Assembly (NCBI GenBank): GCA_965215195.1
Contig: CBDCDC010000002.1
Location: forward strand, 192,001 to 256,000
Source of the DNA: Candidatus Latescibacterota bacterium
Lineage (GTDB): Bacteria > Latescibacterota > UBA2968 > UBA8231
Length of the DNA: 64,000 nt
Reading direction: 5' to 3'
In this document: positions 1 to 64,000 of the stretch, one piece after another
How the letters are laid out: each line of letters begins with the position of its first letter
How positions within the stretch are numbered: the first letter of the stretch is position 1
Notes under the pieces: generated by a model
Seen by the model: only the letters and a program-made list of their open reading frames with translations
The model's database searches: none
Told to the model about the DNA's origin: nothing
Translations under genes and position numbers: made by a program

Positions 1-928
1 TGACCTCGGCATTGTTGACCTGCCCATCCAGCGCGAGACGCACACGGATTACCCGAAAATCGAAGCGTCCGGGTTGAAGGGGAGTATCCGTGAAATTTTC
101 GATGCTCAAAACAAGGATGCTCAAGCTATCAAGCTTGCATTCAAGCTTGCATTCGGCCCTGAGCAAGGCGATCTGCACGCGGGTGCCTTGGGGTTTACCG
201 ATGCACGTCTCTTGCTTTTCCCGGTCAAGTCGGTCAAAGGTGTGTTTGCATGGGTGACGTGCCCAGCAGTTTTGGAGCGTTTCAAATATGACCTCTCCAT
301 TTGCCAACCGAGCATTACGTTTGTTGACGATCTCCCTAGCCGCAATACGGTGCCGACCGAGAGCGGACTCATTGTGAAGGACGAGGGAAATGCCAAGAAA
401 ATCGTGTTGGAAGAATACACGTTCACTGTCAATTCCGACAAAGAATGTGATGCTGTCGCAAAGTGGATTGCCAACAGAGTCCTTCCGCCAGATCTATGCT
501 ATAACTATTGGCATGAGAAGGTGAAACGAATCCTCGTCGTGTTGAGCGATGATGATTTTCGCGATTTCGTGACGCTCTCAACGGAGGTCATCGCCCGAAC
601 CAAAATCGACAGTGAAACCGGCACCGTTCAATCGGGTGCGCTGTGGTACGAGGAATACTTACCTACGGATTCGATTCTTTACTCGCTTGCATTGACGACA
701 CCGCTGTTCTTAAAAGTTGATGGGAATGATGATGCACAAAAGCAAAAAGATGAGAAGGCAAAAAAAGGCATCTTCTATGCTGGCCAAGGGGTGGACAAAA
801 ACCACGAGGAAGCCAAGAAGGTGATGGAATTCTTTGCGGACGGATTGCCGAATATCATCCAAATCGGCGGCAATGCAACCATTGGCAAGGGATTGGTTCG
901 GACACACGTTTATCAACATGGGGGGTAA
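1..928 (+). CDS. cmr4: Type III-B CRISPR RAMP protein Cmr4 (5'-truncated by window edge)
   Basis: Frame 2 from the window start reads DLGIVDLPIQRETHTDYPKIEASGLKGS. Also DARLLLFPVKS, ALWYEEYLP and the C-terminal glycine loop IQIGGNATIGKG. Followed by cmr5 and cmr6. Confidence 0.95.
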   Translation, partial: DLGIVDLPIQRETHTDYPKIEASGLKGSIREIFDAQNKDAQAIKLAFKLAFGPEQGDLHAGALGFTDARLLLFPVKSVKGVFAWVTCPAVLERFKYDLSICQPSITFVDDLPSRNTVPTESGLIVKDEGNAKKIVLEEYTFTVNSDKECDAVAKWIANRVLPPDLCYNYWHEKVKRILVVLSDDDFRDFVTLSTEVIARTKIDSETGTVQSGALWYEEYLPTDSILYSLALTTPLFLKVDGNDDAQKQKDEKAKKGIFYAGQGVDKNHEEAKKVMEFFADGLPNIIQIGGNATIGKGLVRTHVYQHGG

Positions 929-929
929 A

Positions 930-1340
930 ATGATGCCACAAAATCAGACAACACTTAAGGGAATTGAACAGGGGCGGGCCAAGTATGCTTTCTGCGTTGT
1001 CAATGACGTCAGCCAGATCGAATCTGATGACTTAAAAAAGAAGTATAAAACTGCTGCGAAGAAGATTCCTGTTCTAATAAAAACCAACGGGCTTGGGCAA
1101 TCCCTAGCATTCATTAAGAAAAGGAATGATGGTTACGACAAGCTGTACGAGCAGATTGGGAACTGGATCCAAACTGAGGATGCCAAGCAATTGGTTCCGT
1201 CGGGCGAACTTGTCGAAGAGGTTATCCAACTTCAATCGCCTGTCTATCGGCAAGTCACTATCGAAACGCTCGCGCTACTCAATTGGATTCGCCGATTTGT
1301 GGATGGACTCATGAAAGATGTGGAGGCAGACAATGACTAA
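930..1340 (+). CDS. cmr5: Type III-B CRISPR small subunit Cmr5
   Basis: [10 protein letters not shown]...[23 protein letters not shown]...[18 protein letters not shown]; lies between cmr4 and cmr6. Start taken at ATG 930. Confidence 0.93.
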
Positions 1341-2400
1341 CTACCATCCATCCGATACGGAGCAACTGATTCGCTCATGTAACCACCGGATTGACAACTT
1401 TGCTCTACGCTACCGACATTTTTTGCGGATTGATGCCCCAAGAGGCAATGACCTGAAATACAAAATCAACTTTCAGTGTTCCGGTCAGAAGCTTGAGAAA
1501 TCGTCTCAAGAATGTGTCAAGCATCTGAGAGAACGGCAACGCCAGCAACTCCAGCAGTTTGCTATGCGCGGCATTGAACTTTACTGCGTTGATGCAACGG
1601 TTGATTGGCGGCTGATTGTTGGTCTCGGTAGCGAGCATATTCAGGAGACAAACATGACGCTCCATCACATCTACGGCATTCCGTACATTCCCGGAAGTGC
1701 TGTGAAGGGCGTGTTGCGCCACTGGTGGTTGCATGAGGATTTTGACAATGACGAAAACAAAGCCCTGAAAAATAAAAGTTTTCTCGCTCTCTTTGGCAGC
1801 CAAAAACAGCGCGGGAAAGTGCAATTCATTGACGCCTATCCTGATGAAGTCCGTTTTGCAACGGATATCATGAATCCGCACTATCCCGACTATTACAGTG
1901 GCAGCAAACCACCAACAGATTCTCAAAATCCAGTGCCTATCAATTTTTTGACCGTCGAGCAGACCACCTTTCGATTCGCTTTCTTGGCAAAGGATCAAGA
2001 ACTTCTCGATAAACTCAAGGCGCGATTTGAAGATGCCTTAGAAATGAAAGGCATTGGAGCGAAAACAGCGGTTGGTTATGGGTATTTCCGCGATTTTAAA
2101 GACCAGACTGCCAACATAACAGACCGTGAAGCCGATATGCCCGCTCGGCCTTTGAATGCGACCAAAAGCACTATATCAATCACAGCAGACCGCGAAGCCC
2201 GTGAAGTCGGAACTGTAAAATGGTTCAACGCTGCCAGAGGATTCGGTTTTATTGAGCAAGAAGGTGGCGAAGACGTTTTTGTCCATTATTCCGCGATTCA
2301 AGCCAAGGGCTATAAATCTTTGGCAGAGGGTGACTGTGTTGAATTTGACATTACCGAGGGGCCTAAGGGACTCCAAGCTTCAAATGTCGTGAAGCGATAA
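1333..2400 (+). CDS. cmr6: Cmr6 RAMP protein fused to a C-terminal cold-shock domain
   Basis: Cmr6 motifs [35 protein letters not shown] and [11 protein letters not shown]. These are followed in frame by [15 protein letters not shown]...DVFVHYSAI...[10 protein letters not shown] (CSD with RNP1/RNP2). Confidence 0.93.
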
Positions 2401-2427
2401 TCTGAAATAAATTCAGAATCATGCCGC

Positions 2428-2460
2428 GGGCACTCTCTCTTTTTGAGATGGTGTTTTTTT
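2428..2460 (+). terminator. Possible intrinsic terminator after the cmr operon
   Basis: Imperfect hairpin GCACTCTCTC-TTTTT-GAGATGGTGT followed by a T run. Confidence 0.4.
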
Positions 2461-2587
2461 ATGTACGCGTCGAGACATCTTGCTCGCGCACAGGCCGCTC
2501 GGCTACTGAAGGCGTTGGAGGACAAGCTAACCCATCCCCACCCTGTAGATTACCCGGACCATCCCTCGCACGAGCAAAGGAGTAAAC

Positions 2588-4471
2588 ATGCAAGAAGTAT
2601 TGCGCCAAGCGCGACAGCACATTGACGCGAGTGAATTCGACCGGGCCGAGAGCCTGTGTGCCGATGTCTTGGTGGCCGATCCGGTCTGTGTGCCGGCACA
2701 CCAACTGATGGCGCGGGTGTGGCTGGGACGGAAGCAACCCGACAAAGTGCGCGACCGCCTCGGGTATCGCGACCAGTTGCCCCACGACGAACACTATGTC
2801 GAGTGGGGCCTGATCGCCGAGGAGATGGAAGACTTGGAGACCGCCGGCCAGCTCTATGAAGGGCTGCTGCAGCGGGAGCCGCAAAACGCCGTGGCCCTGT
2901 ACCGGCTGGGCTTGCTGTGCCTCGAACGCGGCGAGCGGGACCGGGCCGTGGGCCTGTTGCAGCGCACCTTGCGGGCGAGTCCAGAGTACGCTCCGGCCGC
3001 GTTTGAGCTGGCCCAGTGCTATGCCGAAGACGAGTTGTGGGGGCTGGCGGCCGATGCGTACGAGCGGGGCTTGGAGCGCGACCCGTCCCATGAGGAGGCC
3101 CGCACCGCCCTGCAAGTGGTGGAGGCGCGGATGCGGGAACTGGCCGAGTTGCCCAGCAGCGAGGTGCCGGCCGGGGAGGGCCCCACGCGGCGGATGCGGG
3201 TATTGTTCGCTGGGCGGGAAAATGTCCACGCCCGGCAGTGGATAGACGAAAATGGCCGGGTTGGGTACAGTCCGGTCCATGAGCCGCTCGCCGAGCATCT
3301 GTTAAGCCTGCATTTGCAAGGGACCGCGACCTTGGGCGTGTACCCGGTGCGGGCCGACCAGACGGTGCTGTTTGGGGCCCTCGATATTGATGTGCGCAAA
3401 AACGCCCTCACCGCGGGGCAGCCGCTCGCCGACCGACTGCGGGAAACCGTGCAGGCCGATGCCCGGCGGCTCGCCCGGCAGTTCGATGCGTTGCACCTGC
3501 CGGTCTATGTGGAGGAGAGCGGGTACAAGGGCGTACATCTGTGGATCTTTCTTGCGGAGCCGGTGCCGGCTGCGGAGGTGAAGCGCTTTTTGGAGGCGGT
3601 CGTCCAGCGGGTCGGCCCCCCTGCGCCCGAGCTCCAGTGGGAGGTATTCCCCAAGCAAGAGCAGGTCGCCGAGGACCAGTTGGGCAATCTGATCAAGTTG
3701 CCGTTGGGCATTCATCTCAAGACTGGGCGGCGGTGTTTGTTCACGGACTTGGAAGGGCAGGAGTACAGCGATCAGGAAGGGTTCCTCCAGCGCATTCAGC
3801 AGGTTGAGCGCAAGGATTTCGAGCGGGCCGTGTCTCGCTTGGTGGCCCGGCCCGAGCAAGGCGGCGCGGCCGGGTCGGCTCAAGCCCTGCGCGAGGCTTT
3901 TCCCGAATACGAGGCCCTGTTCAAGGGCTGCCCGGTCTTGGTCGCCCTTATGGAAAAGGCCGTGGTCACCCATCACCTCACCCACGACGAACGCTTGGTC
4001 CTCAAGTGCGTTTTGGCGCACTTAGGCGACAGGGGGCGTCGGCTGATCCACAGTATTGTCGGGCACTGCCTCGATTACTCTGAGGCGATCACCCAGCAGC
4101 AAATTGAGCGCACCCCGCCCTATCCGGTCAGTTGTCCCAAAATTCGTCAGCGCCTCCCGGAGGTCACTTCAACGGTCAACTGCGCGTGTGTGTTCGAGTT
4201 GCCCGAAGGGGGGTATCCTTCGCCGCTGTTGCATCTCGAGCCAGACTTTACCAAGGGTCGGTCTCACAATGCCGATCGGCACGGGCCGATGGTGGACAAG
4301 TACGTGAATTTGCGGCGGGATTATCAGCGGCTGAGCCGCGAGTTGGCCCACCTCGAAGACGATCTGCGCTACGCGCTTGACTCGAGCGGCCAAGACGAGT
4401 TGCGGGCCGGCGGGTGGATTCTGCGCCGCGATGGGGAGGGTCGCTTAAAGGTGGAGATCGACTTGGGGTGA
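2588..4471 (+). CDS. CRISPR-associated primase-polymerase (CAPP): TPR repeats + AEP domain + PriL-like Cys-rich domain
   Basis: N-terminal TPRs. AEP motifs FGALDID, ESGYKGVHLW and EVFPKQ...GNLIKLPLG. Cys cluster GCPVL/HCLDY/SCPKI/NCAC. RBS AAGGAG. Stop overlaps the cas1 start (GTGA). Confidence 0.85.
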   Translation: MQEVLRQARQHIDASEFDRAESLCADVLVADPVCVPAHQLMARVWLGRKQPDKVRDRLGYRDQLPHDEHYVEWGLIAEEMEDLETAGQLYEGLLQREPQNAVALYRLGLLCLERGERDRAVGLLQRTLRASPEYAPAAFELAQCYAEDELWGLAADAYERGLERDPSHEEARTALQVVEARMRELAELPSSEVPAGEGPTRRMRVLFAGRENVHARQWIDENGRVGYSPVHEPLAEHLLSLHLQGTATLGVYPVRADQTVLFGALDIDVRKNALTAGQPLADRLRETVQADARRLARQFDALHLPVYVEESGYKGVHLWIFLAEPVPAAEVKRFLEAVVQRVGPPAPELQWEVFPKQEQVAEDQLGNLIKLPLGIHLKTGRRCLFTDLEGQEYSDQEGFLQRIQQVERKDFERAVSRLVARPEQGGAAGSAQALREAFPEYEALFKGCPVLVALMEKAVVTHHLTHDERLVLKCVLAHLGDRGRRLIHSIVGHCLDYSEAITQQQIERTPPYPVSCPKIRQRLPEVTSTVNCACVFELPEGGYPSPLLHLEPDFTKGRSHNADRHGPMVDKYVNLRRDYQRLSRELAHLEDDLRYALDSSGQDELRAGGWILRRDGEGRLKVEIDLG

Positions 4472-5466
4472 TTCTCTATGTGACGGATCAGGGCGCGGGG
4501 GTCTATTGCCGCGGCGAGCGTTTGCAGGTGCGGCGGCGCAAGGAAGTATTGGCCGAGGTGCATCTGTACGATCTGGAACAGGTGGTGCTCATGGGCCGGA
4601 TCGCGCTTTCGGCCGCGGCCATGGGCACGTTGCTCGAGCGGGGCGTGGATACAGTCTTGCTGAGCGTGCATGGTCGATACCGGGGCCGGCTGGTCGGACC
4701 CGAACGGCGCAATGTGCTGCTGCGGCAACAGCAGTTCAAGCGCTACGAAGACGAGCCGTTTCGGCTGGGGGTGGGGCGGGCCGTGGTTGAGGGCAAGCTA
4801 CGCAATATGCGGACCCTGCTCATGCGCTTGGCCCGGCGGCGCAGGGTGGATGTGGGGGCGGTGGCCCACTTGCTGCGTCGGTCGATTCAGCAGGTCGGGC
4901 AGGCGACTAACGCGGAGTCGCTACGCGGTTTGGAGGGGGCCGGTAGCGCGGCTTATTTTGGGGTGCTTGGGGACTTTTTTCCCGAGGAACTCCCGTTCAA
5001 GGGACGCAACCGACGGCCGCCCAAGGATCCGGCCAATGCGCTGCTCAGCTTTGGGTATGCTCTGTTAGGCAACAGTGTGGAGGGCGCGGTCTATTTGGCC
5101 GGGCTCGATCCGTACTTGGGCTTTCTGCATGTGGTGGACTATGGGCGTCCTTCGCTCTCGCTGGATTTGATGGAGGAATTTCGGCCGGTGTTGGTTGATG
5201 CGCTGGTCTTGGATTTGGTCAACCACCATCGGGTGCAGAGCGAGGATTTTGAAGCGCGGGACGGAGGGGTATTTTTGCAGGGGGCGGGCCGCAAGCGGCT
5301 GATTGAGGCGTACCAACGCCGTCTCGAAGACCGGGTGGCCTACCCAGTAGGGGCCGAGCGAGTGGAACGGATTTCTTATCGGCGTTGCCTCGAATATCAG
5401 GTGCGCCGATTGGCCCGGGTGATCTTGGGCGAGGAAGACCACTATCGGGCCTTTCTGGTGCGTTGA
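4468..5466 (+). CDS. cas1: CRISPR integrase Cas1
   Basis: LRGLEGAGSAAYF, RNRRPPKDPANALLSFGY, GLDPYLGFLH and SLSLDLMEEFRP. GTG start at 4468 overlaps the CAPP stop. Confidence 0.96.
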   Translation: MILYVTDQGAGVYCRGERLQVRRRKEVLAEVHLYDLEQVVLMGRIALSAAAMGTLLERGVDTVLLSVHGRYRGRLVGPERRNVLLRQQQFKRYEDEPFRLGVGRAVVEGKLRNMRTLLMRLARRRRVDVGAVAHLLRRSIQQVGQATNAESLRGLEGAGSAAYFGVLGDFFPEELPFKGRNRRPPKDPANALLSFGYALLGNSVEGAVYLAGLDPYLGFLHVVDYGRPSLSLDLMEEFRPVLVDALVLDLVNHHRVQSEDFEARDGGVFLQGAGRKRLIEAYQRRLEDRVAYPVGAERVERISYRRCLEYQVRRLARVILGEEDHYRAFLVR

Positions 5467-5467
5467 G

Positions 5468-5743
5468 ATGTTTGTGACGGTTTGCTTTGATATCAGCTCG
5501 GACCGAACCCGTCGGCAGGCGACTCGGGTGCTGGAGGCTTATGGGACGCGGGTGCAGAAGAGTGTGTTCGAATGTCGCATTGGTGAGCGGCAGTTTGTCG
5601 AGTTGCGGCAACGCATGAGTCAGATCAATCTGGGGGCAGGTGATCTGGTGCGCTACTATACGCTGTGCCGGGCTTGTCAGGCCAAAGTCGAATTTACCGG
5701 CGGTTTGCCGCCGCAGGAGGAAAAAGGGCATATCGTCGTTTGA
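5468..5743 (+). CDS. cas2: Cas2
   Basis: VCFDISSDRTR...YGTRVQKSVFEC...DLVRYYTLCRAC; immediately after cas1. Confidence 0.95.
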   Translation: MFVTVCFDISSDRTRRQATRVLEAYGTRVQKSVFECRIGERQFVELRQRMSQINLGAGDLVRYYTLCRACQAKVEFTGGLPPQEEKGHIVV

Positions 5744-6004
5744 AAGGGGGAATTTGCGACTCAGTTTAAGAAAGGGTTGTCAAAATAGCACAATGGGGTT
5801 ATATTTTTTTGTGCCGTAAGGAATTGGGTGCGTTACTTGATCCGATTCTGGGTCGCAAATGGGTAACGGCCTGTCCTAGAATTAGTTGGCTCAGATGCTC
5901 TTGCCACAGTCAGAATGGTTTTGATAGGCGGGTGCCTGTCAAAATGGCCTGAGTCGCATAAGGGGGCTAGACGGACTGTGGCCCAATAAGTTAGAAAGGA
6001 GGCA
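5744..6004 (+). promoter_or_regulatory. CRISPR leader with sigma70-like promoter
   Basis: AT-richer non-coding stretch before the first repeat; TTGTCA(5777)-17 nt-TATATT(5800). Confidence 0.7.
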
Positions 6005-8354
6005 ATCAGAACACTGGACCCGATTTGTAGGGGATTGAAACGAGCCGATATCCGGTGTGGCGGCAAATTCAATACATAAATCAGAACACTGGACCCGATT
6101 TGTAGGGGATTGAAACATGCCGTTTTCGACCTCGCCGCCGGTCCACGTGTACGTATCAGAACACTGGACCCGATTTGTAGGGGATTGAAACACACCCAAG
6201 AGGTGTCCACCCGCACCAGGACCCGAGAGATCAGAACACTGGACCCGATTTGTAGGGGATTGAAACTTCTTGTTCCGCATCCTGCCGCGCAGCTTCCTGG
6301 ATATCAGAACACTGGACCCGATTTGTAGGGGATTGAAACTTTGCCGCGACCCGCTCCATGCACTCGTTAAACTCTTATCAGAACACTGGACCCGATTTGT
6401 AGGGGATTGAAACGTAATTAAACGACACGAGGTTGTTGTGAAACACACACATCAGAACACTGGACCCGATTTGTAGGGGATTGAAACCGAGAAAGTCATC
6501 TTCGGGTGGCGAGTACAGTGGCGAAATCAGAACACTGGACCCGATTTGTAGGGGATTGAAACATCTGTAGGCTGACGTCTTCGATCGTGATGGTATCGGG
6601 GTATCAGAACACTGGACCCGATTTGTAGGGGATTGAAACACGGCACCGACCGCTTCCTCGACCTCCGTAACCACCTATCAGAACACTGGACCCGATTTGT
6701 AGGGGATTGAAACTAATGGTCTCGGTCTCAGTCTCGGCCGAAGTCTCGGTATCAGAACACTGGACCCGATTTGTAGGGGATTGAAACTTCTTGCCCACAC
6801 GAATGTGGGGGTTTTGTGCCTCCGATCAGAACACTGGACCCGATTTGTAGGGGATTGAAACCACTTGGGCGGCCCCATGTCCGCAGCCGAGTTGCTCATA
6901 TCAGAACACTGGACCCGATTTGTAGGGGATTGAAACGAAAAGAAGAGGGCGAACGCCTGGGTCTTGTACCCTCCCAATCAGAACACTGGACCCGATTTGT
7001 AGGGGATTGAAACCACGACTTGTCGAGGGGGAAGTCTTCGGGGAGTCTCTCATCAGAACACTGGACCCGATTTGTAGGGGATTGAAACTGGATGGAGTTC
7101 TGCTGGAGAGCGTACTGGAAACCGAAATCAGAACACTGGACCCGATTTGTAGGGGATTGAAACGGGTCAGCGCCCGCCCGATAGGGTTTCTCGAAGAATC
7201 AGAACACTGGACCCGATTTGTAGGGGATTGAAACTGCCCGAGAACTCGCCGGGACCAATCAGAGACGCACATCAGAACACTGGACCCGATTTGTAGGGGA
7301 TTGAAACTTTTTTTCATACGGGGGTTCCTTCGCGTTGGGCGCGGATCAGAACACTGGACCCGATTTGTAGGGGATTGAAACTCAACCCACCTAGCCCGAA
7401 TCCCCCGAATCCCAAAAAAATCAGAACACTGGACCCGATTTGTAGGGGATTGAAACTTTAGAGAGTTGGGTTAGGTGGTTTGCGGCTTCCTCTTATCAGA
7501 ACACTGGACCCGATTTGTAGGGGATTGAAACTTGATGTCATTAACAGTGATCTGGAACATTTTGGCCTATCAGAACACTGGACCCGATTTGTAGGGGATT
7601 GAAACCCGATCGCCGCCCACCTCGTCCGGCGGATTTACCATCTCATCAGAACACTGGACCCGATTTGTAGGGGATTGAAACTTATGTGGGAATGGGGGTG
7701 GAAAAAAAACGACGAGATCAGAACACTGGACCCGATTTGTAGGGGATTGAAACAATGACTGCCTGACGCGACGGAGCGTCTTGATCAGGTATCAGAACAC
7801 TGGACCCGATTTGTAGGGGATTGAAACTTCATCACGATGCTTAAGTGCTCGGGGGCAATTTTCCCATCAGAACACTGGACCCGATTTGTAGGGGATTGAA
7901 ACTCGTCGAATTCGGGACTGAGCCCATTCTCGGTTTGAACGATCAGAACACTGGACCCGATTTGTAGGGGATTGAAACGCTCCTGCAGGGCAATCAGCGC
8001 CCTCTTGGTTCTTGCCATCAGAACACTGGACCCGATTTGTAGGGGATTGAAACACCTGCACGGTGGTCCCGAGTGCGAGCTCGTTTACAAGGATCAGAAC
8101 ACTGGACCCGATTTGTAGGGGATTGAAACACCTCCGAGACCACTTCGTCGGACTCGAGGTTGATATATCAGAACACTGGACCCGATTTGTAGGGGATTGA
8201 AACGCTTAGTGGGGCGACCTAGAAGAGCCGTTCCTCGAGCGATCAGAACACTGGACCCGATTTGTAGGGGATTGAAACCGATCTGGAACATTTGAGTCTC
8301 CTCAATTGTGGCCGCAGATCAGAACACTGGACCCGATTTGTAGGGGATTGAAAC
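6005..8354 (+). CRISPR. CRISPR array, 32 repeats of 37 nt (ATCAGAACACTGGACCCGATTTGTAGGGGATTGAAAC), 31 spacers of about 34-40 nt
   Basis: Repeats counted by eye from 6005 to 8318. The 3' ATTGAAAC tag and the leader position give the + orientation. Confidence 0.98.
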
Positions 8355-8380
8355 CCCGGAAGGCAGAAAGGAGGAGGCAA

Positions 8381-8482
8381 ATGAAAAAGGTTGTCTGCGC
8401 TGGACCGCCTAGGTCCGGCAGAAGCTATTTGTGCGAGGGATTGAAGCAGGCTATTATAAAAATTACCAAAGACGACCCGTAA
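8381..8482 (+). pseudogene. 33-codon remnant of a P-loop NTPase N-terminus (resembles Csx3/Crn3-linked ATPases)
   Basis: RBS AGGAGGAGG, then MKKVVCAGPPRSGRSYLCEGLKQAII...* (degenerate Walker A GPPxSG[KR]S). The family assignment is from memory, not from a search. Confidence 0.55.
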
Positions 8483-8529
8483 AAGATTGCTGGCGTTGTG
8501 ACTCGCCAAATACAATCGAGGTTTGCGTA

Positions 8530-10230
8530 GTGCCAATCGCTGAAACAGTATTAAACGGCATCCAAGACAGAGGCCGACGAGCACTGCCCATTGAGAGAAT
8601 TTATCGACACCTCTACAACCCCGACCTATTCCTACGTGCTTATGGGCGCATCTACCGAAAAACAGGGGCGACCACACAAGGCATCACAGAAGAAACCACA
8701 GATGGCATGTCAATGAAGAAAATCAATACCCTCCTAGAGAAATTCCGCTGTGAGCGTTACCAATGGACTCCGGTAAGGCGGATATATATTCCCAAGAAAA
8801 ACGGCGGGCGGCGTCCGCTCGGCATCCCCGTTTGGTCCGATAAACTGGTACAAGAAGTCATGCGATCCATACTGGAAGCCTACTATGAACCCCAGTTTAG
8901 CGATCTGTCCCACGGCTTCCGAGCTAACCGAGGCTGTCACTCTGCACTAAGAGAAATTGCAAAATGGAAAGACATAGACTGGTTTATCGAAGGCGACATC
9001 AAAGAATGTTTTGACAGCATAGACCACGATCTACTACTGTCCATATTGAAAGAGAAAGTCCACGATGATCGATTCATTGTCTTACTCGGCCAGCTTCTCA
9101 AGGTCGGATATGTAGAGTATGGGAGCTACAAATCCACCCTGATCGGCACCCCACAAGGAGGGCCTGTAAGCCCAATCTTTGCCAATGTGTATCTCGACAA
9201 GCTGGATAGGTTTGTCGAAAACACACTCATGCCTCGCTATACAAAAGGTAATTGGAAAACCGCGAGGAACTTGCAAAGAATAATGCGGCAAAGGCCGCTA
9301 TCTAATGCCAAAAATCATATCTTTAGACGACTGCGCTATATCCGATACGCCGACGACTTTCTGATTGGCTTTACCGGGCTAGAGGCAGAAGTAAAAGAAG
9401 TCAAGAGGTGCCTCAAAGGATTTCTCCAAGAAAAGCTGAAATTGGAACTATCAGAGGACAAAACCTTGCTCACGTACGCCCGCACCGAGAAAGCACAATT
9501 CCTCGGATACGAAATCAAAAGAATGACTGAAAATACCAAACACAAAAAAGGCCGAAAGCCGATCAACAACGCGCTGAGTCTCAGCGTTCCAATAAGATTC
9601 ATAAAAGAGCGATGTGAACTCTATATAAAATACGGGCGAATAATGCCTCGTGCCGAACTGATCAACGACAGCGACGCCGACATCACGAGTTTCTTTCAGA
9701 GCCGATATGCCGGTTATGTGCAATACTACATGCTTGCCCACAATGTCCACGCCTTAAACGAAGTGCGATGGGTTATGGAGAAGTCCTTGCTCAAGACGCT
9801 TGCCAAAAAGCATAAAACGAGCGTCAATCAGTTTGAAAAACAGTACAAGACGACCATCCAAACACCCCACGGTCCGCAAAAGTGCTTGGAGATGCAGGTG
9901 GTAAATCGAGAAGGAGAACCACAGATCGCACGCTTTGGCGGCATTCCTCTCAGACGACGACAAGGTAAGACCATTGAGGATCAAGCCCAAAATGATGCTC
10001 CCACGAGCAAAGGGACAGAACTCATCCAACGCCTGCTGGCAAACCTATGCGAATGCTGCGGCTCAGCGGGCAGAGTCGAAGTTCACCACATCCGAAAACT
10101 CGCCGACATCAAAAAGGGGAGGTCGCCAAAACCCAAATGGACGCAAGAAATGATCGCGCACCAGCGAAAAACCTTGATTGTGTGCAAAAAGTGTCATCGC
10201 GCCATCCATTCGGACCAAATCAGCCACTGA
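8530..10230 (+). CDS. Group II intron-type reverse transcriptase/maturase with C-terminal HNH endonuclease
   Basis: RPLGIP..DKLVQ, SHGFR, WFIEGDIKECFDSIDH, GTPQGGPVSP, RYADD, thumb/X domain, and CECCG..VEVHHIRKL..RKTLIVCKKCH. GTG at 8530 (MPIAETVL) matches the usual N-terminus of this class. Confidence 0.93.
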   Translation: MPIAETVLNGIQDRGRRALPIERIYRHLYNPDLFLRAYGRIYRKTGATTQGITEETTDGMSMKKINTLLEKFRCERYQWTPVRRIYIPKKNGGRRPLGIPVWSDKLVQEVMRSILEAYYEPQFSDLSHGFRANRGCHSALREIAKWKDIDWFIEGDIKECFDSIDHDLLLSILKEKVHDDRFIVLLGQLLKVGYVEYGSYKSTLIGTPQGGPVSPIFANVYLDKLDRFVENTLMPRYTKGNWKTARNLQRIMRQRPLSNAKNHIFRRLRYIRYADDFLIGFTGLEAEVKEVKRCLKGFLQEKLKLELSEDKTLLTYARTEKAQFLGYEIKRMTENTKHKKGRKPINNALSLSVPIRFIKERCELYIKYGRIMPRAELINDSDADITSFFQSRYAGYVQYYMLAHNVHALNEVRWVMEKSLLKTLAKKHKTSVNQFEKQYKTTIQTPHGPQKCLEMQVVNREGEPQIARFGGIPLRRRQGKTIEDQAQNDAPTSKGTELIQRLLANLCECCGSAGRVEVHHIRKLADIKKGRSPKPKWTQEMIAHQRKTLIVCKKCHRAIHSDQISH

Positions 10231-10282
10231 TGTTAGGCTCTGGCGGTTTGGCCTCTTTATCAAAATCTCAAAGGAGCAACTC

Positions 10283-11665
10283 ATGGAAACAGCCACACAC
10301 CAGCCAGCGAATGAGCCGCACACGATCTTGTTATGCACCGTCGGCGGTGCTCATCAGCCGATTCTTGAGGCAATTGACTCAACGTCACCTAGCTATGTCT
10401 GCTTCTTCTGCACGGACAAAGATCCCGTGACCCAAAAGCCAGGTACTATCGGTCATGTGACCGGTAGTGGCTATGTCATCAAGGCTGACTACAACGAAAC
10501 TAAGCCTACGTTGCCGAATATCCCCACCCAAGCGCGTCTTAATAACGGCGAGTTTGAAACGCAGATAGTCCCGGCGGACGACCTTGATGGGGCTTATTTA
10601 GTCATGCGTAACGCCATCATCAACTTGGCTGCGCGATTTTCGGGCCCCCGATTTATCGCCGACTATACGGGGGGCACCAAGACGATGACGGCGGCACTTG
10701 TATGCGCTGCCTTACAGGGGAGGGATGATGTCGAGCTTCAACTTGTTACGGGTACCCGTTCCACTCCCACCATCGTGGACGATGGAACCGAACAGGCGAT
10801 GACAGCGAGCGTGGCTCGTCTGCGCCTTGAACGGGCGATGGCACCCTATCTTGGGGCTTGGTCGCGGTATGCGTATTACGAAGCCGCGGAAGGGCTGAGA
10901 AGCATCCGAATTGTCAGCAACGACCGCGATCGGCAGGGGTTCCTCTTTGTAAGCTCACTAAGCCGAGCCCTAGCTCTTTGGGATAACTTCAATCATGCCG
11001 ACGCATTAAAGTTGATGCGGCACTATGGAGGGCAAGTCGCTCAATGCTATCCGAAAATGTTGCCTTGGTTGGACTTACTCGCTAAGGAGAAGGGGAACGA
11101 ACCCGCACTGCTGTTTGACCTCTGGTTAAATGCCCAGCGGTGTGCAGCCCAAGGCCGGTTCGACGATGCGATTGCGCGATGGTACCGCCTGCTGGAGTGG
11201 ACAGCTCAATGGCAACTGCAAACGAAGCTCAAGGCCAATACCGCGGATTTTGCATCTGATTTGCTGCCATCGGGTGTTGACGCGGCTCCAAGTAGCGATA
11301 AAAAAATCAAGCTCGGACTTTGGCAGGCATGGCAAGTCGTGAAGCACCATGAACGCCTGTCGGGACCCGCTCAAGAATTCATCAAGAACCACGGGGGGAA
11401 GGTCTTCGATTTACTTAAGGTACGCAACAATTCGATACTGGCTCACGGTTTTCGTCCAGTGAGTGACTCGGACTGGCAGCAGGTGTATTCGTGGACGCAG
11501 GACAAATTCCTGCCTGCCCGTTCTGCGTCAGTTAGCCGCCAAAGCAAACATAAAAAAAGAGCCGGAGCAACTCCCGACCACACCTCCAGAATTCTTCACC
11601 TGAACCGCGTCCGACAGTTACTGGCTCGCTTGATCCGTTTGTCTCAGTACACGACAGCAACCTAA
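10283..11665 (+). CDS. CARF-HEPN cOA-activated ribonuclease (TIGR02710/Csm6-like); C-terminus frameshifted, probable native stop at 11603
   Basis: LLCTVGG, DYTGGTKTMTAAL (CARF), YRLLE, and HEPN RNNSILAH. RBS AAGGAG. CCTG duplication at 11509-11516. Confidence 0.85.
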   Translation: METATHQPANEPHTILLCTVGGAHQPILEAIDSTSPSYVCFFCTDKDPVTQKPGTIGHVTGSGYVIKADYNETKPTLPNIPTQARLNNGEFETQIVPADDLDGAYLVMRNAIINLAARFSGPRFIADYTGGTKTMTAALVCAALQGRDDVELQLVTGTRSTPTIVDDGTEQAMTASVARLRLERAMAPYLGAWSRYAYYEAAEGLRSIRIVSNDRDRQGFLFVSSLSRALALWDNFNHADALKLMRHYGGQVAQCYPKMLPWLDLLAKEKGNEPALLFDLWLNAQRCAAQGRFDDAIARWYRLLEWTAQWQLQTKLKANTADFASDLLPSGVDAAPSSDKKIKLGLWQAWQVVKHHERLSGPAQEFIKNHGGKVFDLLKVRNNSILAHGFRPVSDSDWQQVYSWTQDKFLPARSASVSRQSKHKKRAGATPDHTSRILHLNRVRQLLARLIRLSQYTTAT

Positions 11666-11829
11666 GTTGTGGCACGACGCTGATGGGCTTGGTTGTGCAA
11701 CGGCTGGTTGAAGAAGCCCGAAAGCTGGATCGCCCGGTGCGACGTTTTGCTCTCATTGATCGCCGTTCCCAAGACGAGCAGGACAGCGATCCGTTTGTGC
11801 AGGGCGATTGCCACTGGCTTGACAACTGA
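11659..11829 (+). pseudogene. C-terminal fragment of a second CARF-like protein
   Basis: NLSCGTTLMGLVVQRLVEEARKLDRPVRRFALIDRR...DPFVQGDCHWLDN*. NLSCGT resembles the CARF [DN]xTGG[TK] motif. No upstream part is present. Confidence 0.45.
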
Positions 11830-12339
11830 ATGAGACTGAGGCTATTGATGCCTGCCACTATTCTTTGCTCATCTGCCAGACCCTCCAACGCCTCACGAGC
11901 AACCCCCAGTACAAGCTCAAGCGATACCACATCACGACCCAGTAACACCTGCATTTTTTGCACTTTTGCACCAGTTCGGCCCCTCGCCCCGCTCCTCGCC
12001 CGGCAGTGCCTCTTGCGTAAGTAACGCATTTACAATGCCTTAACGGCCCCTCAACCAAGTCTGGCATTGGATTTGCTATCTATACGTAGGTCGATGGTCC
12101 CTGCCGTGCAGCCGGGAGAGTTTCACGGCCTAATAGGGCAAGCAATTTGGGCACTTGATGCTTTGCAGCTCCCAATTGAAACGGTGAGAGTGCAAATTAT
12201 GCACTTTGAGCACCCCAAGGCCGGTGCTTCTAACTCGCGCAATTTGAGTGCCTTGCAGGCCGTCGGCTCGAAATTGTTGCAACGGAGGGCAAAAATTTGC
12301 GCCTGCTAACCCCATTTCCAAGGAGGTTTCGCGATCCAA

Positions 12340-12885
12340 GAGGTGAAGTGTTGACTCATTGCTAGGGGATTGAAGCTGAGGATGAGGATGGTACGTTGGT
12401 TGTTTTTCGCTACGCGGCGGTAAATTAGCCCAATCAACCTAATAACCGGGAGAACAAGATGGAAGATTATTCGGCGGTAGTCTGCAAAGCCGTAGTGGAT
12501 CATATTTCAATACGCTACGGATCAGCCGGATCAGCCAGATGTTCGAGAAGGTGGGTAGAAACCGAACCCGGCTTGATGCACAGGATTTCTAGAAAATGGC
12601 TGGCGGACCACAGGCGTTGGGTGGAGTTTCGCCACGCGCCCAAGCGGCAACAGGCTGCCGAGGATTCCGAGCGTCGCCGGCGGGCTGTATATGCTCGCTA
12701 TGCCTTGCTCGAGGAATGGGAATTTGTCGATAGTAAACGGCCGGGTAAGGCCCGGTCTTGGTTTGCTCCTATTTGAAGAGTTGCCCCGATTGCTAGGGGA
12801 TTGAAACTGTGGGAGCATGATGGGAGCACGCGGAGCATGAGCCGAGTTGCTTAGCGCGTTGCCCCGTTTTCCAGAGGATCGAAAC
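12340..12885 (+). CRISPR. Relic second CRISPR array with a variant repeat, interrupted by a non-repeat insert
   Basis: Intact 37-mer ATTTGAAGAGTTGCCCCGATTGCTAGGGGATTGAAAC at 12771-12807. Degenerate copies at 12340-12376 and 12849-12885. A 41-nt spacer separates the last two. Confidence 0.7.
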
Positions 12886-12917
12886 CACCCCAGCGCCACA
12901 GCCCAGCGATTCCGCCC

Positions 12918-13637
12918 ATGCGCCTCTGCGACTTTCCAATCCTGACCTTCGACACCTATGGAACCCTGATCGACTGGGAGACGGGAATCTGGGATGCGCT
13001 GCAACCGCTCTGCTCGCGTCTGGCCGACCCGCCGACCCGCGAGGCGGCCCTCGCAGCATTCGCACGGGCGGAATCGGCCGGCCAAGCGGCCACCCCGGAC
13101 CTGCTCTATGCCGACCTCTTGGCAGCCACCCACCGCACACTGGCCCGGACTTGGGGCCGCGAACCCGAGGATGCCGAGAGCATCCGCTTCGGCCAGTCGG
13201 TCGGGGACTGGCCGGCCTTTGCCGACGCGGCCGAATCGCTCGCCTACCTGCAACGCCACCACCGGCTGATCACCCTCACCAATTGCGACCGCGCCAGCTA
13301 CCAGGGCAGTGCCGCCCGCCTCGGCGATCCTTGGGACGCGATTCTCACGGCCGAGGAGATCGGCTCGTACAAACCGTCGCTGGCCAACTTTGAATTCCTG
13401 CTCGCCCGGGTGGCGGCCGACTTTGGCCATGCTCCCGGGAGCATCCTGCACGTCGCCCAGAGCCTCTTTCACGACCACGTGCCGGCCAAGGCGCTCGGAC
13501 TGACGACGGCATGGATTGACCGGCGTGCGGGGCGCAAAGGCGGCGCGACAGTACCGCCGCAGAAGGCAGTGGAACCCGACTTCTGTTTCAAAAGCATGGC
13601 GGAGCTGGTCGCCCAGCATCGCGCCGAACGGGCCTGA
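12918..13637 (+). CDS. HAD-superfamily hydrolase (haloacid dehalogenase type II-like)
   Basis: LTFDTYGTLIDWE, IGSYKPS, LHVAQSLFHD. Confidence 0.92.
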   Translation: MRLCDFPILTFDTYGTLIDWETGIWDALQPLCSRLADPPTREAALAAFARAESAGQAATPDLLYADLLAATHRTLARTWGREPEDAESIRFGQSVGDWPAFADAAESLAYLQRHHRLITLTNCDRASYQGSAARLGDPWDAILTAEEIGSYKPSLANFEFLLARVAADFGHAPGSILHVAQSLFHDHVPAKALGLTTAWIDRRAGRKGGATVPPQKAVEPDFCFKSMAELVAQHRAERA

Positions 13638-13735
13638 ATCCGCCCCGGCGGCGCGTGGACGAAAGCGAAATGCGCCGCTAATTTCTAGAGGACGGCTCCC
13701 CCTTGGTGCTAATGCTAACGGAAGGAGAAAGACGA

Positions 13736-13918
13736 ATGGAGTATCGACACATAATCACCATTGAACCCGGAAAGCGCAGTGGTAAGCCGTGCATTCGCGG
13801 CATGAGGATTACCGGCTATGATGTGCTTGACTATCTCGCCTCGGATATGTCCGTTGAAGAGATTTTGCGCGACTTTCCCGAACTTACGGACGCATCACGC
13901 TGCAATTTTGAGATTTGA
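13736..13918 (+). pseudogene. DUF433-family antitoxin, C-terminally truncated; no toxin partner
   Basis: ITIEPGKRSGKPCIRGMRIT..DVLDYLAS..SVEEILRDFPELT, after which the usual EDIRACLAYAA tail is lost. Confidence 0.75.
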
Positions 13919-13984
13919 GCAAAACGATTTTGCGCTGGAATAAATCGCTTCGTTATACGGGAAAGGATTCAGGATCGAGACCCC

Positions 13985-14746
13985 ATGAGCACACCCCTCC
14001 ACGATCGCATCGCCTTAGTAACGGGCGCGGCTGGCGGCCTTGGCCAAGCAATATGCCGCGCCTTGGCCGCCGAAGGCGCAACAGTCGCCCTGCACTACCG
14101 CACTCAGCAGGATGCTGCCCACGCACTCGCGGCCGAGCTGGGCGGAGCCGCCTTTGAGGCCGATATAACCGAGGCGGCGGCCGCGCAGTCGCTGGTTGAG
14201 GGCGTGGCCGGGGAACTGGGCGGGTTGGACATTTTGGTCAACAACGCCGGCATCACCATCGGCGGGCAGTTCGTGGCCGATATGGCGCTGGCGGACTGGC
14301 ACCGAGTGCTCGATGTCAACCTCAACAGCGTCCTCTATATGTGTAAGGCCGCCCTGCCCCTGATGCGTGAGCGGGGCAGTGGCGCGGTCGTCAATATCGC
14401 CTCGAATGTGGTCAACACCCTGCCCGGCGGGGCCGCAGCGTACGCGACCACCAAGGCCGGGGTCGTGGCCTTGACCAAAGTGCTGTCCAAAGAGGAAGCC
14501 GCGCACGGCATCCGCGTCAATGTGGTGTCGCCGGGGATCATCGACGCCGGGATGGGGCGCGGGGCGCTGGCGCGGCGAGCACCGGCAGTGCGGGCGCAGT
14601 TTCTCAGCAGCATTCCCATGGGCCGGGCCGGCGGGCCGGAAGAGGTGGCCGCGGCCGTGGTCTTTTTGGTCTCGCCGGCGGCCAGCTACGTGACCGGACA
14701 ACACCTAAGCGTCAATGGCGGCGACCGCACCGAGTCCTACCAGTAG
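13985..14746 (+). CDS. SDR-family oxidoreductase (FabG-like)
   Basis: TGAAGGLG, NNAG, YATTK. Confidence 0.92.
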   Translation: MSTPLHDRIALVTGAAGGLGQAICRALAAEGATVALHYRTQQDAAHALAAELGGAAFEADITEAAAAQSLVEGVAGELGGLDILVNNAGITIGGQFVADMALADWHRVLDVNLNSVLYMCKAALPLMRERGSGAVVNIASNVVNTLPGGAAAYATTKAGVVALTKVLSKEEAAHGIRVNVVSPGIIDAGMGRGALARRAPAVRAQFLSSIPMGRAGGPEEVAAAVVFLVSPAASYVTGQHLSVNGGDRTESYQ

Positions 14747-14881
14747 AAGGCACTGCGCCCCAATTTGTGATAGACACCTATACTAACAGTAACTATATTG
14801 GATTACTAACATTTATGAACCTATCGCTCCCGCTGCAATGTCGTCGGGAAGCGCGTCTAATCTCGAAGCGATCTTACTGAA

Positions 14882-16894
14882 ATGAAGTACTTATTCACCG
14901 GCGGCGGCACGGGCGGCCACGTGTACCCGGCCTTGGCCATGGCCAACGAAGTTCGGCAGACGCGGGCAGACGCCGAATTCCTCTATGTGGGCCATCGAGA
15001 CAAGTTAGAGTCTTGGGTGGTGCCCGAGCAGGGGTATCCCATCCGCTTTGTCCGCGCCCGCCCCTTCCCCCGGACGCGCTCTCCGGTGGCCCTGTTGCGG
15101 TTCGCCGGTGCGCTCGCGGTCGGGGTGGTCCAAGGGGTGTGCATCCTCTTGCGCTACCGGCCCCAAGTCATCGTCAGCACGGGCGGCTTTGTCAGTGCGC
15201 CGATCCTCTTCGCGCATGGGGCGTTGGCAAAGGTCGGCCTTTCTCGCGCCCGCGTCTTTATCTACGAGCCGAATGCTTACCCCGGGCTTTTGAACCAAAT
15301 TAGCGGGCGGCTGGCCCAGCGAATCGGGGTGGCGTTTGAGCAGGCGGGCCGCTGGTTCGACATGAAGCGGGTGGCGGTGGTCGGCTATCCGGTGCGCCGC
15401 TCTTTTTTGCACCTCGACCGGTCGGCCGCACGGGAAAAGTTGGGCCTTGCCCAAGGCCGCAAGGTCGTGCTCGCCTTTGGCGGGTCGGGGGGGGCCAAGG
15501 CCATCAACGAGGCCGTGCTCCAAGCCTTGCCCCTCTGGCAAGCGGCCGGGCTGGTGGTCATCCACGTCACCGGTCGCTACAAGGGGCCGGATTACGACGC
15601 CGTGGCAGAGACCGAGGCGGCCTTGGCGGCGATGGGGATGGAGGGAGAATGCGACTGGTATCGACGCCTCGATTACGCGGATCAGATCGCCGATCTGGTC
15701 GCAGCGGCCGATCTGGTCATTTGCCGCTCCGGGGCCGGTACGCTCACCGAGATGGCGGTCAGCGGGACGCCCACCCTGATTGTGCCACTGCCGACCTCGG
15801 CCGAAGACCACCAAGCCCTCAACGCCCGCGAGATGGAGCGGATAGGGGCTGCTCAGGTGCTCTATCAAGAGGCGTTTTGGGACAACGCCGGCATCCACAG
15901 TCGGGTAGATGGAGAAAAAATGGCGCGGCAGGTGCTCGCATTGTGCGCCGACGAGGCGCGCTTGCAGGCCATGGGCAAGGCCGCCAAGACCATGCCCAAG
16001 GCCAACAGCCTCGAACTCATCGCGGCCGAGCTGGACCGCCTCATCGCCGGGCAGCGGCCACCGGCGCTGCGCTTGGAATTGCCCCCGGCCAAAAGCGGCT
16101 TGCCGACCGCTCCCAACGCCTTGCTGCGCTGGGTGCAGGCGCGGGTCGCAGAGGTGGGGGGCGTGGAGGCGATGGAGCGCGGCGAACTGGCCTACCTGCG
16201 CTATCAAGCCGATCGCCTGCTCGCGTCCGAGGGTTGGTGCGAAATCCCGCTGGGGCAGCGCAATGTGGGCGTCAAGCTCGTGGCGGTCTTAAACTACCAA
16301 GAGCGGCTGCCCTTGCTGCTGCACATCCTCACCGACCGCACCCCGGCCGGCCGGCCGCGCCGCTTTTGCGGCGGCGACTTCCGCCACGGGGGTATTATAC
16401 GCCGCAATGCAATTGAATACGGCCTGCGCGGCTTGGGGGCGAGCGACGCGCAAACCCGGGCCGCGCTGCTCAACGCGCTGGCCGCGGACCCCTACTTCGA
16501 GGTGCGGGCGTGGGCCGCGCAGGCCCTCGGGGAGTTGTTTGCAGTTGATGGCGAGATCGAAGGCGTGCTCGGCGCGGCCCTCGACGATAGCGCACCAGAA
16601 GTGGTCGTCCAAGCCCTCGGTGCCCTCGGGAAAATAAGCCACAATTCCGACCTGCTAGCGCGGCTGCGTTGCTTCTACCGGCACCCGAACTGGCAGATTC
16701 GCGAGCAGGTCGTGCTGGTGCTGATCGAATTTTTGCAGCGCGGCGTCTTGGAGCCGGCGCAATTGGAGCGCGATCTCGACCAAGTCCTGATCTCGATGCC
16801 TTATTTCAAGCCGGAGTTTCCCCTCGGCACACACCTGCGCGAATTGGCCGATCTCGTGCACACCGAGCGGTCCCTAGTGGCTTCGCAGCGATGA
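14882..16894 (+). CDS. murG: MurG-like glycosyltransferase with C-terminal HEAT-repeat extension
   Basis: TGGGTGGHVYPA, STGGFVS, EPNAYPG, FGGSGGA, RSGAGTL, DHQALNA. C-terminal DPYFEVRAWAAQALG/DSAPEVVVQALGALG/HPNWQIRE repeats. Confidence 0.88.
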   Translation: MKYLFTGGGTGGHVYPALAMANEVRQTRADAEFLYVGHRDKLESWVVPEQGYPIRFVRARPFPRTRSPVALLRFAGALAVGVVQGVCILLRYRPQVIVSTGGFVSAPILFAHGALAKVGLSRARVFIYEPNAYPGLLNQISGRLAQRIGVAFEQAGRWFDMKRVAVVGYPVRRSFLHLDRSAAREKLGLAQGRKVVLAFGGSGGAKAINEAVLQALPLWQAAGLVVIHVTGRYKGPDYDAVAETEAALAAMGMEGECDWYRRLDYADQIADLVAAADLVICRSGAGTLTEMAVSGTPTLIVPLPTSAEDHQALNAREMERIGAAQVLYQEAFWDNAGIHSRVDGEKMARQVLALCADEARLQAMGKAAKTMPKANSLELIAAELDRLIAGQRPPALRLELPPAKSGLPTAPNALLRWVQARVAEVGGVEAMERGELAYLRYQADRLLASEGWCEIPLGQRNVGVKLVAVLNYQERLPLLLHILTDRTPAGRPRRFCGGDFRHGGIIRRNAIEYGLRGLGASDAQTRAALLNALAADPYFEVRAWAAQALGELFAVDGEIEGVLGAALDDSAPEVVVQALGALGKISHNSDLLARLRCFYRHPNWQIREQVVLVLIEFLQRGVLEPAQLERDLDQVLISMPYFKPEFPLGTHLRELADLVHTERSLVASQR

Positions 16895-17997
16895 TCTACT
16901 ACCTCGGGATTTACCTGCAAGATGCAGCCGAGGCCCTGTCGTTTTTGCGCTTGGTCGATTCGATCAGCTTTCGCGCACTCTGCGGCGCGATCACTTCGTT
17001 GATCTTCACCATTCTCTGCGGCGGGCGGGTCATCCTCTACTTCTACGGCCGGGGGCACCGCGACATGCCCCGCGACTATCTCAATTTTGAAGCCGTCAGC
17101 AGTCAAGCCAAAACCTACGGCGGCGGCCTAATCGTCGCTGCGATCTTGCTCAGCGTCGGTCTGTGGTGCAAGCTGCACAGCTTCTTTGTGCTGTTCTGCG
17201 TGGGGGCGATTGTCTGGTTTGCCGCGCTCGGCTGGATCGACGACTTCCTCAAGGTGCGCCATCGCTCTAGCGATCGCGGGCTGTCTGAGATGGCCAAGTT
17301 GGCCCTGCAAATAGCCTTTGGGACGGGGTTTGGCATTGCGTACGTCACCTATGCCCTCCCAGCCGAGGCGGCCGGCTTGGCGACCCAGCTCTATGTGCCC
17401 TTTTTCAAAAATCCGCTCCTCGACCTTTCGTGGGGCTATGTGCCTTTTATCGCCTTCACAGTGACGGCCATCTCCAACTCGGTCAATCTCGCCGACGGGA
17501 TCGATGGCTTGGCCATTGTGCCGACTTCTTTTGTCGTGGCCGTCTTTGGGGTGTTCGCCTATGTGTCCAGCCACGCCGAGATCTCGGCGTTCCTCATCTT
17601 TCCCTTTATGCCGGGCGTGGGAGAAGTCGCGGTGATTTGCTCCATCGTCTTTGGGGCCTGCCTCGGCTTTTTGTGGTTTAATTCCTATCCGGCCAACGTC
17701 ATCATGGGCGATACCGGGTCCATGGCGCTGGGCGGCTTGTTGGGCACGGTCGCCGTCTTGGTCAAACAGGAGTTCCTCTTCCTAATCGTCGGGGGGATCT
17801 TCGTCGGCGAGACCCTGTCGGTGGTGATTCAGGAAAAAATTGGCATCCGCTGGCTGGGGCGGCGCTTTTTTACCCGCTCGCCCATTCACCACCACTTTCA
17901 ACAGCGCGGCTTGGCCGACACCAAGATCGTCATTCGCTTCTGGATCGTGGCCGGCATCTTGGCGCTGTGCGGCTTGGCAACGCTCAAGATTCGCTAG
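16891..17997 (+). CDS. mraY: Phospho-N-acetylmuramoyl-pentapeptide transferase
   Basis: GWIDDFLK, SNSVNLADGIDGL, GFLWFNSYPANVIMGDTGS, SPIHHHF. ATG overlaps the murG stop. Confidence 0.93.
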   Translation: MIYYLGIYLQDAAEALSFLRLVDSISFRALCGAITSLIFTILCGGRVILYFYGRGHRDMPRDYLNFEAVSSQAKTYGGGLIVAAILLSVGLWCKLHSFFVLFCVGAIVWFAALGWIDDFLKVRHRSSDRGLSEMAKLALQIAFGTGFGIAYVTYALPAEAAGLATQLYVPFFKNPLLDLSWGYVPFIAFTVTAISNSVNLADGIDGLAIVPTSFVVAVFGVFAYVSSHAEISAFLIFPFMPGVGEVAVICSIVFGACLGFLWFNSYPANVIMGDTGSMALGGLLGTVAVLVKQEFLFLIVGGIFVGETLSVVIQEKIGIRWLGRRFFTRSPIHHHFQQRGLADTKIVIRFWIVAGILALCGLATLKIR

Positions 17998-18476
17998 TTT
18001 GCGCGAGATAGATAGAGGCCATAGGCGCAGAGGAGGACGATGGCAGCGCCTAGCAGGAGGGCCGCGGATGCCGGAAGCGATGCGGGCTGGCCGTTGACTT
18101 CGCGCTGATAGCGGCCGTACTCAGCCGCCAAGAGACTATAGCCGGAAACGAGGGCGGCGACGAGGCCGGCGATGAAGCAGGTGATGACCACAGCGTCGGT
18201 CGAGAACGCGCGGGCCATGCTAGCAGCATACGCGCCCGTGTTGAGCAGCAGGCCGTACCGCGCGGTCAGCAGGCCGTAGAGTACGAGCCCCACGCAGAAC
18301 GAGCCGACGACCAGCGCCGCAAAGATCGACGGCCAGTCGCTGGCCGCAGAGAGTGCCAAGATGCCGGTGCCAAGGACCAAGTGGAGCCACATCCCGACAT
18401 AGGCATAGAAAAAGGGCGCGTGTTCAGACGGCGCGCGCCTCATTAGATAGTGAGCGAAAGTAATGGGCCTCGGCAT
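17994..18476 (-). CDS. Hypothetical integral membrane protein
   Basis: Several hydrophobic segments; start MPRPITFAHYL. Confidence 0.65.
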   Translation of the reverse strand: MPRPITFAHYLMRRAPSEHAPFFYAYVGMWLHLVLGTGILALSAASDWPSIFAALVVGSFCVGLVLYGLLTARYGLLLNTGAYAASMARAFSTDAVVITCFIAGLVAALVSGYSLLAAEYGRYQREVNGQPASLPASAALLLGAAIVLLCAYGLYLSRAN

Positions 18477-18530
18477 GGCAATGCGGCCAAAGATAGGCTG
18501 CCGCCCAAGTGCGTCAACGCATGGCCAATC

Positions 18531-20534
18531 ATGGAAATCCTGTCCATCCCCATCGAAAAAGTCAAAGGCGTAGGAGCCAAACGCGCGTCCGCGCTCAAAG
18601 AGGTAGAGATTTTGACGCTGGGCGACTTGTTGTACTATCTGCCGCGCCGCTACCTCGATCGCACGCAGGTTTTGCCCATGGCCCGGGTGCCCATCGGCCA
18701 AGAGGTGACGGTCATCGGCCAAGTGCGCCAGACGCGCTTCATCCCCGGGCCGCGGCCCCGCTTCGTGCTGGTGGTGGCCGACGAGACCGACGATATCACC
18801 TGTACCTTTTTTCAGGGGGGGCGCTACTTGCAGCGCAACTTTGCCGTTGGCGACGAGCTAGCCATAAGCGGCAAGGTTGATCTCTTCCAAGGGCGGCGGC
18901 AGATGGTCCATCCCGAGTACGAATTCGTATTCGGGGAGGAGCGGCTCCACACGGGCGTCGTGGTCCCGCTCTATACGACCAGTGCCGATATGAAGGAGCG
19001 CGGCCTGCGCAGCCGGGGGTTCCGCCGCTTGATAAGCGGGGCGCTGGACGACTATGCCGAGCGGATCGAAGACGATCTGCCCGCATCCTTGCGGCAGCGC
19101 ATGGGCCTCGCAGAGTTGGGCGCTAGTCTGCGCCAAGTGCATTTTCCCGCCAGCCTCGCCGAAGCCGAGCGGGCGCGGCAGCGCTTGGCCTTTGGCGAGC
19201 TGTTTGCCTTCCAACTGCGCTTGGCGCACCGGCGCAAAAAAAACCGCGAGCAGGCCGACGGCATTGCCTTCGCCCCCAGCGCAAAACTGGTGCCGGCCCT
19301 GTGGGATTCCCTGCCGTTTGCCCCCACGCGCGCCCAGCGCCGGGTCGTCGCCGAGATCGCCGCGCAGATGCAGCGTCCCCAAGTTATGAATCGCCTCGTC
19401 CAAGGCGACGTCGGCTCGGGCAAGACCTTGGTGGGCCTGTGCGCCATGCTGACGGCCGTGGAAAACGGCTACCAAGCGGTGCTGATGGCCCCGACCGAGA
19501 TCCTCGCCGAGCAGCACTTTTTTAACATCCAAGCCCTCGTCGCGCCCCTCGGCCTGACGGCGGTCTTCCTCAAGGGCGGCCAGCGCAAGGCCCTGCGGCA
19601 GGAGCTGTTGACGGCCATTGAAAGCGGCGCGGCTCACATTGCGGTGGGCACCCACGCGCTGATTCAGGAGCAGGTGCAATTTGCCCGCTTGGGGCTGGCG
19701 GTCATCGACGAGCAGCACCGCTTTGGGGTGGTGCAGCGCGGCGCGCTCTACAAGAAGGGTGCGAAGCCGGATTTGCTCGTGATGACGGCCACGCCCATTC
19801 CGCGCACTTTGGCCCTGACCCTGTACGGCGAACTCGACGTGTCGGTCATCGACGAGCTGCCCCCGGGGCGCAAGCCGATTCGCACGGCCCTGCGCGGCAG
19901 CGAGTGCCGTGCGGCGATCTTTGAGTTTGCCGGCGATCAGGTGCGCCAAGGGCGGCAAGTGTACGTGGTCTATCCCCTGATCGAAGAGTCGGAAAAGGCG
20001 GATTACAAATCCGCGGTTGAAGCCTACGAAGAGCTGGGCCACGGCCCGTTGGCCGAGTTCGCCGTGGCCTTGCTGCACGGGCGCATGGCGGCCGAGGAAA
20101 AGACCGCGGTCATGGAGGATTTTAAGCAAAACCGCATCCAAGTCCTAGTCTGCACCACGGTCGTGGAGGTCGGGGTGGATGTACCCAACGCCACGGTGAT
20201 GATCATCGAACACGCCGAGCGCTTTGGCTTGGCGCAATTGCACCAGTTGCGCGGCCGCGTGGGGCGCGGTGGCGAGCAGTCGTTTTGCATTCTCATCAGC
20301 TACGCCCGCGCCGGGGCCGAGCTGGCGGATTCGCACGAGCGGCTCCAGACCATGGAGCGCACCCAAGACGGCTTTGCGATCGCGGAAAAGGACTTGCAAC
20401 TGCGCGGCCCGGGCGAGTTTTTCGGCGTGCGCCAGGCCGGGATGCCGGCCTTTAAGGCGGCGGATTTGCTCGCCGACGGAGATTTGCTGCAAAGCGCACG
20501 CCAAGAAGCCGAGCGGATTGCAGCCAGCCAATAG
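18531..20534 (+). CDS. recG: ATP-dependent DNA helicase RecG
   Basis: QGDVGSGKT, DEQHRFGV, MTATPIPRTL, HQLRGRVGRG, DLQLRGPGE. Confidence 0.97.
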   Translation: MEILSIPIEKVKGVGAKRASALKEVEILTLGDLLYYLPRRYLDRTQVLPMARVPIGQEVTVIGQVRQTRFIPGPRPRFVLVVADETDDITCTFFQGGRYLQRNFAVGDELAISGKVDLFQGRRQMVHPEYEFVFGEERLHTGVVVPLYTTSADMKERGLRSRGFRRLISGALDDYAERIEDDLPASLRQRMGLAELGASLRQVHFPASLAEAERARQRLAFGELFAFQLRLAHRRKKNREQADGIAFAPSAKLVPALWDSLPFAPTRAQRRVVAEIAAQMQRPQVMNRLVQGDVGSGKTLVGLCAMLTAVENGYQAVLMAPTEILAEQHFFNIQALVAPLGLTAVFLKGGQRKALRQELLTAIESGAAHIAVGTHALIQEQVQFARLGLAVIDEQHRFGVVQRGALYKKGAKPDLLVMTATPIPRTLALTLYGELDVSVIDELPPGRKPIRTALRGSECRAAIFEFAGDQVRQGRQVYVVYPLIEESEKADYKSAVEAYEELGHGPLAEFAVALLHGRMAAEEKTAVMEDFKQNRIQVLVCTTVVEVGVDVPNATVMIIEHAERFGLAQLHQLRGRVGRGGEQSFCILISYARAGAELADSHERLQTMERTQDGFAIAEKDLQLRGPGEFFGVRQAGMPAFKAADLLADGDLLQSARQEAERIAASQ

Positions 20535-20542
20535 GACGTGCC

Positions 20543-21673
20543 ATGAAAAGCAAAAGCCTCATTCCGCCCGCGGATTTCGTCGGGCTCAACGCGGTGACCC
20601 ATCTCTGCACCGGGGGCGAAGGTCCTTGGCTCAAAGGGCAGAGCGCGGTGTACGCGGAATTCGCCCAGTGCAAAAGCAGCGGTGATCGCGGTCGCCGCGC
20701 CCTGTACGCCCGCGGCGAGCGCTGCCGCCAGCGCATGGGGCGGCTGTGGGGTGTGCCGGCCGAGCGGATCGCCTTTATGCCCTCGGCGGCCGAGGGCATG
20801 GCTTGGTTGGCGCGGGGCTTGGACTGGCGGCCGGGCGACAACGTGGTCACCACCAACTTGGAATTTCCCTCGGTGGCGTACAATTGGCGCAACGTGCGCC
20901 GGCAAGGGGTTGAGCTGCGGCTGGTGCCGCATTGCGATTGGTTGGTGCGGGAGGAAGATTTGTTGGCGGCCGTCGACGAGCGCACCCGGGTCTTGGCCGT
21001 GAGTCAAGTCAGCTTCTACACCGGGCAGAACCTCGATGTCGAGCAGCTTGCGGCCGGGCTCGCTGGGCGCGACGCGCTCTTGGCGGTCGATGCGACCCAC
21101 GCCGCAGGTGCGGTCGCCGTGCCGGCCGCGAGCGCCGACTTGTGCGTCAGTTCGTGCTACAAGTGGCTGTTGGCGACGCACGGAGTTGCGCCGTGTTATC
21201 TGAGCCAACGGGCCGAGGCGCACGTGCGCTCCACGGCCTTTGGCTGGCGCAACTTAGCCGTGTGGCCGGCCCAAGGGGCCGAGCGCGCCCCGGACGCCGA
21301 CGAAAAGCCCATGCCCGATAAAATGGAGCCGGGCAATCCGGCCATGGTGGCGGTGCTCTACCTCGACTACGCTTTGGGGCGGCTGTTGGACGTGGGGATT
21401 GAGCGAATAGAGGAGCACAACCGCGACTTATCCGCACAAATCAGCGCCGGGCTGGCGCGTCTAGGGCGGCGGGTCATTTCGCCGAGTGTGCGGCCGCAGC
21501 GCTCGGGCAATACCTGTTTTGCCGACGATGACGCGCATGGATTGTGCGAGGCCCTCGCCGAGCGGGGGGTGTTGGTGTGGGGGGAATACGGGCGGGTGCG
21601 GGTCTCGGGGCATTTGTACAACAACAGCGACGATGTGGAGCGGTTTTTGGCGGTCTTGGGCGAGCTGGTGTAG
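20543..21673 (+). CDS. PLP-dependent aminotransferase class V
   Basis: EFPSV, VDATHAAG, SCYKWLL, RVSGHLYN. Confidence 0.9.
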   Translation: MKSKSLIPPADFVGLNAVTHLCTGGEGPWLKGQSAVYAEFAQCKSSGDRGRRALYARGERCRQRMGRLWGVPAERIAFMPSAAEGMAWLARGLDWRPGDNVVTTNLEFPSVAYNWRNVRRQGVELRLVPHCDWLVREEDLLAAVDERTRVLAVSQVSFYTGQNLDVEQLAAGLAGRDALLAVDATHAAGAVAVPAASADLCVSSCYKWLLATHGVAPCYLSQRAEAHVRSTAFGWRNLAVWPAQGAERAPDADEKPMPDKMEPGNPAMVAVLYLDYALGRLLDVGIERIEEHNRDLSAQISAGLARLGRRVISPSVRPQRSGNTCFADDDAHGLCEALAERGVLVWGEYGRVRVSGHLYNNSDDVERFLAVLGELV

Positions 21674-21786
21674 GGCGGGCGGGATGAGGAGAACATGACT
21701 TGTAAAGAATTCATTGAAGTTGCTCTGCTGCTCGGTATTAACGCGGCGGTGTGGGCATCAAAAGCAAGGCAGGGGAGTAAACCGAG

Positions 21787-22107
21787 ATGGATGGAGTGAG
21801 TATTGCGCTAGTCATTGTCTCTTTCTTGGCGATAATCGCGTTGTTGATCGCCGTTAGTGTGTTGCGATCGAATGCGACGGCTAATCGCGAAAAGGCAGAC
21901 TTGGCCTCAGTCAACGCTCTACTGGAGAGCGACCTGAAGAACTTAGAGGCATAAGCCGAAGCCGCACGGCAAAAAGCTGGCGAGGTTGACCAACTACGAA
22001 TCACCAACGCGCAGTTGTCCCAGCGTTTGGAGACCGAGTCGGAGTTGCTGACGAAGGCGACGCGGGCCAAAGAAGCCGTTGGTTTGCAAAGTGCCGAAGC
22101 TCGATGA
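21787..22107 (+). pseudogene. Remnant of a TM-anchored coiled-coil protein (RmuC-like N-terminus)
   Basis: MDGVSIALVIVSFLAIIALLIAVSVL plus coiled-coil sequence, with an internal TAA near 21952 and an early end. Confidence 0.35.
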
Positions 22108-22506
22108 GCGGAAGCTAGCTATGGCCATCATCAATCAAAAGCGCGTAAGAAGCGGTCTGCTGCACCGCGCCTTTAGGCGTGACAAACCCTCGGCGGACCG
22201 CGTTGAGTAGCGGTCCAGCGGCCCTCGGCTGGGGCGTTTTTCGCGGGCGAGACGCCCTCGCTCCTAGATTGTTTGCTGCACCCAAGGGACGGTTCGCGGA
22301 ATTTTCAGACCGCTTCTAAGTAAGATGTAGGATATGTTCCGTCAGGGGCTTAGGTTCTTCATCTGGTGGGCGGCGAGGCTAGGCTTCCACGAAGGTGAAT
22401 ACGAGTGGTGATGAGGCCCCCATTACAACGATTGTGGCCTGATCCGGCCCACAGTATTACCCAAGTAAGGTACGCCATTCGGCGACAGCTACAGAAGGTT
22501 TGCTTT

Positions 22507-22680
22507 ATGAGTACATCTTGGAATTGGCCCGGCGCGCGCTGGTGGCGCGTCGACCTCCATACTCATTCCCCGGCGTCGCATGATTTCGGGAACCGATCGG
22601 ATCGCAACGCTCCAGACTGGAATCGCTGGATTGAAGCCGTACACGATGCTGAAATCCAAGCTGTCGCGATCACGGATCAC
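22507..22680 (+). pseudogene. N-terminal fragment of a PHP-domain protein (PHP-ATPase/TrlF-like)
   Basis: WPGARWWRVDLHTHSPASHD...AVAITDH; homology stops abruptly after this. Confidence 0.75.
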
Positions 22681-23287
22681 GGTCGCCGGTGTGCTGTTAT
22701 GCACTCGCGAGCCGAGACAGTGGATGCCACATGCACAGATTCAGGCGGTGAGCTACGTAGGCGAGCGACATGACATCAACTATCAGACCGACGCCCGCGA
22801 TTTTGGAGGGCCGCTTGATGAACAAGTTTTTGAGGCGTTGCACTTCGTGCGCAGGAATATACGTGTGGCAGCCATGAAAACGATGGCTCGGGTGGATATC
22901 CCTCAATTCAGCCAGCGTGTGGTTTTTGAGGTGCTCGTCAACGCGGTCGCCCACAGAGATTACTCAATGGCGGGTGCGAGGGTACGTCTGCACATGTTCG
23001 GGAACCGTCTCGAACTCTATGTACCGGGAGCACTGGCGAATACGCTCACACCAAACAGTATGGACTTGCGGCAATACAGCCGGAACGAGTTAGTCGTTTC
23101 GCTGCTGGCGCGTTGCCCCGTGCGGGAGGGCGAGGCTCTGGGGCGGGCACGTATGATGGACCGAAGAGGGGACGGTGTGCCGATCATTCTAAACGAGAGC
23201 CGCGAGCTTGCGGGCCGCCTCCCCGAGTACAGCCTGATTGACGACAGCGAGTTGCGGCTGGTGATTTGGGCGGCGCAGCCCAATTAA
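22676..23287 (+). pseudogene. C-terminal fragment of an AlbA/Schlafen-type ATP-binding protein (HATPase_c_4)
   Basis: TVAGVLLC...FEVLVNAVAHRDYS...RLELYVPGAL...SRNELVVSLL...RGDGV; the N-terminal half is missing. Confidence 0.75.
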
Positions 23288-24636
23288 TCGCCAAAAAACT
23301 CGCCGTAGAGCGAGCGCACGGCCGCGGGAATGTCCGCAGCCTTGATGCCGAACATCATGCTGACCTCGCTCGATCCCTGATTGATCATCTCTATGTTGAC
23401 GCCGGCGCGGGCAAAGGCCACGCCGGCGCGGGCCGCCAAGCCAATGGTGTGGTGCATGCCCTCGCCGACGACCATCACCAAGGCGAGGCCGCGGGCGACC
23501 GACAGCTCATCTACCGCTAGCTCGGTGCGGATCCGGCGCAGGACCCGCTCTTCGGCCGCGCGGTTGAAATACGACTCGCGCACGATCACCGACATGTTGT
23601 CAATGCCCGAAGGAGTGTGCTCAAAGGGGATTCCCTCGTCCTCAAAAATGGCCAGCAAGCGGCGGCCAAAGCCCACTTCGCGGTTCATCAGGTACTTGCT
23701 GATGTACGCGCTGCAAAACCCGTCGGTGGCGGCAATGCCAACGACCGGGCGGTCGCCGACTGTGCGCTGGGGGACGATGCGGGTGCCGGGTGCCTGCGGG
23801 TTGTTGGTGTTTTTGACGACGACCGGGATCCCGGCGTGAAACACGGGTTCGAGGGCCTCGTCGTGAAACACGGAAAACCCGGCGTAGGATAGCTCGCGCA
23901 TCTCGCGGTAGGTAATCTCAGAGACGGCGACCGGGTCGGCCACGAGCGCGGGATTGGCCGCAAAGACCGAATCGACATCCGTGAAGTTTTCGTACACGGT
24001 CGCATCGACGGCCGCGGCGAGAATCGCGCCGGTTATGTCCGAGCCGCCGCGCGAGAACGTGACGACCCGGCCGGTGGGCGAATAGCCGAAAAAACCCGGG
24101 AAAATGGTGATGCCCGGCCGGTCTTTGAGCTGGCGCAGCTTGCCGTAGGACGCCTGCAAGACGCGGGCATTGCCCGGCTCTTCCGAGAGAATGAGGCCGG
24201 CCGCGCCCGGGTCGAGGTAGTGGGCTTCGGCCCCGCTGTGGCGCAGGTATTCGGCCACTAGGCGGGCGCAGTTGTCCTCGCCGCCGGCCTTCATGGCGTC
24301 CGCGTAGAGTGCTTGGTCGCTCGTGCTCATGGCCAGCCGCCGCTCAAAATCGGCGACAATGGGCGCGAGCACGGCGTCCGGCAAGCCGAGGTCGCCGACG
24401 ATGGCGGCATAGCGGTCGATGACGTGCGCGAGTGCGGTGCGGCCGTCTTGGTTGGTTAGCTGGGCGCGGACCACCTCGATGAGGAGGTCGGTTACTTTGG
24501 CGTCCGACAGATCGCGCTTGCCCGGGGCCGAGACCACGACGAGCCGGCGCTGAGGATCGGCCGTGACAATGGCGCAGATTTTCTCTATTTGCTCGGCCGA
24601 CGCGAGGGACGAGCCGCCGAATTTGGCTACTTTCAT
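23284..24636 (-). CDS. lysC: Aspartate kinase
   Basis: KFGGSS, VVSAPG, TFSRGGSDITG, two ACT domains. Confidence 0.93.
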   Translation of the reverse strand: MKVAKFGGSSLASAEQIEKICAIVTADPQRRLVVVSAPGKRDLSDAKVTDLLIEVVRAQLTNQDGRTALAHVIDRYAAIVGDLGLPDAVLAPIVADFERRLAMSTSDQALYADAMKAGGEDNCARLVAEYLRHSGAEAHYLDPGAAGLILSEEPGNARVLQASYGKLRQLKDRPGITIFPGFFGYSPTGRVVTFSRGGSDITGAILAAAVDATVYENFTDVDSVFAANPALVADPVAVSEITYREMRELSYAGFSVFHDEALEPVFHAGIPVVVKNTNNPQAPGTRIVPQRTVGDRPVVGIAATDGFCSAYISKYLMNREVGFGRRLLAIFEDEGIPFEHTPSGIDNMSVIVRESYFNRAAEERVLRRIRTELAVDELSVARGLALVMVVGEGMHHTIGLAARAGVAFARAGVNIEMINQGSSEVSMMFGIKAADIPAAVRSLYGEFFGD

Positions 24637-24694
24637 GGCGTTCCTTTGCGAATTGAATAACTGATGTTACGCACCGTTCAGGCGTGGGAGTACT

Positions 24695-25852
24695 ATGGAA
24701 CAACCTATCGCTGCACTCGCACAGCGCAATCGCGAACTGACCATTCTCAACGCCATTGCCCGTCAACTCAACGGCTCGGCCGATCTATCCGCAGCCCTAA
24801 CCGTGGCTTTGGAGCAGATTACCGCGCATTTCGATTTGCAGACCGGGTGGATTTGGTTGCTCGACGAGCAGAGCGGGAAAAGTTATCTGGCGGCCGCGCG
24901 CAATTTGCCCCCGGCCCTCGCGGACGATCCGCGCAGCATGGAGGGCGATTGCTATTGCCTGCGCACCTTCCGCAAGGGCGACTTGCAGGGGGCGGCCAAC
25001 GTCAATGCGGTCGCGTGCAGTCGGCTCGATGGCCGGACCGCCGGGACGGCCGGGTTGCGGCACCACGCCAGCGTACCGCTCTGCGTCCGGGAGAAGAAGC
25101 TGGGAATGCTCAATGTGGTCAGCAGCGATTGGCAAGAGATCGCGAGCGAGGATTTGCGCCTGTTGGAGACGGTTGGGGATATGCTCGGCATTGCCATTGA
25201 GCGGGCGCGCCTTTTCGAGCGGAGCGCGGAATTGGGGGCGGTCGAGGAGCGCAATCGGCTGGCCCGCGAAATCCACGACATCCTCGGCCAAGGCCAAGCG
25301 GCCGTGCTAATGCAGCTAGAGGCCATGGACGCCCTCTTTGAGGCCGGTGCCAAGCGCGAAAAGTTGCAGCGCATCTTGAGCCAGCTCATGGCGATGGTGC
25401 GGGCCAATCTCGAAGAAGTGCGGCGCTCGGTGGTGGACATGCGGGCCGCGTCTTTGGAGGGGTGCTCGCTGGCGGAGGCGCTCGCGGGACTGGCGGCTGC
25501 TGGTACTGGTCCCGATGTCGCGGTCGAAATCGTCGGGCCCCGGCCCCTGCCGTCGCGGGTCGAGGTTGGACTCTACCGCATTGCCCAAGAGGCCCTCGCC
25601 AATGCCCGGCAGCACGCCAACGCCCGGCAGGTGCGCCTCGAACTGGAGATTACACCAGCGGCCGCTACCTTGCGGATCGCAGACGATGGCCGGGGTTTTG
25701 CGCCCGAGCAGTTGTCGGGCGAGCGCTTCGGCCTAGTCGGCTTGAGCGAGCGGGCGCGGCTCTTGGGAGGCCGCTTAGACATAGAGAGTGAACCGGGGCA
25801 GGGGACGCGCATTGCCGCGGTCATTCCCTTGGAGGCCGATGGTGGAAGCTAA
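24695..25852 (+). CDS. GAF-domain sensor histidine kinase (HisKA_3)
   Basis: GAF domain, ERNRLAREIHD, QEALANARQH, DDGRGF, FGLVGLSER. Confidence 0.93.
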   Translation: MEQPIAALAQRNRELTILNAIARQLNGSADLSAALTVALEQITAHFDLQTGWIWLLDEQSGKSYLAAARNLPPALADDPRSMEGDCYCLRTFRKGDLQGAANVNAVACSRLDGRTAGTAGLRHHASVPLCVREKKLGMLNVVSSDWQEIASEDLRLLETVGDMLGIAIERARLFERSAELGAVEERNRLAREIHDILGQGQAAVLMQLEAMDALFEAGAKREKLQRILSQLMAMVRANLEEVRRSVVDMRAASLEGCSLAEALAGLAAAGTGPDVAVEIVGPRPLPSRVEVGLYRIAQEALANARQHANARQVRLELEITPAAATLRIADDGRGFAPEQLSGERFGLVGLSERARLLGGRLDIESEPGQGTRIAAVIPLEADGGS

Positions 25853-26480
25853 GATACGCATCTTGCTGGTCGACGATCATCCGGTAGTGCGAGCTGGCTT
25901 GGCCGCGATGCTGGAAACGCAAGCGGATTTTGCGATCGTCGGGGAAGCTGGCGACGGAGCCGAGGCCGTGCGCGCGGTCGAGGCGCTGAATCCCGATGTG
26001 GTGCTGATGGATCTGGAAATGCCCGCTACTGACGGCTTGGCGGCCTTAGAGGAACTGGCGCGGAAGGACCTGCCCAACAAGGTCATCGTCTTTACCATTT
26101 TTGACACGGATGAGCGGATTTTGCGCGCCGTGCAGGCCGGAGCGCAGGGCTATCTGCTCAAGAGTGCGCCGCGGGAAGAGGTTTTTCAGGCCATCCGCGC
26201 GGTTCACGCCGGCGGTTCGCTGTTGCAGCCGGTGGTGGCCGTGCGCTTGCTCGGCCACGTCAGCGGCAAGGGGAATGCGCCGGCTGGATTGACGCCGCGC
26301 GAGCGGGAAGTGCTCGAACTGTTGGCCAAGGGGTTGCAGAACAAGGAAATCGCCGCAGTCCTCCACATCGGCGAGCGCACCGCCAAGTTCCACGTCAGTG
26401 CCCTGCTGCGCAAGTTGGGGGCTGGCAACCGCACCGAGGCCGTGGCGCTGGCCGCGCAACAGGGGCTTATTACCGTGTGA
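25839..26480 (+). CDS. NarL/LuxR-family response regulator
   Basis: LVDDHPVVR, DVVLMDLEMP, LTPREREVL...NKEIA. Confidence 0.95.
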   Translation: MVEAKIRILLVDDHPVVRAGLAAMLETQADFAIVGEAGDGAEAVRAVEALNPDVVLMDLEMPATDGLAALEELARKDLPNKVIVFTIFDTDERILRAVQAGAQGYLLKSAPREEVFQAIRAVHAGGSLLQPVVAVRLLGHVSGKGNAPAGLTPREREVLELLAKGLQNKEIAAVLHIGERTAKFHVSALLRKLGAGNRTEAVALAAQQGLITV

Positions 26481-26542
26481 ATTAGCGCCGCCCTGTCCTT
26501 TGGGACAGGCCATATCCTAGCCTAATTGCGGGCCTTTAGACT

Positions 26543-26577
26543 GGTCCTCCGAGCGATTCGGAGGGCCTTTTTTTTTG
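26543..26577 (+). terminator. Hairpin plus T-run upstream of the SDR gene
   Basis: GGTCCTCCGA-GCGAT-TCGGAGGGCC followed by a T run. Confidence 0.55.
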
Positions 26578-26625
26578 CGAATTTGAGTAGCGAGCAGGAC
26601 AAACTCATTTGCAAGGAGCAATAGC

Positions 26626-27327
26626 ATGAACGCGGAAAATAAGCGGACCGCCATCGTAACTGGCGCGTCGCGGGGCTTGGGACGGGCCTTGGCGCGAGCC
26701 TTGGCGGACGCGGGTTGGAATCTAATCCTCGATGCGCGGGGTGCTAAAGCACTGGAGGAGGCCAAAGCGGCCTTGTCCTCCCGCACCCAAGTTGTGGCCA
26801 TTCCCGGGGATGTAACCGACCCGGCCCACGGCCGCGCTTTGGCTCGAGCCGCAGCTAAAAGCGGCGGGGTAGATGCGCTGGTCAACAACGCCGGGGCCTT
26901 GGGCCCTAGCCCGCAGCCGCGCCTCCTCGACTATCCGCTCGAAGTCTTGGAGCAGGTATATCGGACAAATGCGTTTGCGCCGTTGGGGCTTGTGCAGGCG
27001 TTGCGCCATCAGCTAGGCCGAGGGGCGCACATAATCAATATCACCAGCGATGCGGCCGTGCAGGGCTACGAGGGGTGGGGCGGCTACGGGTCGAGCAAGG
27101 CGGCCCTGGAGCAGCTTTCCCACGTCCTAGCGGCCGAGCATCCCGAGTGGAAGGTCTATTGGGTTGACCCCGGGGATATGCGCACCGCGATGCATCAGGC
27201 GGCTTTTCCGGGCGAGGACATCAGCGATCGCCCGCTGCCCGAAGAAAGCGTCCCCGGTCTAATCGCCCTGCTCGAAGGGACCTTGCCCAGCGGCCGCTAC
27301 GAGGCGCGCGAATTGACGAACTCGTAA
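26626..27327 (+). CDS. SDR-family oxidoreductase
   Basis: TGASRGLG, NNAG, YGSSK, VDPGDMRT. Confidence 0.92.
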   Translation: MNAENKRTAIVTGASRGLGRALARALADAGWNLILDARGAKALEEAKAALSSRTQVVAIPGDVTDPAHGRALARAAAKSGGVDALVNNAGALGPSPQPRLLDYPLEVLEQVYRTNAFAPLGLVQALRHQLGRGAHIINITSDAAVQGYEGWGGYGSSKAALEQLSHVLAAEHPEWKVYWVDPGDMRTAMHQAAFPGEDISDRPLPEESVPGLIALLEGTLPSGRYEARELTNS

Positions 27328-27340
27328 AGGAGGTGTAGCA

Positions 27341-28441
27341 ATGACGGCTCTACTAGAAAATGGCATCGACCTAGAATTGGCGAGCGGGGGCACTGAGTTC
27401 GCGCTGCCGGCCGAGTTGGAGGCGCGCGAACCGGCCGAAGCGCGCGGGTTGGCCAGAGACGAGGTGCGTTTGCTGGTTACATCAGGTGCGGGAAAAGCCG
27501 AGCACGCGATTTTCCGCCAGCTACCCGATTTCTTGCGGGCGGGCGACCTGCTGGTGATCAATACCAGCGCGACCCTGCCGGCCGCGCTCAAGGGCCAGCG
27601 GGCGGACGGCAGCGCGGTGGAGGTGCATCTTTCGACGCGGCTGCCGGCTGGGATGTGGAGCGCGGAATTGCGCCGGCCAGCCGCTGGGGCCAGCCGGGTC
27701 TTCTATGGGGGCCGGGCTGGCGAAGTGATCGCGCTGGCCGGCCGTGGGCAGCTCAAACTCTACGCACCGTACAGCGAAGATCGGCGCACCCAAAGGGCGG
27801 ACCGGGTGCGGCTGTGGGTGGCGCGGTTGGCCACGTATCCGCTGCCGTGGGCAGACTATCTGCACACCCACGGCTTTCCCATCCGCTACGAGTACGTGGA
27901 GCAAAGCTGGCCTCTGGCCTATTACCAGACCGCTTTCGCCAGCGAACCCGGCAGCGCCGAGATGCCTTCGGCCGGCCGGGCCTTTACCCCAGAGCTGATA
28001 ACCCGGCTAGTGGCCAACGGCGTGCAGATCGCGCCCTTGGTGCTACACACTGGAGTAGCCAGCTTGGAGGAAGGCGAGCCGCCCTACGCCGAGTACTACG
28101 AGGTGCCCGAGCCGACCGCCCAGCAGATCGACCACGTCCGCGCCACCGGGGGACGGGTAGTGGCGGTCGGCACGACCGTAGTCCGCGCCGTAGAAAGCGT
28201 TGCCGACGACCGCGGAAGGGTCCGCGCAGGCGAGGGGTGGACGCGGTTGGTAATAGGCGAGGAGCATCGGCTGCGAGCCATAGATGGCCTGCTGACGGGC
28301 TTTCACGAGCCAAGAGCCTCGCATCTGCAGATGCTACGGGCGCTGGCCGGGATCAAACACCTGCGGCGGGCGTATCAGGAGGCCTTGGCGGCGAGATATC
28401 TGTGGCACGAATTCGGCGACATGCACTTGATCCTGCCGTGA
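27341..28441 (+). CDS. QueA-family (SAM:tRNA ribosyltransferase-isomerase-like) protein
   Basis: RDEVRLLV, GDLLVINTS, YQTAFA..PGSAEMPSAGR, AVGTTVVRA, TGFHEP, FGDMHL. Confidence 0.85.
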   Translation: MTALLENGIDLELASGGTEFALPAELEAREPAEARGLARDEVRLLVTSGAGKAEHAIFRQLPDFLRAGDLLVINTSATLPAALKGQRADGSAVEVHLSTRLPAGMWSAELRRPAAGASRVFYGGRAGEVIALAGRGQLKLYAPYSEDRRTQRADRVRLWVARLATYPLPWADYLHTHGFPIRYEYVEQSWPLAYYQTAFASEPGSAEMPSAGRAFTPELITRLVANGVQIAPLVLHTGVASLEEGEPPYAEYYEVPEPTAQQIDHVRATGGRVVAVGTTVVRAVESVADDRGRVRAGEGWTRLVIGEEHRLRAIDGLLTGFHEPRASHLQMLRALAGIKHLRRAYQEALAARYLWHEFGDMHLILP

Positions 28442-28558
28442 GCAGAGCTGACTCTTGTTTGCAATCTGCCGTGCGGAATTGTCTTTAGGCCGCTTTATGC
28501 CTATTTTTGAACTTTCTGCAGTTGAAAGTCCGCAATCCGCAAATCACATAGGTCCACG

Positions 28559-29527
28559 ATGAAAGCAGTGCGTTTCCACCAATGCGGAGGCCCTGAGGTC
28601 CTCACCTATGAGGACGTGCCTGCGCCCACGCCGGGGCCGGGCGAGGCCGTAGTTGAAATCAAAGCCATCGGCTTAAATTATATCGACACCTATCACCGCG
28701 AAGGGCTGTACCCAGTTGAGCTGCCCTGCATCCCCGGCATGGAAGCGGCCGGGGTCGTCGCGCGCGTCGGCACGGGCGTAGAGGGCGTACAAGTGGGCGA
28801 CCGCGTGGCCTATGCCGGGGTGATGGGGTCGTATGCCGCAGAAGCGGCTGTGTCCGCCGACCGCTTGGTCCCCTTGCCGGCCGCCGCGTCCTATCAGGTG
28901 GGGGCCGCGGCTTTGCTGCAAGGCATGACGGCGCATTACCTCGCCCATGGGTCCTATCGGCTGGGCCGCGAAGACACGGCCCTGATCCACGCCGGGGCCG
29001 GCGGCGTGGGCCTGCTCTTGATTCAGATGGCCAAGCGGTGCGGAGCGCGAGTGTTTTGCACGGTCTCGACCGCGGAAAAGGAAGAGTTGGCGCGGGGCGC
29101 TGGGGCCGACGAGGTCATCCGCTATACCGAGCGCGATTTTGAACGGGACGCGATGGCACTCACCGACGGGCGCGGGGTCGATGTGGTGTACGATTCGGTG
29201 GGCCAGGCGACCTTTGACAAGAGCTTAAACGTGCTCAAGCCCTTGGGCTACTTGGTGTTGTTTGGTCAGTCGAGTGGCCCGGTCCCGCCCTTTGACCCCG
29301 GCATCCTCAGCGCCAAGGGGTCGCTGTTTTTGACGCGGCCGACCATGCTGCACTACATCCAGACCCGCGAGGACCTATTGGAACGCGCCGGCGCGGTGTT
29401 GGAATGGATCGCCAGTGGCGAGTTAGCCCTGCGCATCAGCGCTCAGTTCGGCTTGTCGGACGCGGCGGCAGCCCACCGCGCCTTGCAGGGGCGCAAGACG
29501 ACCGGCAAGGTCGTCCTCATACCGTGA
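28559..29527 (+). CDS. qor: NADPH:quinone oxidoreductase
   Basis: GLNYIDTYHR, HAGAGGVG, YDSVG, KGSLFLTRP. Confidence 0.92.
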   Translation: MKAVRFHQCGGPEVLTYEDVPAPTPGPGEAVVEIKAIGLNYIDTYHREGLYPVELPCIPGMEAAGVVARVGTGVEGVQVGDRVAYAGVMGSYAAEAAVSADRLVPLPAAASYQVGAAALLQGMTAHYLAHGSYRLGREDTALIHAGAGGVGLLLIQMAKRCGARVFCTVSTAEKEELARGAGADEVIRYTERDFERDAMALTDGRGVDVVYDSVGQATFDKSLNVLKPLGYLVLFGQSSGPVPPFDPGILSAKGSLFLTRPTMLHYIQTREDLLERAGAVLEWIASGELALRISAQFGLSDAAAAHRALQGRKTTGKVVLIP

Positions 29528-29547
29528 AGTAGCCAAGGAGGTAGGCC

Positions 29548-30792
29548 ATGGCAGAGGCAGATTCAAAGGACGAACTAACCCCGGCCGCAGGCCCCGATGC
29601 ACAAGGCGCGGACTTTGCCCAGATGCTCGACGCCGAAGGGGCACCACCGGCTCCGACCACTCATGCGGTCGCAGTTGGCACCGAGGTCAGCGGCGTGATC
29701 GTCAAGGTCGAGGACGAGAACAGCTTTGTCGAGTACGGCAGTCGGGAAGAGGCCATAATCCGCACCAGCGAGCTCAAAGGCCCCGATGGGGAAATGCGCT
29801 ACAAGGTCGGCGACCCGGTCTCGGCGTTTGTCGTGGCCGCCGGGGACGAGGTCCAGCTCAGCCGCGGATTGAGCCGCCAAGCCGCCGAGGCCGACTTGCT
29901 CTACCAGGCGTACAAGGCCGGGCTGCCGGTCGAGGGCCGGGTCGACGCGGTCAACAAGGGGGGGTTGGGCGTGACCATCGAGGGCGACGTGCGCGGTTTT
30001 TGCCCGATTTCGCACGTCAATACCCAGTACGTGAAAAACGCCGAAGAGTACCGCGGCCAGACCTTGACCTTTAAGATCATCGAGTTCCGCCACCAGGGCC
30101 GCGTTATCGTCCTGTCGCGCCGGGCCTTGCTCGAAGCCGAGCAGGACAAGGCCGCCGGCTTGGTGCGCAGTCAGCTAAAGAAGGGTGCGCAACTGGCGGG
30201 CAAGGTGAAGCGGCTGGAGTCTTTTGGGGCTTTCGTGGATTTGGGTTCCGGGGTGGAGGGCTTGGTCCACGTCTCGGAGATCAGCCATCGGCGCGTCGGC
30301 CATCCCGAGGAGGTCCTCGCGGTGGGGCAGCAGGTCCAAGTCGAGGTCTTGCGCACCAAGGAGTTGGGCAAGCGGCGCAAGGAGCGGATCTCGCTTTCGC
30401 TCAAGGCACTCGAAAAGGACCCTTGGCAAGAGATAAAAGAGCAGTTCGCAGTCGGCACGGTCGTCGCCGGCAAGGTCGATGGACTGGAGGATTTTGGCGC
30501 GTTTGTCGAGCTGGCCGACGGTGTGCGCGGCTTGGTCCACGTCTCGGAGATCGCCGACCGCCGCATCGGCCACCCGCGCGAGGTTCTCTCGCTCGGGGAA
30601 GAGGTCAAGGTGGTGGTGCTCGAAGTGGATGTCCGCCGCCAGCGCTTGCGCCTGTCGATTGCCCAAGTCGATGCCCTCGAATCCAAGGCCCATCTCGCCG
30701 AGTTCCGCCAGCGGCAGGAGCAGGAGCAGGAAGCAGTGCAGGGCAGCAGCACCATGCTCGACGCGCTCAGACGCGCCAATCTGACCGATTGA
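29548..30792 (+). CDS. Four-S1-domain protein (30S ribosomal protein S1-like)
   Basis: Repeated FGAFV..GVEGLVHVSEI S1 motifs. Confidence 0.88.
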   Translation: MAEADSKDELTPAAGPDAQGADFAQMLDAEGAPPAPTTHAVAVGTEVSGVIVKVEDENSFVEYGSREEAIIRTSELKGPDGEMRYKVGDPVSAFVVAAGDEVQLSRGLSRQAAEADLLYQAYKAGLPVEGRVDAVNKGGLGVTIEGDVRGFCPISHVNTQYVKNAEEYRGQTLTFKIIEFRHQGRVIVLSRRALLEAEQDKAAGLVRSQLKKGAQLAGKVKRLESFGAFVDLGSGVEGLVHVSEISHRRVGHPEEVLAVGQQVQVEVLRTKELGKRRKERISLSLKALEKDPWQEIKEQFAVGTVVAGKVDGLEDFGAFVELADGVRGLVHVSEIADRRIGHPREVLSLGEEVKVVVLEVDVRRQRLRLSIAQVDALESKAHLAEFRQRQEQEQEAVQGSSTMLDALRRANLTD

Positions 30793-30793
30793 G

Positions 30794-32044
30794 ATGGGGC
30801 TGGCCCACGCCATTTTTAATCACCAGCGCCCCGGGTACTACGGCGAGTACGGCGGGGCCTTTATCCCCGAAATCCTGCGCACTACCCTCGACGAACTGAC
30901 CCAAGTCTTTGAGGCCGCGCGCCGCGATCCCTCCTTTTGGGCCGAGTTCGAGCAGGTGATGCGGACGTATTCCTGCCGGCCGACCCCGATTACGTACCTC
31001 GAAAATCTCTCCCGCGAGGTCGGCGGGGCGCGGATCTTTCTCAAGCGCGAAGATCTCAACCACACCGGAGCCCACAAGGTCAACAACGTCATGGGCCAGG
31101 GCTTGTTGGTGCGCCGCATGGGCAAAAGCCGGGTCATTGCCGAGACCGGGGCCGGCCAGCACGGCGTGGCCACGGCCACCATGGCCGCCCGCTTGGGGCT
31201 AGAATGCACCGTCTATATGGGGGCCGTTGATGTCGAGCGTCAGCGGCCCAATGTGTTCTGGATGGAGCAATTAGGGGCCGAGGTGGTGCCGGTGACCGAT
31301 GGCTCGGCCACGCTCAAGGACGCCATCAACGAGAGCCTGCGCGATTGGGCCTATTCCATGGCCGACACCCACTATGTGCTCGGCACGGCTTGCGGCCCGC
31401 ATCCCTTCCCGCAAATCGTGGCCTATTTCCAGCGCATCATCGGCGCGGAGAGCCGCCAACAGATGCTGGATTCGCTGGGGAGTTTGCCCGACCGGGTGTA
31501 CGCCTGCGTCGGCGGCGGGTCCAATGCCACGGGCCTATTCTTGGGGTTCCTCGACGACGCGGCTGTCGAGTTAGTTGGGGTGGAGGCTGGGGGCCGGGGG
31601 CTGGAGACGGGCACCCATGCCGCCCGCTTGGCCGGTCTCGTCGGCACGCCCGGGGTGGCCCAAGGCTACAAGACCTTCTTCTTCCAAGACGCCGAAGGCC
31701 AAATGCGGCACACCCATTCGGTGGCAGCCGGGCTAGACTACATCGGCGTCAGTCCGATTCTCGCGCACTTGGCCGAGATGGGCCGGGTGCGCATTGAGGC
31801 CGCGACCGACGCGGAAGTGATCGAGGCCCTCAAGCGGATGATGCGCAGCGAGGGGATCATCGGCGCGCTCGAAAGCGTCCACGCCTTGGCCGGGGCCCTG
31901 CGCGAAGTGGGCGAGATGCCGCCCGACCAAGCTGTGCTAATCGGCCTGTCGGGCCGCGGCGACAAGGACATTTTCACCATCGCCAGCGCGCTCGCGGACG
32001 AAAACTGGCAGCGCTTTCTCGCGGACAGGGCCGCCCGGGCGTGA
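30794..32044 (+). CDS. trpB: Tryptophan synthase beta chain
   Basis: KREDLNHTGAHK, ETGAGQHG, CVGGGSNA, LSGRGDKD. Confidence 0.97.
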   Translation: MGLAHAIFNHQRPGYYGEYGGAFIPEILRTTLDELTQVFEAARRDPSFWAEFEQVMRTYSCRPTPITYLENLSREVGGARIFLKREDLNHTGAHKVNNVMGQGLLVRRMGKSRVIAETGAGQHGVATATMAARLGLECTVYMGAVDVERQRPNVFWMEQLGAEVVPVTDGSATLKDAINESLRDWAYSMADTHYVLGTACGPHPFPQIVAYFQRIIGAESRQQMLDSLGSLPDRVYACVGGGSNATGLFLGFLDDAAVELVGVEAGGRGLETGTHAARLAGLVGTPGVAQGYKTFFFQDAEGQMRHTHSVAAGLDYIGVSPILAHLAEMGRVRIEAATDAEVIEALKRMMRSEGIIGALESVHALAGALREVGEMPPDQAVLIGLSGRGDKDIFTIASALADENWQRFLADRAARA

Positions 32045-32817
32045 ATCTGCAAGCCTATATCGCAGAGCGGCTCACCGAGCGCAAAGTTCTGCTGATGACG
32101 CATCTGATCGCCGGCTTTCCCTCGCTGGAGGCCAACTGGCGGATGCTAAAGATCATGGCCGAGGTCGAGGTTGATTTGGTCGAATTGCAGATGCCCTTTA
32201 GCGAGCCAATCGCCGACGGGCCGATTTTTGCGCGGGCGAACCAACAGGCCCTCGAAAGCGGCCTTACTCTCGACCAGTACTTCGACCTGATGCAGCGGGC
32301 GAGCGCGGCGTTTCCCTTTCCGCATTTGATGATGGCCTACTACAACACCGCGTTCCGCTTGGGACACGGCCCGTTCTGCGGTCGCTTGGCAGCAAGCGGG
32401 GCCTGCGGCTTTATCCTGCCCGACTTGCCGGTCGAAGAGTACGGCGACCTGTGGGCAGCAGGTGCGGAGTGCGAGCAAACGCCGATTTTGCTGATGACCC
32501 CGACCAACACCGACCAGCGGCTGCACCAGATTGGTGCCCAAGCCCAAGGGTTTGTCTATGCGGTGGCGCGCAAGGGCGTAACCGGCCGCCAGACCGACTT
32601 AGACGACGAACTCTATGGGTTTATCGCGCGCTGCCGCGAGGCGACCGATCTGCCGCTGGGGGTCGGCTTCGGCCTGCGCAGCCGGGAAGATTTGCGCCAG
32701 CTACAAGGCCGGGCCGAAATCGGCATCGTCGGATCGGTGCTGTTGGAGGTTTGGGAACGGGAAGGGGAGACGGGCTACGCCGCCCTCTTGCGCGACTTGG
32801 CCGCTGGCCGCGATTGA
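32041..32817 (+). CDS. trpA: Tryptophan synthase alpha chain
   Basis: ELQMPFSEPIADGP, PDLP, RKGVTG, VGFG; coupled to trpB. Confidence 0.95.
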   Translation: MNLQAYIAERLTERKVLLMTHLIAGFPSLEANWRMLKIMAEVEVDLVELQMPFSEPIADGPIFARANQQALESGLTLDQYFDLMQRASAAFPFPHLMMAYYNTAFRLGHGPFCGRLAASGACGFILPDLPVEEYGDLWAAGAECEQTPILLMTPTNTDQRLHQIGAQAQGFVYAVARKGVTGRQTDLDDELYGFIARCREATDLPLGVGFGLRSREDLRQLQGRAEIGIVGSVLLEVWEREGETGYAALLRDLAAGRD

Positions 32818-32848
32818 AATGCTTGGGGGGTGGTTTGCACGGCCGCAG

Positions 32849-33577
32849 TCAGTCCATGTACAAACCCCCGTTGACGTCAATGGTCTCGCCGGTGATGTGC
32901 CGCGCGTCGTCCGAAGCTAAGAAGAGCGCGCAGTTGGCTACGTCTTCGGGCTGGCCGGGGCAGCCGAGGGGGATAGAAGCCTTGAGCTGGTCGTGTTCCG
33001 GGGCAGCGGTCATGGCGGTGTCGATGACGCCGGGAGCAATGGCGTTGACGCGAATCTGGTGAGGGGCTAGGGCACGCGCTAGGCCAATGGTTAAGGTGAG
33101 GACGCCGGCTTTGGCGGCTGCATAGGGGGGGCCAGCGGCTAGGCCGCCCGTTTTGGCCGCTAGGGACGTCATGTTGATAATGACCCCCTCGCGGCGCGCC
33201 TTCATATGGGGGATGACCGCTTGAGCGCAGAGGAAGGGGCCTTTCATGTTGACATCGACGATGCGGTCCCAGTCTTCTTCGCTGCACGATTCAAAAGTGG
33301 TATAGACCAAATAGCCGGCGTTGTTGACAAGGATGTCGAGTTGGCCGAACTCGTCGAGCACTTGGGCGGTAGCGGCGCGGACAGCGGCCTTGGACGACAC
33401 GTCCATTGCCAATCCCAACGCGCCGATCTCGGCAGCCGTGGCGCGGGCGTCGTCCGGGTCGATATCGGCGATGGCCACGCGCGCACCTGCGCGGACAAAA
33501 CACTCGGCGATGGCCCGCCCAATGCCCCGGCCGGCCCCGGTGATCAACGCGGTCTTGTGCTGTAGTTTCCCCGTCAT
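32849..33577 (-). CDS. SDR-family oxidoreductase (FabG-like)
   Basis: TGAGRGIG, NNAG, YAAAK, VNGG. Confidence 0.92.
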   Translation of the reverse strand: MTGKLQHKTALITGAGRGIGRAIAECFVRAGARVAIADIDPDDARATAAEIGALGLAMDVSSKAAVRAATAQVLDEFGQLDILVNNAGYLVYTTFESCSEEDWDRIVDVNMKGPFLCAQAVIPHMKARREGVIINMTSLAAKTGGLAAGPPYAAAKAGVLTLTIGLARALAPHQIRVNAIAPGVIDTAMTAAPEHDQLKASIPLGCPGQPEDVANCALFLASDDARHITGETIDVNGGLYMD

Positions 33578-33776
33578 TGTGCATTTCTCCATTCGCTGTA
33601 CTAAGGGTCAAAAAATATACTATTTTGCGTGGCGGCCCAATGCACACGGGTGGTGGCTCGTGCTTGCTAAATTGGAAAAAATCTATAAGTATAAGGCCAC
33701 GAACGTTAGAGGGCGCGGCCCAAGGCGTTGAGCAATCCTTTTGTTAGGGCCTCTTAGGAATGGGGAGTTTTCAGTT

Positions 33777-35033
33777 ATGAGGAACGTCATTGGAGTCATC
33801 CTCGGGGGCGGGCAGGGTACGCGGCTCTTCCCGCTGACTCAGCTTCGCTCCAAGCCGGCCGTGCCGATTGGCGGTAAGTACCGCTTAATCGACATTCCCA
33901 TCAGCAATTGTCTGCATTCCGGGGTCAACCGCATCTTCGCCCTGACCCAATTCAATTCCGCTTCGCTCCACCGCCACATCAGCACGACGTATCGCTTTGA
34001 TTCCTTTTCCGATGGCTTTGTCGAGATCTTGGCTGCCGAGCAGACCCAAGACAGCGTCGCTTGGTACCAAGGAACGGCCGACGCCGTGCGCCGACAGCTC
34101 AGGCACTTGCTCTCGCGCCGCGCTGACCAAGTGCTAATCCTGTCGGGCGACCACCTCTATCGCATGGACTACCGCGCCTTTGTCGCCGAGCACCGAGCGC
34201 GAAGCGCGGACGTGTCGATTGCGGTCAAGCCGGTGACGCGGCAAGCTGCGCCGGCGCTGGGGATCGTGCAGGTCAATGCTCAAGGGCAGATCGTGGATTT
34301 TCGCGAGAAGCCGCAAGACGAGGCTGCGCTAGATGCTCTGCGGCTGCCGGCGGCCGACTCGGAGGCGTGCTATCTGGCCTCCATGGGCATCTACGTGTTT
34401 GAACCCCAGGTCTTGGTCAGCCTGCTGATGGGCAGCGACCAAGACGACTTCGGCAAGCACATCATCCCGAGCGCGATCCACAAGGTCGGGGTTTTTGCCC
34501 ACACCTTTGAAGGCTATTGGGAGGACATCGGGACCATTCGCTCTTTTTACGAGGCCAACTTGGCGCTGACCGATCGGCCGCCGCCGTTTGACTTTTATCG
34601 GGCCGACGCACCGATCTACACGCACGCGCGCTTCCTCGCCGGTACGCGGCTGGAGAATTGTCACATTGAGCGCGGGATCATCTGCGAAGGCTCTTCCATT
34701 CAGTCGGCCCGGATCGAGCGCTCGGTGATAGGAATTCGCTCGGTGATTGGCGCGAATTGCCGGATTGCCAATACCATCGTCATGGGCGCTGATTCGGAAG
34801 AATCGCCCGCCGATCGAGTGCGCAATGCCGCCCAAGGCACTCCAGATATAGGAATTGGCGCGAACTCCGCGATCACCGGGGCGATCATCGACAAAAATGC
34901 GCGCATCGGCGAGGGTGTTTGCATCACCAACAAGGACCGCGGCGTTGAAGCCGATGAGACAAACTACTACATCCGCGACGGGATCGTGGTCGTGCCCAAG
35001 GACGCGGTGATTCCGTCGGGCACTGTGGTGTAA
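33777..35033 (+). CDS. glgC: Glucose-1-phosphate adenylyltransferase
   Basis: [48 protein letters not shown]. Confidence 0.97.
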
Positions 35034-35051
35034 AGAAGTGCGCGGGCGTAC

Positions 35052-35090
35052 AAAAAGAGGGACGGGTGCAAAACCCGTCCCTCTTTCTTT
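35052..35090. terminator. Bidirectional intrinsic terminator
   Basis: AAAGAGGGACGGG-TGCAAAA-CCCGTCCCTCTTT between convergent genes. Confidence 0.8.
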
Positions 35091-35099
35091 TGTACTGGG

Positions 35100-35251
35100 C
35101 TTAGTACCCGACCCCTAAAGTAGGCGACCCTTACTTTGAGTACGCCTTTTCTGCGGTTTCCGCTGGGTGCGGGATCGCGGGCGTCCCGCCCTCGCCGAGG
35201 GCAAGATGCCCTCGATCCTTGGCCGGCTGAGGGCTGGTGTCGTGTAGTAAG
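35100..35251. mobile_element. MITE family A, copy 1 (152 bp)
   Basis: Imperfect TIRs CTTAGTACCCGAC / GTCGTGTAGTAAG; flanking direct repeat GTACTGGG on both sides. Confidence 0.85.
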
Positions 35252-35267
35252 GTACTGGGAGAAAGCC

Positions 35268-36914
35268 CTATTTGAGCAAGGTCATCTTGCGGTGCAGCAC
35301 TTGGTCGCCAGCGCGGAGGCGGTAGAAGTACGTACCGGCGCTGAGGTCCGACGCATCGACGACGACCGAGTAGGTGCCGGCCATGCGCCATCCTTCTGAA
35401 AGCATCGCCACCTGTTGGCCGAGAGCATTGAAGAGGATCAGCTCGACGTGGCCAGCGGCCGGAATGGCGTAGGCAATGGTCGTGCTGGGGTTGAAGGGGT
35501 TGGGGTAGTTTTGATTCAGGGTGTAAGCATTGGGTACGGCCGCCGACACCGCGGACTCCTCGGCGACGAAGGTCGCTATCTCATTGGGCGAGATGCTGGC
35601 CGCTGCGAGAAAGGTCCAGCCCGAGGTCCACAATTCGCTGCCAAAGGCTCCGACATAGTCAACCTCGGTGTAGAAGCTGTCGTCGGGAATAGTGCCACCG
35701 CCGCCCCAAGCTGGGCTGCCTGTTTGCGGGCGCGGGTCCAGCCCCAAATTTTGGCTGCGGGAAATGCCGCTGAGCAGCGGGTCGACGATTTGGTTGCCAT
35801 TGGCGGCGAGGTGGTCGGCCGCGAACGGATCCGGGGCAATGGCGGCTAGATCGTCGCCGGCACCAAAGCCCCACCAGATGTTGTGAGCCAAGACGAGGTC
35901 GCCAGCTTCCAAGCGGGCGCGGCTGTCCTCACCGGACTCTAAATCCTCGATGTCAACGCCTTCGCCGGCAAAGTCGGTAAAGATGCTGTTGTGGTATTGG
36001 CCGCCAGCATTGTCGCGAATTTTGAGCACCACGTCGTTGTCGCCGTTGGTGGAAAAGGCCCCGGAGCCGATGTACGTGGCGTTGTAGATGACCGGAATGG
36101 CGTAGGGCGTACCGTCCTCGGGCGTGGTGCCGCCGTCGTGCTCACCCGCACGGTTGCCGGACTCGTCGCCTTGGATTGCGAACCAGAACTGGCCTTTGCC
36201 GCGGAAGCCTTCGTCGTAGTCAAAGGCGTCGTCGCCGTTGAAAGCCGAAACGAGGTACTTGGTGTTGACCGTGCCGCCAAACCACTCAAAGCCGTCGTCT
36301 TGGTTGTTGTACACCTCGACGTATTCGATGACCGTGCCGCTGCCCACGCCGCCCATGGTCAGGCCGTTGATCTCATTGCCCGCGCCAATGTCGGTGCCGC
36401 CGTGGCGGATGGACGCGTAGCGGAAGACGCCGGAGTTGTCGCCATCGTCGTCGCCGCCGTAGATGCCGCGCGGCTCGGTGGTGGGAATGCCCTCAATGGG
36501 GGTTTCGCCCGGCTGGGAGTTGAGGCTGGCGCGGCCGAGGATGATGACGCCGCCCCACAGGCCGCGGGCGTTGAGGGGCAGGTCGTTGGGGTTGCTGACG
36601 TCGTCGGCTTCAGCCGTGAAAATGATCGGCTTATCCGCAGTGCCAGCGGCAAAAATTTTGCCGCCGCGAGCCACGACGAGGGCGCTGGCGTTTTCGCCTT
36701 GTCCCGGCTTGCCCTTGACGACCGTGCCCGGCTGAATCGTCAGGGAGGAGCCCTCACCGACAAAAACTAGGCCGTTGAGTACGTACTCGTTGTCCGCGGT
36801 CCATTCCACATTGGCACCGGCCGGAATATCCGCGTCGGTGACGTCGATGGTGGCCGTCCAAGCGGCGGCCGGCAGCAGCGCGATGGCTGCCGCGAACATG
36901 GTCTTGCGAAGCAT
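35268..36914 (-). CDS. Secreted beta-helix-like protein with T9SS type A/FlgD-Ig C-terminal sorting domain
   Basis: Signal peptide; GLWGGVIILG, EINGLTMGGVG, DDGFEWFGG; C-terminal LNQNYPNPFNPSTTI...GTYFYRL...KMTLLK. Confidence 0.88.
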   Translation of the reverse strand: MLRKTMFAAAIALLPAAAWTATIDVTDADIPAGANVEWTADNEYVLNGLVFVGEGSSLTIQPGTVVKGKPGQGENASALVVARGGKIFAAGTADKPIIFTAEADDVSNPNDLPLNARGLWGGVIILGRASLNSQPGETPIEGIPTTEPRGIYGGDDDGDNSGVFRYASIRHGGTDIGAGNEINGLTMGGVGSGTVIEYVEVYNNQDDGFEWFGGTVNTKYLVSAFNGDDAFDYDEGFRGKGQFWFAIQGDESGNRAGEHDGGTTPEDGTPYAIPVIYNATYIGSGAFSTNGDNDVVLKIRDNAGGQYHNSIFTDFAGEGVDIEDLESGEDSRARLEAGDLVLAHNIWWGFGAGDDLAAIAPDPFAADHLAANGNQIVDPLLSGISRSQNLGLDPRPQTGSPAWGGGGTIPDDSFYTEVDYVGAFGSELWTSGWTFLAAASISPNEIATFVAEESAVSAAVPNAYTLNQNYPNPFNPSTTIAYAIPAAGHVELILFNALGQQVAMLSEGWRMAGTYSVVVDASDLSAGTYFYRLRAGDQVLHRKMTLLK

Positions 36915-37000
36915 TTTTGCCTCCTAATGAAGGGGGATTATGGGAACCACTCTGTCAGCAAGAGACAATACAGCGAGGTTGTAACAAGGCTGCGTCAGCT

Positions 37001-37021
37001 ATGTTAATAGTGTGTTACATA
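37001..37021 (-). promoter_or_regulatory. Pho-box-like direct repeat
   Basis: Minus strand TGTAACACACT-ATTAACATAGC: GTAAC/TTAAC at 11-bp spacing upstream of the secreted protein. Confidence 0.45.
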
Positions 37022-37077
37022 ACTGACGTTGCGCACCGTGCGTAACATCACCTTTATTTTGTAAAAGGAGGCAAACA

Positions 37078-38730
37078 ATGCCGTTATGGAAGCGGATAAA
37101 CGCCCTGCTGGTCGTCGTTTTAGGCGTAGTGGCCTGTTCCGATCCGCCGGTCGCGCCGGCACCGGCGGGTAAAGCCTTGGGGCAGGCCGAGGCCGATAGT
37201 ACGCAGTCGGACGCTGCGACCGACAGCCCCGCACCAGCCATCGTCTCGTTTGCCGACGCCAACTTGGAGCTTGCGGTGCGACGGACGCTGAACAAGCCCG
37301 AAGGCCCGCTGACCGCCGACGATCTGGCGTCCCTGACGAAGCTCGACGTAGAATGGCAAGACGTCTCAGGCATTGAGAGCTTGGCCGGCCTCGAACACGC
37401 GACAGCGCTGGACACGCTGAACCTGTGGGGCAACCAGATTGTGGATTTGAGTCCGTTGGCAGGGTTGACCCAGCTAACTTACCTCGACTTAGGGCACAAT
37501 CAGGTGGCGGATGTGGGTGCGTTGGCGGGCTTGACCAACTTGAAATGGCTGAGTCTGTGGGGCAACGCGGTGGCGAATTTAAGTCCGTTGGCAGGCTTGA
37601 CGAAGCTGACCTATCTGAACCTGTGGGGCAACCAGATTGAAGCGGTGAGTGCGTTGGCGGAGTTGACCAAGCTGACCTCGCTGAACTTGGGGCACAATCA
37701 GGTGGCGGATGTGCGGCCGTTGGATGATCTGACCCGGCTGGACTGGCTGGGCTTGGTGGACAATCCCATTCGCCAAGGGGACCTCGCCGAACAGATTCCC
37801 ACCTTGATAGAGCAGGACGTCACGGTCTCCGTCGTCCTGCCGAACCCACAACCACCCCCGGCCCCGGCAGCAGACCCGGCCCCGGCTCCACCCCCGGCCC
37901 CGGTAGTCGTCTCGTTCGCCGATGCCAACTTAGAGGATGCGGTGCGGGGGCAACTGGGTAAACCGGAAGGCGCACTTACATCCGCGGATCTGGCGTCCCT
38001 AACGACGCTTGGAGCAGCCAGGCTAAGCATTGAGAGCTTGGCCGGCCTCGAACACGCGACGGCACTAGTTGAGCTGGACCTGTCCGAAAACGCGGCTCTT
38101 GCGGATTTGAGTCCGTTGGCAGGCCTGACCAACTTGCAAAAGCTGTATCTGGCTTCCACGGCCATTGGGGATGCGGGTGTGGTTTCGTTGTCGGGCCTGA
38201 CCAACTTGGAATTGCTGCGTCTGAGTAGCACGGCCATTGGGGATGCGGGTGTGGTTTCGTTGTCGGGCCTGACCAACTTGCAAACGCTGTATCTGAGTAG
38301 CACGTCCATTGGGGATGCGGGGTTGGCTTCGTTGTCGAGCCTGACCAACTTGACATATCTGTATCTGAGTAGCACGTCCATTACGGATGCGGGGTTGGCT
38401 TCGTTGTCGAGCCTGACCAAGTTGCAAAGGCTGCGTCTGAGTAGCACGTCCATTACGGATGCGGGGTTGGCTTCGTTGTCAAGCCTGACCAACCTGACAT
38501 ATCTGCATCTGAATAACACGTCCATTGGGGATGCGGGGGTGGTTTCGTTGTCGAGCCTGACCAACCTGAAATGGCTGTATCTGAGTGACACGTCCATTAC
38601 GGATGTGAGTCCGTTGCTCAGCCTGACCAACTTGCAAAAGCTGTGGCTGCAAGGCACTACCCTCAGTGCCGCGTCAATCAACACACACATCCCCGCCCTT
38701 GAAACAGCAGGCGTTACGATCTACCGATAA
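37078..38730 (+). CDS. LRR lipoprotein paralog 1
   Basis: Lipobox VVAC, internalin-like cap, 22-aa LRRs, Pro linker, second cap, 24-aa LRRs, C-cap INTHIPAL. Confidence 0.92.
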   Translation: MPLWKRINALLVVVLGVVACSDPPVAPAPAGKALGQAEADSTQSDAATDSPAPAIVSFADANLELAVRRTLNKPEGPLTADDLASLTKLDVEWQDVSGIESLAGLEHATALDTLNLWGNQIVDLSPLAGLTQLTYLDLGHNQVADVGALAGLTNLKWLSLWGNAVANLSPLAGLTKLTYLNLWGNQIEAVSALAELTKLTSLNLGHNQVADVRPLDDLTRLDWLGLVDNPIRQGDLAEQIPTLIEQDVTVSVVLPNPQPPPAPAADPAPAPPPAPVVVSFADANLEDAVRGQLGKPEGALTSADLASLTTLGAARLSIESLAGLEHATALVELDLSENAALADLSPLAGLTNLQKLYLASTAIGDAGVVSLSGLTNLELLRLSSTAIGDAGVVSLSGLTNLQTLYLSSTSIGDAGLASLSSLTNLTYLYLSSTSITDAGLASLSSLTKLQRLRLSSTSITDAGLASLSSLTNLTYLHLNNTSIGDAGVVSLSSLTNLKWLYLSDTSITDVSPLLSLTNLQKLWLQGTTLSAASINTHIPALETAGVTIYR

Positions 38731-38903
38731 TGAAAACCTTCATTCTTGTAGTAGGGGTGTTTCATGTCGCTGGACAATCCCGCTGAGAAGCCCATCGGGT
38801 GAGCGACGAACACAAATGGATGGTTCATATCGGTAAAAGGAATGGGCTCAATTTGACACCCCTGTTCTTGGTTCCTCAAACCTTTTATAGAAGGAGGCAA
38901 ACA

Positions 38904-40340
38904 ATGCTGTTATGGAAGCGAGCAAACGCCCTGCTAGTCGTCGTTTTAGGCGTGGTGGCCTGTTCCGATCCGCCGGTCGCGCCGGAGCCGGCGGGCAAAG
39001 CCCTCGGGCAGGCCGAGGCCGATAGCACGCCGTCGGACGCTGCAACCGACAGCCCCACGCCAGCCGTCGTCTCGTTTGCCGATGCCAACTTAGAGCGTGC
39101 GGTGCGGCGGACGCTGAACAAGCCCGAAGGCCCGCTGACCGCCGACGATCTGGCGTCCCTGACGAAGCTCGACGTAGAATGGCAAGACGTCTCAGGCATT
39201 GAGAGCTTGGCCGGCCTCGAACACGCGACAGCGCTGGACACGCTGAACCTGTGGGGCAACCAGATTGCGGATTTGAGTCCGTTGGCAGGCTTGACCAGCC
39301 TGACCCACCTGAACTTAGGGCACAATCAGGTGGCGGATGTGGGTGCGTTGGCGGGGTTGACCAATTTGAAATGGCTGAGTCTGTGGGGCAACGAAGTGGC
39401 GGACGTGAGTGCGTTGTCGGGGTTGACAAAGCTGACTTACCTGAGTCTGTGGGGCAACCAGATTGAAGCGGTGAGTGCGTTGGCGGGCTTGACGAAGCTG
39501 ACCTCGCTGGATTTGGGGCACAATCAGGTGGCGGATGTGCGGCCGTTGGATAGCCTGACCCGGCTGGACTGGCTGGGCTTGGTGGACAATCTCATTCGCC
39601 AACCGGACCTCGCCGAACAGGTGCCCACCTTGATAGAGCAGGACGTCAAGATTTCCGTCGTCCTGCCGAACCCGCAACCACCCCCGGCCCCGGCTCCACC
39701 CCCGACTCCGGCTCCACCCCCGGCCCCGGTAGTCGTCTCGTTCGCCGACGCCAACTTAGAGGGTGCGGTGCGGCAGGCGCTGGGTAAACCGGAAGGCGAA
39801 CTTACATCCGCGGATCTGGCGTCCCTAACGCGGCTTGACGCAGACGATCTAAACATTGAGAGCTTGGCCGGCCTCGAACACGCGACGGCACTGAGCTATC
39901 TGGCTCTGATTGGCAACCCGATTTCGGATGTGAGTCCGTTGGCGAGCCTGACCAAGTTGGAAGAGCTGGATCTGAATGGCACGTCCATTGGGGATGTGGG
40001 GGTGGCTTCGCTGTCGAGCCTGACCAACCTGACATTTCTGGATCTGGGTGGCACGTCCATTGGGGATGCGGGGGTGGCTGAGTTGACGAGCCTGACCAAG
40101 TTGGAAGAGCTGAATCTGCATAGCACGTCCATTGGGGATGCGGGGGTGGCTTCGCTGTCGAGCCTGACCAAGTTGGAAGATCTGGGTCTGAGTAACACGT
40201 CCATTACGGATGTGAGTCCGTTGCTCAGTCTGACCAACTTGCAATGGCTGTGGCTGAGGCGCGTTACCACCCTCAGTGCCGCGTCAATCAACACACACAT
40301 CCCCGCCCTTGAAGCAGCAGGCGTTACGGTCCAGCGATAA
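38904..40340 (+). CDS. LRR lipoprotein paralog 2
   Basis: Same architecture; RBS AAGGAGG before ATG 38904. Confidence 0.92.
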   Translation: MLLWKRANALLVVVLGVVACSDPPVAPEPAGKALGQAEADSTPSDAATDSPTPAVVSFADANLERAVRRTLNKPEGPLTADDLASLTKLDVEWQDVSGIESLAGLEHATALDTLNLWGNQIADLSPLAGLTSLTHLNLGHNQVADVGALAGLTNLKWLSLWGNEVADVSALSGLTKLTYLSLWGNQIEAVSALAGLTKLTSLDLGHNQVADVRPLDSLTRLDWLGLVDNLIRQPDLAEQVPTLIEQDVKISVVLPNPQPPPAPAPPPTPAPPPAPVVVSFADANLEGAVRQALGKPEGELTSADLASLTRLDADDLNIESLAGLEHATALSYLALIGNPISDVSPLASLTKLEELDLNGTSIGDVGVASLSSLTNLTFLDLGGTSIGDAGVAELTSLTKLEELNLHSTSIGDAGVASLSSLTKLEDLGLSNTSITDVSPLLSLTNLQWLWLRRVTTLSAASINTHIPALEAAGVTVQR

Positions 40341-40437
40341 TGAAAACCCTCATTCTTGTAGTAGGGGTGTTTCATGTCTGTGGACGATTCCGCTGAGAAG
40401 CCCATCGGGTGATCGACGAACACAAACGGATGGTTCA

Positions 40438-40542
40438 TATAGCAATCCTACCTCATTCACAAGGTGATCCGCAGGTGGACGCAGATAGGATGCCTAAGAC
40501 GATCCACCGCTCGAATCATTCAAATCATTCTGGATTGCTATA
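40438..40542. mobile_element. MITE family C (IS630-like ends, TA duplication)
   Basis: TA-TAGCAATCC...GGATTGCTA-TA; the homologous empty site TGGTTCATATCGGTAAAA is at 38821. Confidence 0.75.
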
Positions 40543-41340
40543 TCTGCAAAAAGAATGGGCTCAATAGACACCCCTCTTGCGGCGGCTGGGCGGGTCGGTG
40601 GGTCGGGGTCCTGTTGGCTTGGTCCGACGCGCCCCCCGCCGGTCCGTCCCCGCCGCCCGTGTAATCCACTACCGAGTAAGGGGTCGTGGGTCCCTTTTAA
40701 TTTTTTGGGACGTTTTGCCTTTTTATTTGGGGACCTTACTACACGACACCAGCCCTCAGCCTGCCAAGGATCGCGGGCATCTTGCCTTCGTCGAGGGCGG
40801 GACGCCCTCGATCCCGGACACCTCGGAAACAGCAGAAAATGCGTACTCAAAGTAAGTGTCGCCTACTTTAGGTGTCGTGTACTAAGGTCGGGGACTGAAA
40901 TTTTCAACCATCCCTTGATTTATATTCACGCTTACTTATGATTATTAAAGGCCGTGAGAGTTCGTATTTGTCTTTTACGCTCATCGTAAAGCGCGTGGTG
41001 TCCCGAATATCCTACTGATTCTCAACTTGTTAAAAAACATTAACGTACCCTCCTCCGCCCGCAAAATTTCTCTCGAGCGCGTAGCGCTCAATTCTCTACT
41101 GCTCAAGCACCGGCGATGGCTCCCACGCAGCCGTTTGGCGATCCGTCCCAACCCTCGCCGCCTGCTGCCCGTGCGGCCTTCGTCTGGCCGCCGTGACCGT
41201 CGTCTGCTATGGCGGCCGGTTCCTGCACCGGAACACCCGTATCCTAGTATGATCGAGATGTGATACAGGTGACCGTCGTCTGCCATGGCGGCCGGTTCCT
41301 GTTCCTGATTCCTCAAACCGTTTATAGAAGGAGACAAACA
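40543..41340 (+). repeat. About 0.8-kb upstream region duplicated at 43051-43870, with a diverged copy at 49643-50171
   Basis: Near-identical sequence seen by direct comparison. Confidence 0.9.
40735..40886. mobile_element. MITE family A, copy 2 (152 bp, inverted relative to copy 1)
   Basis: CTTACTACACGACACC...GGTGTCGTGTACTAAG; empty site ATCCGGGGACTG at about 49821. Confidence 0.85.
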
Positions 41341-42750
41341 ATGCTGTTATGGAAGCGAATAAACGCCCTGCTGGTCGTCGTTTTAGGCGTGGTGGCCTGT
41401 TCGGACCCGCCGGTGGCACCGACACCGGCGGGCAAAGCCCTCGGGCAGGCCGAGGCCGATAGTACGCAGTCGGACGCTGCAACCGACAGCCCCGCGCCAG
41501 CCGTCGTCTCGTTTGCCGATGCCAACTTGGAGCTTGCGGTGCGGCGGACGTTGAACAAACTCGAAGGCCGGCTGACCGCCGACGATCTGGCGTCCCTGAC
41601 GCGGCTCGACGTAGAGCGGCAAGACGTCTCAGGCGTTGAGAGCTTGGCCGGCCTCGAACACTGTACGGCACTGGACACGCTGAGTCTGTGGGGCAACCAG
41701 ATTGCGGATTTGAGTCCGTTGGCAGGCTTGACCCAGCTAAGCTATCTGAACCTCGGGAATAATCAGGTGGCGGATGTGGGTGCGTTGGCGGGGTTGACCA
41801 ACTTGCAGTGGCTGAGTCTGTGGGGCAACGAAGTGGCGGATCTGAGTCCGTTGGCAGGCTTAACCCAGCTAACTTACCTGAACCTGTGGGGCAATGCGAT
41901 TGAAGCGGTGAGTGCGTTGGCGGAGTTAACGAAGCTGACCTCGCTGGAGTTGGGGCACAACGCGGTGGTGGATGTGGGTCCGTTGGATGGTCTGACCCGG
42001 CTGGACTGGCTGGGCTTGTTGGACAATCCCATTCGCCAAGGGGACCTCGCCGAACAGGTGCCCACCTTGATAGAGCAGGGCGTCAAGATCTCCGTCGTTC
42101 TACCGAACCCACAATCACCGGCTCCACCCCCGGCCCCGGTAGTCGTCTCGTTCGCCGACGCCAATCTGGAGGATGCGGTGCGGCAGGCGCTGGGGCAACC
42201 GGAAGGCGAACTTACCTCCGCGGATCTGGCGTCCCTAACGCGGCTTGAAGCAAGCAATCTAAGCATTCAGAGCTTGGCCGGCCTCGAACACGCGACGGCA
42301 CTGATCTATCTGGAGCTGTCTGTCAACCGGATTTCGGATGTGAGTCCGTTGCTCAGCCTGACCAACTTGGAAACGCTGGATCTGGGTAGCACGGCCATTA
42401 CGGATGCGGGGGTGGCTTCGTTGACGCGCCTGACCAACTTGAAATCGCTGGATCTGGTTGACACGGACATTGGGGATGCGGGTGTGGCTTCGCTGTCGCG
42501 CCTGACCAACTTGGAAACGCTGATTCTGGCTTTCACGGACATTGGGGATGCGGGTGTGGCTTCGTTGACGCGCCTGACCAACTTGGAAACGCTGAGTCTG
42601 ACTTCCACGGACATTACGGATGTGAGTCCGTTGCTCAGCCTGACCAAGTTGACAGATCTGTATCTGAGGGACGTTACTACCCTCAGTGCCGCGTCAATCA
42701 ACACACACATCCCCGCCCTCAAAGCAGCAGGCGTTACGGTCACCCAATAA
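41341..42750 (+). CDS. LRR lipoprotein paralog 3
   Basis: Same architecture; start MLLWKRIN. Confidence 0.92.
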   Translation: MLLWKRINALLVVVLGVVACSDPPVAPTPAGKALGQAEADSTQSDAATDSPAPAVVSFADANLELAVRRTLNKLEGRLTADDLASLTRLDVERQDVSGVESLAGLEHCTALDTLSLWGNQIADLSPLAGLTQLSYLNLGNNQVADVGALAGLTNLQWLSLWGNEVADLSPLAGLTQLTYLNLWGNAIEAVSALAELTKLTSLELGHNAVVDVGPLDGLTRLDWLGLLDNPIRQGDLAEQVPTLIEQGVKISVVLPNPQSPAPPPAPVVVSFADANLEDAVRQALGQPEGELTSADLASLTRLEASNLSIQSLAGLEHATALIYLELSVNRISDVSPLLSLTNLETLDLGSTAITDAGVASLTRLTNLKSLDLVDTDIGDAGVASLSRLTNLETLILAFTDIGDAGVASLTRLTNLETLSLTSTDITDVSPLLSLTKLTDLYLRDVTTLSAASINTHIPALKAAGVTVTQ

Positions 42751-42822
42751 TGTCTTGTAGTAGAGGTGTTTCATGTCGCTGGACGAAGAAGCCCATCGGG
42801 TGATATACGAACACAATCTGTA

Positions 42823-43050
42823 ACTGATGTTCCGCATCCCCTGCCTTGGCAGGGGCAGGCTCTTATGCCGCGTCTGCTGCTTGCGGCCGCCGGTCGGGTG
42901 TCATTGCCGCGCTTGGCCGGACAAGCGGGCTTCGGCGTTGAGGGCCGTTGAAACGTGAAGTAGGCAGGACGGTAGGGCATAACGATCGTTATGCCCTACT
43001 TTGCTAGATGCGCAAGGAGCACCAACGCCTGAATGGCGCGTAACATCAGT
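42823..43050. mobile_element. MITE family B, copy 1 (228 bp), carrying a GTAG-type REP palindrome
   Basis: TIRs ACTGATGTTCCGC / GCGTAACATCAGT; flanks CTGTA/CTGCA; internal GTAGGGCATAACGATCGTTATGCCCTAC. Confidence 0.8.
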
Positions 43051-43240
43051 CTGCAAAAAGAATGGTCTCAATATCCGTTCTCTTGCGGCGGCTGGGCGGG
43101 TCGGTGGGTCGGGGTCCTGTTGGCTTGGTCCGACGCGCCCCCCGCCGGTCCGTCCCCGCCGCCCGTGTAATCCACTACCGAGTAAGGGGTCGTGGGTCCC
43201 TTTTAATTTTTTGGGACGTTTTGCCTTTTTATTTGGGGAC

Positions 43241-43392
43241 CTTACTACACGACACCAGCCCTCAGCCTGCCAAGGATCGAGGGCATCTTGCCCTCGTCGA
43301 GGGCGGGACGCCCTCGAGCCCGGACCCATCGGAAACCGCAGAAAAGGCGTACTCAAAGTAAGGGTCGCCTACTTTAGGGGTCGTGTACTAAG
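43241..43392. mobile_element. MITE family A, copy 3 (152 bp)
   Basis: Same ends and same site as copy 2, within the duplicated upstream region. Confidence 0.85.
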
Positions 43393-43420
43393 TGCGGGAA
43401 TTGAAATTTTCAACCATCCC

Positions 43421-43448
43421 TTGATTTATATTTACGCTTCCTTATAAT
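43421..43448 (+). promoter_or_regulatory. Sigma70-like promoter for LRR paralog 4 (homolog near 40915)
   Basis: TTGATT-16 nt-TATAAT in an AT-rich patch. Confidence 0.5.
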
Positions 43449-43870
43449 TATTAAAGGCTGTGAGAGTTCGTATTTGTCTTTTAGGCTTATGGTAAAGCGC
43501 GTGGTATCTCGAATATCCTACCGATTCTCGACTTGTTAAAAGTGTCCCGAATATCCTATCGATTCTCGACTTGTTAAAAAACAGCCTCCCTCAAAATTTC
43601 TCTCGAGCGCGTAGCGCTCAATTCTCTACTGCTCAAGCACTGGCGACGGCTCCCAAGCGGCCGTTCGGCGAGTTGTCCCGCCCCTCGCCGCCTGCTGCCT
43701 GTGCGACCTTCGTCTGTACGCCGTGACCGTCGTCTGCCGTGGCGGCCGGTTCCTGCACCGGAACACCCGTATCTTGGTATGATCGACATGTGATACAGGT
43801 GACCGTCGTCTGCCGTGGCGGCCGGTTCCTGTTCCTGATTCCTCAGACCTTTTATAGAAGGAGACAAACA

Positions 43871-45817
43871 ATGCCGTTATGGAAGCGAATAAACGCCCTG
43901 CTGGTCGTCCTCGTTTTAGGCGTGGTGGCCTGTTCGGACCCGCCGGTCGCGCCGGCACCGGCGGGCAAAGCCCTCGGGCAGGCCGAGGCCGATAGCACAC
44001 AGTCGGACGCTGCAACCGATAGCCCCGCGCTAGCCGTCGGCTCGTTTGCCGACGCCAACTTAGAGCTTGCGGTGCGGCGGACGTTGAACAAACTCGAAGG
44101 CCCGCTGACCGCCGACGATCTGGCGTCCCTGACGAAGCTTGACGTAGAATGGCAAGACGTTCAGGGCATTGAGAGCTTGGCCGGCCTCGAACACGCGACA
44201 GCACTGGACACGCTGAACCTGTGGGGCAACGCGGTGGCGGATTTGAGTCCGTTGGCAGGGTTGACCCAGTTGACCCACCTGAACTTGGGGGACAATCAGG
44301 TGGTGGATGTGGGTCCGTTGTCGGGGTTGACCAACTTGCAATGGCTGAGTCTGTGGGGCAACGAAGTGGCGGACGTGAATGCGTTGTCGGGGTTGACGAA
44401 GCTGACCTACCTGAACCTGTGGGGCAACGCGATTGAAGAGGTGAGTGCGTTGTCGGAGTTGACGAAGCTGACCTCGCTGAGCTTGGGGCACAACGCGGTG
44501 GTGGATGTAGGTCCGTTGGACGGCCTGACCCGGCTGGACTGGCTGGGCTTGGAGGGCAATCCCATCGGCCAACGGAACCGCGCCGAAATACCGAACCCAC
44601 AACCCCCGGCTCCGGGTTCACCCTCGGCTCCGGGTTCACCTCCGACGCCGGATACCCCCTCGACGCCGGATACCCCTCCGACGCCGGATACCCCCTCGGC
44701 TCCGGATACCCCCTCGGCTCCGGATCCACCATTGACTCCGGGTTCACCCCCGACTCCGGATCCACCTCCGACTCCGGATCCACCTCCGACTCCGGATCCA
44801 CCTCCGACTCCGGATCCACCTCCGACTCCGGATCCACCATTGACTCCGGATCCACCTCCGACTCCGGATCCACCTCCGACTCCGGATCCACCTCCGACTC
44901 CGGATCCACCACCGGACCCGGTAGTCGTCTCGTTCGCCGATGCCAACCTGGAGAGTTTGGTGCGGGGGCAACTGGGTAAACCGACAGGTGCGCTTACATC
45001 CGAGGATCTGGCGTCCCTAACGACGCTTGACGCAGACCGTGAATCCATTCAGAGCTTGGCCGGCCTCGAACACGCTACGGCACTGACTTGGCTGGACCTG
45101 ACTGAGAACTCGGCTCTTGCGGATGTGAGTCCGTTGTCGAGCCTGCCCAAATTGGGAAAGCTGTATCTAAGTGGCACGGCCGTTGGGGATGCGGGTGTGG
45201 CTTCGTTGTCGAGCCTGCCCAAACTGAAAGATCTGAGGCTGGCTTCCACGTCCATTACGGATGCGGGTATGAGCTCGTTGTCGAGCCTGACCAAATTGGA
45301 AACGCTGATTCTGAATAAAACGTCCATTACGGATGCGGGTGTGGCTTCGCTGTCGAGCCTGACCAGATTGAAAGATCTGAGGCTGGGTTCCACGTCCGTT
45401 ACGGATGCGGGTATGAGCTCGTTGTCGAGCCTGACCAAATTGGACGTGCTGTGGCTGGCTTCCACGTCCATTGGGGATGCGGGGTTGGCGTCGTTGACGA
45501 GCCTGACCAAAGTGAGATCGCTGTATCTGAGTAGCACGTCCGTTACGGATGCGGGGGTGGCTTCGTTGTTGAGCCTGACCAAATTGGAAGTGCTGAATCT
45601 GAGTGACACGTCCATTACGGATGCGGGTGTGGCTTCGTTGTCGAGCCTGACCAACTTGAAAGCGCTGTATCTGAAAAACACGTCCATTACGGATGTGAGT
45701 CCGTTGCTCAGCCTGACCAACTTGAAAGCGCTGTGGGTGACTGGCACTACCCTCAGTGCCGAGTCAATCAACGAACACATCCCCGCCCTTGAAGCAGCAG
45801 GCGTTACGGTTCACTGA
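43871..45817 (+). CDS. LRR lipoprotein paralog 4 (longest linker and C-terminal LRR module)
   Basis: Same architecture; PDPPPT repeat linker. Confidence 0.92.
   Translation: MPLWKRINALLVVLVLGVVACSDPPVAPAPAGKALGQAEADSTQSDAATDSPALAVGSFADANLELAVRRTLNKLEGPLTADDLASLTKLDVEWQDVQGIESLAGLEHATALDTLNLWGNAVADLSPLAGLTQLTHLNLGDNQVVDVGPLSGLTNLQWLSLWGNEVADVNALSGLTKLTYLNLWGNAIEEVSALSELTKLTSLSLGHNAVVDVGPLDGLTRLDWLGLEGNPIGQRNRAEIPNPQPPAPGSPSAPGSPPTPDTPSTPDTPPTPDTPSAPDTPSAPDPPLTPGSPPTPDPPPTPDPPPTPDPPPTPDPPPTPDPPLTPDPPPTPDPPPTPDPPPTPDPPPDPVVVSFADANLESLVRGQLGKPTGALTSEDLASLTTLDADRESIQSLAGLEHATALTWLDLTENSALADVSPLSSLPKLGKLYLSGTAVGDAGVASLSSLPKLKDLRLASTSITDAGMSSLSSLTKLETLILNKTSITDAGVASLSSLTRLKDLRLGSTSVTDAGMSSLSSLTKLDVLWLASTSIGDAGLASLTSLTKVRSLYLSSTSVTDAGVASLLSLTKLEVLNLSDTSITDAGVASLSSLTNLKALYLKNTSITDVSPLLSLTNLKALWVTGTTLSAESINEHIPALEAAGVTVH
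44606..44920 (+). repeat. 18-bp tandem repeat (consensus CCGGATCCACCTCCGACT; PDPPPT)
   Basis: About 17 imperfect units in the linker of paralog 4. Confidence 0.92.
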
Positions 45818-45962
45818 TAATGAAAACCCTTATTCTTGTAGTAGGGTGTTTCATGTCTGTGGACGATCTCGCTGAGAAGCCCATCGGGTGATATACGAAC
45901 ACAAATGGAACACCTAGCACCATTGGTTATTTAACCCTTTATTTAGTAGAAGGAGACAAACA

Positions 45963-47609
45963 ATGCTGTTATGGAAGCGAATAAACGCTCTGCTGGTCGT
46001 CCTCGTTTTAGGCGTGGTGGCCTGTTCGGACCCGCCGGTCGCGCCGGCACCGGCGGGCAAAGCCCTCGGGCAGGCCGAGGCCGATAGCACGCAGTCGGAC
46101 GCTGCAACCGGTAGCCCCGCGCTAGAAGTCGGCTCGTTTGCCGACGCCAACTTAGAGCTTGCGGTGCGGCGGACGCTGAACAAACTCGAAGGCCCGCTGA
46201 CCGCCGACGATCTGGCGTCCCTGACGAAGCTCGACGTAGAACGGCAAGACGTCTCAGGCATTGAGAGCTTGGCCGGCCTTGAACACGCGACGGCACTGGA
46301 CACGCTGAACCTGTGGGGCAACCAGATTGTGGATTTGAGTCCGTTGGCCGGGTTGACCAGTCTGACCTATCTGAACTTAGGGGACAATCAGGTGGTGGAT
46401 GTGGGTCCGTTGGCGGGCTTGACCAACTTGCAATGGCTGAGTCTGTGGGGCAACGAAGTGGCGGACGTGAGTGCGTTGGCAGGCTTAACCCAGCTAACTT
46501 ACCTGAACCTGTGGGGCAACCAGATTGAAGCGGTGAGTGCGTTGGCGGAGTTGACGGAGCTGACCTCGCTGAGCTTGGGGCACAATCAGGTGGCGGACGT
46601 GAGTCCGTTGGATAGCCTGACCCAACTCGACTGGTTGGGCTTGGTGGACAATCCCATTCGCGAACAGGACCTCGCCGAACAGGTGCCCACCTTGATAGAA
46701 CAGGCCGTCAAGGTCTCCGTCGTCCGACAGGCCCCGGTTTCACCCCCGGCCTCGGTAGCAGCCCCGGCTTCATCCCCGGACCCGGTAGTCGTCTCGTTCG
46801 CCGACGCCAATCTGGAGGGTGCGGTGCGGCAGGAGCTGGATAAACCGACAGGCGAACTTACATCCGCGGATCTGGCGTCCCTAACGCGGCTTAAAGCAAA
46901 CGGTCTAAGCATTCAGAGCTTGGCCGGCCTCGAACACGCGACGGCACTGAGCCATCTGGAGCTGCTTGCCAACCAGATTACGGATGTGAGTCCGTTGCTC
47001 AGCCTGACCAACTTGCAAACGCTGGAGCTGGGTGAAGCGGCCATTGGGAATGCGGGTGTGGCTTCGTTGTCGAGCCTGACCAGCCTGAAAAGGCTTAGTC
47101 TGAATAGCAGGTCCATTACGGATGCGGGTGTGGCTTCGTTGACGAGCCTGACCAACTTGAAAACGCTGAATCTGAGTTTAACGTCCATTGGGAATGCGGG
47201 GTTGGCTTCGTTGTCGGGCCTGACCAAGTTGGAAACGCTGGATCTGGGTAGCACGTACTTTACGGACGCGGGGTTGGCTTCGTTGACGAGCCTGACCAAC
47301 CTGAAAACGCTGTGGCTGAGTAGCACGGGCACTACGGATGCGGGTGTGGCTTCGTTGACGAGCCTGACCAAGTTGGAATTGCTGGGTCTGGGTAGAACGT
47401 CCATTACGGATGCGGGTGTGGCTTCGTTGACGAGCCTGACCAACCTGAAAACGCTGTATCTGAATAGCACGTCCATTACGGATGTGAGTCCGTTGCTCAG
47501 CCTGACCAAGTTGAAAACGCTGTGGCTGACTGGCACTAGCCTCAGTGCCGCGTCAATCAACACACACATCCCCGCCCTCAAAGCAAAAGGCGTTGCGGTC
47601 CAGCAATAG
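45963..47609 (+). CDS. LRR lipoprotein paralog 5
   Basis: Same architecture. Confidence 0.92.
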   Translation: MLLWKRINALLVVLVLGVVACSDPPVAPAPAGKALGQAEADSTQSDAATGSPALEVGSFADANLELAVRRTLNKLEGPLTADDLASLTKLDVERQDVSGIESLAGLEHATALDTLNLWGNQIVDLSPLAGLTSLTYLNLGDNQVVDVGPLAGLTNLQWLSLWGNEVADVSALAGLTQLTYLNLWGNQIEAVSALAELTELTSLSLGHNQVADVSPLDSLTQLDWLGLVDNPIREQDLAEQVPTLIEQAVKVSVVRQAPVSPPASVAAPASSPDPVVVSFADANLEGAVRQELDKPTGELTSADLASLTRLKANGLSIQSLAGLEHATALSHLELLANQITDVSPLLSLTNLQTLELGEAAIGNAGVASLSSLTSLKRLSLNSRSITDAGVASLTSLTNLKTLNLSLTSIGNAGLASLSGLTKLETLDLGSTYFTDAGLASLTSLTNLKTLWLSSTGTTDAGVASLTSLTKLELLGLGRTSITDAGVASLTSLTNLKTLYLNSTSITDVSPLLSLTKLKTLWLTGTSLSAASINTHIPALKAKGVAVQQ

Positions 47610-47626
47610 TTCTTGTAGTAGGGCTG

Positions 47627-47759
47627 CTTAGTACGCGACACCTAAAGTGGGTGCCACTTACTTTTGAGTACGCATTTTCTACTGTTTCCGATGGGTTCGG
47701 GATCGAGGGCGTCCCGCCCGCGATCCTTGGCAGGCTGAGGGCTGGTGTCGTGTAGTAAG
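47627..47759. mobile_element. MITE family A, copy 4 (133 bp, internal deletion)
   Basis: Perfect 9-bp flanking duplication GTAGGGCTG; empty homologous sites follow the other LRR genes. Confidence 0.88.
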
Positions 47760-47931
47760 GTAGGGCTGTTTCACGTCTGTGGACGATCCCGCTGAGAAGC
47801 CCATCGGGTGATCTACGAACACAATAGGTAGTAGCGATACGATTCTGTAAAAAGAATGGGCTCAATCGTCTGCCAAGGCGGTCGGTTCCTGTTCCTGATT
47901 CCTCAAACCTTTTGATAGAAGGAGACAAACA

Positions 47932-49344
47932 ATGCTGTTATGGAAGCGAATAAACGCCCTGCTGGTCGTCGTTTTAGGCATGGTGGCTTGTTCCGATCCG
48001 CCGGTGGCACCGGCGGGTAAAGCCCTCGGGCAGGCCGAGGCCGATAGTACGCAGTCGGACGCTGCAACCGATAGCCCTGCGCTAGAAGTCGGCTCGTTTG
48101 CCGACGCCAACTTAGAGCTTGCAGTGCGGCGGACGCTGAACAAACTCGAAGGCCCGCTGACCGCCGACGATCTGGCGTCCCTGACGAAGCTCGACGTAGA
48201 ACAGCAAGACGTCTCAGGCGTTGAGAGCTTGGCCGGCCTCGAACACGCGACGGCGCTGGACACGCTGAGTCTGTGGGGCAACCAGATTGCGGATTTGAGT
48301 CCGTTGGCAGGGTTGACTCAGCTAACTTACCTGAATCTGGGGAATAATCAGGTGGTGGATGTGGGTCCGTTGGCGGGGTTGACCAACTTGCAATGGCTGA
48401 GTCTGTGGGGCAACGAAGTGGCGGATTTAAGTCCGTTGGCAGGCTCGACGAAGCTGACCTACCTGAACCTGTGGGGCAACGCGGTGGCGGACGTGAGTGC
48501 ATTGTCGGAGTTGACGAAGCTGACCTCGCTGGACTTGGGGCACAATCAGGTGGCGGATGTGGGTCCGTTGGATGGTCTGACCCGGCTGGACTGGCTGGGC
48601 TTGTTGGACAATCCCATTCGCCAACGGGACCTCGCCGAACAGGTTCCCACCTTGCTAGAACAGGCCGTCAAGGTCTCCGTCGTCCGACAGGCCCCGGCTT
48701 CACCATCGGCCCCGGCTCCACCATCGGCCCCGGTAGTCGTCTCGTTCGTCGACGCCAATCTGGAGGGTGCGGTGCGGGGGCAACTGGGTAAACCGACAGG
48801 CGCGCTTACATCCGCGGATCTGGCGTCCCTAACGCGGCTTGAAGCAGTCGGTCTAAACATTCAGAGCTTGGCCGGCCTCGAATACGCGACGGCACTGAGC
48901 TATCTGGAGCTGCCTGTCAACCCGATTTCGGATGTGAGTCCGTTGGTGAGCCTGACCAACTTGGAAACGCTGGATCTGGGTAGCACGAAGATTACGGATG
49001 CGGGTGTGGCTTCGTTGGTGAGCCTGACCAACTTGAAATCGCTGGATCTGGTTGACACGGACATTACGGATGCGGGTGTGGCTTCGCTGTCGCGCCTGAC
49101 CAACTTGAAATCGCTGATTCTGGCTTTCACGGACATTACGGATGCGGGTGTGGCTTCGCTGTCGCGCCTGACCAACTTGGAAACGCTGTCGCTGACTTCC
49201 ACGTCCATTACGGATGTGAGTCCGTTGCTCAGCCTGACCAAGTTGAAAACGCTGTGGCTGAGGGACGTTACTACCCTCAGTGCCGCGTCAATCAACACAC
49301 ACATCCCCGCCCTTGAAGCAGCAGGCGTTAGGGTCGGCCGATAA
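47932..49344 (+). CDS. LRR lipoprotein paralog 6
   Basis: Same architecture; C-module nearly identical to paralog 3. Confidence 0.92.
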   Translation: MLLWKRINALLVVVLGMVACSDPPVAPAGKALGQAEADSTQSDAATDSPALEVGSFADANLELAVRRTLNKLEGPLTADDLASLTKLDVEQQDVSGVESLAGLEHATALDTLSLWGNQIADLSPLAGLTQLTYLNLGNNQVVDVGPLAGLTNLQWLSLWGNEVADLSPLAGSTKLTYLNLWGNAVADVSALSELTKLTSLDLGHNQVADVGPLDGLTRLDWLGLLDNPIRQRDLAEQVPTLLEQAVKVSVVRQAPASPSAPAPPSAPVVVSFVDANLEGAVRGQLGKPTGALTSADLASLTRLEAVGLNIQSLAGLEYATALSYLELPVNPISDVSPLVSLTNLETLDLGSTKITDAGVASLVSLTNLKSLDLVDTDITDAGVASLSRLTNLKSLILAFTDITDAGVASLSRLTNLETLSLTSTSITDVSPLLSLTKLKTLWLRDVTTLSAASINTHIPALEAAGVRVGR

Positions 49345-49443
49345 TGTCTTGTAGTAGGGTGTTTCATGTCGCTGGACGAAGAAGCCCATCGGGTGATCGA
49401 CGAACACAAATGGAACACCTAGCCCCATTGGTTCATATCTGTA

Positions 49444-49642
49444 ACTGATGTTCCGCATCCCCTGCCTTGGCAGGGGCAGGCTTGCTTGCTGCCGCCGGTC
49501 GGGTGTCATTGCCGCGCTTGGCCGGACAAGCGGGCTTCGACGTTGAGCTCCGCTGAAACGTGAAGTAGGCAGGACAGTAGGGCATAACGATCGTTATAGA
49601 CGCGCAAGGAGCACCAACGCCTGAATGGCGCGTAACATCAGT
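49444..49642. mobile_element. MITE family B, copy 2 (199 bp)
   Basis: Same TIRs; flanks CTGTA/CGGTA. Confidence 0.8.
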
Positions 49643-50171
49643 CGGTAAAAAGAATGGGCTCAATAGACACCCCTCTTGCGGCGGCTGAGCGAGTCGGTGG
49701 GTCGGGGGTCTGTTGGCTTGGTCCGACGCGCCGCCCGCCGCCGGTGTGATTTTCAAAGGGACCTACTACCGAATAAGGGTAGTGGGTCCCTTTGAATTTT
49801 TTGGGACGTTCTGCCTCTTTATCCGGGGACTGCAATTTCAAATATCCCTTGATTTGTTCACTCAGCGACCATAGAATACAAGGCCGTGAGATGTTGTGTT
49901 TGTCTTGCGCGTGATGCACCGAATACACCACCGATTCTCGACCTGCTAAGAATGTTATGTAAATCGTTAAAAACAGTAATTTACCCCCCTCCCCTCAAAA
50001 TTCTGCTCGTGCGCTCAATTCCCTACTGCTCAAGCACTGGCGACGGCTCCCAAGCGACCATTTGGCAAGCCGTCCCGACCCTCGCCGCCTGTTGCCCGTG
50101 CGGCATTCGTCTGTCATGGCGGCCGGTTCCTGCACCTGATTCCTCAAACCTTTTATAGAAGGAGGCAAACA

Positions 50172-51908
50172 ATGCCTTTATGGAAGCGAATAAACGCCCT
50201 GCTGGTCATCGTTTTAGGCGTGGTGGCCTGTTCGGATCCGCCGGTCGCGCCGGCGCCGGCGGGCAAAGCCCTCGGGCAGGCCGAGGCCGATAGTACGCCA
50301 TCGGACGCTGCAACCGGCAGCACCACGCCAGCCATCGTTTCGTTTGCCGATGCCAACTTGGAGCTTGCGGTGCGGCGGACGCTGAACAAACTCGAAGGCC
50401 CGCTGACCACCGACGATTTGGCGTCCCTGACGCGGCTTGACGTAGAACGGCAAGATGTTTCAGGCATTGAGAGCTTGGCCGGCCTTGAACATGCTACGGC
50501 GCTGGACACGCTGAATCTGTGGGGCAACCAGATTGTGGATTTGAGTCCGTTGGCAGGCCTGACCAGCCTGACCCACCTGAACTTAGGGAATAATCAGATT
50601 GTGGATGTGGGTCCGTTGGCGGGCTTGACCAACTTGCAATGGCTGAGTCTGTGGGGCAACCAGATTGTGGATTTGAGTCCGTTGGCAGGCCTGACGAAGC
50701 TGACCTACCTGAACTTAGGGCACAATCAGATTGTGGATGTGGGTCCATTGGCGGGGTTGACGAAGCTGATCTCGCTGGACTTGGGGCACAATCAGGTGGC
50801 GGATGTGCGGCCGTTGGCGGGGTTGACCCAGCTCGACTGGCTGGGCTTGGTGGGCAATCTCATTCGCCAACGGGACCTCGCCGAACAGGTGCCTACCTTG
50901 ATAGAAAAGGGCGTCAATATCTCCGTCGTCCTGTCGGCCTCGGCTTCACTACCGGCTCCGGCTCTACCCCCGGCTCCGGCTCCGCCACTGGATCCGCCTT
51001 CGGCTCCCGATCCGCCCTCGACTCCGGATCCGCCTTCGGCTCCCGATCCGCCTTCGACTCCGGATCCACCTTCGACTCCGGATCCACCTTCGACTCCGGA
51101 TCCACCCCCGCCACCGGATCCACCCCCGGACCCGGTAGTCGTCTCGTTCGCCGACGCCAACTTAGAGGGTGCGGTGCGGCAGGCACTGGGTAAACCGACA
51201 GGCGCGCTCACACCCGCGGATATGGCGTCCCTAACGTCGCTTACCGCAAGCAGTCTAAACATTGAGAGCTTGTCTGGCCTCGAACACGCTACGGCGCTGA
51301 CTGTGCTGGACCTGTCCGAAAACGCGGCTCTTGCGGATGTGAGTCCGTTGTCGAGCCTGAGCAAGTTGGAAACGCTGGATCTGAGTGGCACGTCGATTAC
51401 GGATGCGGGGTTGAGTTCGTTGACGAGCCTGACTAACCTGCAAACGTTGGATCTGGGTAGCACGTCGATTACGGATACGGGTGTGGGTTCGTTGTCGAGT
51501 CTGACTAACCTGCAAACGTTGGATCTGAGTGGCACGTCGATTGGGGATACGGGGGTGGGTTCGTTGTCGAGCCTGAGCAACCTGCAAACGTTGGATCTGA
51601 GTAGCACGTCGATTGGGGATACGGGGGTGGGTTCGTTGACGAGCCTGACTAACCTGCAAACGCTGGATCTGAGTAGCACGTCGATTACGGATACGGGTGT
51701 GGGTTCGTTGTCGAGCCTGAGCAACTTGCAAACGCTGGATCTGAGTAGCACGTCCATTGCGGATGTGAATCCGTTGCGCAGCCTAACCAAGTTGGAAACA
51801 CTGGATCTGACTGGCGTCACTACCCTCAGTAGCGCGTCAATCAACACACACATCCCCGCCCTCGAAGCAGCAGGCGTTGCGGTCACCCTAGATGAACACG
51901 CTCAGTAA
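50172..51908 (+). CDS. LRR lipoprotein paralog 7
   Basis: Same architecture; PDPPST linker repeats; homogeneous LQTLDLSST repeats. Confidence 0.92.
   Translation: MPLWKRINALLVIVLGVVACSDPPVAPAPAGKALGQAEADSTPSDAATGSTTPAIVSFADANLELAVRRTLNKLEGPLTTDDLASLTRLDVERQDVSGIESLAGLEHATALDTLNLWGNQIVDLSPLAGLTSLTHLNLGNNQIVDVGPLAGLTNLQWLSLWGNQIVDLSPLAGLTKLTYLNLGHNQIVDVGPLAGLTKLISLDLGHNQVADVRPLAGLTQLDWLGLVGNLIRQRDLAEQVPTLIEKGVNISVVLSASASLPAPALPPAPAPPLDPPSAPDPPSTPDPPSAPDPPSTPDPPSTPDPPSTPDPPPPPDPPPDPVVVSFADANLEGAVRQALGKPTGALTPADMASLTSLTASSLNIESLSGLEHATALTVLDLSENAALADVSPLSSLSKLETLDLSGTSITDAGLSSLTSLTNLQTLDLGSTSITDTGVGSLSSLTNLQTLDLSGTSIGDTGVGSLSSLSNLQTLDLSSTSIGDTGVGSLTSLTNLQTLDLSSTSITDTGVGSLSSLSNLQTLDLSSTSIADVNPLRSLTKLETLDLTGVTTLSSASINTHIPALEAAGVAVTLDEHAQ
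50990..51133 (+). repeat. 18-bp tandem repeat (PDPPST/PDPPSA)
   Basis: About 8 units of CCGGATCCACCTTCGACT-like sequence. Confidence 0.85.
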
Positions 51909-52157
51909 ACCCTCATTTCCGTTTGGTGCGCCGCACCAGCCCCTCGATCCGGTATGGAGGGTCGAGGGGACAGGGTATAGCGGCGCGAGGCAGAGCCATT
52001 AGACATCCATTCGGGCAGCCGTAGCTGCCAGCCGCATTGCGGACATTGACGCACGGCCCTAGAGGCGGTCTGGCAACGTTCAGGCCGCCTCTACAAATGC
52101 AAATCCCCACGAGAGCGCGCTCTGCCTGCGAAGGCAGGGGCTGCGTAACATCCCTAT

Positions 52158-55037
52158 TCAGCGGTTGTAACTGACCGAAATCGAGAACGAACGGCCCTTG
52201 CGGTACTGGCTGGAGATGTAGTCGTTGCCTTGGTAGCGGTAGGCCCTTGCAAAGGAGGAGTTGAGGAGGTTTTTGGCGCTCAGCTTGATTTTGTAGTCGT
52301 GCCACTGCTGGGAGATGGTGCAGTCGAGGGTGCCGCGCATTTCTTCAAATACATCTGGAGTGCCGCCGAGGCTGACTTCGGCCAAGCGGCGGCCGAAGAC
52401 GTTGTAGTAGATGCCGGCCGCCGTGCCGGTGGCGAAGTTGTCGTAGCTGAAGTCGAGGTTGAAGAGGAAGGGCGATTGGCCTTGCAGCGAGCGCTTACTG
52501 GCGGCCTGCGGGTTGAGGGCCCGGCGCAGCTTTAGCTCGGTGGAGTCGATGCTGACCTCGGAGCGGACCAGTGAGAGGTTGCCGCCGGCGTGGAAGTGCT
52601 CTAGCTGGGGTAGGAGGAATCCGAGGCCGTGCCGCGCCTCAAACTCAACCCCGGCCACTTGGGCGGCCTCGACGTTCTGGAACTGGACCTCGCCGTTGAC
52701 GGTGAGAATGACGCGCTCAATGGGGTTTTTGAAGTCCTTGTAGAACGCGCTGGCCGCGTACAGCTCGCCCGGGTTGCCAAAGTGCTCCCAGCGCAAGTCG
52801 TAGTTGTTGATCAGGGTGCGCTCTAGCGCGGCGTTGCCGATAAAGGTGAAGCCGCCGACAAAGCTGAACGAGGCAAATGGGGCCAGTTCGCGGAAGGTGG
52901 GGCGGGCGAGGGTGCGGCCGTAGGAAGCGCGCACGTTCGTGCCGGGGCCGAGCTCCCAGACGGCGTTGAGCGAGGGCAGCAGGTCGTTTTCCGCAAGCTG
53001 GCCGACGGCCTTGGTTGAGTCTTGGCTAGCCACGTTGATGCGCGTGGCTTCGAGTCGGGTGCCGGCGACGAGGCGCAGTGCGGTATTGATGGGCAATTCG
53101 AGCATGGCGTAGCCGGCGTAGATTTGCTGGTCGCCGTCGAAATTGCTCGAAAGCTGGGTGGCATCTTGGACGTAGGAGCCGAAGCGGTAGTGACCGCTGT
53201 CGTCGCTGATCAGCCCGACCTTTTCGGCGGCAAAAAAGGTGTCGGGCTGGCCGTCGTACCCGATGTCGTCTTGGTCAAATTCGTAGCGCCGCTCGCGGAA
53301 AGTGCGCGTTTTGTCCAGCACCAAGAAGCCGGTTTTGCAGTGGCTGTTGATGCCCTGCCACGTCAGATTGAGCTGAAGTTCGCGGTTGCGCTCGTCGAGG
53401 TCGCGGAAGTAGCGAGTGGGCAGCGGGTAGATGGAAGGCGAGATCGAATAATTCGTGACCGGGCCGCGAATGACTTTGTCGTTTTCGTCGCGCATCACCT
53501 CGCCGTTTTCGCGGCGCAGCGGGCGGATTTTGGTGACGTAGTTGTTGGTAAAAAATCGCAGGTCAGGCTCTTCTTGCGCCGAAGCAGAAGTAGAAGCCGA
53601 CCACTCGGCCCGCAGGTTGTGCAAGCTGCTAAAATGGTGTTTGCCGGCTAGTTGCAGCGATTGGATTTGACGCTCGGTGAACTGCAAAACGCGCGTCTCG
53701 TAAATGGCGTCCTCCTCGAGGTCGCGGGGGAATGCGCCGGCTAGGTAGCGGGCGACATCTTCGCTGTTGCGGTTGTACATGTTGGTGACCGACAGCTCGT
53801 GCGTGGGGGCCGGCTTGAGGGACAAGGTAACGAGGCTGCCCCAGGCGATTTCCTGCGACCCCCGGGTGTCGGCCAAGTTAAAATTATTGGTCAGGGTGCT
53901 GGCCTCCTTGCTGGTGAGCTGCCAGCGGGCCGAGGTGCCGCTGTCGTAAAAGGAGGTGCTGTTGCTGTAGATCAGGGTGCCGAGAAAGCCGAAGGGTTTG
54001 TCCAAGAGCGAGACTTGGTTGCCCAAGGCGACCGCATAGCTCTGGTTCAGGGGTGTGGTCGCAGTGGTGGGGGCCATGACCGCGGAGAACGACTTGGAGT
54101 ACTCGTCGAGTTGGAGGGCCTTTTCCTCGTCGTTGTACGCGGCCCCCACATCGGGGATTTGTACCTCGCCGGCGGCCAAGGCCGCGGGAATTTCTCGCGT
54201 CCCGTCATCGACCCCAATCCAATCGAGAGCTCCGCCCTCGTAGGTGAGGAATTGGTCGTTGAACGCACTCTGGGTATTGAACTTGGTCGAGGCCGAGACG
54301 GAAAGGGTGAAGTTATCCGGGAAGGCTTTGGTGCCGATGTTGACGGCGCCGCCGGTAAAGTCGCCGGGCTTGTCTGGGGTGAAGCTCTTGGTGGTGACGA
54401 TATTGTCCAAGAGAGAAGTGGGAAAGAGGTCCATGGGAACGGACCGCTTGTCGGGATCGGCGTTGGGAAGCGAGGAGCCGTTGAGCTGGACCGAGCTGTA
54501 GCGGTCGCCTAGACCGCGAATATAGACGTATTTGCCATCTACTACGGAGGCCCCGGTTACGTGGGACATGGCCTCGGCCGCGTCGCCGCTGCCGGCGCGT
54601 GCGATTTCCTCGGCACTGATGGCATCGCTCAGGGCCGGGGCCTTTTGGCGCTCCTTGAGTAGGGCCGCAGCGGTATTGCGCAGGGCCTTGGCCTCAACGA
54701 CGACCTCGTCGTCAAGTTCTAGGGCTTCGGGCATGAGGGTGATGACCAACTTGGCGACCTCGCCATCTTGCACCTCAACGCCGATGATCGACGCATTCTG
54801 ATAGCCGATCATCGAACTAGCCAGCACATAGGTCCCCAGCGGGACGTCAAAGAGCTGAAACCGACCCTCGACATCGCAGGTCGTGCCGATCTGAGTGCCT
54901 TCTAGAAAAACGATCGCACCCACGAGCGGGTCGCCGGTCTGGCGATCGAGGACCGCGCCGGAGACAGTGCCTTGGGCCCCAGCGGGACGGGCAACAGCCA
55001 AAAGGACGAGGCCGGCAATGGACAAGCAGCGCTTCAT
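52158..55037 (-). CDS. TonB-dependent receptor with N-terminal carboxypeptidase-regulatory-like domain
   Basis: Signal peptide; plug YVYIRGLGDRY, KSFTPDKPGDFTGG; barrel ending GRSFSISVSYNR. Confidence 0.92.
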   Translation of the reverse strand: MKRCLSIAGLVLLAVARPAGAQGTVSGAVLDRQTGDPLVGAIVFLEGTQIGTTCDVEGRFQLFDVPLGTYVLASSMIGYQNASIIGVEVQDGEVAKLVITLMPEALELDDEVVVEAKALRNTAAALLKERQKAPALSDAISAEEIARAGSGDAAEAMSHVTGASVVDGKYVYIRGLGDRYSSVQLNGSSLPNADPDKRSVPMDLFPTSLLDNIVTTKSFTPDKPGDFTGGAVNIGTKAFPDNFTLSVSASTKFNTQSAFNDQFLTYEGGALDWIGVDDGTREIPAALAAGEVQIPDVGAAYNDEEKALQLDEYSKSFSAVMAPTTATTPLNQSYAVALGNQVSLLDKPFGFLGTLIYSNSTSFYDSGTSARWQLTSKEASTLTNNFNLADTRGSQEIAWGSLVTLSLKPAPTHELSVTNMYNRNSEDVARYLAGAFPRDLEEDAIYETRVLQFTERQIQSLQLAGKHHFSSLHNLRAEWSASTSASAQEEPDLRFFTNNYVTKIRPLRRENGEVMRDENDKVIRGPVTNYSISPSIYPLPTRYFRDLDERNRELQLNLTWQGINSHCKTGFLVLDKTRTFRERRYEFDQDDIGYDGQPDTFFAAEKVGLISDDSGHYRFGSYVQDATQLSSNFDGDQQIYAGYAMLELPINTALRLVAGTRLEATRINVASQDSTKAVGQLAENDLLPSLNAVWELGPGTNVRASYGRTLARPTFRELAPFASFSFVGGFTFIGNAALERTLINNYDLRWEHFGNPGELYAASAFYKDFKNPIERVILTVNGEVQFQNVEAAQVAGVEFEARHGLGFLLPQLEHFHAGGNLSLVRSEVSIDSTELKLRRALNPQAASKRSLQGQSPFLFNLDFSYDNFATGTAAGIYYNVFGRRLAEVSLGGTPDVFEEMRGTLDCTISQQWHDYKIKLSAKNLLNSSFARAYRYQGNDYISSQYRKGRSFSISVSYNR

Positions 55038-55056
55038 GGATGGACAACCTCCCTTG

Positions 55057-55180
55057 GAAAGTACACGACCGTAGGGCCTTACCCTCGGATCGAGGGCATC
55101 TTGCCCTCGTCGAGGGCGGGACGCCCTCGATCCCGGACTCATCGCCCATCAACGACAAGTTATTGGTGTCGTGTAGTTAG
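55057..55180. repeat. MITE-A-related element / REP doublet
   Basis: GTACACGACC...GGTGTCGTGTAGTTAG ends; internal GGATCGAGGGCATCTTGCCCTCG-TCGAGGGCGGGACGCCCTCGATCC shared with MITE A. Confidence 0.65.
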
Positions 55181-55283
55181 GGTAAAAGCAAAAATGATAG
55201 AGAGGCTGTGTTGAGAAGAGGTTACTGCAAAATTACAATCCGGTGCCAAGGGGTCTTGAAGGGGGTAGGTCCAGCATGGAAAA

Positions 55284-55325
55284 CCGTAACCATTTCGTAA
55301 CAATAGTGTAACGATAGCGTCATAT
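55284..55325 (+). promoter_or_regulatory. Tandem Pho boxes
   Basis: GTAAC at 55286, 55297 and 55308 and GTCAT at 55319: exact 11-bp period, in the divergent promoter of the TonB gene and the porin-pst genes. Confidence 0.75.
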
Positions 55326-55405
55326 TGCGAGCGCATTTATTTATTTGGGGAGCAAAAAGACACAAAAGCCGCAGAATTTCGCACCGTGCGAGGGAGAATT
55401 GTAAC

Positions 55406-56344
55406 ATGAAAAAAGTGACGCTGATCGCCGTGTTGCTTTTCTGCTTGGTCTCCGCAGCTCGAGCCGGGGAGGGCAAGATCAAGGGCGTTATGTTTGGCGA
55501 CTACTACTATGTATTGGCCCCTGACGAGGACTCCAAGCGCAATGCTTTCCAGTTCCGCCGTCTGTACTTCACATACCAGAAGGATATCGCCCCTGACTTT
55601 GCCATTCGCTTCCGCCTCGAAGCCAAGGACGCGGGGTTTGCCCAAGGCGCGAAGATGATCCCTTTCGTCAAGCACTCCTACTTGCAGTGGAAGAAGGCGC
55701 TATACTTGGGGCTTTCGGGGACGCCGACTTGGGCGGTTGCCGAAAAGGTCTGGGGCTACCGCTCGGTAGCCAAGACCGTGCTCGATTGGAATGGAATCGG
55801 CTCTTCGGCCGACTTGGGCGCGGCTCTCAAGGGCAAGGCCGACCGGCTGAGCTATCACCTGATGGTCGGCAACGGTCCCGGACAGAAGTCAGAGGACGAC
55901 CACGGCAAGAAGGTCTATGGTTCGTTGAGTTTTGAGGCGGCGGACGGATTGGTGTTGGAAGGCTATGCCGACTTTAATGCAAAGCCGGCGGGTCGCAACG
56001 AGCGGACCTTCAAGGGCTTTGTCGGCTGGCAGGGAGCAAAGGGCGCGGCCGGGCTGGAGGTCTTCTCGCGCACCAACGAGCGGGCCGGCACCAACGGCGA
56101 AGACGAGGTCATGGCCGGGGTCTCGGCCTTTGGTTCGCTGCCGCTAAGGGCTGCGCTCAAGGGCTTTGGCCGGCTCGACGGGGTCGCCCACCGCGCCGCG
56201 GATACCACTGATTGGCTCTTCATCGCCGGCCTTGACTACGCCGCCGCTCCAGCCGTCCACCTGATGCCCAATGTGATCGTTGAGTTGCCCGAGGGCCGCG
56301 ATTCCCATGTCGAGGGGCGGCTGACCTTTTTCTGCAAATTTTAA
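55406..56344 (+). CDS. Outer-membrane porin-like protein (putative phosphate porin)
   Basis: Signal peptide; FQFRRLYFTY, FVKHSYLQW, WGYRSV; C-terminal Phe; upstream of pstS. Confidence 0.7.
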   Translation: MKKVTLIAVLLFCLVSAARAGEGKIKGVMFGDYYYVLAPDEDSKRNAFQFRRLYFTYQKDIAPDFAIRFRLEAKDAGFAQGAKMIPFVKHSYLQWKKALYLGLSGTPTWAVAEKVWGYRSVAKTVLDWNGIGSSADLGAALKGKADRLSYHLMVGNGPGQKSEDDHGKKVYGSLSFEAADGLVLEGYADFNAKPAGRNERTFKGFVGWQGAKGAAGLEVFSRTNERAGTNGEDEVMAGVSAFGSLPLRAALKGFGRLDGVAHRAADTTDWLFIAGLDYAAAPAVHLMPNVIVELPEGRDSHVEGRLTFFCKF

Positions 56345-56443
56345 GGCGCGCTGTAACTCAGAGTTCATCCGCGAGACACGCGGATGTAACACAAATCCTG
56401 CAAATTGCAAAACGGCCATTGAAATGGCATGGGGAACGCAAAA

Positions 56444-57415
56444 ATGAAAAAAAAATGGATCGGGATGGTGCTGATGGGGTGGGTGTTCGCCGCTGGCGTC
56501 CACGCGCAGACCATCGCCGTAGATGAGCGGATCGCCCCCTACGAAAAGGTGCGCGGTCTGTCCGGCAATGCCAGCAGCATTGGCTCGGACACCATGAACA
56601 ACATGATGGCGCTGTGGCTGGAGGCTTTTCGCAAGTACTATCCCAACGTCAAGATCCAAATTGAGGGTAAGGGGTCGAGTACAGCACCGCCGGCCCTGAT
56701 CGAGGGCACGGCCCAGTTCGGGCCGATGTCGCGGCCCATGAAGTCGAGCGAGGAGGACAAATTCGACCGCACCTTCGGCTATAAGCCAACGCCCTTGCGG
56801 GCCGCGCTTGACGCGCTGGCGGTCTTTGTCAACAAGGACAACCCCATCGAGGGCCTGACCCTGCCGCAGGTCGATGCGATTTTTTCCAAGACCCGCCGCA
56901 GCGAGTTTCCCCAAGATATCGCCACTTGGGGCCCGTTGGGGTTAGAAGGGGATTGGGCCAAGGCCCGGATCAGCCTCTACGGCCGCAACTCGGCGTCGGG
57001 CACCTATGGCTTTTTCAAAAAGCAGGCCCTGTTCAAAGGCGACTATAAAGACGAAGTCAAAGAGCAGCCCGGGTCGGCGTCGGTCGTGCAGGGGATTACC
57101 GAGGACCGCTTTGCCATAGGCTACAGCGGCATTGGCTATCGGACCTCTGGCGTGCGCGTCGTGCCGTTGGCCAAGGCCGAGGGACAGGAGTTTAGGCAAG
57201 GCTCCATGGAAAACGTCCTCAACGGCTCCTATCCCCTTGGTCGCTTCCTATACATTTATATAAACAAGGCGCCCGGCCAAGCCATGGACCCGCTGGTGAG
57301 GGAATTCTGCGCGTTCATTTTTTCCAAAGAGGGTCAAGAAATTGTGGTCAAAGACGGCTATATGCCCGTGCCGTTTGAAGTGGCCCAAGCCGAATTGGCC
57401 AAATTGGATATCTAA
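56444..57415 (+). CDS. pstS: Phosphate ABC transporter substrate-binding protein
   Basis: GSDTM, EGKGSSTAPPAL, GRNSASGTYGFF, YPLGRFLYIY. Confidence 0.96.
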   Translation: MKKKWIGMVLMGWVFAAGVHAQTIAVDERIAPYEKVRGLSGNASSIGSDTMNNMMALWLEAFRKYYPNVKIQIEGKGSSTAPPALIEGTAQFGPMSRPMKSSEEDKFDRTFGYKPTPLRAALDALAVFVNKDNPIEGLTLPQVDAIFSKTRRSEFPQDIATWGPLGLEGDWAKARISLYGRNSASGTYGFFKKQALFKGDYKDEVKEQPGSASVVQGITEDRFAIGYSGIGYRTSGVRVVPLAKAEGQEFRQGSMENVLNGSYPLGRFLYIYINKAPGQAMDPLVREFCAFIFSKEGQEIVVKDGYMPVPFEVAQAELAKLDI

Positions 57416-57427
57416 GAGCGCGAGCAC

Positions 57428-59632
57428 GTGACTCAAAAGCCATATAAGCGCGGGATCACGCGGCGGGCGCAAGCCCTTGACTGGCTGGGTGGGCGCTTCA
57501 TTTCCTTGGGCGGCATCGGCATTATTGCAGCCGTCTTGGGGATATTCGTCTTCGTCCTCGCCGAGGCTTGGCCCCTGTTTAGCGCCCCGGCGCTAAAAGC
57601 AGAAAAGGCGCACCAAGCGGCCGGCGCATTCGCCATTGGGCTCGATCCCTATTACCAGACCGCGTATGCGGTCGGCCCGCAAGGCGTGGATTTGTTGCGG
57701 TTGGACGATGGCCAAATCATCCGCCGCGAGCGGCCGGCCGAGTTGGCGGGCCGCGAGGTAACGGCCGCACAGCGTGCGCCAAACGACGTTTTGGCACTGG
57801 GCACGGACGATGGCCACCTGCTGGTGGCGCAGGTTCGCTTTCGGCTCGATTACAGCAGCGGTCAGCGGCAGGTGGTGCCGCAATTTGCGGCTGAGCGCCT
57901 CGTGGCGGTCGATCCAGCGGGCGAGCCGCTGGTGCAGGTGGCCTTTCGGGAAGGGGACGACGGCCGCTCGGCCGCGGCCGCGATTGCGGCGAGTGGCCGC
58001 TTGGTGGTGATGATAGCCGAGCAGCAGCAGGGCCTATTGGGGCCGGGCGAGCGCAAAGCCATGCACTACGAGCTAACGGCCGACTTCGACGGCAAGGCCA
58101 CGCAGGTGCTGCTCGACGGCCGCATTCGCCAAGTGCTCGTGGGCACAGACCAAGGGCAGGTATGCGAGTGGCGGCTGGGTCCAGTGGAGCAAGCGCCGGC
58201 GTTTGCCGGGTGCATGGCCGTCTCAGAGGCTGCGGTCTCGGCGCTGGCCTACGCGCTGGGCGAGATTTCGCTGGTCGTCGGCGACGCGGCCGGGCGCGTC
58301 AGCACTTGGTTTAAGGTCGAGGAAGCCGGGCAGCGCTCGTATCGCAAAATCCACGCCTTGGCCTCTCATGCGGCGGCCGTTACCCACATTGCCGCTTCCG
58401 TGCGCGACAAGCAGTTTCTCACGGCCGACGCCGACGGGGCGATAGCCCTGCACCACCTGACCTCCGAGCAGACGGCCTTGCAATGGCCGGGCCAATCCCC
58501 GGTGGCCGCGTTGGTCTTCGCGCCCAAGGTCGACGGGTTTTTGCTCCTCGGCCAAGATGGGTGGTTGCGGTGCTTTGCCCTAGACCACCCCCATCCCGAA
58601 ATCAGCGCGGCCGTGCTCTTCGGCCCCATCTGGTACGAGGGCTACCAAGGCCGCGAATACGTGTGGCAGTCCACCGGCGGCACGGACGAGTTTGAGCCGA
58701 AGCTCAGCTTGGTGCCGCTGATTTGGGGCACGGCCAAGGGCACCCTCTACGCCATGCTCTTTGCGCTGCCCTTGGCGATTTTAGCGGCCATTTACACGGC
58801 CGAATTTGCCGCGCCGCGGGTGCAGGGCTTGGTCAAGCCGTCCGTGGAGGTCATGGCCTCGTTGCCGAGCGTCATCTTGGGCTTTCTCGCCGGCTTGTGG
58901 CTGGCCCCCCTGCTCGAATCGCACTTGTTGGGGACCTTGCTGCTGCTGCCGACCGTGCCGGTCGTGGTCATGGCCGCGGCTTGGTTGTGGCAATACGCCC
59001 CGGCCGCTTGGGTGCGCGGGGTAGCGCGGGTGGGGGAGATGTACTTGCTCGGCGCGGCTACCCTGCTGGTCGCTTGCGCGGCGTACGCGCTGGGCCCGGC
59101 CTTTGAGGAACTGGCCTTTGACGGGCACTTCCTGCGCTGGCTGCGGCAAGACGCCGGCGTTGGCTACGACCAGCGCAACTGCTTGGTGGTGGGGTTTGCC
59201 ATGGGCTTTGCGGTCATTCCGCTGGTCTTTACGATATGCGAGGACGCGCTCTCCAGCGTGCCCGGGCACTTGCGCGCCGGCTCGCTGGCCTTGGGGGCCA
59301 CGCCTTGGCAGACGGCGATCAAGGTGGTGTTGCCCATGGCCCTGCCGGGCATTTTCTCGGCCGCCATGATCGGGCTCGGCCGCGCCATTGGGGAAACCAT
59401 GATCGTGCTGATGGCCACGGGCAATACCCCGATCATGGATTGGAACATCTTCAACGGTATGCGCACCATCTCGGCCAATATCGCGGTGGAGCTGCCCGAA
59501 GCGCCGCACCAAGGTACGCTCTACCGAGTGCTCTTCCTCAGCGGCCTGCTGCTGTTTGTGGCCACCTTCTGCATCAATTCGCTGGCCGAGGTCGTGCGCC
59601 AGCGCTTGCGGGACAAATACAATCGACTGTGA
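57428..59632 (+). CDS. pstC: Phosphate ABC permease PstC with large beta-propeller-like periplasmic domain
   Basis: KPSVEVMASLPSV, EDALSSVP, GRAIGETMIV, RTISANIAVE. Confidence 0.92.
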   Translation: MTQKPYKRGITRRAQALDWLGGRFISLGGIGIIAAVLGIFVFVLAEAWPLFSAPALKAEKAHQAAGAFAIGLDPYYQTAYAVGPQGVDLLRLDDGQIIRRERPAELAGREVTAAQRAPNDVLALGTDDGHLLVAQVRFRLDYSSGQRQVVPQFAAERLVAVDPAGEPLVQVAFREGDDGRSAAAAIAASGRLVVMIAEQQQGLLGPGERKAMHYELTADFDGKATQVLLDGRIRQVLVGTDQGQVCEWRLGPVEQAPAFAGCMAVSEAAVSALAYALGEISLVVGDAAGRVSTWFKVEEAGQRSYRKIHALASHAAAVTHIAASVRDKQFLTADADGAIALHHLTSEQTALQWPGQSPVAALVFAPKVDGFLLLGQDGWLRCFALDHPHPEISAAVLFGPIWYEGYQGREYVWQSTGGTDEFEPKLSLVPLIWGTAKGTLYAMLFALPLAILAAIYTAEFAAPRVQGLVKPSVEVMASLPSVILGFLAGLWLAPLLESHLLGTLLLLPTVPVVVMAAAWLWQYAPAAWVRGVARVGEMYLLGAATLLVACAAYALGPAFEELAFDGHFLRWLRQDAGVGYDQRNCLVVGFAMGFAVIPLVFTICEDALSSVPGHLRAGSLALGATPWQTAIKVVLPMALPGIFSAAMIGLGRAIGETMIVLMATGNTPIMDWNIFNGMRTISANIAVELPEAPHQGTLYRVLFLSGLLLFVATFCINSLAEVVRQRLRDKYNRL

Positions 59633-61224
59633 TGGGCTTCTGGCGTCGGGGCGACCCTTTTATCTGGCTTACGGGCGGGGCATTGGCCCTGTGCTTGGCG
59701 ATGATCGCCGGCTTGGTGGGGATCATTGCCTATCACGGCACCGGCGTGTTCTGGCCGCAGGATTTGACCCTGTTGCGCCTCAAAGAGGGCCCGCCGATCA
59801 TGGGCAAACTAGTGGACCGCCAGCCCATTCCCGGGGCCGCCGGACGCTATCGAGTGCAGCTAAAGGTCGGCAACCGCGACGTGTATGGCCAAGACTTTCG
59901 CTGGGTGGATGAAGACGCGATTGCCGAGCGCGAAACGCCGCTTGAGGCCGTGGTCTTTGAGCGGGTTGAGTGGGGGGATATGCACGGCTTTATCGCGGCC
60001 TTGTACGAGGAGGAGCGGCTGCTGGCCAAAGGGGAGGGGGTCTGGGGGGCCTTGCAGGAGTTGATGGATCAGGCCGGCGAATTGGGCGAGCGCATCCGCG
60101 CCTTGGAGCGCGGAGCAATCAGCGAGTTCAACCACGAGATAGAGGACTTGCGCCGGCAAGAGCGGCGCTTGCAAGGCGAGCAAAACGACGCGCAACGCGC
60201 CGCCAACGAGGAGCGCCGCCAGGCCCTGTGGGCCGAGCACGAGGCCCTGTCCGGGCGCTTGGACGAGCTGCGGGCGCAGCAGGAGCGCTGGGCGGTGGAG
60301 GTTGTGCTGGCCGGAGGCGCAACGCGCCGCGTGGCCGTGGGGGCCATCGTCCGCGCCTATCGCCCCAATTTGATGGGCGTCGGGGCCAAGGTGCAGACCT
60401 ATCTGTCCAAGGGCTGGGAGTTCGTGGCGGGCGAGCCGCGTGAATCCAACACCGAGGGCGGCATATTCCCCGCGCTCTTTGGCACGGTGATGATGGTGGT
60501 GCTGATGAGCTTGGCGGCCGTGCCCTTTGGGATCCTCGCGGCGCTCTACCTGCGCGAGTACGCCCGGCAGGGCCTTTTGGTGCGCCTCGTGCGCATTGCG
60601 GTCAACAACTTGGCCGGCGTACCTTCCATTGTTTTTGGCATGTTTGGGCTGGGCTTCTTCGTGTACGGCATCGGCGGCAGCATTGACCAGCTCTTTTACG
60701 CGGATGCCCTGCCGACGCCCACCTATGGCACCGGCGGCATTCTCTGGGCTTCGCTGACCCTCGCCCTGCTGACGGTTCCAGTCGTCATCGTCGCCACCGA
60801 GGAGGGCTTGGCGGCCGTGCCGCGGGAGATGCGCGAAGGTGCGCTGGCTTTGGGGGCGACCAAATTTCAGATGATTTGGAGCGTGGTCCTGCCCAGCGCC
60901 CTGCCGGGCATTCTCACCGGGGTCATCTTGGCCACGGCGCGCGGGGCCGGCGAGGTTGCGCCGCTGATGATCACCGGCGTCGTCAAGCTGGCACCGGATT
61001 TACCGCTCGATGCGTTCGCGCCGTTTTTTCACCTAGAGCGCAAGTTTATGCACTTGGGCTTCCACATCTACGACGTGGGCTTCCAGTCGCCCAATGTGGA
61101 GGCGGCCCGGCCCATGGTGTACACCACGGCCCTGCTGCTGTTGGCCATTGTGTTGCTCTTGAATTTGACGGCGATTGTCGTCCGCAACAAACTGCGTAGG
61201 AAATACGCCATGTCGGCCTTTTAG
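59632..61224 (+). CDS. pstA: Phosphate ABC permease PstA
   Basis: [33 protein letters not shown]. Confidence 0.94.
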
Positions 61225-61232
61225 GAGATGCA

Positions 61233-62000
61233 ATGAGCAAGCCTCCAGCCCCCATCGTCGAAGTGGAAAACCTGAACATGTTCTACGGCGCGACTCAGGC
61301 CCTGCACGACATTGACCTGCGCATTCCCGAGGGCGAGGTGACCGCGTTTATCGGGCCTTCGGGCTGCGGCAAATCAACGCTCTTGCGCTGCTTCAATCGC
61401 CTCAACGACCTGATCGAATCCGCGCACATTGAAGGCTCGGTGCGGGTCAGCGGCCGCGACATTTACGCGCCCAATTGCGATGTGATCGACTTGCGGCGGC
61501 GGGTGGGCATGGTGTTCCAAAAGTCCAATCCCTTCCCCAAGTCCATCTATGAGAACGTGGCCTATGGCCTGCGGATCGCCGGGGAAAACCGCCGCTGGGT
61601 ACTCGACGAAGCCGTGGAGAAGAGCTTGCGAGCGGCCGCGCTGTGGGACGAGGTCAAGGACCGGCTCAAGGACGGGGCTATGGGCCTGTCCGGCGGCCAG
61701 CAGCAGCGGCTGTGCATCGCGCGCACCCTCGCGGTTGAGCCGGAGGTGGTGCTGATGGACGAGCCTTGCTCGGCGCTGGACCCGATTGCCACCGCGCGGA
61801 TCGAGGAGACGATCACCGAGTTGAAGTCCGCTTACACCATCATCGTGGTCACGCACAATCTGCAACAGGCCGCGCGGATTTCCACGTATACGGCCTTTTA
61901 TTATCTAGGCGCCTTGATCGAATTCAGCCAGACCGCAGACATGTTCACCAATCCCCGCAGCAAACAGACCGAAGACTACGTAACCGGCCGCTTCGGCTGA
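61233..62000 (+). CDS. pstB: Phosphate ABC ATPase
   Basis: [35 protein letters not shown]. Confidence 0.97.
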
Positions 62001-62014
62001 GGTGGAAAGGCACC

Positions 62015-62704
62015 ATGGAGCGAAAACTTGACCACCAATTAGACGCGCTCAAACAGGACTTATTAAAGATGGGCGGGGCCGTTGAGGAGTCCATTGAGCA
62101 GGCCGTGTGCGCCCTCGTGGACCGCGACGACGCGCTGGTGCAGAAGGTGATCGCCAGCGGCAAGAAGATCGACGATTGGGAAATTGGCATTGAGGAGACT
62201 TGCCTGAAGATATTTGCCACCCAAGGGCCGATGGCCAGCGATTTGCGCCTGTTGGCCTGCACCCTGAAAATCAACGAAGATCTAGAGAGAATCAACGACC
62301 AAGCCGTCAACATTGCCCAGCGCGCCGAGGTGCTCAATAAGCTGCCGCTCCTCAAGCCGCTGATCGACATACCGCGGATGTCCGAATTGGCGCAGGGCAT
62401 GGTCAAGGACGCCCTCGATGCGTTCGTGCGCCGCGATGTGGAGCTGGCCCGCGCCGTGGGTCAGCGCGACGAAGAGCTCGACCTGTTGCGCGACCAGATT
62501 TTTCGCGAACTGCTCACCTACATGCACGCGCCGTCAATTGGGCCGGACACCATCGAGCGCGGTATCTACTTGATTTTAGTGTCGCGGCACCTCGAAAGGA
62601 TTGGCGATCACGCCTCCAACATCGCCGAGAACGTGGTATTCCTCGTGGAGGGGCGCATCGTGCGGCACCAAAAAGAAGAGTGGTGGGAGGAAAACGACTC
62701 GTGA
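62015..62704 (+). CDS. phoU: Phosphate signalling protein PhoU
   Basis: PMASDLR, DLERIND, LERIGDHASNIAE. Confidence 0.95.
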   Translation: MERKLDHQLDALKQDLLKMGGAVEESIEQAVCALVDRDDALVQKVIASGKKIDDWEIGIEETCLKIFATQGPMASDLRLLACTLKINEDLERINDQAVNIAQRAEVLNKLPLLKPLIDIPRMSELAQGMVKDALDAFVRRDVELARAVGQRDEELDLLRDQIFRELLTYMHAPSIGPDTIERGIYLILVSRHLERIGDHASNIAENVVFLVEGRIVRHQKEEWWEENDS

Positions 62705-63393
62705 GCGACAAAATTCTGGTTGTAGAAGACGAGCCCGACATCCTCGCCTTGGTCTCGTATCATCTAGAACAATCCGGTTTTGCGGTCGTGCCGGCCGAGG
62801 ACGAAGAGCAGGCCCTAAGCGTGCTGGAGCAGAATAGGATCGGCCTCGTGGTCTTGGATCTGATGCTGCCGGGCATCGGTGGCTTAGAAGTCTGCCGCCT
62901 CCTCAAGCAAAACCCCTGCACGAAGGACATACCCGTCTTGATGCTGACAGCGCGCGCCGCAGAGATTGACCGCATTGTCGGCTTGGAATTGGGGGCGGAC
63001 GATTACTTGGTCAAGCCCTTTTCCCCGCGCGAGCTGGTCTTGCGCATCCGCGCCATCTTGCGCCGCGTCGAGGGTTGTGGCAAAGCGGAAGCCGCGCAGA
63101 TCGTGGCTGGCCCCTTGGCCATTGATCCGGTGGGATGTCAGGTGCAGCTCGACCGCGACCCCATTGAGCTGACCGCGACCGAGTTCAAGCTCTTGACGAC
63201 CCTTGCACAGCGGCGCGGGCGGGTGCAGTCGCGGGAGGAGTTGCTCAAGGTGGTGTGGGGCTACGAGTACATTGGCTACCACCGCACGGTTGACACGCAC
63301 ATCCGTCGCCTGCGGGAAAAACTCGGGGCGGCCGCCGAGATGGTCGAAACCGTGCGCGGTATGGGCTATCGCTTTCGCCGGGAGGGGGGATAG
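62701..63393 (+). CDS. phoB: PhoB/OmpR-family response regulator
   Basis: VVEDE, LDLMLP, GADDYLVKPF, RTVDTHIRRLREKL; pst context. Confidence 0.9.
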   Translation: MSDKILVVEDEPDILALVSYHLEQSGFAVVPAEDEEQALSVLEQNRIGLVVLDLMLPGIGGLEVCRLLKQNPCTKDIPVLMLTARAAEIDRIVGLELGADDYLVKPFSPRELVLRIRAILRRVEGCGKAEAAQIVAGPLAIDPVGCQVQLDRDPIELTATEFKLLTTLAQRRGRVQSREELLKVVWGYEYIGYHRTVDTHIRRLREKLGAAAEMVETVRGMGYRFRREGG

Positions 63394-63394
63394 G

Positions 63395-64000
63395 GTGCGC
63401 CTCGGGTGGATGTTGCTTCTGAGCAACGCGCTCTTGGCTGTGCTCGCGTGGTGGAGCACTCACATCGCGCTCGCGCTCGTGCTGGCCGCGCTTTGGGCTG
63501 GGGGCCAAGTCTGGTTCTGGGGCCGGGCTGCCCGCCGGCAGGGCGAGCGCTTGCGCCAGCTCGACCAAGCAGCCCTCGACGATCCAGCTTGGGTGTTTCA
63601 TCCCGAGCTGGCGCAAGCCCTAGAGGACCTCGCGGATCGCAGGCAACAGCGCATCCATCGCCTAGAGAGCGAAAATAACCGCTTAGAGGTCATCCTCGAA
63701 AGCATTACCGAGGCCATCTTGGTCGTCGATTGCACTGGCCGGGTGGTGCTGGCCAACAAGGCGCTGGCCAACCTGTTCGGCTTAGATCCGCCGTTAGATG
63801 GGCTGTTGATCGCCGAGGTCGTGCGTTGCGCGGCCATCCAAGACGCGCTGACCGGGTGTTTGGCCGAAGGGCGGGGCCGAGCCATGGAGGTGGAGCTGAG
63901 CGGTGCCCTGCGGCTGAGCTCAGGTCGAAGCCCGGAGCGCCATTTGGACGTGCAGGTCGCGCCGGTCTTCGAAGGGAACGAGTGCATCGGCGCGGTGGTG
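63395..64000 (+). CDS. phoR: PhoR-like sensor kinase (3'-truncated by window edge)
   Basis: Open frame from GTG 63395 with two TM helices, then PAS start RLEVILESITEAILVVD...ANKAL. Confidence 0.8.
   Translation, partial: MRLGWMLLLSNALLAVLAWWSTHIALALVLAALWAGGQVWFWGRAARRQGERLRQLDQAALDDPAWVFHPELAQALEDLADRRQQRIHRLESENNRLEVILESITEAILVVDCTGRVVLANKALANLFGLDPPLDGLLIAEVVRCAAIQDALTGCLAEGRGRAMEVELSGALRLSSGRSPERHLDVQVAPVFEGNECIGAVV

Follow-up and report, generated by a model that had tools for sequence, protein, structure and literature searches.

A group II intron-type reverse transcriptase without intron RNA beside CRISPR arrays with a CAPP-Cas1-Cas2 module in Latescibacterota

Introduction

Spacers derived from RNA have been reported for RT-Cas1 proteins, together with repeated recruitment of reverse transcriptases (RTs) from group II introns and fusions of RTs to Prim-Pol domains (PMC6013744, PMC8632793, PMC10415136, PMC6821258). 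The fusions were named CAPP_A type 2 proteins (PMC8211822) and characterised as CART-CAPP (PMC10415136), and a review describes the CRISPR clade 12 RTs as "adjacent or fused to" an AEP primase domain (PMC8632793). For CART-CAPP, an inactive Prim-Pol domain and priming by the RT itself are reported (PMC10415136), so that an RT may be able to prime without CAPP. The Methanosarcina CRISPR-linked RT (Toro clade 1; Silas branch 11) has been read as a recent, independent domestication of a group II intron (PMC5513706, PMC6013744), and the planctomycete entries in the part of Table S1 of Toro 2018 used here are all RT-Cas1 or Cas6-RT-Cas1 fusions.

We analysed a stretch of 64,000 nucleotides from a Candidatus Latescibacterota bacterium, hereafter the window. 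Like the CART-CAPP fusions (Caloramator australicus CaCART-CAPP; Toro clade 12), it combines an RT, an archaeo-eukaryotic Prim-Pol and Cas1-Cas2 in a type III locus, the RT being of group II intron ancestry without intron RNA. Unlike in the fusions as described, RT and CAPP are separate genes flanking the array and CAPP is of the TPR type; the RT is a full-length protein with X and HNH, and its similarity to the CaCART RT domain is only remote (3e-10). A sequence-only reading of the locus had held that an RT and CAPP were not known to have been described together, which is wrong given the published type III loci with an RT and a Prim-Pol (PMC8211822, PMC10415136, PMC8632793).

Other relatives differ in other ways. 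The RT-Cas1 and Cas6-RT-Cas1 proteins (M. mediterranea, V. vulnificus, Thiomicrospira 7KFT), the functional model of RNA spacer uptake, also carry a group II-derived, ribozyme-less RT linked to type III adaptation, but the present RT is neither fused nor adjacent to Cas1, retains HNH and resembles Cas6-RT-Cas1 weakly (5.4e-13). Its best solved relative is LtrA of Ll.LtrB (599 aa; 1.7e-99, 337 bits), with which, as with other En-bearing mobile group II intron proteins, it shares domain order, length and YADD plus HNH. In contrast to LtrA-type proteins, its ribozyme is gone, it is present as a single copy in its own genome at a fixed position after the array, and it scores 269.7 bits against TIGR04416, under the cut-off of 300. 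The Methanosarcina RT is similarly stand-alone, nested among intron RTs and in a CRISPR-cas locus (PMC5513706, PMC6013744), but it is described as archaeal, beside cas6 in a locus without cas1, and reportedly of class F intron origin; the present RT has a bacterial host, accompanies a CAPP-Cas1-Cas2 module and keeps HNH. For the adaptation genes a close system is Marinitoga piezophila MpCAPP-Cas1-Cas2 (type III-B), with a TPR-AEP-CTD CAPP and the order CAPP-cas1-cas2 beside arrays, an operon described without an RT gene (PMC8211822), whereas here an RT follows the array.

Results

Layout of the locus

On one strand throughout (+), the genes run cmr4-cmr5-cmr6, CAPP (TPR-AEP-CTD), cas1, cas2, leader, 32 repeats, RT-maturase-HNH and CARF-HEPN (Table 1). 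CAPP, Cas1, Cas2, the array, RT-HNH, CARF-HEPN and Cmr lie where the sequence-only reading had put them, on the + strand, and the two polymerases that it saw in one co-oriented type III-B locus are borne out. The repeats that it called uniform are a single 37-nt sequence present 32 times without change, and the translations show both YADD and DxD (CAPP). Within 16 kb upstream of the window lie cmr1, cas10/cmr2, cmr3, a gene for CARF-RelE and a weakly matching cas6.

The window CAPP matches above cut-off the NCBIfam model named after the Marinitoga-type protein (NF040561, "CRISPR-associated primase-polymerase type A1": E 1e-107, 360.9 bits, cut-off 200), as well as Pfam AEP-TOTE (4.9e-44) and the PADLOC "PrimPol adaptation polymerase" (7.4e-82), and has N-terminal TPR repeats at residues 70-170. 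The start of cas1 overlaps the CAPP stop codon, an arrangement also found in relatives, whose Cas1 proteins have 332 aa and 86-89% identity. CARF-HEPN matches TIGR02710 above cut-off (2e-45), Csm6 HEPN (3.2e-20) and PADLOC CARF1--CARF_HEPN (6.8e-116).

Table 1. Features of the CRISPR locus (positions in the window)
Feature	Position	Strand	Evidence and remarks
cmr4	2..928	+	TIGR02580 3.3e-63, above cut-off; 5' end truncated by window edge
cmr5	834..1340	+	Pfam Cas_Cmr5 8e-32; TIGR01881 2.8e-18
cmr6 with C-terminal cold-shock domain fusion	1318..2400	+	TIGR01898 5.2e-49 (residues 96-257); Pfam CSD 2.7e-27 (residues 298-359)
CAPP, TPR-AEP-CTD type CRISPR-associated primase-polymerase	2588..4471	+	NF040561, AEP-TOTE, TPR, PADLOC
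cas1	4468..5466	+	Pfam Cas_Cas1 1.6e-95; ORF opens 4414, likely start 4468
cas2	5468..5743	+	Pfam CRISPR_Cas2 3.6e-19; TIGR01573 9.1e-17
leader	5744..6004	+	between cas2 and first repeat
promoter-like site in leader	5777-5805	+	sigma-70-like, 10/12 positions; consensus match only
CRISPR array: 32 identical 37-nt repeats ending ATTGAAAC and 31 spacers of 34-40 nt	6005..8354	+	
spacer 7	6488..6525	+	38/38 to the genome's only 16S rRNA gene, sense (blastn)
spacer 12	6862..6899	+	38/38 to transketolase N-terminal-subunit gene (Transketolase_N 2.2e-53), sense
spacer 16	7164..7197	+	34/34 to 648-aa gene with FlgD_ig/CHU_C C-terminus, sense
degenerate terminal repeat remnant	~8400..8447	+	read by eye; 5' core and 3' end of the repeat, extra bases between
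intron-less group II intron-type RT (RT motifs, X/maturase, HNH)	8530..10230	+	ORF opens 8431; likely start GTG 8530
CARF-HEPN (Csm6/Csx1 family) accessory RNase	10283..11665	+	ORF opens 10178; likely start ATG 10283

A complete RT without its intron

With 566 aa and intact YADD, X and HNH, the RT is complete as a group II intron-type protein, and its GTG start agrees with the N-termini of relatives. Pfam finds RVT_1 (2.6e-30), Intron_maturas2 (8.1e-11) and an AI2M-like HNH (4.2e-14), and no CARF, SAVED or similar sensor domain. In PADLOC the gene is best matched by "homing endonuclease" and generic RT models instead of those for Cas RTs; its scores against DRT and retron models are far lower.

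Around the gene, nothing is left of intron domains I-III, V or VI. Across the 64-kb window no Rfam family reached its gathering score; between 5700 and 12600 a search at E<=10 gave 35 matches, none to an intron family, and domain V (RF00029) had no match across the whole 6.13-Mb genome. Only 52 nt separate the RT stop from the CARF start, and in three relatives (G028, G043, G126) the next gene is 14-25 nt away.

The RT clade and its neighbours

Relatives were sought in 168 genomes of the phylum, and a clade threshold of E<=1e-120 retained six genomes, that of the window included; the five closest relatives are 65-73% identical to the window RT. Together with 21 metagenomic proteins the six RTs form one clade with a long stem and support of 1.0. 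Domain V is absent from all six loci of this clade (0/6), versus 9/9 among more distant relatives (44-63% identity). The 21 metagenomic members lie on contigs with a median length of 42 kb, and the other 99 family matches on contigs with a median of 3.2 kb, as multi-copy mobile elements give.

Each of the six RT-clade members with visible context follows directly on the trailer end of an array whose repeat is related. On the leader side of the array, CAPP-cas1-cas2 is on the same contig in five of the six loci (the window and four relatives); in G028 it is on another contig, which ends in the same array. A CARF-HEPN gene immediately follows the RT in 5/6 loci, and in the sixth a Card1-like CARF nuclease is one gene off. 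The effector sets beside the module differ: the window and G028 have Cmr, and G043, G126, G123 and G021 have fused-RAMP systems. This indicates that the RT is tied to the array and adaptation part.

The sequence-only reading had proposed a survey of CAPP loci for nearby RTs. The pairing recurs in all six RT-clade loci and is no accident of one genome. It is no strict requirement: among 10 closely related CAPP modules, four (G027, G037, G041, G044) lack the RT, in genomes without any match at E<=1e-10, and none was found near 10 distant CAPP loci within the DNA examined. Given its absence from the four close loci, the RT is dispensable for the CAPP module. The RT-less G027 locus occupies a syntenic chromosomal site and has a 246-repeat array.

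Selection on the RT gene

The RT is under purifying selection, with dN/dS of 0.11-0.19 in 15/15 pairs, compared to 0.09-0.12 for CAPP and 0.08-0.11 for cas1. Its ORF is intact in all six genomes despite 27-37% amino-acid divergence, and in the clade alignment YADD, the motif-3 Asp, both Cys pairs and the HH of HNH are invariant in 24/24 sequences. In the unsaturated pair G043-G126, dS is nearly equal for RT (0.217), CAPP (0.226) and cas1 (0.232), indicating co-inheritance. In same-genus pairs, the RT has diverged at synonymous sites about twice as much as CAPP and cas1 have, which means that it did not simply share the history of the adaptation genes.

Host-derived spacers

Three of the 31 spacers (7, 12 and 16) match the host perfectly, all in sense orientation. 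Spacer 7 comes from the 16S rRNA gene at C2:2562715-2564271 (- strand), and public contigs continue from its sequence into 16S sequence. The RT-less G027 array has 3 perfect self spacers of 245, and the RT-less type III-A system of S. thermophilus is reported to sample rRNA and tRNA gene clusters preferentially, with ∼85% of new spacers from the coding strand via counter-selection (PMC8860593). Because such spacers also occur in RT-less systems, they cannot separate RT-dependent from RT-independent uptake.

Discussion

With its intron RNA lost, its position conserved, its catalytic motifs intact and selection purifying, the RT very probably represents a domesticated, CRISPR-linked lineage. The explanation that we favour as a whole is a domesticated En+ intron RT serving RNA-templated prespacer synthesis with CAPP-Cas1-Cas2, to which we give a probability of about 0.4; that RNA-derived spacer uptake is the job of the RT is held tentatively. 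An endonuclease-containing (En+) group II intron would have inserted at the trailer end of a type III CRISPR array and then lost its ribozyme, keeping RT motifs 0-7, the X/maturase-thumb, the DNA-binding region and HNH, to become a fixed single-copy gene travelling with the CAPP-Cas1-Cas2-leader-array adaptation module. The RT would probably be expressed together with the array transcript or just after it, and, as RT-Cas1 and CART proteins do, would make prespacers from RNA by RNA-templated DNA synthesis. Cas1-Cas2 would integrate these prespacers, CAPP would add DNA-templated priming, second-strand or gap-filling synthesis, and HNH may trim the prespacer or give a nick or 3'-OH. The crRNAs would then be used by the Cmr complex and CARF nucleases against transcripts.

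Against a role in adaptation stands the entire array that separates the RT from cas1-cas2; together with the CARF nuclease neighbours, this means that an accessory role would fit too. The RT-HNH would then be a stand-alone defence or accessory effector (Abi/DRT-like cDNA synthesis or nuclease), co-transcribed with the CARF nucleases and outside spacer uptake. The CARF-HEPN or Card1-like gene near the RT in all six loci, its absence from 4/10 close CAPP modules, common for accessory genes, and the PADLOC preference for "homing endonuclease" and generic RT models over Cas RT all agree with this. We nevertheless consider it unlikely: Pfam finds no sensor domain in the RT, the array trailer precedes it in 6/6 clade members regardless of the downstream genes, and its LtrA-like RT-X-HNH architecture occurs in no known defence RT family, with far lower DRT and retron scores.

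Somewhat less likely still, the RT could be a DNA-templated polymerase or nuclease of adaptation (gap filling after Cas1 integration, HNH prespacer processing), or a maturase-like RNA-binding cofactor on long pre-crRNA. CARTs and a group II RT are reported to prime and synthesise on DNA in vitro (PMC10415136), X/maturase and HNH are no less conserved than the RT core, and DNA sampling of structured, transcribed loci could yield the host spacers, as in RT-less type III-A (PMC8860593). However, CAPP is reported to provide DNA-templated priming, extension and strand displacement (PMC8211822), which would make a second DNA polymerase redundant, and group II RTs are described as preferring RNA templates (GsRT, PMC10415136). 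That the gene is merely an ORF left behind by a dead group II intron, hitch-hiking with a horizontally moving CRISPR module and functionless for the host, is improbable. The family is mobile, with domain V in 9/9 more distant relatives and most of its members on short, repeat-typical contigs, and four of ten close modules lack the RT; yet a dead ORF agrees poorly with six intact reading frames at such divergence, dN/dS near that of CAPP and cas1, invariant catalytic residues, and closely packed neighbour genes with no remnant of domains I-III, V or VI.

To our knowledge, the known CRISPR RTs are without an En domain, and HNH has no established role in adaptation. Our analysis suggests that the RT gene is a recently recruited helper of CRISPR memory formation, belonging to an apparently new lineage of CRISPR RTs which retains En/HNH and is placed after the array.

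Organisation of the locus

The segment 2588-11665 had been described in the sequence-only reading as a candidate type III-B locus made of a CAPP-Cas1-Cas2 operon, an array, an RT-HNH gene and a CARF-HEPN gene. This description proved right in every part, and all elements are on the + strand (see table). In the CRISPR-associated primase-polymerase (CAPP), TPR Pfam matches cover residues 70-170 and an AEP-TOTE match residues 204-412, and motifs that we take to be of the DxD and SGxxGxH types are visible in the translation. CAPP and cas1 overlap at their stop and start, and cas2 lies directly next, an order also found in 9 relatives. An R-x6-H motif is visible close to the C-terminus of the CARF-HEPN protein.

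Features of the CAPP-array-RT locus (window coordinates)
Feature	Position	Strand	Remarks
CAPP, TPR-AEP-CTD class A type 1	2588-4471	+	NCBIfam NF040561, E 1e-107, 360.9 bits (cut-off 200)
Leader	between cas2 and array	+	260 nt, with promoter-like site
CRISPR array	6005-8354	+	32 identical 37-nt repeats, 31 spacers
RT-maturase-HNH protein	8530-10230 (likely)	+	566-599 aa
CARF-HEPN, Csm6/Csx1 type	downstream of RT	+	TIGR02710 155.4 bits (cut-off 83.9); Csm6 HEPN 3.2e-20; PADLOC CARF1--CARF_HEPN 6.8e-116

The type III-B Cmr set is complete, with cmr4, cmr5 and cmr6 in the window, ahead of CAPP, and cmr1, cmr2 and cmr3 upstream of it in the DNA piece L002, all above cut-offs. The cas10/cmr2, cmr1 and cmr3 genes, a weak cas6 match (23 bits, below cut-off) and a CARF-RelE gene are all placed within 16 kb before the window. 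The last of these (L002:14637-15920, PADLOC CARF7--CARF_RelE 1.6e-97) sits between cmr3 and cmr4 and comes in addition to CARF-HEPN, so that the locus holds two different CARF effectors.

Some further observations were made on these genes and their neighbours. Cmr6 (1318-2400) is fused to a C-terminal cold-shock domain (Pfam CSD 2.7e-27), and a RAMP protein at a relative's locus (L032:12642-14246) has such a domain at its N-terminus; it is unusual for a type III backbone subunit to be fused to an RNA-chaperone-like domain. A further fusion, of MurG with HEAT repeats at its C-terminus (14882-16894), lies beside MraY and is kept in the related genome G027 (L069:9761-11806). Two flanking ORFs, at 12531-13619 (- strand, 362 aa) and L002:7783-9354 (523 aa), had no match in Pfam, NCBIfam or PADLOC, and the 'planctomycete cytochrome' domains of a neighbouring gene are a hint of Planctomycetota. 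When window positions 5400-10700 were compared with a contig of the public run X6, three parts were found joined in order at about 99% identity, namely the leader (to 6002), 7866-7907 and 8356-10700. This contig represents the same cas2-leader-RT-CARF locus, with an array that is either very short or was collapsed by the assembler.

An intron protein without its intron

The RT carries RVT_1 (Pfam, 2.6e-30), Intron_maturas2 (8.1e-11) and AI2M-like HNH (4.2e-14) domains, and thus has all the protein hallmarks of an En+ mobile group II intron, namely a YADD RT, an X/maturase domain and a C-terminal HNH. Thousands of database proteins share this make-up, many of them named group II intron RT/maturase. 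[quoted passage not shown] PADLOC gave 77-194 bits with Cas RT models against 335 with the intron-type model, and the TIGR04416 equivalog score was 269.7 bits, under the cut-off of 300.

The possibility that the gene belongs to an intact mobile intron was dropped, since no intron RNA was detected by Rfam in the whole window at gathering score, no intron family in 5700-12600 at E<=10, and no domain V (RF00029) in the whole 6.13-Mb genome. The end of the array, including a degenerate repeat remnant at about 8400-8447 (recognised by eye), lies 80-175 nt before the likely RT start at 8530, and the CARF gene starts 52 nt past the RT stop; there is therefore no room for a ribozyme around the RT. Signs of mobility, such as several copies or ORF-less partner introns, were not found in the genome either, where the RT is single copy (one RT match).

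Conservation of the RT behind CRISPR arrays

At E<=1e-120, relatives of the RT were found in 6 of the 168 phylum genomes searched (that of the window and five others), in two families. The five relatives are 65-73% identical, and each comes immediately behind an array trailer, the repeat of the array being similar to that of the window. CAPP-cas1-cas2 is on the leader side, on the same contig, in four of the five, and in the last, G028, it is on another contig, which terminates in the same array. The CRISPR linkage of this intron-less RT is thus conserved: an array precedes the RT in all six clade members of known context, and 5/6 have CAPP-cas1-cas2 on the same contig. The RT is nevertheless neither adjacent nor fused to cas1, from which it is separated by the leader and an entire array (2.8 kb for the window). 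A prediction of an RT-Cas1 complex gave a score of 0.00, which counts neither for nor against binding.

Group II domain V was detected by Rfam at none of the 6 clade loci, against 9 of 9 more distant relatives (44-63% identity), where it lies at most about 150 nt from the end of the ORF. A search of genome contigs returned matches of 44-54% identity at 11 loci, with domain V in all 7 that were scanned with Rfam, while relatives were 28-42% identical in metagenome contigs and at most 41% in viral contigs. A tree was built of 126 members of the family, in which the six RTs group with 21 metagenomic proteins (P0004-P0022, P0058 and P0067) in one clade with a long stem and a support of 1.0. The contigs encoding these clade proteins have a median length of 42 kb (n=21), compared to 3.2 kb for the other 99 members, for which short contigs are as expected of repeated mobile elements.

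The RT ORF is under purifying selection, with dN/dS values of 0.11-0.19 in 15 pairs out of 15 (CAPP, 0.09-0.12; cas1, 0.08-0.11), and the YADD, the motif-3 aspartate, both cysteine pairs and the HH of HNH are invariant in all 24 clade sequences. For the least diverged pair, synonymous distances across RT, CAPP and cas1 were nearly equal (0.217, 0.226 and 0.232). In same-genus pairs the synonymous divergence of the RT was about twice that of CAPP and cas1, for which recombination across the array is one possibility. The genes past the RT differ between loci, with a Cmr module at some and fused-RAMP systems at others, and the RT therefore goes with the array and the adaptation side. We concluded from these comparisons that an RT-X-HNH protein devoid of ribozyme, kept by selection and with intact catalytic motifs, has become fixed behind the arrays of one CAPP-Cas1-Cas2 family.

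The junction between array and RT is occupied in two genomes. In G028, the last intact repeat is followed by an ORF of about 139 aa and a repeat remnant before the RT begins (L016:1120-1892), and a PHP-like ORF fragment fills the gap in G021 (L014). This junction therefore accepts insertions.

CAPP loci with and without RT

CAPP was found in 19 of the 168 phylum genomes, at 21 places, and the survey for nearby RTs proposed by the sequence-only reading covered 10 close and 10 distant places, leaving out one further place (G079). Among the 10 loci with a close CAPP (81-89% identical to that of the window), six have the RT and four, in G027, G037, G041 and G044, do not; no RT match was obtained in these four genomes at E<=1e-10. 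At the ten loci where CAPP is 41-46% identical, no RT was seen in the DNA fetched, two of them being on contigs too short (about 5 kb) to be informative. The RT is therefore not universal among CAPP modules.

The congener G027 has CAPP-cas1-cas2 at the same chromosomal site (L054:9081-20000 and L069:1-7664). Its array of 246 repeats runs straight into the SDR, MurG-HEAT and MraY genes, which also follow the locus of the window, and neither RT nor CARF-HEPN is present. The close group divides into three subclades in a CAPP+Cas1 tree, and loci with the RT occur in two of these, which requires at least two losses or two gains of the RT.

Spacers derived from the host

Three of the 31 spacers of the window array are perfect, full-length copies of its own chromosome: spacer 7 matches the single 16S rRNA gene, with flanks borne out by public contigs, spacer 12 a transketolase subunit gene and spacer 16 the gene of a 648-aa protein. 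In all three cases the crRNA has the same sense as the RNA, so that none would target it. Two other CRISPR loci of this genome (C2:947442-954285 and C2:4548251-4552997) have their own cas1, no CAPP and different repeats (67 and 43); their 108 spacers had no perfect self match, and one 37/39 match (3/31 vs 0/108, p = 0.01). A comparison of the array with phage and plasmid collections gave no match to foreign protospacers.

Self spacers were also frequent in the RT-bearing G028, where the 8 newest spacers, those next to the leader, include 7 that copy its own genome perfectly (L063:8970-9967), with no self match among 14 trailer-side spacers. Of these seven, five match protein genes in the sense orientation and one an intergenic stretch; the last is the complement of the tag-coding end of tmRNA, an orientation that corresponds to targeting. 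Perfect self matches were absent from the 54, 30 and 17 spacers of the RT-bearing G021, G043 and G126 (one 36/39 match in G021). As for RT-less genomes, G041 had none among 27 spacers and G027 had 3 among 245, of which the two examined are sense in protein genes. Overall, self spacers amount to 10/158 in RT-linked arrays and 3/272 in RT-less CAPP arrays (Fisher p = 0.003). Stable-RNA genes hold 2 of the 10, with a rough post hoc chance of 1e-4.

Could this reflect capture of RNA? The counts are driven by two arrays, with self spacers present at all in 2 of 5 arrays linked to the RT and in 1 of 2 without it. In the RT-less type III-A system of S. thermophilus, rRNA and tRNA gene clusters are among the strongest hot spots of uptake, and about 85% of spacers are from the coding strand, through counter-selection, as given in the accessible part of PMC8860593. 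From the part accessible of a study on RT-Cas1 (PMC6821258) comes the warning that a link to transcription does not tell RNA from DNA sources. With RT-less systems, G027 included, behaving alike, we rejected self spacers and sense bias as a sign of RNA capture. The host-derived pattern is real and noteworthy, but it does not discriminate between RT-dependent and RT-independent uptake, and so is no evidence for a role of the RT. Natural arrays with host rRNA, tmRNA and coding-strand spacers are a wild-genome mirror of the adaptation pattern of type III-A in the laboratory.

Discussion

The interpretation put forward in the sequence-only reading is supported in part, the RT-CAPP pairing being real and conserved. 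Its claim of novelty, that no description of the two together was known, was wrong as worded, since both are already reported in type III loci, as seen in the sections available of three papers. CAPP_A type 2 proteins are RT-Prim-Pol fusions (PMC8211822), and these were characterised as CART-CAPP (CART, CRISPR-associated reverse transcriptase), in which priming is done by the RT domain itself, the Prim-Pol domain being inactive (PMC10415136). A review places in CRISPR-RT clade 12 RTs 'adjacent or fused to' an AEP domain (PMC8632793).

What sets the present RT apart is its kind and its place. In the available text of PMC6013744, the 'multiple origins' model has CRISPR loci repeatedly recruit group II intron RTs, with loss of the ribozyme. 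The CRISPR RT lineages to date are presented there as old and as kin of En-less intron classes. They are related to class C introns or, in Methanosarcina, to class F introns, they adjoin or fuse with cas1 or cas6, and no endonuclease domain is described; the Planctomycetes rows of its Table S1 are all RT-Cas1 or Cas6-RT-Cas1 fusions. In the accessible portions of PMC8632793 and PMC5513706, neither an HNH nor an En domain is mentioned for any RT linked to CRISPR. Whereas published lineages are next to or fused with cas1 or cas6, the RT studied here stands at the array trailer, away from cas1. In our literature search we came across no report of an LtrA-like RT that carries an HNH and is fixed at the trailer of an array, a result that is provisional, as the 15 CRISPR-RT clades reportedly defined in the survey of Toro et al. 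2019 ('Multiple origins...') lie outside the comparison. The clade is apparently a CRISPR-associated RT lineage of independent origin that has kept its En domain.

Like RT-Cas1 and CART proteins, the RT may copy RNA into DNA for prespacers, which Cas1-Cas2 would integrate, with CAPP possibly supplying DNA-templated synthesis. Because no + strand terminator-like site was found between array, RT and CARF gene, and a promoter-like site is present in the leader, read-through expression of RT and CARF from the array is plausible. A bolder reading, which we consider improbable, is that the HNH and maturase parts are not leftovers and that the RT performs target-primed reverse transcription at the CRISPR array itself. 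The leader-repeat junction would be opened by Cas1-Cas2 (or the HNH), the RT would copy an RNA protospacer straight into the array from the nicked 3'-OH, and CAPP would make the second strand. If this were true, the module would serve in nature to record transcripts of the cell and of invaders, and the 16S rRNA, tmRNA and mRNA-sense host spacers of two RT-bearing arrays would be its footprints. CRISPR-linked RTs, which have been put to use for transcript recording, are to our knowledge the only natural route from RNA to CRISPR memory.

Whatever its activity, this RT lineage appears to be a younger, independent recruitment. All protein domains of a mobile intron are kept and the ribozyme alone is gone, so the lineage would represent an early stage in the published sequence 'intron lands, ribozyme is lost, RT co-evolves'. 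Close relatives of the adaptation module occur naturally both with the RT (6) and lacking it (4), and comparing them makes it testable what RT, HNH and Prim-Pol each add to type III adaptation.

Follow-up and report, generated by a model that had tools for sequence, protein, structure and literature searches.

A gene lying directly behind the CRISPR array of a Candidatus Latescibacterota type III locus encodes a complete group II intron-type protein that has lost its ribozyme. The gene holds this position in related genomes, has a single origin, evolves under purifying selection and retains its catalytic motifs. That five related genomes keep the gene intact at the same position makes this reverse transcriptase (RT) look like a newly recruited CRISPR accessory enzyme and not a dead mobile element. 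The best reading is an independent domestication of a full intron-encoded protein (IEP) by a type III adaptation module. The RT is very probably a domesticated, CRISPR-linked, functional enzyme. We further infer co-transcription with the array, a role in spacer acquisition and a role for the HNH domain.

The RT-HNH gene and its locus

All positions refer to the window, which is the whole 64 kb stretch of DNA that was analyzed. The interval 8483–10282 is the entire gap between the stop of a small ORF (8482) and the ATG of a CARF gene (10283). The features of the region are as follows.

2..928, +: cmr4 (type III-B RAMP), 5′ end truncated by the window edge (NCBIfam TIGR02580 Cmr4, 214 bits vs cutoff 87; Pfam RAMPs)
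1318..2400, +: cmr6 fused to a C-terminal cold-shock domain (TIGR01898 Cmr6, 167 bits vs cutoff 51)
2588..4471, +: CRISPR-associated primase-polymerase (CAPP) of the CAPP-TPR type, with TPR, AEP and C-terminal domains (NF040561 PrimPol_Msp, 361 bits vs cutoff 200)
4468..5466, +: cas1 (Pfam Cas_Cas1, E 1.6e-95; TIGR00287, 293 bits)
5468..5743, +: cas2 (TIGR01573, 61 bits vs cutoff 24.5)
5744..6004, +: leader, with the sole promoter-like site of the region (5777–5805)
6005..8354, +: CRISPR array of 32 identical 37-nt repeats and 31 spacers of 34–40 nt
8427..8445, +: possible degenerate terminal repeat within the small ORF 8381–8482 (weak; aligns locally with the repeat's 3′ half, at a score reached by 27 of 2000 shuffles)
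8530..10230, +: ribozyme-less group II intron-type protein, 566 aa, with RT0–7, X/thumb, D and HNH (En) domains (domain profiles, LtrA alignment, structure model)
9229..9324, +: linker (residues 234–265) joining RT motifs 4 and 5, shortened by the clade-specific deletion (alignment)
9346..9357, +: YADD polymerase active-site motif, residues 273–276 (invariant in 19/19 clade sequences)
10048..10209, +: HNH/zinc endonuclease motif (Pfam PF21368, E 4.1e-14; aligns with the LtrA En domain)
10283..11665, +: CARF-HEPN ancillary gene of the Csm6/Csx1 type, TIGR02710 family (156 bits vs cutoff 84)

The RT frame runs from a GTG at 8530 to the stop at 10230 on the forward strand (566 codons). The longest ORF call for the gene is 8431–10230; the choice of start is supported by the orthologues, which begin at the codon matching 8530 with M/V-x-I/V-A-E. 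An earlier note on this DNA had described a 566-codon ORF with RT motifs, YADD, a thumb and a Zn-HNH tail. ORF calls, Pfam matches to RVT_1 (E 2.2e-30), Intron_maturas2 (7.3e-11) and an AI2M-like HNH (4.1e-14), and a full-length match to LtrA agree with that description, and the Pfam and LtrA matches together give the protein the complete IEP architecture of RT, X/maturase, D and HNH. Its tail, CxxC...HH...CxxCH...H, spans residues 507–560, and all eight HNH/zinc residues (C507, C510, H519, H520, C552, C555, H556 and H560) are invariant in the 19 clade sequences. The TIGR04416 score of the protein is 270 bits, below the cutoff of 300. We rejected this shortfall as a sign of divergence because six genuine intron relatives of the same family also score below the cutoff (262–287 bits).

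A structure model built from an 84-row alignment reached a pLDDT of 83.7 and superposed on LtrA with a TM score of 0.81, with low confidence at residues 252–262 of the RT-4/RT-5 linker; a shallow 19-row alignment was unusable (pLDDT 43.6). LtrA is also the best solved relative, matching over the full length at 34% identity (E 2.5e-99). Solved CARTs were far weaker (4.4e-13 for Cas6-RT-Cas1 and 2.5e-10 for CaCART), and the fold match to G2L4 was weak (TM 0.42).

Other assignments in the locus drew on additional evidence. The cold-shock domain in the cmr6 product covers residues 298–359 (Pfam CSD, E 2.7e-27), and the start of cas1 was set by alignment to 332-aa orthologues. CAPP also matches Pfam AEP-TOTE and TPR, as well as the PADLOC PrimPol "adaptation polymerase" at 274 bits, and its stretches DIDVRK and SGYKGVHLW are invariant across five loci. 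The CARF-HEPN gene also matches Pfam Csm6 HEPN and PADLOC CARF_HEPN (386 bits). The whole array gave no match to a phage collection (blastn, E ≤ 0.01), and matches of the 31 spacers elsewhere in the window were at chance level, none longer than 15 nt.

The distances in the earlier note were correct: the RT gene begins 47 nt past the small ORF and 175 nt past the last perfect repeat (which ends at 8354), and it stops 52 nt before the CARF gene. The stretches it quoted, YTKGNWKTAR and ...CACTGATGTTAGG, are both present as cited. Its "upstream remnant" and "decayed neighbouring fragments" did not hold up, since they amount to just the 33-codon ORF 8381–8482, for which a family search returned no match (best E 0.12).

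Ribozyme loss and evolution of the protein

The earlier note had found the ribozyme missing, and our searches of the window and five orthologous loci (L001–L005) agreed, recovering neither domains V/VI nor any other part of it. Rfam returned 0 matches for the whole window at the gathering threshold. Around the gene (7900–11000), the Infernal check with Rfam models that the note had proposed gave eight matches at E ≤ 10, none of them to an intron family; RF00029 and the D1–D4 families were absent. At E ≤ 1, RF00029 and other intron families were likewise absent from the L001–L005 loci. As a control, the ribozyme (RF00029) was detected in three of four genuine intron relatives. We also built nhmmer profiles from the nearest genuine introns, using 800 nt upstream (54 relatives for this 5′ profile) and 200 nt downstream, and these recovered eight of eight held-out introns on each side (5′, E ≤ 5e-114; 3′, E ≤ 2e-8). 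The 5′ profile found nothing in the window or L001–L005 save a match of E = 1.3 at the start of the ORF itself, and the 3′ profile (domains V/VI) matched none of the six CRISPR-linked loci. The RT stop lies 13–52 nt from the next gene in 4/6 loci.

The RT phylogeny that had been called for gave a single clade inside the LtrA-like intron-protein family. When the tree was rooted with two plasmid intron proteins, 25 proteins of at least 64% identity grouped together (UFBoot 100, SH-aLRT 100) on a stem of 0.46 substitutions per site, and the clade is split into four subclades. Of the "early or independent" domestication proposed in the earlier note, we therefore keep "independent"; "early" is not demonstrable, because the recruitment is old enough for four subclades to exist. 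The shortening suspected after RT-4 is real, being a deletion of at least 17 residues in 25/25 clade members relative to 48/48 intron proteins and both outgroups. A literature search using the term "RT4a" for the role of this insertion returned no paper with that term.

Selection on the gene is purifying. Values of dN/dS were 0.11–0.19 in all 15 pairs and 0.12–0.15 in the three unsaturated pairs, and every domain taken separately was below 0.4; a dN/dS near 1 in a gene unique to one strain was thus not what we saw, the RT being present in five further genomes. These values, together with frames that are intact in 6/6 loci (552–573 aa) and invariant catalytic residues, contradict the idea that an intron died recently and left a fragment in which the frame merely happens to be open. 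Bacteria often carry truncated introns, and the window and most of its relatives are metagenome-assembled, which also raises the prospect of an assembly artefact at the junction. However, six independent assemblies share this array-RT junction, three of them being the complete chromosomes OZ241986.1, OZ242311.1 and OZ220690.1, so the worry about chimeras can be dismissed. We give a dead fragment or an artefact almost no credence.

The protein could also still serve introns, acting as a trans maturase or mobility factor for ORF-less group II introns, with its place after the array being accidental. In favor of this, the protein still has every IEP domain, and its X/thumb domain varies little among clade members (mean identity 0.68–0.71; dN/dS 0.07–0.10 in close pairs); moreover, our view of the relatives spans about 10 kb on each side of the RT gene. 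However, scans of the 64 kb window and ~100 kb of orthologous loci found no intron RNA for such a protein to serve, and this explanation does not account for an array-RT junction found in 6/6 loci across saturated dS. The protein has also changed where intron proteins do not. Besides losing the RT-4/RT-5 segment, the clade has substitutions at residues that 44–48 of 48 intron proteins share (W198G, R394, D262, R459 and L465), and divergence from intron proteins is greatest in X and D (0.45 and 0.37 identity). We consider a continuing intron function very unlikely. With neither a ribozyme, a chimeric junction nor neutral dN/dS having appeared, the domestication reading of the earlier note is supported overall.

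Genomic context and proposed role

Orthologues with 65–72% identity occupy the same place in five other Latescibacterota genomes (L001–L005). We followed the suggestion to check whether the cas context is conserved, and the array ends 23–422 nt before the RT start in 6/6 loci (the window and L001–L005); the RT is thus conserved within CRISPR-Cas loci across species wherever the context is known. The order CAPP, Cas1, Cas2, array, RT was seen in 5/5 loci that extend far enough (the window and L002–L005), and in each of these a TPR-type Prim-Pol adjoins cas1-cas2 in a type III locus. The RT is neither fused nor adjacent to cas1, since cas2, the leader and the array (0.8–5 kb) lie between them in the five loci that show cas1.

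The window and L001 have a type III-B effector module, and L002–L005 a III-D-like one. The earlier note had named a type III-B partner. The link to type III CRISPR stands, but III-B itself does not, because with III-D-like effectors in four of five relatives the RT travels with the CAPP-Cas1-Cas2-array block and not with a III-B effector. That the order of the block persists while the effector module changes indicates that the RT stays with the array and the adaptation genes.

Part of this synteny could be inheritance rather than selection, since the context is known for 6 of the 25 clade members, all from one phylum. Against pure inheritance, dS between subclades is 1.1–2.3 and effector modules have been exchanged around the block. 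RT identity orders the loci in the same way as Cas1 and CAPP identity, and the RT evolves faster (64–71% identity between subclades vs 83–89% for Cas1 and CAPP). Among the 80 loci listed, there is one per Latescibacterota genome, and some Dehalococcoidia genomes have three to four. Clusters of the clade lie on contigs >10 kb in 14 of 19 cases, vs 19 of the next 101 clusters, an assembly pattern that fits a single-copy gene.

Co-transcription of the array and the RT fits the short gaps and the absence of promoter- or terminator-like sites between the two, as scanned with an E. coli-type consensus. The promoter-like site in the leader, TTGTCA-17-TATATT, has 10/12 matches to a consensus that is likewise E. 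coli-type and may not suit this phylum. A search for a conserved RNA or promoter between the array and the RT in the six loci aligned only ~20 nt before the start codon, comprising an RBS-like AAGGRG plus ATGCGTC.

We propose that the trailer end of a type III array in a Latescibacterota ancestor received a mobile group II intron of the LtrA-like kind, that the ribozyme was then lost on both sides of the ORF, and that the host retained the whole protein, with its reverse transcriptase, maturase/thumb, DNA-binding and HNH endonuclease domains, as a gene of its own. The gene is now fixed in a block of CAPP, Cas1, Cas2, leader and array, and RT, and it is probably expressed as a 3′ continuation of the array transcript, along with the downstream CARF gene. 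The RT may copy RNA into cDNA, from which Cas1-Cas2 would integrate spacers of RNA origin, to be used by a type III effector that targets RNA. CAPP could supply priming, second-strand synthesis or gap filling, and the HNH domain might supply a nick or trim, for example a 3′-OH primer, although this last step is a guess. Taken whole, from intron insertion, ribozyme loss and retention of the protein to array-linked expression and a role in adaptation, we judge this account to be on balance probable. The comparison with RT-Cas1 and other CRISPR-associated RTs makes adaptation the likeliest function, and we put the chance that the RT acts there at about even.

The separation from cas1 speaks against adaptation. 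The usual immediate downstream neighbor is a CARF signaling gene, and for that reason the RT could belong to the interference side. RT-HNH would then be an interference or signaling accessory, or a separate defense gene in the island, perhaps a nuclease/polymerase effector that partners the CARF-HEPN protein in the way of stand-alone defense RTs. A CARF gene follows within 13–52 nt in the window and L001–L003 and is also downstream in L004, the array separates the RT from cas1-cas2, and the RT domain weakly matches defense models (UG17, 115 bits; Drt3a, about 50 bits). However, these scores are no higher than those of a genuine intron protein. L005 has no CARF gene downstream and yet keeps the array-RT junction, and the CARF family (TIGR02710 or TIGR02221) and effector type vary among loci whereas the CAPP-Cas1-Cas2-array-RT order is constant. 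We regard this alternative as unlikely, and prefer a role in adaptation.

A more specific, and still less likely, version of the adaptation role is a ribozyme-free, retrohoming-like reaction at the CRISPR array. In this scheme the RT message would form the 3′ tail of the pre-crRNA, which would let the maturase/thumb bind CRISPR or trailer RNA in cis as a substitute for intron domain IVa. A nick made in array DNA by the retained HNH domain would then provide a primer for target-primed reverse transcription, with an RNA protospacer or the array transcript itself as the template.

Comparison with known systems

The protein resembles mobile group II IEPs with an En domain, such as LtrA of Ll.LtrB, in having the same domain order (RT0–7, X, D, HNH) with YADD and HNH intact, and it is 50–58% identical to many genuine intron proteins. 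Unlike mobile group II introns, its gene has no ribozyme on either side and a fixed chromosomal position after a CRISPR array; unlike intron proteins, the clade has lost the RT-4/RT-5 segment and several intron-invariant residues. In the published model, RT-using CRISPR systems originate when an intron lands in a type III locus and its RNA disappears while its RT is retained; the RTs on which this model rests are too diverged to reveal the intermediate steps. The lineage described here is still close to working intron proteins, keeps the maturase, DNA-binding and HNH domains and already displays the first protein changes that follow ribozyme loss. This closeness and the kept domains mean that the transition can be compared residue by residue with LtrA-type RNP structures.

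CRISPR-associated RTs take the forms RT-Cas1, Cas6-RT-Cas1, CART-CAPP and stand-alone CART, and comprise 15 clades (Toro et al.). As described in the literature, they are conserved in type III loci, have group II intron ancestry and occur with Cas1-Cas2 and Prim-Pol (PMC8632793, PMC10415136, PMC6013744), and they are held to have arisen from group II introns after RNA loss (PMC6013744). The RT in the window shares its intron ancestry, the lack of intron RNA and a type III locus with Cas1-Cas2 and Prim-Pol. RT-Cas1 is reported to take up spacers from RNA (PMC5513706; 10.1101/2023.09.01.555893). Unlike known CRISPR RTs, which one account describes as lacking the extra IEP domains (PMC5513706), the RT in the window keeps X, D and En, and it is placed after the array instead of beside or fused to cas1. 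PADLOC CRISPR-RT profiles scored it at 193, 120 and 77 bits, vs 200, 125 and 80 bits for a genuine intron protein. Our literature searches yielded no account of an HNH domain in a CRISPR-linked RT, and no paper for Latescibacter* with CRISPR and reverse transcriptase.

A Methanosarcina CRISPR-linked RT (Silas branch 11, Toro clade 1) is described as a separate, more recent recruitment that falls among intron RTs in trees (PMC5513706, PMC6013744). It too is an intron-type RT recruited separately into a CRISPR locus. According to these accounts it is archaeal, said to derive from a class F intron, and adjoins cas6 in a locus without cas1; the RT in the window is bacterial and LtrA-like with HNH, and CAPP-Cas1-Cas2 are present in its locus. 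Free-standing group II-like RTs such as G2L4 are likewise domesticated intron-type RTs without a ribozyme, but G2L4 is described as working in DNA repair and is not CRISPR-linked (PMC12337344).

The CAPP in the window has the TPR-AEP-CTD layout followed by cas1-cas2 of the Marinitoga piezophila-type module; the passages describing that CAPP-TPR operon do not mention an RT beside it (PMC8211822). CAPPs are reported to bind Cas1-Cas2, and RT-CAPP fusions exist (PMC8211822, PMC10415136). The RT-containing CAPPs described are fusions with a short RT and an inactive Prim-Pol domain (PMC10415136), whereas in the window RT and CAPP are separate proteins and both keep their motifs. The adaptation block thus contains, as separate enzymes, both a complete RT and a primase-polymerase that appears active, making it a natural system in which to dissect the part of each polymerase, and of the HNH nuclease, in spacer acquisition. 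RNA-recording tools could also draw on RT-HNH as a new candidate RT-nuclease. If the retrohoming-like reaction were real, it would offer a route to RNA-derived spacers or array copying distinct from the RT-Cas1 mechanism. As a kind, RT-HNH is a CRISPR-associated RT, set apart by lying after the array and by still carrying X, D and En.

An intron-type RT beyond the array

All genes of the locus, from cmr4 to the CARF-HEPN gene, lie on the + strand.

2-928 (+), cmr4, truncated by the window edge
1318-2400 (+), cmr6 fused to a C-terminal cold-shock domain (CSD; Pfam E 2.7e-27)
2588-4471 (+), TPR-type CRISPR-associated primase-polymerase (CAPP; NF040561, 361 bits against a cutoff of 200)
4468-5466 (+), cas1
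5468-5743 (+), cas2
5777-5805 (+), promoter-like site in the leader, the sole such site of the region by a consensus that may not suit this phylum
6005-8354 (+), CRISPR array of 32 identical 37-nt repeats
8530-10230 (+), RT
10283-11665 (+), CARF-HEPN gene, TIGR02710 family

The repeat has ATTGAAAC as its 3' end and the leader of the array faces cas2, which puts the RT gene beyond the trailer end. The interval 8483-10282, from which the earlier note started, proved to be the space between the stop of a 33-codon ORF (8482) and the next gene's ATG (10283); the open frame in it is 8431-10230. The likely start is GTG at 8530, which gives 566 codons, and an equivalent start (M/V-x-I/V-A-E) is found in five RT orthologues. 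The protein has the following features.

RT residues 87-329 (+), RVT_1 (Pfam E 2.2e-30)
RT residues 273-276 (+), YADD (read from the sequence)
RT residues 370-439 (+), Intron_maturas2 (Pfam E 7.3e-11)
RT residues 507-556 (+), AI2M-like HNH domain (Pfam E 4.1e-14)

Among solved proteins, LtrA from the Ll.LtrB intron is nearest (E 2.5e-99); the alignment is full-length and includes the En domain. An AlphaFold model made from an 84-row alignment (pLDDT 83.7, pTM 0.82) gave TM scores of 0.81 against LtrA (8h2h_D), 0.55 against GsI-IIC RT and 0.42 against G2L4. The parent intron was probably of the LtrA-like ML class, a label that comes from the best solved match and not from a classified reference set.

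Between array and RT, the 33-codon ORF at 8381-8482 (+) is preceded by AGGAGG, which resembles an RBS. A family search with this ORF gave no match, so its description as an upstream remnant found no backing, and neither did the "decayed neighbouring fragments" of the earlier note. The same ORF contains, at 8427-8445, a weak match to the 3' half of the repeat; 27 of 2000 shuffles scored equally high.

Several other features of the window were recorded. The 30 nt before the first repeat (5973-6002) and the 30 nt spanning the end of the last (8345-8374) are 70% alike and share ...AGAAAGGAGG, which may be chance. Just beyond the CARF gene, a 362-aa ORF on the opposite strand (12531-13619, -) had no match in Pfam, NCBIfam or PADLOC. 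A k-mer scan also called as "array" 72-nt tandem units at about 38163-38310 and 42468-42615; we rejected these, as they lie within long ORFs (37078-38730 and 41260-42750) and read like 24-residue leucine-rich repeats.

Search for a ribozyme

The absence of a ribozyme, first noticed by eye, was borne out. Rfam at gathering thresholds gave zero matches in the 64 kb window. At E ≤ 10, the eight matches in 7900-11000 were SECIS_3, six CRISPR-DR9 and UCA1, with Intron_gpII and the D1-D4 families absent among them. We built nhmmer profiles from the 800 nt 5' and 200 nt 3' of the ORF in genuine introns of the same protein family, drawn from loci L006-L077 (54 and 57 introns, with 8 held out for each). 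All held-out introns were recovered, 8/8 by the 5' profile (E 5e-114 to 2e-218) and 8/8 by the 3' profile (E 2e-8 to 4e-37). Near the RT gene in the window and in five orthologous Latescibacterota loci (L001-L005), the 5' profile at E ≤ 10 returned one match, at 8518-8558 (E = 1.3), which is the ORF start itself, and the 3' profile returned none. Rfam placed DV/DVI directly 3' of the ORF in three of four control introns (L006, L007 and L009; not L016) and after the ORF in 0/5 of L001-L005, where no Rfam intron family was found at E ≤ 1 over the full length of the loci.

Orthologues, conserved context and selection

Among the matches listed, a protein search returned 19 clusters (P0002-P0020) with 64-99% identity to the RT and lengths of 541-639 aa. 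Below these, identity drops to ≤58%, in proteins of about 595 aa named "group II intron reverse transcriptase/maturase". Two partial proteins, P0055 (483 aa) and P0064 (392 aa, 76% identity), were excluded. Contigs longer than 10 kb carry 14/19 of the high-identity clusters versus 19/101 of the next clusters. As repeated elements often fragment assemblies, this hints weakly at a single-copy gene. Scanning one genome per species gave L001-L005 at 65-72% identity, all in Candidatus Latescibacterota and three on complete chromosomes; the RT is thus not unique to its strain. The other 72 loci listed, at about 50% identity, are mostly from Dehalococcoidia, cyanobacteria and Actinomycetota, and it is common for one genome to have several.

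The cas context is also kept. In each of L001-L005 the RT start is preceded, at 23-422 nt, by the end of an array with a related repeat, and the RT-proximal repeat is degenerate in three (L001, L003, L004). NCBIfam annotation of 57 ORFs gave the order CAPP, Cas1, Cas2, array, RT in L002-L005; L001 begins inside the array. The distance between the RT stop and the gene after it is 52 nt in the window and 13, 21 and 21 nt in L001-L003. Four of the five relatives have a CARF gene after the RT (TIGR02710 in L001 and L004, TIGR02221 in L002 and L003), and then come type III effector genes, Cmr1-6 in L001 and Csx10/Csx19-type III-D genes in L002-L005. An interference-side or stand-alone defence role beside the CARF gene is the main rival to a role in spacer acquisition. 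In L005 the CARF gene does not follow the RT, and the junction and neighbour data together indicate that the array-RT junction is constant in 6/6 loci, whereas the effector module, and where it lies, varies. The RT has a fixed place at the trailer end of type III arrays bearing a CAPP-Cas1-Cas2 module, with context established for 6 of 25 clade members, all of one phylum. Identity between subclades is 83-89% for Cas1 and CAPP but 64-71% for the RT, and the loci rank identically, which indicates that the three are inherited together and that the RT evolves faster. Two CAPP stretches, which we take to be DxD and sGxGxH-like motifs, are invariant in 5 loci.

Individual loci have peculiarities of their own. 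An interruption of about 550 nt (1121-1668) separates two repeats of the L001 array and contains a 138-codon ORF (1248-1664). Long gaps flank the RT on both sides in L005 alone, 422 nt before (9573-9994) and 637 nt after (11654-12290); judged by eye, a short ORF in the upstream gap may resemble the start of a PHP-type phosphoesterase. In L004 (11717-11949), CARF-like coding sequence, read by eye from about 118 nt past the RT stop, is in a different frame from the long ORF called at 11950; the cause could be a frameshift in that genome or an error in its sequence. L004 also has a TIGR03986-type type III RAMP protein with an N-terminal cold-shock domain (13367-14971), so two different type III RAMPs of the phylum, this one and the window's Cmr6, are fused to an RNA-binding OB fold. 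An IS1182-family transposase fragment lies upstream of the cas genes in L002 (550-1014, -).

The phylogeny comprised 75 rows: the window RT, L001-L005, P0002-P0020, 48 intron proteins (every third of P0021-P0121 and every second locus, with 19 near-duplicates removed) and, as outgroup, two intron proteins from plasmids, L078 of E. coli at 37% identity and L079 of B. thuringiensis at 34%. IQ-TREE (LG+G4) placed the 25 proteins that are CRISPR-linked or of high identity in a single clade (UFBoot 100, SH-aLRT 100; stem 0.46), and FastTree and a quick search concurred. The clade is nested in the intron family, itself 100/99 against the outgroup, and its sister is three intron proteins with weak support (94/79). 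Because the two outgroup proteins sit on long branches, the root is placed only approximately. Each of four subclades has at least one locus of confirmed CRISPR context.

A dead intron would, in the earlier note's terms, be recent, confined to one strain and near 1 in dN/dS. This is unlikely: Nei-Gojobori dN/dS was 0.110-0.190 in 15/15 pairs of six genes, with dS saturated between subclades. The three unsaturated pairs (dS 0.22-0.52) gave 0.12-0.15, and by domain ≤0.38 throughout, with X/thumb at 0.07-0.10. For 25 intron pairs of similar divergence, dN/dS was 0.10-0.37 in 21, and four were saturated and gave no estimate. YADD, the motif-3 aspartate, C507, C510, H519, H520, C552, C555, H556 and H560 are invariant in 19/19. 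The shortened stretch after RT-4 was real: compared with the 48 intron proteins and the two outgroup proteins, 25/25 clade members lack at least 17 residues between RT-4 and RT-5, and how many are lost varies among subclades.

A trans-acting maturase is likewise unlikely. X/thumb (0.45) and D (0.37) are the domains most diverged between clade and introns, and the clade has substitutions at positions where 44-48 of the 48 intron proteins agree (W198 to G; R394, D262, R459, L465). Within the clade, mean identity of X/thumb matches that of the RT core (0.68-0.71). The pattern is consistent with function having shifted on the stem branch and constraint having returned afterwards. Judged from sequence, the RT is an RT-HNH protein of intron origin that lacks a ribozyme, keeps its motifs for catalysis and is under purifying selection.

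Possible role and comparison with known CRISPR RTs

The RT would be expressed on the array transcript, since the array-RT gap can be as small as 23 nt, neither a promoter-like nor a terminator-like site was seen on the + strand of 8355-8529 (the promoter consensus may not suit the phylum), and an RBS-like 20 nt is the only sequence conserved before the gene in the window and L001-L005. It could reverse-transcribe RNA to give Cas1-Cas2 RNA-derived spacers; CAPP might prime or fill for this acquisition, and the HNH domain might nick or trim.

The literature searched, with supplementary tables outside its scope, yielded no description of this lineage. In the portions available, published accounts have group II introns entering type III loci, losing their RNA and co-evolving with Cas1 (PMC6013744), several independent times (PMC6013744; PMC8632793). 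The general intron-to-CRISPR model also fits the Latescibacterota RT. One independent recruitment, in Methanosarcina, is described in the available text of Silas et al., where CRISPR RTs are without intron RNA structure and without additional intron-encoded-protein domains (PMC5513706); the Latescibacterota RT, in contrast, retains X, D and HNH, and sits after the array instead of beside cas1. An ML-class intron adjoining a Herpetosiphon CRISPR locus is genuine, and Toro et al., in the part consulted, excluded it because intron RNA structure is present (PMC5541045). Excerpts of PMC8632793 distinguish 15 CRISPR-RT clades, with clade 12 adjoining or fused with an AEP primase, and those of PMC10415136 divide CRISPR-associated RTs (CARTs) into stand-alone, Cas1-fused, Cas6-Cas1-fused and CAPP-fused classes, the last with an inactive Prim-Pol domain. 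Unlike in that class, CAPP is here separate from the RT. The window RT is also no nearer to CRISPR-RT profiles than a genuine intron protein is: PADLOC CRISPR-RT profiles gave it 193, 120 and 77 bits, where the L008 intron protein scored 200, 125 and 80 bits, and the LtrA-like "HEase" model gave 335 versus 419 bits.
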